In this document: positions 1 to 64,000 of the stretch, piece after piece
How the letters are laid out: each line of letters starts with the position of its first letter
Position numbering within the stretch: the stretch's first letter is position 1
NCBI RefSeq assembly: GCF_963921235.1
Contig: NC_086098.1
Span: 155,806,001 to 155,870,000, forward strand
Reading direction: 5' to 3'
Length of the DNA stretch: 64,000 nt
DNA from: Mobula hypostoma
Lineage: Eukaryota
The notes under the pieces: generated by a model
The model's input: the letters and a program-made list of their open reading frames with translations, nothing else
Databases searched by the model: none
What the model was told of the DNA's origin: nothing
Position numbers and translations under genes: made by a program

Positions 1-885
1 TCACTCCGTCTTCCCGCCACCCTGACGGCGATAGTGTTCCACCTGGCTTGACCTATCCCCCATGAGACACCGCAACCATCGCATCTTTCTCCGCACCTTC
101 CGCCATGTTCAACGGGATACCACAAGCAACCACATCTTTATCCGCTGCCGGCACCCCGCTTTCATAGTGATCGCTCCCTCGCGAGTCCCTTGAACATTCC
201 TCCATCCCCACTCAGCGCCCACCTGGCACGTACCTTTGTAGCAATCCGAGAGAGATGAATGCTACACATGCCCATTCAGCACCTTCTTCGCCTCCATTCA
301 GGGCTCCAAACAGTCCTTCCAGGTGAGGCAACACATCATTTCTGAATCTGTTGGTGTCGCTATTGTATCTGGTAGTCCAGATGCGGCCTTCTCTAGATTT
401 GTCAGACAAATTTCTCGAGTTCCACTGCTCCATCCGCCAAAAGCAGAAATTCCCAGTAGCTAAGCATTTTAATTCTTATCCCCATTCCCATTCAAACATG
501 TTGGTCAGTGGCCTCCTCTTTTGTCACGACGAGGCCACTCTCAGTGTGGAGGTGCAGCAGCCCATAGTTTGACTCGGAAACCCCCAACTGCTTGCATGAG
601 CATCGATTCCCCCTCCAGTAATTTTCCCTCCCTCTTCCCCCCTCTTCCCCATTCAGGCCTCTCGCCTCTTCTCCTCACCAGCCTATCACTTCCCGTGGTA
701 CCCCTCCTTCTTCCTTTTCTCCTAAGGGATATTCTCCTCTCCTATCAGATTCCTTCTTCTCTCACCCTTTAACTTTCCCATCCCATGTCTTCATCTTTCC
801 CCTTCCCCCATCTTCTTATTCTGGCGATTTCCTTCTTTCATTCCCAGTTTTGAAGAAAGATCTCGATCCTAAATGTCGACCGTGT
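1..885 (+). mobile_element. Penelope-like element fragment (GIY-YIG endonuclease end plus pyrimidine-rich 3' region)
   Basis: Frameshifted translation gives IQGSKQSFQVRQH...YCIW...FPVAKHFNSYPHSHSNM, typical of the vertebrate Penelope/Poseidon C-terminus. A degenerate hammerhead-like end lies at ~845-882. Similar to copies at 29800-30075, 46000-46745 and 57290-57640. Confidence 0.8.
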
Positions 886-889
886 ATTC

Positions 890-1260
890 ATAAACACAAA
901 ATAATCTGCAGGCGCTGGGGTCAAAACAACACTCACAATACGCTGGAGGAACTCAGCAGGTCGGACAGCATCTGTGTAAAAGATCCTCCCTGATAGTTCC
1001 GCCTCCTTCTACTACCCATTGTGTTTTCCCCTATTCCTACTTCACCTTTCCTGCCTATCACCTCCCTTCTTCCCCTCCCCCACCCTTTTGTCTTTCCCCT
1101 TAATGGTTTTTCACCTGGAACTTACCAGTCTTCTCCTTCCTACCCTCCCCACCTTCATTATAGGGCCTCTGCCCCTTCCCTCTACAGTCCTGCCGGAAAC
1201 GTCGACCGATCTTTTCCACGGATGCTGCCCGACCTGCTGAGTTCCTCCAGCGTGTTGTGA
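890..1260. mobile_element. Two Penelope terminal fragments in inverted orientation
   Basis: 934-985 (cacaatacgctggaggaactcagcaggtcggacagcatctgtgtaaaagatc) is the near reverse complement of 1208-1259. Confidence 0.75.
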
Positions 1261-1499
1261 CCGTCTATTCATTTCCAGAGATGCTATCTGACCTGCTGGG
1301 ATCTAGCAATGATTTGTGTGTGTGGCTCAAAGTTTATCATTTCAGATGCACTGAAAGATTTTTATCTGATTACGTTTTAACGTCCGTTAATGACAATGAC
1401 AGCTCAAAGGTGTATTCCAATTCTACCAGCACATTTCTTTCGAAGGTATGAAGGAACCCCTCCTTCAGAAGGTCTGTCCTGGTTCCATCATATAAATAT

Positions 1500-2150
1500 A
1501 AGCGAAGAAACACGACAGCGCCTCTACTTCCTCAGGCGTCTGCAGAGATTCGGCATGTCATCGAAAACCTTGGCGAATTTCAATACATGTTTGGTGGAAA
1601 GTGTGCTGACTGCTTTACTGCCTTGTATGGGAAAAACAATACATTTGAGTGGAAAATCCTACAAAGGTTTGTGAATTCGGTGCAGTACCTCACGGGTAAA
1701 ATCCTCCCAACCATTGACCAGATCAAATTGAAACATTACCCCAGAGATTCATTATCAGAGATCTTCACTACCCAGGCCAAGCTCTTTTCACGCTGCTACT
1801 ATCAGGTAGAAGGTACAGGTGCCTCGAGACTCGCAACACCAGGTTTAAGAACAGCTACTACCCCTCAATCATCAGACTCTTGAACAATAGGGGATAACCA
1901 TACTCTTTTAAGGACTCTTTTATCGTGTTACTTCATGCTCATTATTTCTTGCAATTTATTTATTATCTCCATTTGCACAGTTTGTTTACAGTTTACAGTT
2001 CCTGATGTTTACAGTTTACAGATCCAGCTCAGAGTTACTGTTCTATAGATTTGCTAAAAATGGCCTACAGAAGAACAATCTCATGGTTGTGTGTAGTGAC
2101 ATGCATGTACTCTGATAATACATTTTAGTTTTAAGTTTGTAAGTTTTTGA
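1500..2150 (+). mobile_element. Rex1/Babar-type LINE, 3' RT fragment
   Basis: RQRLYFLRRLQRFGMSSKTLANFNTCLVESVLT motif in ORF 1390-1674, followed by a 3' UTR. Confidence 0.75.
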
Positions 2151-2467
2151 ACTTCGTAACTGTCTGAGTCCTGTCATTCCTTTACTCAAGTGATCCACCT
2201 AACACTATGACCTGAAGACATTTTAATTATCTCTGCATTGTTTCACGCCAATTCTAACCAAGGAATAGAAGAGCCAGAATTTGTCATGGTCTGGTCCGTG
2301 AAGTCTGAATTCCGGTTCACGGTCTGGTCCATCGATCCTTATTCCGGGTTTTCCAGTTTTCCCTTGTTCTGTTAGGGTCTCTCAAATGAGGCACCTGATT
2401 CACATTTTGGGCTGGCTCCTGGGTTCAGCTTCATTTGTTGGACTGTTCCTTTCCCTTCCCCTTCCTT

Positions 2468-2610
2468 CTGAAGCCTTGCCTGAAGCCTTGCCTGCAACCT
2501 TCGCCTGAAGCCTTGCCTGCAACCTTCGCCTGAAGCCTTGCCTGCAACCTCCACCTAAAGCCTTGCCTGCGACCTTCGCCTGAACCATCGCCTACAACCT
2601 CGCCTGCGTC
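2468..2610 (+). repeat. Minisatellite of 12-13 bp subunits (25-bp higher-order unit ctgaagccttgcctgcaaccttcgc) inside LTR family A
   Basis: Directly visible tandem array; it explains the repetitive ORFs at 2372-2670. Confidence 0.85.
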
Positions 2611-2950
2611 CTCGCCTGTAACGCCGTCAAGTTCAACTGCCGGAGCAAGACCGGGGTCTTGCTGTGTCATGATAGGGAACAGTCAGTCATTGTTTGGAAT
2701 TGACTCTTTGTGTCCTCGCCTTCGATAGGTAGGTCCGGCCGTTTGCCGCTACCCTGAGTGAAGAACTGTCTCTTCGTGTTCAGTGTACTGTGTATAGAAA
2801 GAGCCCCGGCCCTTGGTCCTGTTCCCAAGGAGGTGTCCCGGCTCTGTGTTCCATGTTCCTGTGTTCAAGTCCAAGGTTCCGTGTTTCCCGTGCTCACATC
2901 CAAGGCTCCGAGGTTCCTGCGTTCCAAATCCAAGGCTCCGAGGTTCCTGA

Positions 2951-3585
2951 TGTAGCGCTCAGCTATATTGGCTCGTATTTATCTAGGGGAAACCCGTCTG
3001 CTGCCCACCTTGTCTCCTGGTTATGTTGGTTGCTGTACAACTGCCACGTGATTCAGCTTCAAACATCAATCATCGGCCAGCAAACAATGTACGTTTTACC
3101 AATTACACTTTATAGATATTGCTAAGTCTATGAGATTAATAGTAGTTCAATGCAAAAAAAAAGCAATGGAAAAGGGGCCAGACTTATCAAAGTTCAATTT
3201 CCTCGTGCACACGTTGGAGCTCGGGGACCTCTTCGGGACCACTCTGACCCCTTCGACTCGCAGCTCGGGACCACCTGGAGTGATCAACTTGAGCTTTCCC
3301 GCACGTCCGTCGTCCTCGCGGTCTCTCCTCCAACTCCCCGCCAAAAGCCCCTGGTTCCCAGTCATATGAGACAGCATATCACCCCAAGAAAGAATAACAT
3401 GGACACCCATTGGCTCATAGTACATCTGCTATCTGTTATAACCCAAGCAAAGTGCTAGCTAGAGACTTTCTTAGCATTTAACATAACATTGAAGCCATTT
3501 TATTTCACATACGCATCAACATAGAAGATTAACATAACAAAGAAACCGTTTTAATTTTAATATAACAAAGAAGAAACCCCTTACA
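2951..3585. mobile_element. Nested solo LTR (family B, TGTA...TACA) with 4-bp TSD CTGA
   Basis: ctga|tgtagcg ... ccttaca|ctga, with family A LTR sequence continuing on both sides. Confidence 0.8.
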
Positions 3586-4109
3586 CTGAGTTCCAAGTCC
3601 AATGCTCAGAGATTCCTGTCTCCCAAGACCAAGTCAAGGCTTCGTGTTCTCGTCCTGTCCATGTGTCTCGTCCTGTCCACGTGTCTTGCCCAGCCCAGGA
3701 GTGCCCGCCGAGCCCTGTGCTGGAGTTCCTTCGTCCTGTCCAGGAGTCCCTCGTCCTGTCCGGTAGCTACGTCTTGTCCTAGCCTAAACCCGGATTCCGG
3801 TTCCAAGTCAAGACCCAGGTTCCTAGTCCTAACGAAAACCCAGGTTCTGGTCCTTGTCCAGGCTCTAGTTCCGGAGTCCCGTGTCCCTAGTCAAGGCTCC
3901 TTGTTCCTAGTTCCTTGTCCGGGTTCCGTGTTTCTTGTCCATGTCCTAGCCCAGGTCCTGCATCCTAGTCTCGCCCAGGGCCTGTGTCAATGACCAGCGT
4001 CCATTCTCCCCCACTTCCCTTGCATTCCTGACACACCGAGTCCTGTTCCTAGTACTTCAATGTCTGTGTCTTGCATTTGGGTCCGCCACCAATGCCCCCC
4101 TTATGACAG

Positions 4110-4919
4110 AAACTTTTACCTGAAACATTTGTAGACCAAACGTTGCGTTTCAAAATCTCAGAGATACATTTAATGTCAGAAACATGTATACAGTATTCAT
4201 CCTGAAATGCTTTTTCTTCGCAACCATCCATGAAAACCGAGGGCTTCCCCAAAGAATGAACGATAATTAACTGATAGCACCCCAAATTCCACCCCCCGGC
4301 TCCCCTCCTTCCCGCATGTAAGCGGCAGCAAGCATCGATCCACCCCCACCTCCACCGGCAAAAAAAAGCATCGGCACCCGACACCGAGCACTCAAGCGTG
4401 AGCAGAGCAACAGCAAAGACACAGACTTGCAGTACCCCAAAGACTACGCGTTCACCCGGCATACGACATACCGCAGGCTCTCGCTCTCTGGGAGAGAGAG
4501 ATGTCTCCGTTTTCACAGCAAGCGGGGAGACATAACAAACAACCCGCTGGATTACGGTATTGAAAGTCCGTAACGATCCGTTTTTTTCTGATCTCTGTGC
4601 CCATACATCTGGGCACACAGCCGTAGATATTTCCACTGCCAGACGACACACTGATCCCCTGCCGTGACACCGGCCTTCGATCCGCCCTTCTCCAGAGCCC
4701 CGACACGCTAGGCCTCCAAAGCCGAGCCGGACACTTAGGCCGAGCCTTTGGGGTGCCGAACAGCAACGCCCGGTTATGAAACTCCGAGAGCGGGTCGCAT
4801 TCCCGCAAAGAACAGCAGTCAGCGTGTAATGCCGGGTCAGAGACTTCAAAAGAACCCTGAAAGGGAAAAATAAAAATTCTAAAGATGGAGAGCTGTTTCC
4901 GAAGATGCAAGCAAAGCAG
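4110..4919 (-). mobile_element. Interspersed repeat (probable non-autonomous non-LTR element) split by the ERV; resumes at 14869
   Basis: Reads through as ...gcaagcaaag[c/g]ag|ERV|gccgccg. Architecture resembles the element at 16180-16800. No protein motif recognised. Confidence 0.45.
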
Positions 4920-5423
4920 TATTGGAAAACATTGTAACACTATAGTGAAACAACTGACTGTTTTCTAGGTATTTACTCAAGTGTGCTTTTACTACATATC
5001 AAGTGTTTATTCAGTATTCATTATGCTTTTATTGCACATCAAGTGTTTACTCCGGTATTTATTATGCCTTTACTACGCATTACGTGTTTGTTATTGAGTA
5101 CGTAGGGGATTTCTACGGTATATTACTATGTAACCATTGATTTATTAGCTGGAATGAAACCTGTGTACTATTAACCCCATGAGAAAGAAGAATGTAACCA
5201 AATAGAAAGATAAGGGTGGTTGATATATTAGCTAGAGTGAAACATACAGCAGTACACTAACGCAGTTAAGCCAGAAGGGGGCTATAAAGAACGCTGTGTA
5301 AAAAAGATCGGCGGGCATTCAGCGACTAGCTCACTGACTATCTCAGCTTTGATTTGCAAATTAAAGTTTAAAAACTTCTTGAAGAATCTTCTGCTTCTCC
5401 TGGTCATTTGTAAAATGGCGACA
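4920..5423 (+). repeat. ERV 5' LTR (504 bp)
   Basis: Matches 14365-14868 with about 35 differences counted by eye. TATAAA 5283-5288, ATTAAA 5360-5365, ends cgaca. 40-bp direct repeats in U3 at 4975-5080. Confidence 0.95.
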
Positions 5424-5427
5424 AAAC

Positions 5428-5445
5428 TGACGTAGTCGGTGGGAT
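5428..5445 (+). promoter_or_regulatory. Primer binding site, tRNA-Ser-like
   Basis: TGACGTAGTCGGTGGGAT vs TGGCGTAGTCGGCAGGAT, the complement of the vertebrate tRNA-Ser 3' end as I recall it; 15/18 match, 4 nt after the LTR. Confidence 0.75.
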
Positions 5446-5546
5446 CGGGAAGAGACCCGTGGAAGAAGGAAACGGCAGATTGAGGGCGCTTCCCGGTCCC
5501 CGGGGGATTTCCACAGAGCTAACAGAATTAAGGGTGCACCCAAACA

Positions 5547-5555
5547 AAGGTAAGC
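5547..5555 (+). promoter_or_regulatory. Candidate major splice donor for env mRNA
   Basis: AAG|GTAAGC in the leader between PBS and gag. Confidence 0.5.
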
Positions 5556-6100
5556 GCGTTTTAACGACAATTTGGACTAAGAATTCTATCGGTTTTTGGG
5601 GAGATCTCGGGGAATCAGAAGTGTGAAACCACTGCCGAAGAGTCTCTCCCATCCAAAGAATCTGGCAGAATTGAGGGTTAAAAGGAGGCTCGGAGGATTG
5701 AGCAAGAGCACTGCAGTGGGGGGTGAGTATGAATAAGGTAACGAGAAGTTAAGTAAGAGAAATTCCACGTAGTGTTGGTAAGTCCCTGTGGATACCGCTT
5801 CGTACGAGACGAAGGTCTGAACGGGCAGAAAAAGAAAGAAAAGAAGGGAAAACTCTCGTGAATACCGGCTTAAGAAAAGTAAGTGTCTGAATAGAGGAGG
5901 TACAAAAAGAAAGTTCTGCCGATACCGCCCGAGAAAGGGGTCTGCACGGGCAGAACAGAACAGAAGATAAGGATAGCTTAAGTAGGTAATTTAGACGCGG
6001 GTGAGAAGAAACCATAAGGCTAGATAGAGAACGAGGTTACAGAAAATAGCATTACCAAGGTGTGAGACGCCAAGAATACCTTAAAAAGGGGAAGAACAAC

Positions 6101-8311
6101 ATGACAGGGGAAGGAACGGCAGTAGAAATACTGAGCAAAATATTCCCGGTGTGTTAAGGTAAGATCGCGGAAATTTCAGAAAAATTGGAAAAAAGAACCA
6201 CAAATCTGCACACGAAATGGCCGAAAGAAGGAACATTTGATGTAAGTTTATGTGAGGAAATGGAGGCGCTGATTAAAAATCACAAACCAAGAGATAAATC
6301 CAAGAAAGGAGAGTAAAAAAGAAAACAGGAGACAGAAGTGTTAAAACTCTTTAGGATGGAGGGAGAAAGATTGAGAAAGAAAGGAAGAATATCAGTAGTA
6401 AGTAAAGAAGACACTGAGAAACAAGAAGAGCAGTCTTGTAAACCACAGGAGAAACAGAATAAGGAGCCGACTCTATACCCAGACCTGAGAAATGTAGAAA
6501 CCACTGCACCCCGCCCCCGCCCCCCCCCCCAATTACGAGAAGGAGACTCATAAACAATGCCCTGTATTATCAGGAAAACTAGAACTCAGGGGAGAGTTTA
6601 AAGTCTGGGATACCGAGGAGGAAAGAAGAAAATCTGAGGAGGAGAGGGAGGCACTGTGGAAGGAGATGCAGGAAGACAAGAAAAAAGTAGAACGAGAAAG
6701 TGAGATAATAACAGAATGTATTAAAGAGTTGTGGGAATGGAGACTGAGGAAAAATCCGGAGGAATTCCTGTTACAGGAACGCGACACAACAGGCTGGAAG
6801 AGAAGATGACTTATCAGAAGAGCAAGAGTCAAGTAATGAATATGAGGGAACAAGAGAGTGTAGACGGGGGATAGAAGAGGATAGCCTTGAAGAGGAAAAA
6901 GAGAGAGTGGAAAGGGAGCTAAGAGAAGCGGAGAAAGAGTGTAGGATATTACAGCGGGAATTGGGTTTCCCACTGGGTTTCCAACAAAAGTTTGAGGAAT
7001 TCACGAGGACCCGAGCAAATGCTAGCCCGAATCAGAAAGGGAGGACTCCAAGAAGATGTCAAGAGAAAATAGGAAAACAAGGGAGAGAGGAAACCCCGGA
7101 GAGATTTGTGTGGCAGCCAGTAAGAACAAGGTCAGAAGGAGATGAGGAGTCGGTTGAGGAGGAAAATCAGAATACGGGGAGAGAAGGAAAAAGTGATGCC
7201 GTTGTTAGTAAAAAGATCGGGACAAATACAGTATGCTCCTTGGGGCTCCCAGGACCTGGAAGGGCTGAGAAACACCGTGCCTAGCTTACATGAAGGAGCA
7301 GGGAGGTGGATTAGAGCATTTGAAGAAGAAACCACGGGACGGTTATTGGCTATGGGAGATTTGAAGGCACTGCTGATAAGGTTGATGGGAACCTCCAAAT
7401 TAAAAGAGCTGATGGAAACGGCTGGACTATTAAATGCGTTCATCGGGAACAGCTTTGACCAAGTGAGGCAGAAGATATGGAAGGCCCTCAGGAAGTTTTA
7501 CCCACCCAAAGTGGACCCCAAAGTCTGAAAGGGGATCCGCTGGGGGACATTGAGAATCCAGCAGCCTATGTAGAGAATCAGTTAAAAAGGTGGAGACTGG
7601 AGACTGAGCAAGAAGTGGAAGGCAACTCGTTTATGAGCATACTGTTCAGAACCATCGTTTTGGACACAATGCCTCCGCAAGTTAAATCTAAACTGGAGGA
7701 AGTGGTCGGACTGACGTCAATGAACTCACATGAATTTAGAGACCACGTACTCCATGCGGTTGAGAAATATCGGAAAGACAAACGGAAGCTGATTGAGCAG
7801 CAGGAAGAGGTGCAAAGAAAGCTAATGCAAATGCAGCTTAAGAACTCAAAAAGAAGGAAAAAGAGAAGGGAAAAAAGATGCTGCTAGTAGCACCCGATTT
7901 GAGTGCAACCGTTGAAATGAATGAAACACCACTGTATGGAGGAACCGGTCGCGCTGTCAGACAGGGGCCAGAAAACCCCATGCCAATAATAAACGTCTTT
8001 GGAGGAGCATTCCCACGAATGCCCTATCAGGAACAGAGTAAACTTAAACAGCAGCCCAGACAGGACTGGAAATCCCAAGCAGGGGGACAGAGAGGTTATG
8101 GACAAAGAGGGCCAGTGAGGAGACAAGGGGAGAGAGAGATAGAGAGACTGAGCTGGGGCTGTAACCAGCCAGGACACATGAGAAGAGACTGTCACTCAGG
8201 TCATTATCCGTTACTTACCAGCAGGGACCGATGAGAAGGGAACCGCAGATTAGACAAGGACCAGCCCCCACAGGCTCAGGTGGACCCGTGAACCCTTATG
8301 CAAGATGCTAG
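6101..8311 (+). pseudogene. gag: ERV gag (multiple stops and frameshifts)
   Basis: MTGEGTAVEILSKIFPVC* start; YPDL late-domain motif 6476-6487; capsid PWGSQDLEGL...WIRAFEEET; zinc knuckle (S)WGCNQPGHMRRDC 8151-8192 with the first Cys lost; ends GGPVNPYARC-TAG (8309-8311). Confidence 0.9.
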
Positions 8312-11300
8312 GGGTGCCCAGAGAACCCAGGTGGGAAGGGACATTACCCAGTGATAACAAGGGAGGCGGAAGAGGAACCCATTGTTCAGGTTATGTTAGA
8401 AGGCCAATGACACCCATGATGATAGAGACTGGAACCACGTATACCTGTGTACAGCCGCAGTATGCCCTTCGCCTTCCCAGTCAGGAAAATTTATTAACAC
8501 TGTAGGGTTCTCGGGGAAAACACAGTTAACAACAATGCACAGCTCCAGTACGGTTGGGGATGGGCAGTAAAAGAATAGTTCTGCCAGTACTAGTGTCCAA
8601 AGGAACCCCGATTAATATGCTAGGCAGAGATGCCCTATTAAAACTAGAATTAAAATTAGAATGCACTAGAAATGGGTTGAGTGTGGAAAGAGCGAATACT
8701 CAGTTAGTAGTGCGGGAAATCAAGAAAGCTAATGTTTCCTGGATAGGAGACATAGAAGATCAGATCTGGGAAACCTGGGAAAAATGGAAAACGAGCGTGC
8801 AGGCTATATTTCCCAAGGCGGTAGCGCCCAAGTCTGAGTTACATTGCACAGTAATTTTTGACGAGACTCAGAGTGAGAAGTTAGAGGAGAGATGGCACGA
8901 GGGGACATGTACCCGGTAGCACCTAAGAGGAGAGGCTATAATAATTGGAAAGCAAGGGGCAGCCCTACAAGTCAGGTGAAACACCTTCTTGGAGAAATGG
9001 TATAGAATACCGGAGGCTGTGCCCCACATAACGTTGCTGGTGAATGAAGGATACCAGTCTAAAGACCTAGAACCCTTAGTAAAACGTGCTGGAACCGTAA
9101 CGGTTTGGAGGAAAATCATGCCGGAGGTATGGGCATCGGGAGACAACAACTACATTAAAATAATGGTAGATATTGATATGACAGGAACTATAAAGGAGGT
9201 CGAAGTAATTCCTCAGCTGCACATGTCACTATTGGAAAAGGGGAAAGATCAGGAAAAAGATAACAGGCTGAATAGGTTACCATCTATTCTGTGGTCGCAA
9301 TATGACACGGACGTAGGGAGAAGAAAAACAGCCAGTCCGGTAGAAATAAAACTGGAAAAGGAAGCAGTTCCACCTTGGAGACCACAATACCCTCTAAGAC
9401 CAGAAGCAGAGGAGGGAATAGCACCCACGATACAGGGGTTATTCGAAGCAAGCGTACTTAAGAGGGTAGATAGTCCATGTAATACCCCGCTGCTGCCCGT
9501 CTTCAAAGCGGACAAATCCAAATGGAGACTGGTACATGACTTACGAGCGGTAAATGAGGTAGTGGAGGAATGGCTAGCGGTAGTCCCCAACCCGCACACG
9601 CTTTTGACTAACGTTCCGCCGGAATCAAGTTATTTTTCAGTGATTGATTTGTGCTCAGCTTTCTTCAGCATTCTTCTGGCCGATCAGTGTCAGTATCTAC
9701 TTGCATTTACATGCAGAGGAAACCAGTATACCTATACAAGAATGCCGCAAGGATTTAAGCACCCACCGCGCATTTTTAATCGAGTATTAAAGGCAGACCT
9801 ACAGGGAGTACCGTTGGAAAGTACATTGATACTTTATGTGGATGATTTGTTAATCTGCTCCGAAAGTGAGGAGCAGCGTGAACAGGACACCATAACCCTT
9901 TGAGAAAGACTGGCGTAAGGAGGACATAAGGTATCCAAAAAGAAGTTGCAATTCTGTAAGCAACAGGTAGAATACCTAGGTAGGGTAATCTCCAAGGGAA
10001 TGAAGGTGATAGCGCCGGATCAAATTGAGGCAATAACTAAAGCTCCTAAACCCCAGACAGTAAAGCAGATGATGAAGGTTTTAGGATTACCAGGATACAG
10101 TTCAGACTGGATTGGGGGATATACTGAAATCGCAATGCCATTAAGGGAACTAGTGAAGGAAGCAGGACATACAAGTTTGAAGAATGGCCTACAGTGGAAT
10201 GAGGAGGCGGAAATAGCGTTTAATACTATTAAACAGGAATTGCAGTCAGCCCCAGCGGTAGCTTTGCCCGACTATGGGAGGGACTACCATCTGTATGTAT
10301 CCAACCAGCAGGAGGGCACTGTCGCAGTGGTTCTGACACAAGAGACGGACACAGGAAAAGCAAAACAGACAATAGCACACTATAGTGCGAAATGGATGAA
10401 GTGACTCAGGGGTACCTACCCTGCTATCAGAGACTGGCAGCATTGTACTATGCCTATGAAAAGGCATCATCCATGACCATGGGCTACCCTGTGATCCTGT
10501 ACACACACCACAAGGTAGCCGAATTACTGGAAAGAGGTAAATTCGTGTTGACACCAGCCAAAATAGCAGCATATCAGATGTCATTGACATTTCCAGATAT
10601 AACTATACAGAGATGTACCACCAGTAACATAGCTGATTATGTCCCCTTGGGTCATGAAGGAGAACCCCATGACTGTGTAAGGGAGGCAATGGTATTTGCC
10701 AAATTAAGAGCGGATTTACGATCCGAACCACTAGAAGATGAAGATAACAAGATTTTCTTTGTAAATGGCTCCTGTTATAGGGATTATGAAGGAAATCATG
10801 CAGCTTTCTCAGTAGTGCAGCAGGATCAGACAAGGTTTAAGACTATTAGAATGGAAGCTTGCCCCCAACCGTGTTCAGCCCAGTTTGCGGAAGTCAAAGC
10901 CCTGACAACAGCGTGCGAAATGATGGAAGGTGAGAAAGTAGACATTCATACTGATTCGGCATATGCACATGGAGTGTGTCATTTGCCTGGGGCAGTGTGG
11001 AAACAGAGAGGCTTTAAGAAGGGTAATGAAGATCCCATACAGCACTGTCAGCAAAATTTAGATTTAATAACAGCGATGATGAAACCCAAAGCGCTTACTA
11101 TAGTGAAGTGTCAGGCACATAAAAAAGGAAACGATGTAATAACCAAGGGAAATCAAGCTGCAGACGAAGCAGGCCGGAAAGCATCTGGATGTACGTTGGC
11201 CATCATTGCGCCCCAGGTAAGCTTGGACCCGGAACCTATGGTAGAGGACCGGATTGAAATACAAGGTAAGGCAACTTTGGCAGAGCAGACAATGTGGAGA

Positions 11301-12646
11301 CGAAGGGGGGCCAAGCAGAACCCAGACGGTCTGTGGAGCACGGAGGACGGTTTATTGGTAGCACCCACCCCGTGTTGACTATCCTGATTTCAAAAGCGCA
11401 TGGGGTGGATCATTGTGCAAGGGGGGACGTGATAAGGAAAATAAAAAAGGACGGGTTTTGACCGCCTTATCTACAGGCTTCAGTAGACCATGTTTTGTCG
11501 CAGTGCGAGGTATGTGCACAGAATAATGTTTGGAAAGGAATTACAACCGCAATAGGTCATATACCCCTGCCCGAAGGGCCATTTAAACATTTAGTCATTG
11601 ACTACGTAGACATGATAACGACAGTAAGAGGGAAAAGATACATGTTAGTAGTAATTGACAGATTCAGTAGATGGGTAGAAGCGGCACCCTCGAAAGATCA
11701 AGGGGCAGGAACAGTAGTAAAATTCCTGACAAACGAGGTGATCCCAAGATTCGGAATACCTACAGAAGTCAGCTCAGACAATAGTTAAGCGTACATCCAA
11801 AAGCTGGTCAAATTAGTACTGCAAGCAGTAAGAATAAAGCACAGGTTTGGATGCGTGTATCACCCTCAGTCGCAGGGCATGGTGGAAGGAATTAACGGGA
11901 CGCTAAAAACCAAACTGAATAAAATTTGTGCGGGTACTAAACTCAACTGGATCGACGCGCGGCCGCTAGCGTTAATGAGTTACGGCATGCAAACTAATCG
12001 AGTGACGTGTCTAACCGGAAGGCCCATGCCAGTGCCCCAGTGGAGAGGACCATACAAAGGGCCTAACTTGGAACAATTGGAAGTAGAAGTAAAACAATAC
12101 ATGCAGCAACTAACCATGATACATAAGTCTATCTATGCACAGGAAAAACGGAAAGAACCGGAGATCGTGCAAAGGGAAGGACCAATCAAGCCAGGAGATC
12201 AGGTCTCTGTGCGAGCTTTTCGAAGAAAGTCGAACGAACCAAGAAGGGAAGGGCCATTTACGGTAACCAAGGCGCCACCCACCGCAGTTCAAGTAGAGGG
12301 ACGCTCCACCTGGTACCATCTCAATCTCTGCAACAGAGCAGTCCCGCAGGTACAGCCAGGTGTGGAGCCCGAGGTAAGTGGTAAAGAGGAACGGATAGCA
12401 GGGGACAGTCAAGAGGAACAAGAAGCTGTCACTGCACCACAGGAGTTTGATCGGACGATAAGGGAAGTTTTTGGTTTTGAGAACAGGTCTGACGACCCTA
12501 AGGATGGTGTTGTGGATAGTAGTACTCCTTCAGATAGTGAGGATAACTTGGGAGCGACCAGTCTTGCCCCTTGGGATGAAACACCCACAAACCCCTATAC
12601 GGACTTGGAAACCACTAATTTGGCAGATATGGCATGGGAATGTTAG
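8312..12646 (+). pseudogene. pol: ERV pol: protease, putative 2H domain, RT, RNase H, integrase (disrupted)
   Basis: PR MMIETG (8425-8433, D replaced by E) and MLGRD; RT RLVHDLR, IDLCSAFF, MPQG, YVDD 9835-9846; RNase H FVNGS, AEVKAL, HTDSAY; IN zinc finger H..H..CEVC, LVIDYVDM, SSDNS, HPQSQGMVE, GPF motif. Confidence 0.95.
8700..9230 (+). other. Putative 2H phosphoesterase domain between protease and RT
   Basis: LHCTVIF (H at 8842) and VPHITLL (H at 9025) lie in one frame 61 codons apart, with a GKQGAAL strand between them; two premature stops (8917, 8977). Confidence 0.7.
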
Positions 12647-14212
12647 AACTCCGCAAACCTTAAAAGAAAGGAGTAAGCGGAGCGCAACAGTTACCTCTTT
12701 GCAGTGGCAACAGACACGTACTAGCCAGTGGTACCAATGGGCACAATACACAGCAGGAATGATGGAGAGACAGAATTGTTATCTGTGCTCCAGGGCGAAG
12801 CCCGTACAACACGTAGCCCCCAAGCCTTATAACTCCTCCACCTGCACTCAATGGCGAAAGGAGCGGAGGGGGCAGTGTGCGCAGCAGTGTCCAAGTGTAG
12901 TCAAGACTTGCAACATGGGAATCTGTAGCGGGACGGATCCTTGTTATCAGAAATGTATTGACAACACCCCTTATTTCCCTTATTGGTGTATGCTATCCCA
13001 AGCCTCCTCGCAATTCGATCGAAACGTGCTTGCCCCTAAATGTAATTATAGCAGACCTTGGGCCATCAGTAAAAGAAGTCAGACCCCCACAGTGGGAAAA
13101 TTGATAGTGCAGGATCATTTGAATTATGAATGCTTTACACGGATAGGTGCTTTTTCGGTTGGCCATTTTAGGGGTAACTGCGTCTGGACTTGGGGTGTAA
13201 CCCCAGGCCGAAGATACATAGTAGGTACCCCTCCACCCGAAGGTGCGTTGGATGTCCAGAACATCCCATTAACAGACACTTGGTGGCTGTGCGGAATGGA
13301 GGAAGGCCTGAGATCGACGCTTCCTCTTAGTTGGGCAGGTACATGTACACGGGTTATGCTGATTCAAGAAGTTGTAGTATCCCCTGAAGTATAATTTGAC
13401 ATCCGGAGCAGCAGACACTGCGGTGGAAGAGGCGAAAATATGAACCTGACCCAACGATCCGAATCGACAGTACAGGACAGCCGAGAGGTATACCTAACGA
13501 GTTTATGGTAAGAAACGAGATTTCTGCTAGCTGGGAAGCAATTATACCTGTAATAGGGGCTAGCAAAAACGTTGAGTGGATAAATTATATATATTATAAT
13601 CAACAGAGATTCATTAACTACACCAACGATGCGCTGGAGGCACTAGGACAACAGTTGGATGCAACTAGTAGAATGGCGTGGCAGAATAGACAGGTGTTAG
13701 ACTGGCTGTTGGCAGAAAAAGAAGGAGTTTGTGTAATGTTTGGAGAACAGTGCTGTACTTTTATACCAAATAACACTAGTCCGGAGGGATCATTTACTAG
13801 AGCAATGAACAAATTGAAAAGTCTGAGAAGAGAAGTTAGACAGAATGCAGGGCTCGGACATCAGCTATTTGGCTGGTTAGATAGTAAACTAGGGGGATGG
13901 GGAGCATGGCTAACCAAGTTAGCGATAACTGTAGGTATTGTATTGGTAAGCTGTGCGATTGTTTTGTGCTGTTTTCTTCCGTGTCTCCAGTCCCTTATAG
14001 TGCGGGCCACAATAGGACGTTTTCCAATGCTCCTGAAAATTGCTGAATCAAGACCAGTGGAAAGAGAAGTACCGATGATGTACTCTTACAGCTTACACGA
14101 CATGCAACATGTACAGGAGGGAAATGATAATGTAGGAATAGACTGTAAAGGCTCCAGAGTCTTTTTTCCTGTCTCAGACACAAAGAGACAGGTTTTTGGC
14201 TCAGTGGCCTAG
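12504..14212 (+). pseudogene. env: ERV env, gamma-type (SU and TM), one frameshift at ~13390-13400
   Basis: Hydrophobic signal MVLWIVVLLQIV; RSKR 12669-12680; CYLC 12777-12788; RWKR cleavage site 13421-13432; ISD WQNRQVLDWLLAEKEGV; CVMFGEQCC (CX6CC); TM anchor LAITVGIVLVSCAIVLCCFLPCL. Confidence 0.92.
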
Positions 14213-14352
14213 GAAGGTAGGGAGAGAACACCGAGTTCTAAGCACAAAAAATTATAGTTTGACCCAGATTTGGGAGTAAATACTGGAGTTTATTTGAGCT
14301 TTTGTGCGTGGACTCGTAGTTTCCTCTCTCTGTGTTAGACCCTGTGGATCTC

Positions 14353-14361
14353 AAGGGTGAA
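14353..14361 (+). promoter_or_regulatory. Candidate polypurine tract
   Basis: aagggtgaa immediately before the 3' LTR; short and imperfect. Confidence 0.45.
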
Positions 14362-14364
14362 TTA

Positions 14365-14868
14365 TATTGGAAAACATTGTAACACTATAGTGAAACCACT
14401 GACTGTTTTCTAGGTATTTACTCAAGTGTGCTTCTACTACATATCAAGTGTTTACTCGAGTACTTATTATGCTGTTATTGCCCATCAAGTCTTTACTTAG
14501 GTGTTTACTGTGCCTTTACTACGCATTAAGCGTTTGTTATTGAGTACGTAGGGGATTCCTACGGTATTTTACTACGTAACCATTGATTTATTAGCTAGAA
14601 TGAAACCTGTGTACTATTGACCCCATGAGAAAGAACAATGTAACCAAGTAGAAAGATAAGGGTGGTTTATTTATTAGCTAGAGTGAAACATACAACAGTA
14701 CGCTAACGCAGTTAAGCCAAAAGGGGGCTATAAAGAACGCTGTGTAAAAAGATGGGCGGGCATTTAGCGACTAGCTCACTGACTGTCTCAGCTTTGATTT
14801 GCAAATTAAAGTTTAAAAACTTCTTGAAGAATCTTCTGCGTCTCCTGGTCATTTGTAAAATCACGACA
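14365..14868 (+). repeat. ERV 3' LTR (504 bp)
   Basis: Copy of 4920-5423; TATAAA 14729-14734, ATTAAA 14805-14810, ends cacgaca. Confidence 0.95.
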
Positions 14869-15538
14869 GGAGCCGCCGTTTAGCCTCATCATCACTCTGC
14901 TCCATCTCCGAAGTTAAGCAGTAACTAGTATTTCCCAGTTTAGCACAATTTGTCTAACAAATTATGCTCCATCTAACCCTTTGGCATTTAAGAAGTCCCA
15001 ATTAATGTTGCGGATACCAAAGTCACCCACTACAATTAAGCTGTCGCTTTTGCATCTTTCCATGTTCCGCTTGCTTATTTGCTCCATGATCTCTCCTCAG
15101 CTGTGTAATACCTAGACTATGCCGTATACTGATTGTACCTTTTCTATGCTTCATTGCTACCCATAGAGATTCACAGGATGAGTCTTCAATGATGTCATAG
15201 CTGCAGCGTCCATCGTTTTCTAAAAGTTCGCCCTGTCACTTCCGTAGTATATAAGCAGCAGAACGCCTATAGCCAAACGGACATTGACAGCGGGTACATA
15301 ACAACTTCGCAGATTGCAGTTTAATATTCAAGACACGGTGTCTCGGAAATACATTACCGTCTGTCTAAAATTGCTTCGGTTAAATCTTAGTATATCCGGC
15401 ACGATATCAGTAACAGCAAGAAAGGGGTTCCAGTTGCTCGAGGCGGCTTTGCACGAACCTTTCTTTCTCCGATGCAGCCGCCCTGTCAATGAATTGTGAT
15501 GAGTTTAGCCGGAGACTCAGTGAGAATGTGAGAGAGTG

Positions 15539-15675
15539 NNNNNNNNNNNNNNNNNNNNNNNNNNNNNNNNNNNNNNNNNNNNNNNNNNNNNNNNNNNNNN
15601 NNNNNNNNNNNNNNNNNNNNNNNNNNNNNNNNNNNNNNNNNNNNNNNNNNNNNNNNNNNNNNNNNNNNNNNNNNN
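15539..15675. other. Assembly gap (137 N)
   Basis: Run of n following a GA-rich tract. Confidence 1.
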
Positions 15676-15729
15676 GCTTCCATATTCTTTATTCCAATAG
15701 GTACATTTATTGGCCCCTTACATTCCTCC

Positions 15730-15975
15730 CGACTATGTGTTTAGGGGAGGGGAGAGAACGTCGCCTCAGACCATGAGAGGCCTGCGTCGGGCATTTTCAT
15801 GCCTTACAAGGCGCAGATTAGAAGTCTGTGTGGGGCGCCACTCCTCGCACAGACTAGAGCAATATGTGATTAAGTACCTTGCTCTAGAGCACAAGCACGT
15901 TGCCACAGCTGAGGTTAGCTGACCTTGAGATAACTAGACGAACGCCTTAACCACTTGGCCACTTGCCCAACACAA
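15730..15975. mobile_element. Short interspersed repeat insertion present only in unit 1
   Basis: Absent at the paralogous site near 33955; contains a gattaagtaccttgctc core-like motif. Family not firmly assigned. Confidence 0.45.
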
Positions 15976-16179
15976 CTGTGTTTAACTTATCTCTTACTTC
16001 CTGTATTTCCCTCTATTTCCCACCAGTTTTCAGGGTGTAAAACTTTTCATGTCCCTCCTTTTCCTTTTAGTCCAAGTTTCAAACATCGCTCATCATCCAG
16101 GGTTTTGTTACCTTGCCACCTTTGTCTTTGATCCTTAAAGATATCCTTGATTTCTGACCTTTATATAGCTTGCACATGT

Positions 16180-16800
16180 CCAAACAAGCAAAAAACTTCA
16201 GATTTGACATGTGATTAAGCAAATGGCATTCAGAACTGGACTTTACGTAAGTGAGTCCACCGCCACGAAGCCAGTCATCACTGCGGCCGGTTCAAGAGTC
16301 CGTTAGTTGCAGGCCACAGCCGCACAGTTCAGTGCAGAGACGAGTAAACCTCGCGGAGAACCCTAGCGTTTTCAAACCGGGCCGACGCTTAAATTGCCCA
16401 AAACTTGTGTTGTTCATTGATCACGGACCCCGGTCCTGCCGCGTCGATACCCTTTCGAGCCCGTGCCCCGCCGTCTCCTCTCTGCCTCGCCTCGGATCTG
16501 CCGCTTCGAATTGGTTCCAAGTCCGCTCCAGCAATGGCTAGACAATGGCTCTCGGGATCGGGATCTGTTTCCTCCATTGAGCCGGAACACAGCACACCGC
16601 CACCGTCCTGCACCTTCGAGTCTTTAAGTCACACCTCAAAAATGCCAGGTCGTTTCAAAGGCTGAACTCCGAAAGGAAAACTACAGGCAATTGACTTCAG
16701 TGATCGTTTTCAAGAAAAAGAAAAAGAAAAGAAAAAATAAAGTACTTAATCCAGTTTGCTGCCATCGCTGTGTTTCGCCAGCGCCATCTTAAACCGGAAA
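16180..16800 (-). mobile_element. Non-autonomous LINE-derived repeat (paralog at ~34870-35625)
   Basis: Minus strand begins gtttccggtttaagatggcgc, a LINE-like 5' end; duplicated with the unit. Confidence 0.45.
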
Positions 16801-19074
16801 CGAGTCAATAGCCCAATTACTATAGGGCTGGGGTCATATATAAACCTAACTGGGTAAGGATGGCAGAGTTCATCCACTAACGTGCAATAATGAGCCATAT
16901 AAGCTTCGTGACAATGCGGTGAATATAAGAGTATCATCATTCAGATGTGTTCTTTACTTTTAAATCGCCAATGAAAAGTTTTTCTTTTACCATGAATAGC
17001 AGTATTTACCGTCCAGTGGAGTTGATTAAGTGACTGTGTTGGTGTGAGTGTGCGGCTGGATGCAAAGCAAAGTATGAAACTCTTTGGGAGAGAATATAAC
17101 CTGTCCTTGGAACAGTATTGAGATATCCCAAAAAATGGCGACTTCCTCACACTAAATTTAGAGATATGCATTTCTGGCAAGTACATCGGTAAATAAAGAC
17201 ATATGATTGAAATCTGGAAAGAAATAAAATTAACGTGTTCTTTCAAGTCAGTTTAGGGTGTCAAGTCAAGTAGAGACAGTTTACCCTGTGGAGGTTACAA
17301 ATCTATTCCACCAACTACAAGGCATATGTCGAGTATAATAGAATGCCCTCCTCAATCCTTTAGTTAAAGTAACACTCAAAAACCACGGTGCTGTCAGCGA
17401 AAAAAGCCCTCTCCTTCAGTGGTAAGCTTTAATATTGTTAAATATTATACAAGACAAGCTTTTTCACTGTATCTAGGTACATGTGATAATAATAAACCAA
17501 TACGAATCGCTAAAGAATAATGGCTGCAAAGTGTATAATCTATAAAATTCATTGCAGTTAACCGATAATCACAACGCACCCGCCAAACTGGCGATTTTTA
17601 CTAACAAGAAAGACAATTGTTTCAAGTACGTGGGAACGCCAACACCAGCGCAAACAACTGTAATCCATCCTAATTTGGGAAAAAAGCTGTTTTCCCTCTT
17701 TCATTTTCACTACGTCCAGCGATGGCTTTTCCTCGTCAATAATATTGAGGGAGTTCGGTCAACAGAAGAACCACAGCGCTGTAGGAGATCGGTTCACAAC
17801 TGTCCCTTCAAGGCGAGTTAAAAACGGCCAATAACCGCCGGTTTTGTCAGCAACACCCAAATCAGCGAAACAAGCGGGACATGAGTGCAAGGGTCAACAC
17901 AAATTAATGCTAGTGATAATCTGACTTCTTTAAGTGTAATTCCAGGAATTGAATTCAGTGACACGTTAGAACAAAGCATATTTTCTTAAGGCTCTGTTTG
18001 TCTGCTTGGACGTAACTCGCCACAATCATGCTCAATAGCCGGAAAATGAGAGCGTTTTACTAGAGTCAGGAGCCGATGGCGTTAGAAATTGTCTTTAATC
18101 CCCAGAACTAAATTTTGACATAAATCGATCAAAGACGTAGAGTTCCTGGAGCAGACTAGAAAAAAATGTGTGGTATAATCTCCTCAAAGCATTACATGAA
18201 CCATTACAGTCCCACACTCGTCTGCGAGAGGCGGAGGGTTGGACATGAGGCTAGCAACCACAACCTGTAAAAACCCTGAGCCACGGAAACGCCAGAAGAA
18301 GCCCTAAAGACCACATCCCTCGGCAGGAATGATCTTCGCCTAAAAGACGTATGAAGTCGTGTGGTGAAAGCGGAATCCACAGGGCCAATCATCTTTCGGC
18401 CCAGGACTGAGGCCTCTGCCGAGCTACTCTCAGCGGCCTGTGCTGTTGTGGGGTTGATGTGTTGAAGAAGAAGAGGAATGGATTTCTGTCTTAAGGGTCT
18501 GAAAATCATTGTTTCGTGTGCAGGTTGAAATTCCTGTATGAACACTTTCTTTCATGTAAAACTAATCTAACCCCTTTGCCAACGCATTCCCATTATGAAA
18601 GAAAAATATCGAAGACTCTTTCAACGCCCGTTTTGCTCTTCCGCCAATGAAACCGGCACATGTTCGCCTCTACTGGAGTCCAACAATCTACTCTATTGCT
18701 GTCTCTTTGGCAAACTGGGATTACTATTTGGAGGCCTTATGCCACTTATCTCTCCTATGCCATGGAAAGTTTGGCAATGGAAAATCTTCACTGTAAATGC
18801 AATTACCTGCGAGCTTTGTAACCGTACCGCTCGCCACTCCCAATAACTCTCGGGCTATTCCGGTCTAGTGTTAAGTACAATGATATCATTTGAACCTGGA
18901 GTTCCACGCCGGTCTGAAAAGTGCGAGAGGAAATGAATGTTTGTGCCACCATATGATTTAAAGTTAAAGCGTTTAAACATCGCCGCATTCGTCATTCCTA
19001 CAGGCAGACTGGTCTTGGTGAAGATGGGGATCGGTGGTGGAGGAGTGTATTCTTACATATAGCAGCTAGAAATT

Positions 19075-19583
19075 TTGAATTGAATTGAATTGACTTAATT
19101 TCTTACATCATTCATATATATGAGGAATGAAGATCTTTACATTACGTCTCCGTCTAAATGTGCAATGTGCAATTCATAGTAATATGTAATCAACAGTATG
19201 CATAACAGGACAGTCAACATGACATAGAAATACAATTGCATCATCATGAATTAATCAGTCTGATTGGCCTGTTGGCTAAGCTGTCCCTGAGTCTTTTGGC
19301 CCTGGCTTTTATGGTGTCATACCGGTTCCCGGATCGTAGCAGCTGGAACATTTTGTGTTAGGGGTGACTCGGGTCCCCAATAATACTTCCAGCCATTTAT
19401 ACACACCTGCCCTTGTAAGTGTCCTGAATAGTGAGAAGCTCACAGATGTGCCGGGCTGCCCGCACCACTGTCTGCAGAGTCCTGCAATTGAAGGAAGTAC
19501 ATCTCCCATACCAGGCAGTGATGCAGCCAGTCAGGATGCTCTCAATTGTGCCCCTGTAGAAAATTCTTAGGATTTGGGGGCCC
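19075..19583 (-). mobile_element. Rex1/Babar 3' fragment (resumes at 22401-22460; paralogs at 37425-37880 and 38436-38890)
   Basis: gaattgaatt tail; minus-strand ESILTGCITAWYG-type coding remnant. Confidence 0.75.
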
Positions 19584-19585
19584 GT

Positions 19586-22400
19586 AGTATGATATTGTGG
19601 CCATCATTGAGACGTGGCTGAAGGATGCATGTCTCTGGGCGCTGAACGTCCAAGGATACATGGTGTATCGGAAGGATAGGAAGGTAGGCAGAGGGGGATG
19701 CGTGGCTTTATTGGTAAGAAATGATATTAAATCATTAGAAAGAGGTGATATAGGATCAGAAGGTGCAGAATCTTTATGGGTTGAGCTAAGAAATCGCAGG
19801 GGTAAAAGGACCCTGATGGCAGTTATTTATAGGCCTCCAAACAGCAGCAGGGACGTGGACTACAAATTATAAACAGGAAATAGAAAACGATTGTCAGAAG
19901 GGCAGTGTTATGATAATTATCGGGGATTTTAACATGCGAGTGGATTGAGAAAATCAGGTCGGCACTGGATCTCAAGTGAGAGAACTTGTAGAATGTCTGC
20001 GAGATGGCTTTTCAGAACAGCTTGTTGTTGAGCCCACTAGGGGATCGGCTGTACTGGATTGGGTATTGTGTAATGAACCGGAGGTGATTAGAGAGATTGA
20101 GGTGAAGGAACCCTTAGGGGCCAGTGATCATAAAATGATTGAGTTCACTGTGAAATTTAAAAAGGAGAAGCCGAAATCTGATGTGTCGGTATTTCAGTGG
20201 AGTAAAGGAAATTACAGTGGCATGAGAGGGGAACTGGCCAGAGTTGACTGGAAAGGGACACTGGCGGGAAAGACGGCAGAGCAGCAGTGGCTGGAGTTTA
20301 TGCGAGAAGTGAGGAAGATGCAAGACAGGTATATTCCAAAAAAGAAGAAATTTTCGAATGGGAAAAGGATGCAACTGTGGTTGACAAGAGAAGTCAAAGC
20401 CAAAGTTAAAGCAAAGGAGAGGGCATACAAGGAAGTAAAAATTACTGGGAAGACAGGCGATTGGGAAGTTTTTAAAACCTTACAAAAGGAAACTAAGAAG
20501 GTCATTAAGAGGGAAAAGATTAACTATGAAAGGAAGTTAGCAAATAATATCAAAGAGGATACTAAAAGCTTTTTCAAGTATATAAAGAGTAAAAGACGGA
20601 TGAGAGTAGATATAGGACCGATAGAAAATGATGCTGGAGAAATTGTAATGGGAGATAAGGAGATGGCAGAGGAACTGAACGAGTATTTTGCATCAGTCTT
20701 CACTGAGGAAGACATCAGCAGTATACCGAACACTGAAGGGTGGCAGGGAAGAGAAGTGTGCGCAGTTACAATTACGACAGAGAAAGTACTCAGGAAGCTG
20801 AATAGTCTAAAGGTAGATAAATCTCCCGGACCAGATGGAATGCACCTGCGTGTTCTGAAGGAAGTAGTTGTGGAGATTGCGGAGGCATTAGCAATGGTCT
20901 TTCAAAAGTCGATAGATTCTGGCATGGTTCCGGACGACTGGAAGATTGCAAATGTCACTCCGCTATTTAAGAAGGGGGCAAGGAAGCAAAAAGGAAGTTA
21001 CAGACCTGTTGGCTTGACATCAGTGGTTGGGAAGTTGTTGGAGTCGATTGTCAAGGATGAAGTTATAGAGTACCTGGAGGCATATGACAAGATAGGCAGA
21101 ACTCAGCATGGATTCCTTAAAGGAAAATCCTGCCTGACAAACCTATTACAATTTTTTGAGGAAATTACCAGCCGGCTAGACACGGGAAATGCAGTGGATG
21201 TTGTATATTTGGATTTTCAGAAGGTCTTTGACAAGGTGCCACACATGAGGCTACTTAACAAGATAGGAGCCCATGGAACTACGGGAAAGTTACGTACATG
21301 GATAGAGCGTTGGCTGATTGGCAGGAAACAGAGAGTGGGAATAAAGGGATCCTATTCTAGTTGGCTGCCGGTTACCAGTGGTGTTCCACAGGGATCTGTG
21401 TTGGGGCCGCTCCTTTTTACATTGTACATCAACGATTTGGATTATGGAATAGATGGCTTTGTGGCTAAGTTTGCTGACGATACGAAGATAGGTGTAGGGG
21501 CTGGTGGTGCTGAGGAAACGGAGAGTCTGCAGAGAGACTTGGATAGATGGGAAGAATGGGCAAAGAAGTGGCAAATGAAGTACAATGTTGGAAAGTGCAT
21601 GGTTATGCACTTTGGCAGAAGTAATAAACGGGCAGACTATTATTTAAATGGGGAAAGAATTCAAAGTTCTGAGATGCAACGGGACTTGGCGGTCCTCGTA
21701 CAGGATACCCTTAAGGTTAACCTCCAGGTTGAGTCGGTAGTGAAGAAGACGAATGCAATGTTGGCATTCATTTCTAGAGGAATAGAGTATAGGAGCAGGG
21801 ATGTGATGTTGAGCCTCTATAAGGCGCTGGTGAGACCTCACTTGGAGTACTGTGGACAGGTTTGGTCTCCTTATTTAAGAAAGGATGTGCTGACGTTGGA
21901 GAGGGTACAGAGAAGATTCACTAGAATGATTCCGGGAATGAGAGGGTTAACATATGAGGAACGTTTGTCCGCTCTTAGACTGTATTCCTTGGAGTTTAGA
22001 AGAATGAGGGGAGACCTCAGAAACATTGTGAATGTTGAAACGCAGGGACAGAGAGGATATGGCAAAGTTATTTCCCATGATGGGGGAGTCTAGTACGAGA
22101 GAGCGTGATTTAAGGATTGAAGGGCGCCCATTCAGTTCAGAACAGAAATGCAAAGAAATTTTTTTTAGTCAGAGGGTGGTGAATGTATGGAATTTGTTGC
22201 CAGTGGAGGCCAGACATTGGGTGTATTTAAGGTAGAGATTGATAGGTATCTGCGTAGCCAGGGCATCAAAGGTTATGGTGTGAAGGCGGGGCAGTGGGAC
22301 TAAATGGGAGAATGGATCAGCTCATGATAAAATGGCGGAGCAGACTCGATGGGCCGAATGGCCGACTTCTGCTCCTTTGTCTTATGGTCTTATGGTCTTA
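19586..22400 (+). mobile_element. CR1 LINE (HER1-like), 5'-truncated, near-complete ORF2 (EN and RT)
   Basis: AIIETWLKD, YRPPNS, GDFN, KSPGPDG, YLDFQKVFD, GVPQGSVLGPLLF, FADD; 705-aa ORF 19976-22093; (tatggtct)n tail. Confidence 0.95.
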
Positions 22401-23409
22401 TACCAAATGAAAAGATACTTGGAGAACTCAACTGTCTAGATACTTTGTCTCTGCTCCATGTGGCGGTTCAGGACTACTTCCTCACTATAAGTGCATGGCT
22501 CTGCCTAATTCACCTACTTTGACCGCTACTGCCGTAAACCCAGTACGGTAAGCCTTTTTCTTAATTTAAAAGAACCCCACCTTCGGTAGATATCTGCATC
22601 TGAGGATTTCTGAAAGTAGCTGATAAACATCAATCCACAGACTCAAGGTCACTTCGAAATTACCGGCTTTCAGCCTTTCTTGCCAGTTACACACCCTGAG
22701 TGGAAAGTGTGGAGTTTCGGGCTATGTAGTGTGCAATGATTTCGTCAGTGGTTGGAGTTGCGTCACGCAAAAATGTCTTGGCGAATTGGTACCTTCGTTG
22801 GAGCTCTGATATGTGAATATTACCTGCCAGATTTGCTATAGTATAAGGTGACTATAGTACAAAATTACTTGGGTGACCATAGAATCTGGTTCTTAGTTGG
22901 ACTGAGTGATCCGGTAAAACAATAAAAGAGTGAAGGTCTTTCTCCTACTTGAAATAATCTTTTTTATGTTAAGTGGAAGATTTGCAGAACGTGTCAGAGA
23001 AAAAAATCACTCATTAAAGGAGATATCCGTTTCAGAATCAGGTTTAAAATTATAGGCGTATGTCGTGAAATTTGTTGTTTTACGGAGGCAGTTCATTGAA
23101 ATACATTTAAAAACTGTAAGTTACAGTACGATGTGAGTACGTGTAAATTGTATTGTATTCTCGAATCTTCACCGTACCCAGCATTAAAGACATCTGTACT
23201 GCGAAAATAGTACTGAATTGGAAATATTTAGTCTCTTTGAAACCTAAGGTTACGCCTAGAAAGCTATCGTTAATTTAAGGTACGTGCAGCGTAATTTCCA
23301 CAAAGAAAAGAGAGACGAGATGATCATTTTTTTTTTCAAATTTCCGGTCAGTTTGTCCCCCATCAGAAAACAAACGAAATGACGTTGCGTTTGAGTTAAG
23401 TTTGCTGAC

Positions 23410-23415
23410 TTTATT
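23410..23415 (-). terminator. Polyadenylation signal for IgL C1
   Basis: First minus-strand AATAAA after the stop codon; conserved in the paralog at 40705-40710. Confidence 0.65.
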
Positions 23416-23682
23416 GAACCACTACAAGAAGTGCTGCCGGTGCAATAGTCGGGCCCTGGCAGTAGTTGTGTTATTTAATGCACCGAAACAAATTTCAATT
23501 AATCTGGAGTCTTCAATCAACACTGGCTTTCTGTCAATATAACACAGTTTACAGTAAACAACTCGTAAAAGCTGAAGCTTCCCCTGCAAAGGAATTTTTG
23601 TTTTTGAAAAATAACATTCCAAAGAATAAAAGAAACAAATTGCTAAAGTAATTTTCTTAGCTCAGCTGGCAAGTTTATGACA

Positions 23683-24005
23683 TCAAGTACAGCGGGATCT
23701 TGCGATATTTGCCCGTAGAGGGTTTGTTTGGGTCTCGTGTTTTACCACACAGGAGTAAAGCTCGTGTGAGTTCCAGTCTGAGGCTTTCAATGTCAGGTAA
23801 CTGCTCACGCTGAACGTGTTGTCCGTCTCCTGTTGCAGTCGGCTGTTCTCAACGCCGTTCCTTCTCGCGCTGCCGTCCACAGCCCACTCAACATCCACAG
23901 CTCCCGGATTAAACCCGCTCACTAAACACACAAGGGTGGCGCTGCCCTTTACCCTGATTTCGTCCGCTGAAGGGGGCAAGACCGACACGACTGGGGGCCG
24001 AGGAT
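23683..24005 (-). CDS. IGLC: IgL constant exon C1
   Basis: C1-set Ig domain with ATLVCLVSGFNPG, EW, YSCVVKH and penultimate Cys; acceptor ttttaaaccag|AT. Confidence 0.97.
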
Positions 24006-26457
24006 CTGGTTTAAAAAAAACAGTGGCGGTTATGAAAAAGCCATAGAACCGTTCTTGCATCGCACTGACACATTCAATGTAATTAAACAAAACGTTTTTA
24101 TCTCTACACCTTCCCAAATAAGAAATCCATCCCGACTGTTTAGGCAGCACAATAATTTTCATTAAGGATGTTGGAATAAATCTAACAATACGACAGGAAT
24201 TACTTCTTTTAGTTCATTTTCACGGTTAATAAACAGGAAATATCGACATGATTTGTGAAGTGCATAATTGTGCAAAGTTAATTATTGTCTATTTACATAG
24301 CTGTCTCACATAGAAGAACCAATTACTCCTCGGGAACCCTAAAGTTCGAGAAGTACGATGCTAAATAGTTAAGTAGAAATATAAAATTGTGAAATTTGAA
24401 CTGTACTGATTCAATATCCCAAATTTTAAACCTTCTGTAATTCAGTTTAATATTCGAAAGCTATCAGTTCTGTTCTCCCTGTCGTGCTTTATTTTGAAAA
24501 CGTGTTGCAGCTAAAAGTAGATTTTTCAAATTAGTAATGTGATGCGTTAGAATCTTTTCATAACTGAATGAAGCAATCAAATTGTTAATGTTAAGCTTTA
24601 ATATTGAACAAAATGATCTTTAACAGTTTATGATGAAGAAGATACCCCGTAATGCAAAGAAACGAGGAAAATGCAGATACTGAATTTCTGAAATAAAATC
24701 TAAAAATGGTGGGTTACCCAAAAGTTTTTTATACTTTTATACTATATGAAGAGAAAAACGAACGAAATATTATAGGCCATTTCTGAAGTATTGTGGACAG
24801 AACACGTGGCCTAATTTCGCTCTCTGGATATCCTATATAGTAATTGTGAGAACGCGGGTGCTCAGGAATACGAACAGCCTCTATGTTTCCGTTCTTTCCT
24901 GTATTCGATTCTTCTCGGTGCCACAAACTCCTGTTGGGTTTCTTTCTATGTTACTTCCGAAGTAGACAGCTTTCATTGCAACTGAGATTTTGAATTTTAC
25001 GACCACGGGAACAAATACTCCGCGTAGCGTCTGGGAACACACATAAAAGTTGCTGGTGAACGCAGCAGGCCAGGCAGCATCTCTAGGAAGAGGTGCAGTC
25101 GACGTCTCGGCCTGAAACGTCGACTGCACCTCTTCCTAGAGATGCTGCCTGACCTGCTGCGTTCACCAGCAACTTTTATGTGTGTTGCTTGAATTTCCAG
25201 CATCTGCAGAATTCCTGTTGTTTGCGTAGCGGCTGGGATTGGATTGTACCAGTCACAGCCTAACCAGCATAAGTATTTATTGATATCAATTTATGTAGAT
25301 ATACAGCGCAGAAAAGGCACTTCCTCTTCCGCACCGCCCGCAAACCCTTGAGAATCCCCGATTACTTCTAATTATTTAACAAGAGACGGCAATAAGATTG
25401 CAATTGGTATAAAAGGTATAAAATGGTATATGTTCGATGTTTCTGGGCAAATAGAAGAACGCACAAAATAAACTCGGCTCAACATAAGCCATGCAAATCG
25501 TGAGGGTACCTATTAAGACTGTCAGGGATCCATTTTTAGAACCGCTGTGAACACTGCATCGCGGTAACACAGTACCAACTGACAAACAAAACGATCATTC
25601 ATTGTCAGCTGCAAACGCTCTGGGTGCTACTTTTCTTTTATATTTTGAAATTGAGAGCTATTTCATGAAAGGTTGGAGGAAACTATTAACTTTCATTTCC
25701 AATTGTTCTGTTCAACCGTTCGAACGGGAGGGGGAAACGTGCGCAGGCAGTGAGGGGTTGTGGGCGGGTGAGGGTGGTGATGTTGACGATGTGGTTAACG
25801 TTAGAACAGGAGAGCAAGATTCGATAAAGACAAACTCATTATGGTTGCATATTCTCGGCAGATTTAAAGTTAGATTATGCAATTAATTTAGAACGTTAAC
25901 AATAACTCACACAGTGCCTTAGAAAGAAGAAATTTTACTTACTGCCCACTGCCACCCTTGTTCCTTTTCCAAATATTAAGGCGTTTTTCCACATGGCGCA
26001 GTAATAGTCCGCTGCGTCCTCCGATTGAACGTTGGATATTGTAAAATATCCCGTATTGCCCGACTGAGAACCGGAGAACCTTTCTGAAACTCCCGGACCT
26101 CGTCCAGGGCTTCCCTTGCTGGACCAATAATAGACTAAAAGTCGGGGAGTCTTTCCGGGAATCTGCTGATACCAGGACACACCGTCATAATTCCCTAAAC
26201 TGGCCCCGGACATGGTACAGCTTAATTGTAAGTTCTGCCCCGGACTGATCGACTTCGATAGCGGCTGAGTTACTGTAACTTCTGCGCGTAAATCTGAAAA
26301 AAATGCGACATATTTATAACAATAGTTTATAATGAAAAACGTGAGGGAAACGTTCCGGTGAATCGTCCTTGAGAAGAAATCTAATATCGCGGAAAATAAA
26401 ATACTTACAATTCGCAAGATAAAGGAGCGCACTGACAACACGGATCCAGTAAGACAT
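23683..26457 (-). CDS. IGL: Immunoglobulin light chain, lambda-like C, germline-joined VJ; exons 26457-26409, 26293-25943, 24005-23683 (723 nt, 240 aa)
   Basis: All introns GT-AG and phase 1; the spliced frame is open: MSYWIRVVSALLYLANYLRA-EVTVTQP...C...WYQQ...DYYC-AMWKNALI-FGKGTRVAVG-NPRPPVVSVLPPS...ATLVCLV...YSCVVKHE...RSRCT*. Confidence 0.95.
25030..25223. mobile_element. Penelope-end-derived fold-back insertion (70-bp arms, 11-nt loop) with 8-bp TSD GCGTAGCG
   Basis: Arms 25036-25105 and 25117-25186 match 69/70; TSD at 25022-25029 and 25224-25231; empty site in the paralog near 42310. Confidence 0.9.
25943..26293 (-). CDS. IGLV-J: Germline-joined V-J exon
   Basis: Continuous frame from FR1 through YYC, an 8-aa CDR3 and FGKG with no RSS or intervening DNA; acceptor tttttttcag|AT, donor GGCA|gtaagt. 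Confidence 0.95.
26409..26457 (-). CDS. IgL leader exon
   Basis: ATG...AAT T|gtaagt encodes hydrophobic MSYWIRVVSALLYLAN; 115-bp intron to the V exon. Confidence 0.9.
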
Positions 26458-26565
26458 TGTAAATGACCGAATTAAGTCGGGCAGGGCAACAATTTCTGGA
26501 TGAAGTGGTTTGTAAACTTGTTGCCAACGCGCTTATGAAGTATGTTGCAAAGTGTCACCTCATTA

Positions 26566-26573
26566 ATGCAAAT
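26566..26573 (-). promoter_or_regulatory. Ig promoter octamer ATTTGCAT
   Basis: Perfect octamer in light-chain orientation ~110 bp upstream of the ATG; weak TATA-like cttcataagc at 26531-26540. Confidence 0.9.
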
Positions 26574-29307
26574 TATGGCGTTCCTTTGGCCAATCAGAAG
26601 TTGTCAGCTTCTCCGTGTGTCCCCATTCAAGCCAGAAATAGTTTTAAGTTCGGTATTTCTGATCATTTCGATGTATTTTTAAATATTACAAGCAAACATT
26701 ACATGAAAGAACGGTCGTTTAATTTTGGATTCTGTACGCTTATTTGCACGGTACTCAATACCAGATAAGTTTTCCACGAGTTTATTCAGGACTCTTCAAC
26801 TGGGATAAAACAAAACAGAATTTCTTAATCGGATTATTGTGATCAGAGACGTTCTACGAGGCAGCGCTGCATATTATGTATATAAGATGTAGAATCTTAA
26901 GTGTAATGAAGAAAAGAAACAGATCTCCCAGGCCACCAAGTCCATACCAGGTCAAGTATACACCCACCTACCTCTATATTAATCCCATTTTCCTGCATGG
27001 GAGCCGTAGGCTAACTTCAGAACAACATTAAACCGATGAAAAAGTTTCACAGGAAATAAATTCTGGGTTGTTGTTCAGGAAGGCAATTACAATGAAATGT
27101 ATTCTCTGCGTTGAGTGAGCTGTCGGGGCTGTGCCACAAACTTTTCCCCAGCACACGGCAGCAACATCGGTGCTCCGGGCAGGTTCATAAATCATAAATC
27201 AGCAGGTTCATTGCACTTGAATTTGGTGAAGGCACAAATAAGCTTAACCGACCCGGTGATGGTAACGTACAAAGTGATTAACGTCAAAAAACAAAATGTC
27301 GTTGTTCATCGGGATGTTGCAAACAAAAACCTGCTGCTCTGTTTTAAGCGGTTCATCACATCCGCGTATAGTATCATTCAATCAGGAGCAGCATCAAGTA
27401 TCAGGATTTCATATGATTGGTACATATTCAATATACTGTATAACACCAGACAATTTCTCTCGGTGCAGAAGCAATGAAAATTAGAAATTAGCCCTGAATC
27501 AATGACAGAAGTTGCGCCATGTAACTCATCAGCTCACTGTGCTCAGATTCCGAAATTTAATTTCTACTTTTTAATTAACTGCTGTTATAAGAGTTGCTTC
27601 AGTAATGTTCAGAAGTTCTTCGGATTTCTTACGTGCGGCAGCGACGTCTGTTGCCAGGATTTAAAACATGTACGGTTGAGGCGCCCTGGAAGAACGGATC
27701 ATAAAGTAATACGGTGCTACTTTTTTCTAGACTGCAGGAGAGTGCTAATGTCATTTTGAATCTTCCTACAAATTAGAAGCACCTTCGGCTTCCTGCCTGT
27801 TCTCGTGTCTGTCTAAATGCCGCTTAAGCGTTGCTATTGTATTTATTTTCAACACTTCACCATAAAGTGTTGTCCAGTCACCCACTCTCTGATTGTGTAA
27901 CTTGCCTTGTCACGTCAGGTTTATTGTCATTTGTACATATATACCGTCAAACGAGACAACGTTTCTCTGAACCAGGATGTAAAAGCACGGTAGCAAATAT
28001 AACAGACACATAACGCACACTAACTTAGGAGAGTAAGGATAGAATCTACAGTAGAACTGCGCATAAATTAAATATTGTAAGGTAGAGAACAGATTAACCG
28101 GTGACACTTCGAATGTGATGCGGCTGTGAGTTCAGAAGCTTAATGGCCTGAAGGAAGAGACTCTCTCCCATCCTGACGTTCTTGCTTTTATGCTTCGGAG
28201 TCTCCTGCCTGATGTTTGGAACTCAAACAGGAAGGTAGATGGATGGATAGGATAAGAGCATGAGACTATAAGGCATAGGAGCAGAATTAAGCCACTCCGC
28301 CCATCGGGTCTATGCCGCCATTGGATCATGGCTCATCCTGGATCCCAGTCAACCCCATACACCTGCCTTCCCGTCATATCCGTTCACGCCCTGACAAATC
28401 GAGAAACAATCAACATCCGCTTTAAGCGATGCCTGTGCATTTGGTCTCGACCACAGTTTGTGGAAGTACATTCAACAAATTCACTACTCTCTGGTGAAAG
28501 AAATTCCTGTGTGCCTCTGTTCTAAAGGTCTCCCCTGAAATTTGAGACTGTGCCCTCCAGTTCTGGATACCCCCGCTATGGTAAACATCTTCTCCACATC
28601 CACGTTATCTCGACATTTCAACATTCGGTAGGTTTGAGTGAGATCCCCCAGCATTCTTCTAAATTCCAGTGAGTAGAGGCCCAAAGCTGCCAAACGCTCG
28701 TCAGATCTTAACCCCTTCATTCCGGGAATCATCCTCGGGAACATCCTCTGGACTCTGTCCAATGACAATTCATCTTTTCTGAGTTTTGGGGGCTAAAACT
28801 GCTGATAATATTCCAAGTGTGGCCTGAATAGTGGCTTATAAAGCCTCAGCGTTATCTCATTGCGTTTTATATTCCATTCCTCTTGAAATAAATGTCAACA
28901 TTGCATTTGTCTTCATTACCACAGACTCAGTCTGTGACTTAACCTTCTGATAGTCTTGCACGAGGATTCCTAATTTCCCCTGCACCTCTGATGTTTGAAT
29001 TTTCTCCCCATTTAGATAATAGACTGCACTATCATTTCTTTTTACCAAAATATATTATCATACGTTTTCCAACACTGTATTCCAACTGCCACCTTTTCCC
29101 CCATTCTTCCAATTTGTCTGATCACTGGTGCAATCCTATGGCTTCTTCGGCACCACCTACCCCTCCACCTATCTTCGTACCCGCAAACATTGCAACAAAT
29201 TCATCACTTCCATTATCTACACGAACACGAGGAAACCTGCAGATGCTGGAAATTCAAACAACACACACAAAATATGCTGGTGAACACAGCATGTATCTGA
29301 AGAAATA

Positions 29308-29344
29308 CAATCGACGTTTCAGGCCGAGATCCTTCGTCAGAACC
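29308..29344 (-). ncRNA. Minimal type I hammerhead ribozyme motif (core intact, helix I weakened)
   Basis: ggtt-CTGACGA-AGGatctcggCCT-GAA-ACGT-C-gatt. Confidence 0.6.
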
Positions 29345-29637
29345 TACTGAAAGAAGAGATAGTAAGAGAATTGAAAGTGGGAAGGGGAGGGGGAGATCCG
29401 AAATGATAGGAGAGGACAGGAGGAGGAGGGATGGGGCTAAGATCTGGAACAATGATTGGAAAAAGGGATACGAGGCTGGAGAAGAGAGAGGATGATGGGA
29501 CGAGAGGCCTAGGGAGCTAGAATGGGGGAAGAGAGCCCAGAGGATGGGCAAGTAGTTATAGTGAGAGGGACAGCGGGAGAAAAGAGGGAGAGAGAGAAAG
29601 AGGGAAAAAGTGGGGAGGGAATCATCATCATAAATAA

Positions 29638-29638
<1 letters not shown>

Positions 29639-29689
<51 letters not shown>

Positions 29690-29735
29690 ATAAATGCATA
29701 GATAAAATGAATGAATAAACAGATAGATAGATAGA
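29639..29735. repeat. (GATA)n microsatellite
   Basis: Direct observation. Confidence 0.95.
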
Positions 29736-32700
29736 TAAGTGATTGAGTATGATGGGGAGATGGGGCATCAGCGGAAGTTAATGTTAGAGAAGACAATGTT
29801 CATGCCATCAGGTTTGAGGCTACCCAGACGGAATATAAGGTGTTGTTCCTCTAACCTGAGTGTGCCTTCATCTTGACAGTAGAGGAGGCCGTGGATGGAC
29901 ATATCAGAATGGGAACTGGACCTGGAATTAAATATGTGGCCACTGCGAGATCTTGCTCTCTCTGGCGGACAGAGCGTAGGTGTTCACCGAAACGGTATCC
30001 CAGCCTGCGTCGGGTCTCGCCAATATATAGAAGGCCGCATCGGGAGCACCGGACTCAGTATATCACCCCAGCCGACTTCGTACCCTATTCCTTATTTATA
30101 TATTTATTTATTTATTATTATGATGATGATTTTCCCCTTTTCTCTCTCTCTCTTTTTTCTCCTTCTGTCCCTTTCACTATCACTCCTTGACCATCCTCTG
30201 GGCTCTCTCCCTTTCTTTCTCCCTGGGCCTCGTGTCCCATGATCCTCTCCTTTCTCCAGCCAATCATCTTTCCAGCTCTTAGCTCCATCCCTCCCCCTCC
30301 TGTCTTCTCCTGTCATTTCGGATCTTCCCCTCCCCTCCCACTTTCAACTCTCTTACTATCTCTTCTTTCAGTTAGTCCTGAAACGTCGACTGCACCTCTT
30401 CCTATAGATGCTGAGTTCACCATTATCTAAATCATTGACAAGCAATGCGAAAAGTAAAGGTCCAAATACTGACGCCTGAGGAACACTACTAGTCACTGGC
30501 AGCCAATCAAAAAATGTCCTCTATATGCCCACTCACTGCCTCTTGTCTGTCAGCCATTCCTTTATCCATGTCAGTATCTTTCCTGTAACGCCATGGGAGG
30601 TTATCTTGTTAGGCAGCCTCACGAATGTCATCTTCTCAAATGCCTTCTGAAAATCCAAGTAAATGACATGCACTACCTTTCTATTGTCGATCCTGCTTGT
30701 GTCTTTCTCGAAGAACTCTAAAAGATATGTCAGCAAGATTTCCCTTTACAGAAGCCATGTTGGCTGACTAATTTTATCACTAGTCTCCAAGTACCCCGAA
30801 AATGCATCACTAATAATAGTCTGCAAAATATTCCCTACCACTACGGTTAGGCTAACTAGTCTATAATTTCCTTTCTTTTGACTTTCTCCCTTCTTAAACA
30901 GTGGAGTGACATTTGCAATTTTCCAGTTCTCCGGGACCATGTCATCATCAAGTGATCCATTATCTTCCCAGCACCCTCTTTCAGGACTCAAGGATGTAGT
31001 ACATCTAGTCCAGATGACATATCTACATTAAAACCATTCAGTTTGCCTGGCGTTTCTTCCTTTGTAATACCAATGACCCTCACTCCTGCTCCCTGACACT
31101 CACACACTGCTAATGTCCTCCACAGTGAAGACTGATGCAAAGTACTCATTACGTACATCTGCCATTTCTTCCAACCCTACTACTACCTCACTAGCATCAC
31201 ATTCCAATGGCCCAATATCAACTCTCACCTCTCTTTTACTCCTTGTGTAGCTGAAAAAAATAGTATTCTGCTTTATATTATTGGCTACTTTGCCCTCATA
31301 TTTCATCTTTTCCTTTCTTACTGATTTTTATTTGCCTTTTGTTGGATTTTAAAAGCTTCCGACTCACTTTTGCTACCTTACGTGCCTTTTCCTTGGCTTA
31401 ATGCTGTCCTCAACATCCCTTGTAAGCCACATTTGCCTGCCCATGCTGCTTGAGAACTTCTTCTTCTGTGGGACATATCTATCCTGCGCTATGTGAACTG
31501 TTTCCAAAAACTACAGCCACCTCTGCTCTGCCGTTATCCCTGCCAGTATCCTCCTCCAATCTGCCTGAGTACGCTCCTCTCTCATGCTTCTGTAATTGCC
31601 TTTATTCCACTGCGATACTAATAGATGTGACTCATTCTTCTCCCACTGAGATTGCAGTATGAATTCATCCTATCATGATCACTGCGTCCTAGGGTTTCCT
31701 TTACGCTAAGCTCCCTAATAAGATCCGGGTTATTACACAACATCCAATCTGAGATAACCTTTCCAAGAGCAGACTCAAGCACAAGCTGTTCTAAAAATCC
31801 ATCTTGAGGGCATTCAACAAATTCCCTCTCTTTTAATCCGACACCGAGCTCATTTTCCTAATCCCTCTGTATATTGAAGTCCCCCATTGCAATTGTGAGG
31901 TTATACTTATTATATGTCCTTTCCCGCTCCCTTTGCAATCTCAACCGCACCTCTTGGCCATTATTTGGAGGCCTATCTATGATTCCCATAATGGATTACT
32001 TTTACCCTTGCCGTTTCTTTACTTCACCCACAAAGATTCTACATTCTCTGTCCCTGTGCCACCTCTTTCTGAAGATGTAATACCATCTGTTCACAGCAGA
32101 ACCACACCAGCGCCTAAACCCTCCTGCCTGCTGTCTGTCCTTTCGATACAAAGTACATCCTTTGATGTTAAGCTTCTGACTACGGCCTTCTTTTAGCCAC
32201 GACTTAATGATGCCCGCAACATCATACCGACCAATTCTTAATTGCGCATATTGCAAAGGTTGTTGCTGTATTAAAATGACAGGGTCCAATTTAGCCAAAC
32301 AAAGCGACCTTTGGATCTGGAAAGGTGAGACTAAATAAGCCTGCACCCTATTCACCAGGTAGAACATTTTGATTAGAGTTGCTGCTGACATTCTCCTGTA
32401 ACGTTCTTACTCACGTTACCCTTCCCCTTCTCTTTTGTTTTCCCTGAACTACAGGAGGGGAAGTGGGCATTAGGGAGGTTCCCTGTCCATTTTTATATTT
32501 AGAGGGTGAAGGAAGAAGTGAGTTTCCTGAGGTGTACTCAGTTTCACGCTCTCCTCCGTTATAATGATGTGGCCTCTGAATGTTCCCTCTGTCCTTGGAG
32601 TAGTATCTTGGTCTAAAACTTTCTTATGTAAAGAAAGTTGTGGAGCCAAAGAGAATGGCCCATACCTAGCGTCTAGCAATCTGGTTTGTGAGTAAATATC

Positions 32701-33430
32701 TCTTCTTGAGGTAGGTGGTCTCCAGGGAACGTGAGCAGTCTGATGATTACATTTCCTTGCTGAGATGTTGGTGTAGCAGAACGCTGTGAATGTGATTGAT
32801 CTGAGGAATGAGATTGGTTTCATTACTTTGTTATTGACCCTAAGTTCCTAAGTTCCCTTTAGAGGTAAATAGGGAGGTCTCTGTGCTGGCAATTCGTTGC
32901 CCAATTATAGACATGACCGTCAATTGTCCATTTCTCTCCATAGATGCTAGAAGGACCAGCAAAGTTCCTCCAGCTTTTTGAATGTTCGCCGTATCAGTAT
33001 TATATTAATTCGGAAAGCTAGAAGAGTTGCGTGGAAAATTAAATACTCGGGGGAATACGTGGTAAAAGGCTGCTAAATTGCGTCTGTGAGAGCGCTAATC
33101 GCTGTCAGCTAACGCTAGTTATGCACTGGAAGTTCATGGACTGTAGCTGTTAAAGCAGAAATGACAGACATCTGATTCGATTGTCCGTGGTTTGCCGCTG
33201 AATTATTGCTGCGAGATATGACATCTGTTCCCACAATTGAGACTGAGCTTGCGAAATGCGATTATCTGCTGCATTACTTCAGTCACTTCTCCCAAACAGA
33301 TTCGATCACCTGTAACTTCTACCCTATATGGTCAATGAATCTTAGGGCCAAGGTGAGTTGCTTTCTCTCTACTGTATCTGTTTTTGTTGGCGGGTCTCAC
33401 AGTCAGAACGTTCCTATATGGTCCAAGTGT

Positions 33431-33432
<2 letters not shown>

Positions 33433-33478
<46 letters not shown>
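33433..33478. repeat. (GA)n microsatellite
   Basis: Direct observation. Confidence 0.95.
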
Positions 33479-33479
<1 letters not shown>

Positions 33480-33904
33480 AAGCGGGTCGAGAACTGTTAC
33501 AGAATTTAAGAGGAAAGAAAAAAATAAACGCCATGCCAACAGGGCCGTTAACTGAAAGTCAAATTCCACCAATGTGGCTGGAAGCAATACTGCAATACTA
33601 AATAACTACCGCTCCTTTCCAGCGTCAGTCTAAAGGGTTGTCCTGTTTTTCCGGACAGGAAGGAGATTGCGCAGGCAGCGTATCGTTGCTGTGCTTTGAG
33701 TCGAGTCTCAACAATTTTGTCATGAGCAAAATTGCCGACCCGTTGTGCAGCCCAACTGCGGAGCCGCATAGACCCCCAGCAGAGTAGGTGGTTGTTGGAC
33801 GTTTACCACCTCATTCACATTCCGTGGCTCCCGATATAAATTCCCCACTTTTCCCTTTAGTAGCCAGTGTCTCTCTTGCGACTCTCTTTTTCAACGCATG
33901 TATA

Positions 33905-36900
33905 AACTGCTTCGAAATTCTCAATTCCAATAGGCAAGGACATTTATTGGCCCCTTTTATTCTTGCTTTTCTCTCTTACTTCCTGTATTTTCTTCTATTT
34001 CCCGTCCGATTACAGGTTGTAAAACTTTACATATGCCTCCTTTTCCATTTTCACCAAATTTGAAACATCTCTCATCATCCAAAGTTTTGTTGCCTTGCCA
34101 TCCTTGTCTTTGATGCTTAAAGGATTGCGTAGGTCTTGATTTCTGACCGTGAAACAGCTCTCACTTGTTAAGTGTGCAGTTACATGACCACAACCGCTCC
34201 CTATCTACTCTCCGCGTGCCTGCTGCAAGTAGTATTTCACAAATTAGCACAATTTATTCAACAAATTATGCTCCAATAAACCGTTCGTCTTTCAAAAAGT
34301 CGCAATTAATGTTGCGGATACGAAAGTTACCCCGTACAATTAGGCTGTTGCTATTGCCTCTTTCCATGCTCCGCTTGCTTATTTGGTCTGCGATCTTTGG
34401 CTGTTCCAATACTTAGACTATACCGTATACTGATTGTACCTTCACCATGCTTCATTCCAAAAGTTCGTCCTGTCACTTACGTAGTTTATAACCAGCAGAA
34501 CGCCTGTAGACAAACGGACATGGACAGCAGGTCAACATCGCAGATTGCAATTTAATATTCAAGTCACGGTGTCTGGGAAATACGTTGCCGTCTGTCTAAT
34601 ATTGCTTCGGCTAAATCTTAGGATATTGTATATAATTAGCAGTAACAGCACGAAAGGGGCTCCAGTTGCTCGAAGCGGCTTAGCACGAGCCTTTCTTTCT
34701 ATAATGGAGCCGTAGTATCAATGAATTGCGATGAGTTTAGCCGGAGACTCAGAGAGAGTGACTGAGAGGGAGAGTGAGAGTGTGACAAAGCGAATTAGTG
34801 AGAGAGCAAGAGAGTGAGAAGGGGGGACAGAGAGATAGCTCTGTATTGTACAGCTGATGACAATTCGGAGTTCGATCTTCAAAGAACGTTTATTATCAAA
34901 TTATGTATACTATATGCAACTTTGAGATTCGTCTCCTTACAGGAAACCACAAAACAAAGAAACCCGATAAAATTAATTAAAAACGAAGACCGTCAAACAC
35001 ATAGAGTGCAAGGGGTAAAAAAAACAAAGCGTCCAAACAATCAAAGTAAGCAAATGACATTCAGAACTGAAGTTTGCGTAAGTGAGCCCACCGGCACGAA
35101 GCCAGTCGTCACCTCGACTGGTTCAGGAGACCGTTAGTTGCAGGCCACAGCCTCACAGTTCAGTGCAGAGACGAGTAAACATCGTGGAGCAGCGAGCGGC
35201 ATACCGGTGCACCCATCGCCTCCCTGACACCCTGGTATTTTCATTCCGGCCTGGCGCTTAAATTGGCTTAATCTTAGGTTGTTCCTCGATCGCACTCCCG
35301 GGCCCTGCCGCTTCGATAGGTTCCAAGTCCGCTCCAGCAACATCAAAACATTGGCTCTTTTCCTCTCTCTTGCTCCGGATTCACCTCCTCAATTCAGCCT
35401 GAACACAGCACGTCGCAACCGATCTGCACGCTCCAGTCTTCAGATCACACCTCAAAAATGCCAAGTCGCAAAGCCATTTCAAAGGCTGAACTCCAAAACA
35501 AAAATTACAGGCTATTGATTTTAGTGATCGTTATCAAGAAAAAATGTGTGACTAGTAGTCCTTAATCGTGTTTTCTGCCATCAAGTCGTCGTTGTGCTTC
35601 ACCAGAGCCATCTTAAAACGGAAACGAGTTAATTGTCCAGTTACTGTAAGGTTGGGGTCATATATAAGCCTAACTGGGTACGGATGGCAGAATTTATCCC
35701 CTAACGTGCAATAATGAGTCATATAAGCTTCGTGACAATGCGGCTAATATATGATTATCATCATTTAGATGTGTTCTTTTCTTTTTATATCCGCAATGAA
35801 AAGTGATTTTATCATGAATAGAGATACTTACCGTCCAGTCGAGTTGAGTAACTGACTGTGCTGGTGCGAATGTGCGGTGGAAAACAAAACAAAGTATGAA
35901 GCACTTTGGGAGAGTATATAAACTGTCCTTGGAACAGTATTGAGATATCCCAAAAAATGGCGATTTCCTGACACAAGTTTGAAGATATGCATTTGTTGCA
36001 AATACTTTAGTAAATAAAGTCACGATTGAATTCTGGAAAGCGATAAAAATAACTTGTTCTTTCAAGTCAACATAGGTAATCAATTCAAGTAGAGACCGTG
36101 GGCCCTGTGGAGGTCACAAATCCATAGCACCAACTACATGACATATGTCCAGTATAATTGAATGCCCTACCCAATCCTTTATTTAAAATTACACTCAAAA
36201 AGCACGGTGTTGTTAGCGAAAAAAAGCCTTCCCCTTCAGTGGTAAGCTTTAACACTGTTAAATTTTATACAAGACATCTTTTCACTGTAGCTTGGTACAT
36301 GTGACAATAATAAACCAATGCAAACCGCTGAAGAATAATGGCTGCAATGTATATAATCTATTAAATTCTTTGCAGTTAACCAATAATCACAACACACCTG
36401 CCAAACTGGCAACTTTTATCAACAAGAAAGACAATTGTTCCAAGTACATGGGACACCGACAGCAGCGCCAACAACTATAATCCAACCTAAATTGGAAAAA
36501 AAAAACTGTTTTCCCTTTTTTTTTTCACTACGTCCAGCGATGGCAATTCCCCGTCAATAATACTGAGGGAGTCCGGTCAACAGAAGAAGCACAGCGCTGG
36601 AGAAGATCGGCTCACAACTATCCCTTCAAGGCGAATTAAAAACGGCCAGTGACCGCTGGCTTTCTCAGCAGTACGCAAATTGCCAAGACAATCCGGACGT
36701 GAGTGCAAGGGTCAACGCAAATTAACGCTGGTGATAATCTGACTTCCTTCAGTGTAGTTCCAGTAATAGAATTCAGTGACACGTTGGAACAAAGCATATT
36801 TTCTTGAGGTTGTATTTGTCTGCATGGACGTTACTCGCCACAATTAAGATCAATAACCGGAGAACACTGGCGTTTCACTGGAGTCAGGAGCCAATGGCGT

Positions 36901-38435
36901 TAGAATTTGGCCTTAAACCACAGAATTAAGTTTTGACATAATTCACAGGAAACCGTCAAAGACTCTTTAAACGCCCGTTTTGTTCTTCCTCCAAGGAAAC
37001 GGGCACATGTTCGCCTCTACTTAAGTCCAACAATCGATTCTATTGCTGTCTCTTTGGCAGACTGGAATTACCGTTTGGAGGCCTTATGCCACTTATCTCT
37101 CCTATGCCATGAAAAAGTTTGGCAATGGAAAATCTTCACTGTAAATGCAATTACCTGCTAGCTTTGTAACCGCGCCACTCGCCACTGCCAATAATTCTCG
37201 TGTTATTCCCATCTAATGTTAAGTACAATGATATCATTTGAAACTGGAATTCCATGCCGGACTGAATAATGTCAGAGGAAATTAATACTTGTTTCACGAT
37301 ATGACTTAAAGATAAAGCGTTTAAACTTCGCCGCAATCGTCATCCGTACAGGCAGGTTAGTCTCGGTGAAGATGGCGATCGATGGTGCAGTAGGTTATTC
37401 TTACATATAGCAGCCAGAAATTTTGAATTGAATTGACTTAATTTCTTACATCCTTCATATACATGAGGAATAAAGATACTTACATTACGTTTCCGTCCAA
37501 ATGTACAATGTGCAATTTATTGTAATTTATAATACACGGTATCTATAAAAGGACAGTCAATGTAACTTAAAAATATAATTGCATCAGCAGGAATTAATCA
37601 GTCTGACTGGTCTGGTGGCTGAGCTGTCCGGGAGCCTCTGGTCCCGGCTTTTATGCTTTGGTACTGTCTCCTGGATCGTAGCAGTTGGAACAGTTTGTGT
37701 TTGGGGTGACTCGGGTCCCCAATGATACCTCGAGCCATTTTTGCACACCTGTCATTGTAAATGTCCTGAATAGTGAGAAGTTCACAGATGCGCTGGGCTG
37801 TCCGCACCACTCTCTGCAGAGTCCTGCGATTGAGGGACAGACAGTTGCCATACCAGGCAGTGATGCGGCCAGTCAGGATTAACTAGGCCAGTTGCTTTCG
37901 TTGCGTAACCCTGTGCCAAATGAACCGCGCCGTGGAACCTGACAACCAGTTGATACCCATTACAGTTACAGGATTGCCATTCATGACCGAAATCAAGAGG
38001 AAGCAATTTCCGCAAAGAAAGGAGAGGTGAGATGATCCATTTTTTCTCAAATTTCCGGTCAGTTTTCCCCCATCAGAAAACAAACGAAACGACGTTCCAT
38101 TTGAGATAAGTTTGCCATCTTTATTGAAACACTACAAAGAGTGATGCGGATGCAATAGTGACACCGTGGCTTTAGCTATGTTATTTGGTGCACCGAAACA
38201 AATTTCAGTTAATCTGGAGTCTTCAATCAACACTTGCTTTCTGTCAACAGATCAGAGTTTACGGTAAACAGCTCGTAAAGCTGAAGCTTCCGCTACGAAG
38301 CATGTTTGTTTTTTTAAAAAAAACATTCCAAAGAATAAAAGAAACAAATTGTCAAAAACTTTTCTTAGATCAGATAGCAAGTTTATGACATGAAACACAG
38401 CGGGATCTTGTGATATTTGCCCGTTGAGGGTTTGT
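33905..38435. repeat. Segmental duplication unit 2a (doubly deleted IgL cluster remnant)
   Basis: Aligns to 15676-16170, 14920-15530 and 16200-19550, then jumps to the 3' flank of a C exon (37880-38435). Confidence 0.8.
38391..38435 (-). pseudogene. IGLC: 45-nt remnant of an IgL C exon 3' end
   Basis: TNPQRANITRSRCVS vs C1 TNPLRANIARSRCT*; stop codon lost; followed by the homologous 3' UTR (37880-38390). Confidence 0.85.
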
Positions 38436-39844
38436 AGTATTCATAACAGGACAGTCAATATAACATAGAAATATAATTACATTAGCATGAATTAATCAGT
38501 CTGATTGGCCTGGTGGCTAAGCTGTCCCTGAGTCTCTTGGCCCTGGCTTTTATGGTGTCGTACCGGTTCCCGGATCGTAGCAGCTGGAACATTTTGTGTT
38601 AGGGTTGACTCGGGTCCCCAATAATACTTCCAGCCCTTTATACACACCTGTCCTTGTAAATGTCCTGAATAGTGAGATGACCACAGATGCGCCCGGCTGT
38701 CCGCACCACTCTCTGCAGAGTCCTACAATTGAGGGAAGTACATCTCCCATACCAGGCAGTGATGCGACCAGTCAGGATGCTCTCAATTGTGCGCCTGCAG
38801 AAAGTTCTTAGGATTTGGGGGCCCATAACAAATGAAAAGATACTTGGAAAGTTGTACCGTCTATATACTTGTCTCCGCTCCATGTGGCGGGTCAGGCCTA
38901 CTACCTTATTATAGGTCAATGGCTCTGCCTAATTCACCTACTTTGACCTCTACTACCGAAATCCCAGCACGGTAAGCCCTGGGTCTTAATTTAAAAGATC
39001 CCCCTTTTGATAGATATCTGCATCTGAGGACTTCTGACGTTAACTGATAAACATCAATCCACAGACAAGTGGTCACATCGAAATTACTGGCTTTCAGCCT
39101 TTCTTACCGGTTACACACACTGAGTGGAAAGCGTGGAGTTTCGTGCTATGTAGTGTGCAATGATTTCGTCAGTGGTTGGATGTGCGTCACGCAAATATGT
39201 CTCGGCCAATTGGTACCCTCACTGGAGTCTGATCCGTGAAAACTACCTGCCAGATTTGCTATAGTGTGAGGTGACTACAGTACAAAATTAGTTGGGTAAC
39301 CATAGAATTTGGTTCCTGGGTGGACTGAGTGAACCTGTAAAACAATAAATAACTGAAGGTCTTTCTCTTACTTGAAATAATCTTTTTATGATAAGTGGAA
39401 GATTTGCTGAACGTGTCAGAAAAATCACTCATGAAACGAGATGTCAGTATCAGAATCAGGTTTAAAATCATAGGTGTATGTCGTGAAATTTGTCGTTTTA
39501 CCGAGGCAGTGCATTGAAATACGGAATAAAAACTCGAATCTCTAATCAGCAACATACCCAACATTAAAGACATCTGTACTGCGAAAGTAGAAGTGAATTG
39601 AAAGTATTTAATCTCTTTGAAACCTAAGGTTAAGCCAAGCAAGCTATCGTTGATTTAAGGTGCGTGCAGCAACCTCGTAGCTAGTGAGGGTGCCAGCGAT
39701 GGCTTAATTCAATGTTCTGTCGCGTTTCAGACCACAGTGCTAAAACTAATTGACTGTCTACTTGCGCAGAAAAATTGTACGCTCACTGCACTCACTGTTT
39801 TAGAGAAATTATGCTGCCCTCATTTATTTGCTCGCTTATGTATT

Positions 39845-40100
39845 TATTTGTTTGTTTATGTGATAGAGTATGGAATAGACCCAGTGATCCCCCGATTTAA
39901 TCCTAGCCTAATCATGGTACAAATCAAAATGACCAGTTATCCTTCTAATCAGTACGTTTTTGGCCTGAGGGAGGAATCTGGAGCACCCGGTGGAATCCCA
40001 CGCGGTCATAGAGGGAACTACAAACTCCTAACAGGCAGAGATGAGAAATGAACCTGGTTCGCTGGTACTATAAAGCATCATGATAACCCTGACACTACGG
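39845..40100 (-). mobile_element. V-SINE / HE1-like SINE
   Basis: Minus strand gaccgcgtgggattccaccgggtgctccagattcctccc resembles the conserved V-SINE domain. Confidence 0.55.
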
Positions 40101-40971
40101 CGACGAAACTTCGTGAACCTTGCATGGATTTTCTGTTTTCTATTATTGCTCTGTAAGTTGACCTTTTCTATGCAATTGAATCTACTACATGATTTTTATT
40201 AAGTCTAGACTCATTATTCAAAGTCAATGAACAAATTGATTATTTTAAAAGGACGTCTGTCGGGAACATTATTTGAAGTTTACTTAAGGTTGTTTGGTGT
40301 ACAAACGAGTCTCTGATACAGAGTAAAACAGTGTACGAGTAAGAACGCTGAGGTTATACCTCCACTTCCTAGTCAGACCAAGTGTGCCCTGCATGGTACA
40401 CACGGTGGTTTACCTGCCACGATGCAAAAGCTCTTGACAGGACAGCTATCAAATCGGTGTTGCAAAATGATTAACTACGCCAGTTGCTTTCGTTGCATTA
40501 CCCTGTGCCAAATGAGCCGCGTCGTGGAACCTGAAAACCAGTTGATACCCATTACAGTTACAGAATTGCCATTCATGACCGAAACCAAGAGGGATTAATT
40601 TCCACAGAGAAAAAAGAGGTCCGATGATCAATTTTTCTCAAATTTCCAGTCAATTTTCCCCCATCAGAATGTAATAACCTTGCATTTGAGATAAGTTTGC
40701 TGACTTTATTGAACCACTACAAAGATGCAATAGTTGCATCCTGGCTTTAGTTATGTTATTTAATGCACCGAAACAACTTTCAATTAATCTGGAGTCTTCA
40801 ATCAACACTGGCTTTCTGTCAACAGAACAGAGTTTACAGGAAACAAATGGTAAAAGCTGAAGCTTCTGCTGCAAAGGACGTATTTTTTAAAAAAAAATAA
40901 TAACATTCCAAAGAATAAAAGAAACTAATTGTCAAAGAAATTTTCTTAGCTCGGCTGACAAGTTTATGACA

Positions 40972-41294
40972 TCAAGTACAGCGGGATCTTGCGATATTTG
41001 CCCGTAGAGGGTTTGTTTGGGTCTCGTGTTTTACCACACAGGAGTAAAGCTCGTGTGAGTTCCAGTCTGAGGCTTTCAATGTCAGGTAACTGCTCACGCT
41101 GAACGTGTTGTCCGTCTCCTGTTGCAGTCGGCTGTTCTCAACGCCGTTCCTTCTCGCGCTGCCGTCCACAGCCCACTCAATATCCACAGCTCCCGGATTA
41201 AACCCGCTCACTAAACACACAAGGGTGGCGCTTCCCTTCACCCTGATTTCGTCCGCTGAAGGGGGCAAGACCGATACGACTGGGGGCCGAGGAT
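40972..41294 (-). pseudogene. IGLC: IgL constant exon C2: intact frame and splice acceptor, but no VJ in its unit (orphan)
   Basis: 323 nt with 4 differences from C1; acceptor ccag|AT kept; J-C intron homology stops at ~42640. Confidence 0.85.
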
Positions 41295-43285
41295 CTGGTT
41301 TAAAAAAACCGGGGCGGTTAAGTAAAGGCCAAACAAACGATTTCACATAGCACTGACACTTCCAATGCAATTAACCAGAACGTTTTTTTCTCTACCCCTT
41401 TCAGAATAAGAAATCCATACCAACTGTTTAGATACCACAAGAATTTTCATTAAGGTTGTTGGAATGAATCCAACACTACGACAGGAATTACTTGTTTCAG
41501 TGCATTCTCACGGTTAATAAACAGGAGAGAACGACATAATTTGTGAAGCGCATAATTGTACAAAGGTAATTGTTCTCTATTTCCGTAGCTTTCTCACGCA
41601 GAAGAACCAATTAGTCCTCGGGAACCCTAAAGTTCAAGAAGTGCGATGCTAAATAGTTAAGTAGAAACATAAAATTGTGAAATGTGAGCTGTACTGATTC
41701 AATATTCCAAATTTTAAACCTTCTGTAATTCCGTTTAATGTTTGAAAGCTATCAGTTCTGATCTCCCTTCGTGCTTTAGTTTGAAAACCTGTTGAAGCTG
41801 GAAGTAGATTTTTCAAATTAGTAATATGATGTGGTAGAATCTTTTCCTAACTTAATAAAGCAATTAAATTGTTAATGTTAAGCTTTAATATTGAACAAAA
41901 TGACCTTGAACAGCTGAACCTGTGATAAAAAATAAATCCCGTTGTGAAAATATACGAGGAAAACGCAGATACGGAAAATCTGAAATAAAGTCTAAAAGTG
42001 ATGGGATCACTCAACAGTTTTATACACTCTACATGTGGAAAGAAAAACGGACGAAATATAATAGGCCAGTTCTGAAGTATCGTAGACAGAACACGTAGCC
42101 TAATTTCGCTCTCTAGAGATCCTATATGTTAACTGTGTGTACGCGGTCGCTCAGGAATGGAATCATCCTCTATAGTTCATTTCTTTCATGTATTCGATTC
42201 TTCTTGGTGCCACAAACTCCTGTTGGGTTGATTTCTATGTTTCGTCCGAAGTAGACAGCTTTCATTACAACTGAGATTTTGAATTGTAAGACAACGGGAA
42301 CAACGACTGCGCGCAGCGGCTGGGATCGGATGGCACCGGTTACAACCTAACCAGCATAAATATTTCTTGATTTCCATTTATGTAGAGATACAGCGCCGAA
42401 TAGGCACTTTCTATTCCGCACCGCCCCGCAACCCCTTGAGAATCCCAATTGAACCTAAACCAATTAATTCTAATTATTTGACAAGGGATGGCAATAAGAT
42501 TGCAAATTGTATAAAAGGCTTTAGTATGTTCGATATTTCCGGGGACATAGAAGGACGCTCAAAATAAACTCGGCTCAACATAAGCCATGCACACTATTCA
42601 TATGCTCTTACTAGTCTCGGGAATCCATTTTTAGAATCGCCATTCATAGTCATAGTCATAGTCATACTTTGTTGATCAAGGGGCAAACTGGTTTTCGTTA
42701 CAGTTGCAGCATAAATAATAAATAGTAATAGAAATAATAATAGTAATACTACTATTAGTAAATAGTAATAGTCATGGAAATAAAAATAGTATTAGAAATA
42801 TTAAGCTGTTTTCCTGGTTTTGCCACCAAAGTTGATAACCTCGCATTTATCCACATTAAATTGCATCTACCATGAATTTGCCCACTCACCTAACCTATCC
42901 AAGTCACACTGCATCATCCTCCTCACAGCTAACACTGCCGCCCAGCTTCGTGTCATCCGCAAACTTGGTGATGCTGCATTTAATTCCCTCATCTAAGTCA
43001 TTAAGATATATGGTAAACAACTGGGGTCCCAGCACTGAGCCTTGCAGTACCCCACTGGTCATTGCCTACTCAGTTCCTCCATCTCACTGGACCCTCTGTC
43101 CCCTACTATTTCCGGAAGATTATTCATGTCCTCCTTAATGAAAACAAAACCAAAGTACTGACAGAGCAAAGACAGAACTGGTGCACTGACCAAACAGGAA
43201 GTGATCAACATCGGCTTTAAACAGTACTCGCAGACTTCGCCTCCACCGCAGTTTGTGGAAGAACATTCCACAGATTCACTTCTCT

Positions 43286-43748
43286 GTTCAGGTCACTCGA
43301 CTGAGTGCTACTGGTGCCATGTAACCCAGTACTACCTGTCGCATGGTCGGGTGGTCGGCGACTGAACTGGCTCTCCCACCAGGCTTGCCTGGTGAGGAGG
43401 GTGGCTAGACATCCGCAGGGCGAAAAACAAGACCTGTCAAAGGGTGAATGAACCCTCTCGTAGGGTCAACAGCCATCTGGCAAACACGTGCTGTGAGGAG
43501 TAGAAAGGGCATCCCTTGCATCGAAGCTTGGTCTGGCCATTCACTGCAACAGAACTTCCCCCAGCCGTCTTGGACCCCACCAGTTCCGGGAGGGAATGTC
43601 GAGAGGGTGGGTCTGGACGTGCGCAACCCCCTACTCACCGAAAATCCACTCAGTCACACGCTGTTCCTTTCCGAGGAGTGGGGTACCACTCCACTAACTG
43701 ACTGAAAGGAACCATCATCATTCCATGGGATGGATAGCCAAAAAGAGA
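43286..43748. mobile_element. Interspersed repeat insertion (possibly an RTE-type 5' region)
   Basis: Interrupts the CR1 3' end and is absent at the paralogous position ~28495; family assignment tentative. Confidence 0.4.
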
Positions 43749-45999
43749 CTCTTTGCTGAAAGAAATTCCTGTATGCCTCTGTTCTAAAGGGTCGCCCCTC
43801 AAATCTGAGACTGTTCCTTCCAGTTCTGGATACCCCCGCCATGGTAAACATCTTCTCCACATCCACGTTATCTAGTCATTTCAATATTCGATAGGTTGCG
43901 ATACTGATACATGTGACTCGTGCTTCTCCATGTATGAATTAATCATATTATGATCATTGCTTCCTAAGGGTTCCTTTACTTTAAGTTCCCTAATAAGATC
44001 CGGATTATTACACAACATCCAAATCTGAGATAACCTTTCCAAGAGTAGGATCAACCAGAAGATGCTCCAAAAATCCATCTTGAGGGCATTCAACAAATTT
44101 CCTTTCTTGTAATCCGACACCAAGCTGATTTTCCTAATCTCTCTGTACATTGAAGACCCCGTTGCAATCGTGAAGTTACTCTTATTACATGCGCTTTCCA
44201 GAACCCTTTGCAATCTCAACCCCACCTCTTGGCCACTATTTGGAGGCCTATATATGATTCCCATAATGGATTATTTTTACCCTTGCAGTTTCTTAACTCC
44301 ATCCACAAAGATTCAACATTCTCTGTCCCTGTGACACATCTTTCTGAAGATGTAATTCCATCTCTTACCAGCAGAACCACACCAGCGCCTATGCCTTCCT
44401 GCCTGTCCTTTCGATGCAAAGTATATCCTTTGATGTTAATCTTCCGACTAAAGCCTTCCTTCAGCCACGACTCAGTGAAGCCTACAACATCATACCGACC
44501 AATCATTAATTGCGCAGATTGCAATGGCTGTTGTTGTATTAAAATGACAGGGTCGAATTTAGCCCAAAAAAACGATCTTTGGCATATGGAAATGTGAGAC
44601 CATTTATGCCTGCGTCCTATTCATCAGGGAGAACATTTTGATTAGAGTTGTTGCTGAATTTCTCCTGTCGAGTTCTTATTACATTGGCCCTTCCATTTCT
44701 CTTTCTTTCCCTGGACTGCAGGGGAGGGAGTGGATATTAGTGATCGGTCCCGTCCATTTGCATATTTAGAGGGTGAAAGAGGAAGTGGGCCTACTGGGAT
44801 GTACTCATTTTTGCGCTATTCTCGATAATAACGCTCTGGCCTCTGATTGTTCCCTCTGTCCAGGAAGTAGTATCTTGGTCTAAAACTTTCTTATGCAAAG
44901 AAAGGTGTGGGGCCAAAGGGAATGGCCTATACCTAGTGTCTAGCAATCTAGCCTGAGAGTGAATATCTCTTCCTAAGGCAGGTGGTCTCCAGGGAACTTG
45001 TTCAGTTTGATAATTACATTTCCTTTCTGAGATGTTGGTGTAGCAGAACGCTGTGAATGCGATTGATCTGTGGAATGAGGCTGATTTGATGACTTTGTTA
45101 TTGACCCTAAGCTCCTAAATTGCCTTTAGAGGGAAATGGGGACGGTTCTATGCCGGCTCCTCTTTGTCCAATTACAGGTATGACCGTCAATCCTGCTTCC
45201 ACTATGTGGGTGCATAGGATCTCTTCAACAGCCTGAAATCGTTCATGTATTGGGTGTTGAGTAACAGCGATTCCTCAGAGGTGATCAGACTTTCACTAGG
45301 GTTATAAAATGAACTAGGTCCGAGTTTGCCGTTGTTCTTTCTTCTCTGGACTTACAGGCAGTCATTGAGCCCTGGGTTTGATTATTTTACTCAATGCACT
45401 ACTGTCTTCTGGGTACATTGGCACAATTTATTTGTTTGTAAATCCGTGCACGTATCTAGCATGGATTTCCACACTGTTGTGGAGGTGTTGCCTAGGCTAT
45501 GAGAAATAACATGAATAAAAATTGCTGAATATGCAGGAAAGTATGTCTGACCCAGAAGGCCTATAACCTCTGGCATTCCTTCGGCATCAGCAGGAGACGA
45601 GTCACATAAATGCCTGCAACCTCTGAATAGTCAACGGTCCAAAGATTCGATGGGAAGTTTGTTCTGGACAAATTGCAGCAGCTCCCTATACAGGAACCTG
45701 TTTCTGCATTCTTCATTTACTGGCTATAGTAAATCTTTTTAGAAATTCTAGAGCATGGTCCCTAGCATCGGTTCTCCAGGCTTCATTAGTACCTCTAGGG
45801 CTTACTGGTGTGGGCACTATCTCATTTGTGCCTGGAAGGAACGCATAATGTCCCAATGCATTGTGATCAAGATATGGGTCACCAGGTTCTACCACATAAG
45901 CATGAGATCCCAAGCTGGGTCAATTTGTTGTCTTCAGGCAAAATTATTGCTATATTCTGGAGCTCTGGCACAAATTCTGATGGTCCGCACACCCTACAG

Positions 46000-46745
46000 T
46001 GGGGTTTCATCTATCTAATGCATTTTGCTCTCTGCTCTACCCTTTCATCATTCCAGTGTCTAACATCCACGCTCACCACATCTTCCTGTCGCATTAACAG
46101 TGATAGAGTTTCTCCTGTTCTTACCTATCACCCCGCGAGCTTCCACATCCAATACATCATCCTCTGCAATTTTTCCATCTCCAAAGGGATCCCACAGACA
46201 AACACACCTTTCCCTATTCCTCCCCTCCCCCCCGACTCTCTATTTTCCGCATCGATCGCTCCCTCCCGATTCCCTTGTCCGTTCATCCCTCCTGGCACTT
46301 ATCCCTGCAAGCAGCCCAACTACTGCACCTGCCCATTCACCTCCTCCTTTACCTCCATTCAGGGACCTAAACAGTCCTTCGAGGTGAAGCAACGTTTCAG
46401 CTGGAATCTTCTGGGGTAGTCTATTGTATCTGGTGTACCGAATATGGCCTCTACATTGATGAGACCCGTCGTGAACTGGGGGAACCACTTCGTCGAGCAC
46501 CTCCACTCCATCCACCAAAAGCGGAACTTCCCTGTGGCCAAGCATTTTAATTCCGCCTCCCGTTCCCTTTCTGACATCTCGGTCCATGGCCTTCTCTTGT
46601 GCTAAGATGAGGCCAATCTCCTGGGTGGAGGAAGAACGCCTTACAGTCACTCTGCGTAGCCTCCGACCTGATGGTATGAATATCGATTTCTCCTTCCAGT
46701 AAACAAAGCCTCCCACTTCTACTGCCCACGGTGCCTCTTACCTCT
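46000..46745 (+). mobile_element. Penelope-like fragment (RT thumb to GIY-YIG)
   Basis: VSPVLTYHP...PGTYPCK...CTCPFTSSFTSIQGPKQSFEVKQRF. Confidence 0.8.
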
Positions 46746-46929
46746 TCTCACCACAGGCAGGGCAGGTTAATCGTGTACGAAATGCAAACAAGATCTGCAA
46801 ACTGCGAGGTGTCACAGATTATTGTTTCAGTTCCATTGGATGACAAAGAAACTGGTGTTAGCTGTGATCCTTACCAGCACGAAAGGTTAATCCACAAATA
46901 ATGTGTTGGGAATTAGGTATGGTAAGTAG

Positions 46930-47290
46930 GGAAACGTGGATGGTGGTTTGCGTCCCAGATGCCAGGGTCCGCAATGTTTCTGAACGCTTTCAATAATATC
47001 CTGAGAAAGGAGGGTGAGCAGCCAGAAGTCGTGGTGCATATTGGAACCAATGACATAGGTAGAAAAAGGAAAACAGAATACAGGGAATTGGGAAGGAAGT
47101 TGAGAAGCAGTACCTCAAGGGTAGTAATCTCAGGATTGTTGGCTGTGTCACGCGACAATGCCGATAGGAATAGAATAAGGTGTCAGATAAATGTGTGGCT
47201 GAAGAATTAACTCAGAAGAGAGGGATTCAGATTTCTGGATAATCCGGATCTCTTCTGGGGCAGGTGTGACCTGTATAAATGGGACCTCTC
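46930..47290 (+). mobile_element. CR1 ORF1 SGNH-esterase fragment
   Basis: EGEQPEVVVHIGTNDIGRK motif. Confidence 0.75.
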
Positions 47291-48679
47291 CCTGCTTTAG
47301 TCTGTGGTTACCACCTGCTTTAGAAGACCACTACTATAATCTAAGTGCCCAAGTAAAACAAAATAAAGTACCAAAACAATTGCTGCCCAGTAGGTCAGCA
47401 ATCTGGGAGTTGTTTCAACTAATATAGCAGGGGGATGGAATCAAGTATGATAGAACTGAGAATGAACTTAGAAATAAAAGTGCACAGCTAGTAACTAGGA
47501 ACAAAAAAAAACGGGCGTAGAAGTGGGGACGGATCGACCAACAACAGTAAATGCGTGATGGGGGCGTGTAAGTGTTAAATCTGGGGCATTCATATTATTT
47601 TCTGAATGACTGTAATTTTTTTTATACATGTAACCAGGGCAGCCAGGCCTGCGATTAGAATTAAGTGAGTAAAACTAAAATTTGCTACTAATTTATTACG
47701 CAATAAATGAGTTGATGTATTTAATCCAGGTTAGGCATTCAGATGAGTAAATTGAATTCGGTGTATTGTGCATGTTTTGACCGAGCAAGGTATGAATATA
47801 TTAACCGGAGAATGTCAGTGTTGAAGGTCAGTTTAATCCTGGGTACCGCTATTACTTACAAGATCTTGTTTTACAGTTGTCTATAGATCAGAATTTTGGC
47901 ACGATAACGTATCGAAAAAGACTGCGTTACCAGACCTGCTTCATGTATGAATAAGAAACAGTTACTTAGACTCTCGCACGGTCCAAGACGACTCTGTTAC
48001 ATCCAACACTGTACTTCATGAGAAGAAACACCCAGTGCCACACCCGCCTAGACTGGCACCTTCCAAATTATGTCATCGTCCATGAAAGGCCACAAAAAAA
48101 AAGGTGTCGTAGAGTCATTAAACCTTGAATCGCTATTTCGACTCTCTCTCCACGAACCGCAACAGGAGTCTCCCTATGTTTTGATCCCAATATCCAGCTC
48201 TCGGATTCTGTCCTTCTTCCCATGTCGTTTCAGACGTTAATCTGAACATTTTTATATGTCATTCGGATCTCTTTCTCAGCAGATCATTCCAGTGTTCAGC
48301 CATCTTCAGAGTGAAAACAAAGTTTGTGCGAGTTCCGTCAAAGTTTCATAACCCTTGGCTTCAAACTATCCCTTGTGGTCACATTCACAAGTGCTAAGGA
48401 GGGGATGTAACTTTCAATACCATTTACAAAGCGTGTCATAACAGTTGGGTGGACTTTGAAATGCCATCTAAGAAAACAGACAAATCCAAATGTAGAAATG
48501 ACCGCTGCCATCATCCACAAACACCCTCCTCGCAGCAGACGAGAAGCTGCAATCCACATCACTATGTGGGTTACAAACAACCGACATGAACATCACCATG
48601 ATGTCCTCTGCTCAATGAAAATACATTAATTTGCTGAGTAGAAAATGCGGATGATATCCTAAATACAGACATCGCCTAC

Positions 48680-50085
48680 AAACTGCACGATGTGTCTGAC
48701 TTTTGCTCCGCTATTTAAGAAGGGTGGGAGGCAGCAGAACGGAAACTATAGAACTGTTAGCCTGACATCAGTGGTTGGGAAATTGTTGGAATAGACTGTG
48801 AAGGATGGGCTTACGGAGTAGCTGGAGGCACAGGACAAGATAGGCCAAACCCAGCATGGTTTCTTGAAAGGAAAATCCTGCCTGACAAACCGACTGCAAT
48901 TCTGTGAGAAAATTACAAGCAGGGTAGACAAAGGAGATGCAGTAGTCGCGGTGCACTTGGATTTTCAGAAGGCCCTAAGGTGCCACACATGAGGCTGCTT
49001 AGCAAGATAAGAACCCATGGAATTACAAGGAGGTTACTTGGCTGGACGGCAGAAATAGAGAATGGGAATAAACGGATCCTATTCTGGCTGGCTGCCGGTT
49101 ACCAGTGGAGTACCACAGGGGTCGCTGTTGGGACCGTTACTTTTTTCCAATGTATGTCAATGATTTGGTCTACGGTATTAAATTGATTTGTGACTAAATT
49201 TGCCGATGTTACAATAATAGGTGGAGGAGTGGGTAGTGTTGAGGAAACAGAGACCCTGCAGAAAGACCTAGATAGTTTAGGGGGAATGGGCAAAGAAGTG
49301 GGAAATGAAATACAATGTATGGCCATGCATTTGGTGGAAGAAATAAACAGACAGACTATTACTTAGATGGAGAGAAAATTCAAAATGCAGAGATGCAAAG
49401 AGACTTAGGAGCCCTTGTGGAAGATTCCCTAAAGTTTAACCTCCAGTTTGAGTCGGCTGTGAAGAAGACGAATGCAATGTTGGCATTCATTTCTAGAGGT
49501 ATAGAATATAAGAGCAAGGATCTGATGTTGAGTCTCTATAAGGCCGTTCGTGAGACCACACTTGGAGTATTATGTGCAGTTTTGGGCTCCTTATTTTAGA
49601 AAGGATACAGTAAACTGATATTGGAGAGGGTTCAAAGAAGATTCACGAGAATGATTCCAGGAATGAGAGCAACGTCTGGCAGCTCTTGGGCTGCATTCCC
49701 TGGAGTTCAGGTGAATGAGGGGGATCTCAGAGAAACATTCCAAATGTTAAAAGGCCTGAACAGATTAGATATGGCAAAGTTATTTCCCATGATATGGGAT
49801 CCTAGGACAAGAAGACACGACTTCAGGATTGAAGGACATCCTTTTAGAACTGAGATGTGGAGAGATTACTTTAGTCAGAGGGCGGTAAATCTATGGAATC
49901 TGTTGCCACTAGCGGCTGTGGAGGTCAAGTCACTGGGTGTATTCAAGGCAGAAATAGATAGGTTCTTGATTAACCAGGGCATCAAAGGGTATGAAATGAA
50001 AGCAGGAGAATAGGGATGACTGGATGATGTGGATCAGCCCAAGATCGAATGGTGGAGGAGACTCGATGGGCCGAATAGGGACGAG
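48680..50085 (+). mobile_element. CR1 RT fragment with 3' end
   Basis: GKSCLTN, VPHMRLL, ERVQRRFTRMIPG; 3' gactcgatgggccgaat. Confidence 0.85.
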
Positions 50086-50487
50086 GAGAGGTACGTGTAG
50101 AATACAGACAGGAATTATGTTTGTGAGGTTGGCTTTCTGAACTCGGTGTCAGATGTGGCAGGTCCTGGAGACTCCCAGCCTCCAGGAGGTTATCCCGGAG
50201 CAGATGCTAGAGAGTACCCCAGTGGCTGTCGCCCTTAACAATAAGTACTTTTGTTTAAGTACTGTTAGGGGAGACGGCCTACCTGGGGGAAGCAACAGTG
50301 GTCGCGCCTCTGACACAGAGTCTGACCCTATGGTCAGAAAGGTAGGGAAAGGAAGAGAATGGCAGCAGTGACAGGGGACTCTATAGTTAGGGGGGTCAGA
50401 CAGACGGTTCTGTGGACGCAGGAAAGAAACGGGGAGGGCAGTTTGCCTCCCAGTTGCCAGCGTCGGGGATGTTTCTGATCACGTCCA

Positions 50488-51925
50488 TGTCATGGTCCGG
50501 ATCGGGATCCCTTTAAATTTACCTTGTTTATGTTACGATCCCGACCGTTGATTCCCTGTTTTCCCGTGTCCCTCGACTTTGGTGATTAGAGGCAATTAAC
50601 GCTTGGCTGAACCGGTAGTTTATAGTCTCCGGCTTTCAGCCGTTCAGTGCGGGAGCGTCTGCAAAGTCACGGCGTGCCAATATCATCTGGCCGGTGCAAG
50701 CCTTATCTCCGCCCGAATCGAGTGCCGGTAATTCGCCTTTCCTCACCGGAGCGAGCCTGCAAAGTTTCCTCTTCAAGGTGGGCCCGTCAGTTAACCCGCC
50801 GCTGAGAATCAAGAGCCGCTGTCTACTGTTCCCGGGCCGAGTCCAGAGCTCGGCACTACCCGGAGGTCCGAAGCACCACGTCCTGGCTCCGGCGGCATCC
50901 AAGTGCCACGTCCACGTCCTGGCTCCGGCGGCATCCAAGTGCCACGTCCACGTCCTGGCTCCGGCGGCATCCAAGTGCCACGTCCACGTCCTGGCTCCGG
51001 CGGCATCCAAGTGCCACGTCCACGTCCTGGCTCCGGCGGCATCCAAGTGCCACGTCCACGTCCTGGCTCCGGCGGCATCCCATTTCCGAATCAAGTCCTG
51101 GCCCTGGCAGTCTGTGATTCCTGTCCTATCCCCCTGTCTGAATCCCTTCTCTGCCCCTCTCGCCTCTGGCCCTCATCTGCAGCCCCTGCCTGCAGTTCGG
51201 TATAGTTCCATCACCGGAGCTAGATAGGTACTGTCTGGTGTTCATTCGTGTTGGTCTTGTCTTGTCCTGCCCTCGCCTTCATGGGGTAAGTCAGGCCGTC
51301 TTGCCGTTGCCCCGCGGCGAGTCGTGTCTGTCTTGTCTTGTCCTCGCCTCCGTGGGGTAAGTCAGGCCATCTTGTCGTTGCCTCGCGGGGGGTGGGGGGG
51401 GGTGGGTCATGTCTTGTCGTGTCTTGTCCTGGTCTCCGTGGGGTAAGTCAGGCCGTCTTGCCGTTGCCCCGCGGAGGGACATGATTCCCGGCCCTATGTC
51501 CTGTACCCAAGGAGGGGTCCTGACTCTGTGTTCTGTGTATGTATCCATGGTTCCATGTACCTGCTCTCCCGAGACCGAGGCTCTGTTTTCTATGTTCCTC
51601 CTCTCCCTAACCCATGTCATGTCCATGCCTGGTTCTGGGGTCCGTGCCCGAGGCAAGAACCAGGTACTGGGTCCTTGCCCAGTCTCGGGCTCGGAGTCCA
51701 ACCCCTAGCCTCTTCATGTCTCCTCTAGTTCTGGGAGCCAATTCCGAGTCCTAGCCCAGACCCTAGGTCCCAGCCTAGTCGAGGTCCTGAGTCCTTATCC
51801 TGTTCGCTATTCCTACTTCTGTCTTGCTCTCCTGGTATCGTACAATAAACTAAACCTAAGTAACCTCACAAGATGTGTCTTGCATTTGGGTCCACCCGTG
51901 CTCCCAATGCCCCGCCATTGTGACA
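50488..51925 (+). mobile_element. Solo LTR family A (1438 bp, TGTCA...TGACA) with 5-bp TSD GTCCA
   Basis: gtcca|tgtca ... tgaca|gtcca; the CR1 ORF1 frame rejoins across the insertion. Confidence 0.92.
50876..51080 (+). repeat. Perfect 36-bp minisatellite, 5.7 copies
   Basis: Unit ccacgtcctggctccggcggcatccaagtgccacgt; copies identical, no spacers. Confidence 0.97.
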
Positions 51926-54526
51926 GTCCACAATATCCTGAAGTGGGAAGGAGAACAGCCAGTGGTCCTGGAACATATTGGTACCAACCACATTGGTAGG
52001 AAAAAGGAGGAGGTCCTGAAAATAGACTACAGAGTGTTAAGAGGGAAGTTGAGAAGCAGGACCTCAAAGGTAGCAATCTCAGGATTACTGCCTGTGCCAT
52101 GTGACAGTGCTGAGGGATTGGAGCAGGGGGCAGGGATTCAGATATCTGGATCTTTGGGACCTCATTTGGGGCAGGTGGTACCTGTACAAAAAGGATAGTT
52201 TGAATCCCAGGGGGAACCAATATCCTGGGAGGGAGGATTGCTCAAGCTATTGGGGAGAGTTTAAACTCGAATTGCTGAGGGGTGGGAACCGAACTGAAGT
52301 GACAGAAGAAGGGGCGGTTGGCTCACAAGTAGAGAAAGCTTGGAGACAGTGCGAGATGGAGGATAGGCAGGTGATAGAGAAGGGACGCGCTCAGACCGAT
52401 GTTTTGAGATGTGTCTATTTTAATGTGAGGAGAATTATGAACAAAGCGAGTGAGCTTAGAGGGTGGATCAGCCATTACAGATATTGTAGCCTTTACAGAG
52501 ACTTGGATGGTGCAGCGTCAGGAGTGGCTACTTCAAGTGCTCGGCATTAGATGTTTCAGAAAGTACAGGGAGGGAGGTAAAAAAGGTGGTTGTTCAGCGA
52601 TAGTGTCACGGCTGCAGAAAAGTAGGAAGTCACGGAGGGGTTGTCTACGGAGTCTCTGTGGAGGTTAGGAATAGGAAGGGATCAATAACTCTACTGGGTG
52701 TTTTTTATAGAGCACCCAATAGTACAGGGACATCGAGGAGCAGATACGGAGATTCTGGAAAGGAGTAATAATAACAGGGTTGTTGTGGTGGGAGATTTCA
52801 ATTTCCTAAATATTGATGGGCATCTCCCTAGAGCGAGGGGTTTAGATGGGGTGGAGTTTGTTACGTGTGTTCAGGAAGGTTTCTTGACACAATATGTAGA
52901 TAAGCCTACAAGAGGAGAGGTTGTACTTGATCTGGCATTGGGAAATGAACCTGGTCAGGTGTCAGGTCTCTCAGTGGGAGAGCATTTTGGAGATAGTGAT
53001 CACAATTCTACAAACGTTTGTATCTCTTTTACCATAGCATTGGAGAGGGATAGGAACAGACAAGTTTGGGAAACGGTTAATTGGAGTAAGGGTAAACATG
53101 AGGCAATCAGGCAGGAAATTGGAAATAGATGTTCTCAGAGAAACGTACAGAAGAAATGTGGCAAATGTTCAGTGGCTATTTGTGTGGGTTTCTGCATAGG
53201 TACGTTTCAATGAGACAGGGAAAGGATGGTAGGGTACAGGAACCGTGGTGTACAAAGGCTGTTGCAAATCTAGTCAAGAAGAAAAGAAAAGCTCACGAAA
53301 GGTTCAAAAAACTAGGTGATGATAGAGATCTAGAAGGTTAGCAGAAAGAGTTTAAGAAGGAAATTAGGACAGCCAGAAGGGGCCATGAGAAGGCCTTGAC
53401 CGACAGGATTAAGGAACACCCCAAGGCATTCTACGAGTATGTGAAGAACAAGAAGAAAAGATGAGAGAGAATGGGAACCATCAAGTGAGACAGTGGAAAA
53501 ATATGTATGGAAACGGAGGAGACAGCAGAGGTACTTAATGAATATTTTGCTTCAGTATTCACTAGGGAAAAGGATCTTGGCGATTGTAGGGATGACTTGC
53601 AATGGATTGAAAAACTTGAGCATGTGGATATTAAGAAAGAGGACGTGCTGAAGCTTTTGGAAAGCATCAAATTAGATAAGTCACCGGGACCAGATGGGAT
53701 GTACCCCAGACTACTGTGGTAAGCGAGGGAGGAGATTGCTGAGCCTCTGGCGATGTTCTTTGCATCATCAATGAGGACGGGAAATGCTCCAGAGGATTAG
53801 AGGGTTGAGGATGTTGTTCCCTTAAGAAAGAGAGCAGAGTTATCCCAGGAAATTAAAGACTAGTGAGTCCTACTTCGGTGGTTGGTAAGTTGATGGAGAA
53901 GATTCTGAGAGGCAGGATTTATGAACATTTGCAGAGGCATAATATGATTAGGAATATCAGCATGGGTTTGTGAAAGGCAGGATATGCTTTACGAGCCTGA
54001 TAGAATTTTTGGAGAATGTGACTAAACAAATTGATGAAGGTAGAGCCATAGATGAAGTGTATATGGATTTCAGCAATGAATTTGATAAGGCTTATTGAGA
54101 AGTAAGGAGGCAAGGGAGGCAAGGGGCTTGCCCACAGAAGGCAAAGTGTGGTTGTAGATGGATCCTATTCTGCATGGAGGTCGATCACCAGTGGTGTGCC
54201 TCAGGGATCTGTTCTGAGACCGTGATTTTTATAAATGACATGGATGAGGAAGTAGAGGTTAGTAAATACGTTGATGACACAAAGCTTAGGAGTGTTGTGG
54301 ATAGTGTAGAGGTCTGTCAGAGGTTACAGTGGGACACTAATAGGATGCAAAACTGGGCTGAGAAGTGGAAGATGGAGTTCAACCCAAATGAATCTGAGGT
54401 GATTCATTTTGGTGGGTCAAATATGATGGAGGAATATAGTACTAATGGTAAGAATCTTGGCAGAGTGGAGGATCCAATGGATCTTGGAGTCCAAGTCCAT
54501 AGGACACTCAAAGCTGATTTATCATG

Positions 54527-54580
54527 TCTGTGTGTGTGTGTCTGTGTGTGTGTGTGTGTGTCTGTGTATGTATGTATATA
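54527..54580. repeat. (TG)n / (TA)n microsatellite
   Basis: Direct observation. Confidence 0.9.
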
Positions 54581-55439
54581 TCTATCTATGTGTCTCTGTC
54601 TCTCCAGTGTCTACCTAAGTAGCTGTCTATCAATTTCCATGCGCATACTCTGTATGAAGTCCCCTCTCTGCTTCCTTTTTGTTTCCTTTTCTTTCTTTCA
54701 GATTTCTTTTCATGCTATAGTAAGACAGAATGGGGATAATTACATTGATTCTCCGTCAATCAATGCAGGCGGCCCACGGTTGTCAGAGATTGGGGGAGAT
54801 TTAATGCATGTTATGTATATGCCGTTGTTCCGCACTGACGGAGTTTTGCAGGATAAATTGCTCCTGTTTCATTGAGAGCATCGTTGTTGCCGTGCTGTGG
54901 CATAATATCGCAACGAACCAATTCTCTCTCCTCCCCAGCCTTGTGGATGAGTGTTAATGCCAAGAGCAGACGGTTGGTTGGGACAAAGTGCAACATTGAG
55001 GGTGAATGTGACGCCTCTGTGGAATAAAGTTTGACGATGGGTGGATTGGTGCGAGGTGTGCGAAGAAGTGATCGGAAGCAGATTATCATTCTGCAGATTC
55101 CTGGTATTCTTTTCTAAATGAATGGGGGGTCCCGGAAAAAATGCAAGTGCGCTCATTCTTAACTTTCATATAAAGCTCAACAGAGCAACTTTCCTCACCT
55201 CCTACTTAATAAACAGCATACGGGGATTTCTGGACTCCTTAAACTTGTGCAGGTGTCAGTGGCAATAGGGATGATGGCGTGACAGGTTACCGATTCTATT
55301 TTGCTCTCCACTCATGTCACCTGGCCCTCAACATCTTTCCGTCATTCTTGTATTTATATTTGGGATTCACACCTTACTTTGTCGGGCTGACGCAAAACAC
55401 TTTCGCAGGGCCAATATCAGAGCATGAATTGACTTTAAA

Positions 55440-56770
55440 TAAGAAACATAAGAACATAAGAAGTAGGAGCAGGAGTAGGCCATTCGGCCCATCGAGCATG
55501 CACCGCCATTCAATAAGATCATGGCTGATCTGTCCGTAAACTCAGCTCCATCTACCTGCCTTTTCCCTATAACCCTTAATTCCCCTACTATGTAAAAATC
55601 TATCTAATTGTATCTTAAATGTATTTAGTGAAGAAGCCTCAACTGCTTCCCTGGGCAGAGAATTCCACAGATTCACCACTCTCTTGGAAAAACAGTTTCT
55701 CCTCACTTCCGTCCTAAATCTTCTCCCCTGAATTTTGAGGCAATATCCCCTAGTTCTAGTCTCACTTACCATATGGAAACAACTTTTCTACTTCTATCTT
55801 ATCTATCCCTTTCAAAATTTTGTATGTTTCTCTAAGATCCCCTCTCATTCTTCTGAACTCCAGAGGCGACTCAGTCTCTCCTCATATGGTGACTCCTTCA
55901 TCTCTGGAATCAACCTGGTGAACCTCCTCTGCACTGCCTCCAAAGCCAGTATATCTTTAGTCAAGTATGGAGACCAGAACTGCTCACAGTCATCCAGGTA
56001 CGGCTTCACCAGTACCCTGTATAGTTGCAGCATGCCCTCCCTGCTCTTTAATACAATCCCTCTAGCAATAAAGGCCAACATTCCGTTTGTCTTCTTAATA
56101 ACCTGTCGTACCTGCAAGCCAACTTTTTGCGATTCATGAACAAGTACTCCCAAGTACCTCTGCACAACAGCATGCTGCAATCTTTCACCATTTAAATAAT
56201 AATCCGCTCTTCTTTTGTTCCTTCCAAAGTGATGATCTCGCATTTACCAACGTTGTATTCCATCTGCCAGACCTTGACCGACTCACTTAACCTATCAATA
56301 TCCCTCTGCAGACTCTCCATATCCTCTACAATTTGCTTTTCCACTTAGTTTGGTGTCATCAGCAAATTTTGCTACGCTACTCTCAGTCCCCTCTTCCAAA
56401 TCATCAATGTAAATGGTAAACAGCTGCAGGCCCAGCACTGACCCCTGAGGCACCCCACTCACCACCGACTGCCAACCGAAGAAACATCCATTTATACCAA
56501 CTCTCTGCCTTCTGTTGGTTATCCAATCCACTATCCATGCCAATATACTTCTTCCAACTCCACGTATCCGAATCTTATTTAAAACTCTCTTGTGCATCAC
56601 CTTATCAAACGCTTTCTGGAATTCCAAGTGTACGACAGCCACCTGTTCCCCTCTGTCCACTGCACTCATTATGTCCTCAAAGAACTCCAGTAAGCTTGTC
56701 AAACAGGACCTGCCCTTTCTGAATCCATGCTGTGTCCGTCTAATGGAACCCCTCCTTTCTAAATTTTAAC
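55440..56770 (-). mobile_element. CR1 RT 3' fragment
   Basis: HLEFQKAFDKV, GVPQGSVLG, FADDTKL; cataagaa tail at 55440-55465. Confidence 0.9.
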
Positions 56771-56832
56771 AACTGCATTTACTTCACTCTCCCAGTTCCC
56801 GCAGAGCGTGCTGGTCTACCTGACAACCCGAT

Positions 56833-57642
56833 AACACGAGGAAATCTGCAGATGCTGGAATTTCAAGCAACACGCATAAAAGTTGCTGGTGAACGCAGCA
56901 GGCCAGGCAGCATCTCTAGGAAGAGGTACAGTCGACGTTTCGGGCCGAGACCCTTCGTCAGGACTAACTAAACGAAGAGCTAGTAAGAGATTTGAAAGTC
57001 GGTGGGGGAGGGTGAGATCCGAAATGATAAGAGAAGACAGGAGGGGGAGGGATGGAGTCAAGAGCTGGACAGTTGATTGGCAAAAGGGATATGAGAGGAT
57101 CATGGGACAGGAGGCCTAGAGAGAAAGAAAAGGGGGCGGGGAGCCCAGAGTATGGGCAAGGGGTGTAGTGAGAGGGACAGGGGGAGAAAAAGGAGAGAGA
57201 AAGAAAAAGAATATGTCTATGTAAATAAATGAATAACGGATGGGGTACGAGGGGGAGGTGGGGCATTAGCGGAAGTTTGGAAAGTCAATGTTCATGCCAT
57301 CAGGTTGGAGACTACCCAGACGGAATATAAGGTGTTGTTCCTCCAACCTGAGTGTGGCTTCATCTTTACAGTAGAGGAGGCCGTGGATAGACATATCAGA
57401 ATGGAATGGGACGAGGAATTAAAATCTGTGGCCACTGGGAGATCCTGCTTTCTCCGGCGGACAGAGCGTAGGTGCTCAGCGAAACGATCTCCCAGTCTTC
57501 GTCGTGTCTCGCCAATATGTAGAAGGTCACATTGGGAGCACCGGACACAGTATATCACTCCAGCCGACTCACAGGTGAAGTGTCGCCTCAGCTAGAAGGA
57601 CTGTCTGGGGCCCTGAATGTTGGTGAAGGAGGAAGTGTAAGG
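56833..57642 (-). mobile_element. Penelope-like 3' fragment (GIY-YIG, pLTR)
   Basis: IYCVRCSQCDLLHIGETRRRLGDRFAEHLRSV motif. Confidence 0.9.
56930..56965 (-). ncRNA. Minimal type I hammerhead ribozyme motif, intact
   Basis: AGTC-CTGACGA-A-GGGtctcggCCC-GAA-ACGT-C-GACT: helix I AGTC/GACT, helix II GGG/CCC, palindromic helix III ACGT, GUC cleavage triplet. Confidence 0.75.
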
Positions 57643-57996
57643 ATTCTAACCTATTCTCCGTGTTACCTCGAACCTATTCTACAATTCTGATGCATGATCA
57701 AAAGTAAACGAAAACGTGTATAGCGAAAATCTATGAGGAAACACAAGACTTCTCGGGTCAGCATCATATGGATCAGGAATAAAGCAATTGAAATGCATTA
57801 CATTTGAAATTAATTCAATAATTTTATTCAACGGCTACAAAGACTATATAGGGTATAATGTCAATTTCCTTGTCTATGGTTACCTTTACTGAATGCACAA
57901 AAGATAGATTGTTCCATCTTGAGGCTTTGATAAAATTCAACAACCTGTCAACTGAATTTATGGTGAACAAGTCATAAAAATCAAGGTTTTAACTTC

Positions 57997-58002
57997 TTTA
58001 TT
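57997..58002 (-). terminator. Polyadenylation signal for IgL C3
   Basis: Minus-strand AATAAA ~100 nt after the stop. Confidence 0.55.
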
Positions 58003-58099
58003 AAAATTCGGAATCTAACACATTTCTACCTCTTTGCCACGTGAAAGGAACAAAAAGTGATAACCAAACTTCGTCGGCACAGCTTACAAGTTTCAGATA

Positions 58100-58422
58100 T
58101 CAGATACAGCTGGATCTCGCAATGTTTGCCGTGACAGGCTTTGCCTGAGCCTCGTGTTTAACCACGCAGGAGAAAAGCTCGTGTGAGTTCCAGTCTGAGG
58201 TTGGCAGAGTCAGGTAGCTGCTCGCACTGAACGTGTTGTCTGTCTCTTGCTGGATCGGACTGGTCTGAATTCCATTCTTTCTCTTACTGCCGTCGACAGT
58301 CCACTCAATGTCCACTCTGCCGGGATTAAACCCGCTCACTAAACACACCAGGGTCGCTGTACCCTTAGCCGTGACCTCCACCGCTGAAGGTGGGAGTAAA
58401 GAGACAGTGGGGAAACGGGGAT
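58100..58422 (-). CDS. IGLC: IgL constant exon C3 (divergent lambda-like); VJ not in window
   Basis: xPRFPTVSLLPPSAVEVTAKGTATLVCLVSGFNPG...FSCVVKHE...RSSCI*; 323 nt like C1 and C2; acceptor aaacag|AT; ~73% aa identity to C1. Confidence 0.92.
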
Positions 58423-58741
58423 CTGTTTATAATAAAACATCAAGAATTAGTAAAAATAGTAAATTTCTTCAGCCAAAGCATCATCTCAATTCAAAATACA
58501 TTTCGTTTCGTACTGATATGTTCAATTCGATAACCAGAAAGGGGTATAACTGCTTTGAACAAGAATCTTCGTCAGAACCGATGTAGCTATTGTGTGGCGG
58601 GGTGGCGGTGGAATGAGAAGAAACGGAGTCACATTCTGCGATTGTTTTTCAAAAGGTGACAGTGTAAACTGGTTTAGAACTCCTGCTGAGCATTTTTTAT
58701 ATGTTGTTTCTGTTAATTGCTCTTCCGGAACTGATTTCATT

Positions 58742-59615
58742 TCGGAATCAGAATCAGAATCAGGTTTATTATCACCAGCATGTGACGTGAAATTTATCAA
58801 CTTAGCAGCAGCAGTTCAATGCAATACATAATCTGGCAGAGAGAGAAAAAAACAATAATAATAAATAAAATAAAACATTATAATAAATAAGCAAGTAAAT
58901 CAATTACGTATACAGTATAGAATAGATTATTTAAAAATGTGCAAAAACAGAAATACTATATATTTTTTTAAAAAGTGAGGTAGTGTCCAAAGCTTCAAAG
59001 TCCATTTGGCAGAGGGGAAGAAGTTGTTCCTGAATCGCTGAGTGTGTGCCTTCAGGTTTCTGTATCTCCGCCCTGATAGTAACAGTGAGAAAACGACATG
59101 CCCTGGGTGCTGGAGGTCTTTAATAATGGATGCTGCCTTTCTGAGACACCGCTCCCTGAAGATATCCTGGGTACTTTGTAGGCTAGTGCTCAAGATGGAG
59201 CTGACTGGATTTACAACCTTCTGCAGCTTCTTTTAGTCCTGTGCAGTAGCCCCTGCATACCAGACAGTGATGCAGCCTGTCAGAATGCTCTCCACGGTAC
59301 AACTAAAGAAGTTATTGAGTCTATTGGTTGACATACCAAATCGCTTCAAACTCCCAATAAAGTATAGCCGCTGTCTTGCCTTCTTTATGACTACATCAAT
59401 ATGCTGGGACCAGGTTAGATCCTGAGAGATCTTGACACCCAGGAACTTGAAGCTGCTCACTCTCTCCACTTCTGATCCCTCTATGAGGATTGGTAAGCAT
59501 TCCTTCGTCTTACCCTTCCTGAAGTCCACAGTCAGCTCTTTCGTCTTCCTGACGTTGAGTGTCAGGTTTTTGCTGTGGCACCATTCCACTAGTTTCCGTA
59601 TCTCACTCGTCACCA
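58742..59615 (-). mobile_element. Rex1/Babar 3' fragment
   Basis: FKFLGVKI...KARQRLYFIGSLKRFGM...ESILTGCITVWY; (tctgat)n tail. Confidence 0.85.
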
Positions 59616-59831
59616 GCTGAGAGTCTACCAACTATGGATATTTCCTCCATAATTCACAAAAAACTTGGAGTGTAGTTATCGACTAATTCAACAGAATATC
59701 CTAACTCAATAGTCATTTAACCGTTACAAGTTTATTTCTATATTCGGATTAAGCAGACAGCGATCACCGGGAGATATGGATTGAAGGTAAGCACGGAAAA
59801 TGACCCCGTCACGGAATTCATGTTCGAAAAT

Positions 59832-59843
59832 GATTGATTGATT

Positions 59844-59926
<83 letters not shown>
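59832..59926. repeat. Compound (GATT)(GATA)(GACA) microsatellite
   Basis: Direct observation. Confidence 0.95.
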
Positions 59927-60550
59927 GGAATTAGTGAATTGGTTGAAAAGTTAAGAAACAGGGGGTTTCATTAGGGGAGCCATAACTTTAGTAACTTTAA
60001 AGTCCGGTCGACTTAGGGTTTTATTGCCGGCAAGTCTGTCTTATCAGAGAGCAATGAGAATAAGATTCGGTTCTGACACGTCAAAGTGAGAAAGCATTTC
60101 CATGGAATTTGACAATTTAATGAAGCCGCTAAATGCCTTCAACCGAAGTTTTAACTCAGTTCCATTAAACAGACGAAGCAACGGGATGGACAGATCAGGC
60201 GACATCTCAGGGAATCCCACCGTAATAACTAAGCCCGTGAAACGGAGTACTCTGATAATGCGGCCATAATTGATGTGTTCGATTCTTCGCTGTCTTTCTT
60301 CTTGTTAGAAATTGGTCGCTTTTCTTCAATATTTCACTAGAAAATAATTATTTTTCAATTCCAATTAAATCATGAGATTTTATAATCAAGTGAGCTGGCT
60401 TGTGCGCTGCAGGTGCCACCCTGTACTTCAGAATCAGAATGTCAAATGCGGCTGGGTTTAAGGCACCCTTCTGTAAGTCTTGCGGCACAAGAACTTTCCA
60501 TTTGGATTGTTCCGTCTGGATGAGTGGATTAAAACTAACTACAACCCCGA

Positions 60551-60635
60551 GAATCACCAGGACGTACATGTAATAACGAATCAGCAGGACGTACATGTAA
60601 TAACGAATCACCACGACGTACATGGAATAACGAAT
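60551..60635. repeat. 27-bp minisatellite, 3 copies
   Basis: gaatcaccaggacgtacatgtaataac and two variants. Confidence 0.9.
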
Positions 60636-60668
60636 TTTGCGAAGACGGCTATTCCCGGAAATATATAT

Positions 60669-63479
60669 CCATAAGACACAGGAGCAGACGTAGGCTATTC
60701 GGCCCATCGAGTCTGCTCCGCCATTTTATCATGAGCTGATCCATTTTATCCTATTTAGTCCCACTGCCCCGCCTTCTCACCATAACCTTTCATGCCCTCG
60801 CTACTCAGATACCTATCAATCTCTGCCTTAAAGACACCCAATGACTTGGCCTCCACTGCTGCCCGTGGCAACAAATTCCATAGATTCACCACCCTCTGAC
60901 TAAAAAAATTTCTTCGCATTTCTGTTCTGAAAGGGCGCCCTTCAATCCTGAAGTCATGCCCTCTCGTACTAGACTCCCCCATCATGGGAAACAACTTTGC
61001 CACATCCACTCTGTCCATGCCTTTCAACATTCGAAATGTTTCTATGAGGTCTCCCCTCATTCTTCTAAACTCCAAGGAATACAATCCAAGAGCGGACAAA
61101 TGTTCCTCATATGTTAACCCTCTCATTCCCGGAATCATTCTAGTGAATCTTCTCTGTACCCTCTCCAACGTCAGCACATCCTTTCTTAAATAAGGAGACC
61201 AAAACTATCCGCAGTGCTCCAAGTGAGGTCTCACCAGCGCCTTACAGAGCCTCAACATCACATCCCTGCTCCTATACTCTATTCCTCTAGAAATGAATGC
61301 CAACATTGCATTCGCCTTCTTCACTACCGACTCAACCTGGAGGTTAACTTTAAGGGAATCCTGTACGAGGATTCCCAAGTCCCGTTGCGTCTCAGAACTT
61401 TGAATTCTTTCCCCATTTAAATAGTAGTCTGCCCGTTTATTTTTTCTGCCAAAGTGCATAACCATACACTTTCCAACATTTTACTTCATTTGCCACTTCT
61501 CTGCTCATTCTTCCAATCTATACAAGTCTCTCTGCAGACTCGCCGTTTCCTCAGCACTACCGGCCCCTCCACCTATTTTCGTATCGTCAGCAAACTTAGC
61601 CACAAAGCCCTCTATTCCATAATCGAAATCGTTGATGTACAATGTAAAAAGAAGCGGCCCCAACACTGATCCCTGTGGAACACCACTGGTAACCGGCAGC
61701 CAACTAGAATAGGATATCTTTATTCCCACTCTCTGTTTCCTGCCAATCAGCCAATGCTCTATCCACGTATGTAACTTTCCTGTAATTCCATGGGCTCTTA
61801 TCTTGTTAAGCAGCCTCATGTGTGGCACCTTGTCAAAGGCCTTCTGAAAATCCAAATATACAACATCCACTGCATCTCCCTTGTTTAGCCTACTGGTAAT
61901 TTCCTCAAAAAATTGTAATAGGTTTGTCAGGCAGGATTTTCGTTTAAGGAATCCATGCTGGGTTCTGCCTATCTTGTCATATGCCTCCAGGTACTCTGTA
62001 ACCTCATCCTTGACAATCGACTCCAACAACTTCCCAACCACCGACGTCAAGCTAACAGGTCTATAATTTCCTTTTTGCTTCCTTGCCCCCTTCTTAAATA
62101 GCGGAGTGACATTTGCAATCTTCCAGTCGTCCGGAACCATGCCAGAATCTATCGACTTTTGAAAGATCATCGCTAATGCCTCCGCAATCTCCACAACTAC
62201 TTCCTTCAGAACACAAGGGTGCATTCCATCTGGTCCAGGAGATTTATCTACCTTTAGCCTATTCAGCTTCCTGAGTACTTTTCTGTCGTTATTGTGACTG
62301 CGCACACTTCTCTTCCCTGCCACTCTTGAGTGTCCGGTACCCTGCTGTCTTCCTCAGTGAAGACTGATGCAAAATACTTGTTCAGTTCCTCAGCCATCTC
62401 CTTATCTCCCATTGCAATTTCTCCAGCATCATTTTCTATCGGTCTTATATCTACTCTCACCCGTCTTTTACTCTTTATATACTTGAAAAAGCTTTTAGTA
62501 TCCTCTTTGATATTATTTGCTAACTTCCTTTCATAGTTAATCTTTTCCCTCTTAATGACCTTCTTAGTTTCCTTTTGTAAGGTTTTAAAAACTTCCCAAT
62601 CCTCTGTCTTCCCACTAATTTTTACTTCCTTGTATGCCTTCTCCTTAGCTTTAACTTTGGCTTTGACTTCTCTTGTCAACCACGGTTGCATCCTTTTTCC
62701 ACTCGAAAATTTCTTCTTTTTTGGAATATACCTGTCTTGCACATTCCTCATTTCTCGCACAAACTCCAGCCACTGCTGCTCTGCCGTCTTTCCTGCCAGT
62801 GTCTCTTTCCAGTCAACTTTGGCCAGTTCCTCTCTCCTTTACTCCACTGAAACACCGACACATCAGATTTCAGCTTCTCTTTTTCTAATTTCACAGTGAA
62901 CTCAATCATGTTATGATCACTGCCTCCTAAGGGTTCTCTTCACCTCAATCTCTCCAATCACCTCCGGTTCATTACACAATACCCAATCCAGTACAGCCGA
63001 TCCCCTAGTGGGCTCAACAACAAGCTGTTCTAAAAAGCCATCTCGCAGACATTTTAGAAATTCTCTCTCTTGAGATCCAGTGCCGACCTGATTTTTCCAA
63101 TCTACTCGCATGTTAAAATCCCCCACAATTATCATAACACTTCCCTTCTGACAAGCCTTTTCTACTTCCAGTTGTAATTTGTAGTCCACGTCCCTGCAGC
63201 TGTTTGGAGGCCTATAAATAACTGCCATCAGGGTCCTTTTACCCCTGCTATTCCTTTGCTCAACCCATAAAGTTTCTGCACCTTCCGATCCTATATCACC
63301 TTTTTCTAATGATTTAATATCATTTCTTACCAATAAAGCCACGCCTCCCCCTCTGCCTACCTTCCTATCGTTCCGATACACAGTGTATCCTTGGACGTTC
63401 AGCTCCCAGAGACATGCATCCTTTAGCCAGGTCTCAGTGATGGCCACAATATCATACCTGCCAATCTGTAGCTGTACAA
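60669..63479 (-). mobile_element. CR1 LINE (HER1-like), 5'-truncated, near-complete ORF2; same subfamily as 19586-22400
   Basis: AITETWLKD, YRPPNS, GDFNMR, KSPGPDG, YLDFQKAFD, GVPQGS, FADD; several frameshifts. Confidence 0.95.
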
Positions 63480-64000
63480 CAAGGTATCAACAAGGTATCA
63501 ACACGGAAATGAATTCGGTATAGTGCAGCAAGCATATTACGAGAAAATAGGCGCTGACAACTAATACTGTGTATCCATATACACACAGCCGAAGGGAGTT
63601 CGACCTGAAATATTAACGTAGTTACTCTTTTCACCAATCCATCCAGCCTTCTGGCCCATTGCTTTTTAGATTTCCAAAATTTGCATTTTTCATGCCCACT
63701 TCACCTGCGCCGTGAACGCCATTTCAGAGGCATAAAATTAAACCACATAATATGTTTTTAAGAATCCAGTCGTTCGTCACGATTCATGCCGAGCTGATTA
63801 ATTTACCATAAGAACAGTCGATAACGACGATCAATAATTAGCTCGAATCGAATTATTTAGATACTTAACATATTATTGTGTTTCGCGAGTGTTCAACATT
63901 TTTAGAACCTTTTTGCTGCAGTTTTTCATGCTCAGACATCGACCTAAATTCGATGTACTCAACTTCTAAAACAGCACCCGAACCCAATTAAAATGGATAA

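Follow-up and report, generated by a model that had tools for sequence, protein, structure and literature searches.

What lies between the protease (PR) and the reverse transcriptase (RT) in the Pol of an endogenous retrovirus (ERV) of the ray Mobula hypostoma, and what could it do for a virus? The element lies in a stretch of 64,000 nucleotides (contig NC_086098.1, positions 155,806,001 to 155,870,000), which we call the window. Unless a contig is named, coordinates refer to the window. A first-pass annotation had proposed a 2H phosphoesterase-like domain at this place. It also suggested what the domain might do: block 2-5A signalling (its lead idea), degrade cyclic dinucleotides, or act on 2',3'-cyclic-phosphate ends of RNA and primers. 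Our preferred answer, with a probability of about 0.6, is that this epsilon-like Pol contains a domain with a predicted CNPase-like fold, likely a 2',3'-cyclic-phosphate 3'-phosphodiesterase and likely packaged.

A single reading frame from 8602 leads from the end of PR (LGRDALLKL) through LHCTV and PHITL to the start of RT (LWSQYDTDVG). The two His-x-Thr motifs are HCTV (8842..8853, His codon at 8842) and HITL (9025..9036, His codon at 9025). They are in one frame and 61 codons apart, just as first described. When the domain was shuffled 100,000 times, a motif pair 50-100 residues apart arose in 0.15% of the shuffles. The gap between PR and RT had been given as about 170 codons. The intervening 2H region is there, but the length has to be corrected: the end of PR and the start of RT are about 205 codons apart (8662-9279), and the folded domain takes up about 160 codons (8728..9207, residues 23-182 of the AlphaFold2 model). 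Two stops interrupt the domain here, a TAG (8917..8919) and a TGA (8977..8979). Each is private to the window copy (1 of 49 copies).

The PR-2H-RT region is enclosed by an LTR-flanked provirus of about 9.95 kb, all of it on the forward strand. The 5' LTR (4919..5423) and the 3' LTR (14365..14868) are 93% identical over 505 columns, and the limits of the 5' LTR agree with copy L074/L075. A clear target-site duplication was not found. Near 5428 lies a primer-binding site, presumably for tRNA-Ser. A broken gag follows (6101..8308, with a probable start at 6101 and a zinc knuckle near 8160, zf-CCHC E 0.004), which ends in an amber stop (8309..8311). The protease is frameshifted (8375..8660, start approximate; the last piece matches Pfam RVP at E 0.022). 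Downstream of the 2H domain are a broken RT with RNase H (9280..11185; RVT_1 E 3e-19, RNase_H E 5e-18), a broken integrase (11500..12330, limits approximate; rve_3 E 0.018, MLVIN_C E 5e-10) and an env with one stop (12462..14212; TLV_coat E 4e-9 for the second piece).

The provirus is an epsilon-like, fish-type retrovirus. It has the features of epsilon-like class I fish ERVs: the order LTR-gag-pro-pol-env, a gag amber stop in the pol frame, an integrase C-terminus of the MLV type and an env of the TLV type. In an RT tree without a named virus RT, the ray copies group with ERV proteins of medaka and Hucho (support 0.97). The codon at the end of gag is TAG in 44 of the 47 copies in which it is ungapped (49 were examined), which fits readthrough into pol.

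The window copy is dead. In the part of pol that we examined there are four frameshifts (near 8407, 8479, 8531 and 10392) and five premature stops (8917, 8977, 9901, 9916 and 10402). Stops also interrupt gag, and a substitution has hit one domain column that is otherwise near-invariant. The two stops noticed at first are real, but the damage extends well beyond them. In four of the five copies checked (among L074-L083) the LTRs are 73-84% identical to those of the window, whereas the domain region of pol is about 91-95% identical. The LTRs thus either diverge faster or have been exchanged.

The rest of the window holds sequences of other kinds. Fragments of LINE-type RT/endonuclease lie at 19949-22093 and 52689-53213 on the forward strand and at 56295-56765 and 61505-63486 on the reverse strand. 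A perfect tandem repeat (50876-51080) consists of 5.7 copies of a 36-base unit, with several frames open. An Ig light-chain-like gene is found on the minus strand (25935-26471 and 23683-24213). Its V-set exon has a J-like segment already attached (YYC...FGKGT); about 1.7 kb further downstream comes a C1-set exon. Light chains joined in the germline are a typical feature of cartilaginous fish.

Does the domain fold like a 2H enzyme and, if so, like which one? We ran AlphaFold2 on a 60-row alignment with the window copy first and X at its stops. The resulting model has a pLDDT of 88.7 and a pTM of 0.83, and its top Foldseek matches are all CNPase (E 2e-6). VIA gave Z 16.3 for human CNPase (1woj, rmsd 2.5 over 157 residues), 12.2 for Trl1, about 8.9 for LigT and 8.5 for ns2. 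A structure search against 48,161 chains placed CNPase first as well (Z 15.2, rmsd 3.7, 161 residues aligned), with the next chain at 9.4. MHV ns2 (8.5), VP3 (7.7) and AKAP18 (7.4) are further away, as are Acb1 (7.3) and the penguinpox cGAMP PDE (6.4). All 21 rows with Z >= 5 in this search read as 2H-type chains, two of them by our own assignment. Judging from the model, the domain almost certainly has a 2H fold and very probably belongs to the CNPase branch. The superfamily call of the first-pass annotation is upheld by fold and motifs; the branch chosen for comparison is not. We rejected membership of the ns2/VP3/AKAP7 branch, for which the scores (Z 7.2-8.5 for ns2, VP3 and AKAP18) are about half of that for CNPase.

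Sequence details point the same way. Among the matches listed, motif 1 reads His-Cys in 60 of 85 relatives (the host CNPase exon has LHCTTKF), an aromatic residue stands at His1+5, the position of CNPase Phe235, in 76 of 91, and a glycine stands at His2+15 in 78 of 88, the spacing of H309 and G324 in the mouse enzyme. The model also has a helix after motif 2 (DSSP residues 133-143, 9058..9090) that is placed like helix alpha7 of CNPase. From its sequence position and the overall superposition we infer that the two are counterparts. According to PMC5283653 and PMC3290555, alpha7 is unique to CNPase and blocks nucleophiles larger than water, Gly324 is important, and Phe235 and Val321 hold the base. 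Of seventeen PDB matches to the family profile, 16 are CNPase or RICH, each of them weak (E 0.6-2), and hhalign aligns the family to the host CNPase exon at E 4e-4 with a probability of 35%.

The likeness to CNPase has limits. Sequence identity is only about 10-16%, and the motifs are about 61-63 residues apart compared to 79 in mouse CNPase. Two residues of the CNPase pocket, one that sandwiches the base and one for the phosphate, are altered: among the matches listed, the Val321 position is Lys or Arg in 76 of 91 relatives and the Arg307 position is mostly Val or Ala. None of 60 members reaches a Pfam 2H cut-off. Their weak matches range from E 0.003 to 0.17, the best being Acb1 (0.003, one of 60), CNPase (0.011, one of 60) and 2_5_RNA_ligase2 (0.013, six of 60). 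Searches with a single sequence gave no identification either (Pfam only E 0.12, PDB phmmer nothing relevant).

A profile search for a non-retroviral donor gave 19 proteins and identified no such donor; the named proteins were all from fish. In the Atlas, the nearest clusters (0.96) hold tRNA-ligase CPD-like proteins from phages and Euglenozoa, and a donor other than vertebrate CNP is therefore conceivable. The host CNP gene has introns and lies on contig C91. There are two sets of its exons, separated by about 180 kb (G000:C91:33775300-33783154 and 33954317-33963341), with nearly identical translations; the exon order in the first set is apparently reversed. The second set reflects either a duplication or an assembly artefact. 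We rejected a full-length vertebrate CNP gene as an explanation of the locus itself, because the domain directly follows PR and has neither introns nor the N-terminal kinase-like domain.

A search of the host genome with the domain, with the stops read as X, returned at least 127 matches (150 of 184 candidates were scored), which is a number of matches and not a copy number. We aligned 49 loci, the best 30 and 19 hand-picked full-length ones, and left out a twentieth fetched locus, L031, as a different family. Because the full-length matches were picked by hand, the set leans toward well-preserved copies. Of the 49 copies, 42 retain both motifs and 27 have an uninterrupted core. The motifs, whose survival in the window copy the first-pass annotation pointed out, are conserved within the family.

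The copies fall into two subfamilies, with 94% identity within and 85% between them. Over the 147 columns of the core, the subfamilies differ by 25 synonymous and 16 nonsynonymous changes, a dN/dS of 0.14 (binomial p 2e-8). The corresponding values are 0.09 for the PR piece and 0.05-0.07 for RT, and the constraint on the domain is slightly below that on RT (p 0.04). Private changes, in contrast, are near neutral (0.56 and 0.98; fixed versus private p 3e-5). The domain evolved under purifying selection. Constrained fixed changes together with near-neutral private ones show that selection acted during viral replication and that the copies decayed after insertion.

At least one other ERV family in the genome also has the domain: the omitted locus belongs to a second, distant family (L031:4818-5141, that is G000:C24:214317-214640), at about 27% identity. 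Around motif 2 this family is nearer to host CNPase, with 13 of 23 residues matching it across the motif, and there is no Pfam match at E 0.01. A search with this type of domain gave 69 matches, among them another group at 35-45% identity.

The domain is not confined to the ray. The domain profile matches 161 cluster representatives at E 0.001 or better. For conservation we used the best 150 of them and one extra protein, 91 of which gave at least 130 domain residues. Both His-x-Thr/Ser motifs are kept in 77 of the 90 relatives without gaps in the motif columns, among the matches listed; P0064, an apparent false match, is scored as a miss in this count. At 20-40% identity, no columns are better conserved than those of the two His and the two Thr/Ser. 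Pfam found retroviral Pol domains in 25 of 26 mostly long relatives. The domain sits after PR and/or before RT wherever these are present, except in P0071, where it follows an RT match. Of 30 clusters looked up, 15 carry an organism name, and all 15 are teleost. The closest named proteins (69-71% identity) are from the stingray Hypanus sabinus. Pairwise distances of the domain and of RT are correlated (r 0.64, p 2e-4; 17 of 21 sequences, with near-duplicates dropped). This correlation shows co-inheritance of the domain with RT and not co-evolution with hosts. If the domain is active, it would be a fifth enzyme, and a conserved one, in the Pol of a large retroviral lineage.

What would such an enzyme do? 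One His would protonate the 3'-oxygen of the ribose and the other would activate a water molecule. If the alpha7-like helix admits water only, then 2',3'-cyclic nucleotides and RNA ends with a cyclic phosphate (RNA>p) would become 2'-phosphates. We consider this chemistry probable. Among the roles first suggested, an enzyme for 2',3'-cyclic-phosphate ends fits best; the narrower idea of RNA or primer-end repair is kept as a rival below. The domain would be made as part of Gag-Pol by readthrough of the gag amber stop and would be packaged into virions with it. There it could be freed by PR or stay on RT. Its origin may be a single old capture of a CNP-like gene that was shortened later.

The purpose can be stated only tentatively. 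The enzyme may clear from viral RNA the cyclic-phosphate products of host RNases and thus lower their value as innate-immune signals, a proposal that falls a little short of even odds. 2',3'-cGMP is a TLR7 ligand. PMC8406329 describes cyclic-phosphate RNAs as stimuli of RIG-I/MDA5, NLRP3 and TLR8. A bolder version is doubtful: that fish retroviruses bring a captured CNPase into the cell as an enzymatic counter to cyclic-phosphate sensing, which destroys both 2',3'-cGMP and RNA>p from RNase-digested viral RNA. It would make the domain a viral 2H immune antagonist distinct from the degraders of 2-5A and cGAMP, and one kept across bony and cartilaginous fish. The purpose of CNPase's own activity is still called unclear in a 2024 paper (PMC11629607), and the function of the retroviral domain would bear on that as well.

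Alternatively, the same chemistry could serve replication. In the virion, the domain would heal 2',3'-cyclic-phosphate ends, either of the primer tRNA or of genomic RNA that has been nicked, and so free a 3'-OH for RT. Wherever a long relative has both PR and RT matches, the domain has its fixed place beside RT in Pol, it is inherited together with RT, and at a dN/dS of 0.14 its constraint is near that of the core enzymes. However, a Pfam scan of the element found neither a ligase nor a kinase partner, the leftover 2'-phosphate may itself hinder priming, and the constraint on the domain falls slightly short of that on RT. To our knowledge, mammalian gammaretroviruses replicate without the domain, which we also count against this reading. 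We regard it as unlikely, if the best of the alternatives.

Degradation of the cyclic dinucleotide 2'3'-cGAMP, which would blunt cGAS-STING sensing of reverse transcripts, is less likely still. The host genome contains STING exons, the altered pocket residues permit a changed substrate and a weak Acb1 match occurs in one of the 60 members. Furthermore, viral 2H enzymes have repeatedly acquired cGAMP cleavage, according to PMC11410667 and bioRxiv 10.1101/2025.08.21.671373. Yet the known cGAMP enzymes fit the model far worse than CNPase does (Z 6.4-7.3 against 15.2), and an alpha7-like helix would leave less room in the site for a dinucleotide.

The lead idea of the first-pass annotation, a phosphodiesterase that cleaves 2-5A and so blocks RNase L in the manner of coronavirus ns2 and rotavirus VP3, we now consider very unlikely. 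The host itself would allow it. Its genome has 11 matches to OAS-like exons; about three OAS-like genes are clustered at G000:C78:31043513-31173778, and a decayed copy lies at C59:16066590-16069988. A search for the KEN domain of RNase L gave two exon matches, both of which look like IRE1; this does not amount to absence of RNase L. PMC10400998 places the OAS-RNase L pair in cartilaginous fish and its loss in the ancestor of ray-finned fish. All 15 clusters with an organism name are teleost, and the motifs are conserved there despite this loss, which makes 2-5A antagonism unlikely. A 2-5A role is possible in the ray host, but it cannot explain conservation in teleost viruses. Besides, ns2, VP3 and AKAP18 reach only about half the Z of CNPase, and 2-5A cleavage would need that side of the active site which alpha7 shuts off, going by PMC5283653 and PMC3290555. 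Placement with CNPase and persistence in hosts without OAS-RNase L together shift the focus from 2-5A to cyclic-phosphate substrates. Least probable of all is a binding domain or spacer in which catalysis has lost its importance, such as a decoy for host CNP: CNP is listed as an HIV-1 matrix binder and inhibitor of particle formation (PMC7471995), but conservation is highest at the two His and two Thr/Ser positions, as would be expected of an active enzyme.

How does a packaged cyclic phosphodiesterase, the reading we prefer, compare with known systems? CNPase and fish RICH (PF05881; 1woj, 2xmi, 2i3e) are alike in predicted fold, in the HCT of motif 1, in the aromatic residue at His1+5 and in the helix and Gly after motif 2. 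They differ from the domain in size (210 residues compared to about 160), in motif spacing (79 compared to 61), at the Arg307 and Val321 positions and in their N-terminal kinase-like domain; the domain also stays below the Pfam cut-off. The cyclic phosphodiesterase domain of fungal Trl1 (PF08302; 6u05) has the next-best fold (Z 12.2), and PF08302 is carried by 31-75% of members in the nearest Atlas clusters. It matches less well than CNPase, and the ligase and kinase domains of Trl1 are absent here. The enzymes ns2, VP3-CTD, AKAP7, Acb1 and the avipox cGAMP PDEs have in common with the domain the 2H fold and the paired His-x-Thr/Ser, but reach only Z 6.4-8.5 (ns2, VP3, AKAP18, Acb1 and avipox PDEs). 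2H structures outside CNPase, such as AKAP18, have no helix alpha7 (PMC5283653, PMC3290555), and viral 2',5'-PDEs have a separate, AKAP7-like origin according to PMC10835031.

The closest systems are fish retroviruses. The best match among viral-model folds is a further polyprotein (E 4e-12), and the polyproteins of WEHV-1 (E 5e-11) and WDSV (E 1e-8) are among the best. The PR-domain-RT order and the motifs of the ray element recur in teleost ERV proteins. A WDSV-type accessory gene was not recognised among the longer ORFs scanned in the ray element. Full-text literature searches turned up neither an experiment on what a retroviral 2H domain does nor an elasmobranch report of one, although supplements could list retroviral members. 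In PMC10835031, PMC11410667, PMC8406329 and the Doherty preprint, 'retrovir' is absent from the text; the elephant-shark ERV paper PMC4422223 contains neither 'CNPase' nor 'phosphodiesterase'.

That 2H/CNPase domains occur in walleye and other teleost retroviruses is already known. The 2H inserts that the first-pass annotation mentioned for teleost retroviruses can be traced to two sources: PMC9503650, citing Mazumder 2002, mentions 2H domains in fish retroviruses such as WDSV, and PMC4977317, citing Basta 2009, states that epsilon-like ERVs of ray-finned fish can encode CNPase. Compared to WDSV, WEHV-1 and the teleost ERVs, the host here is a cartilaginous fish. What our analysis adds is the ray member, the diagnosis of its 2H subfamily and the evidence of selection.
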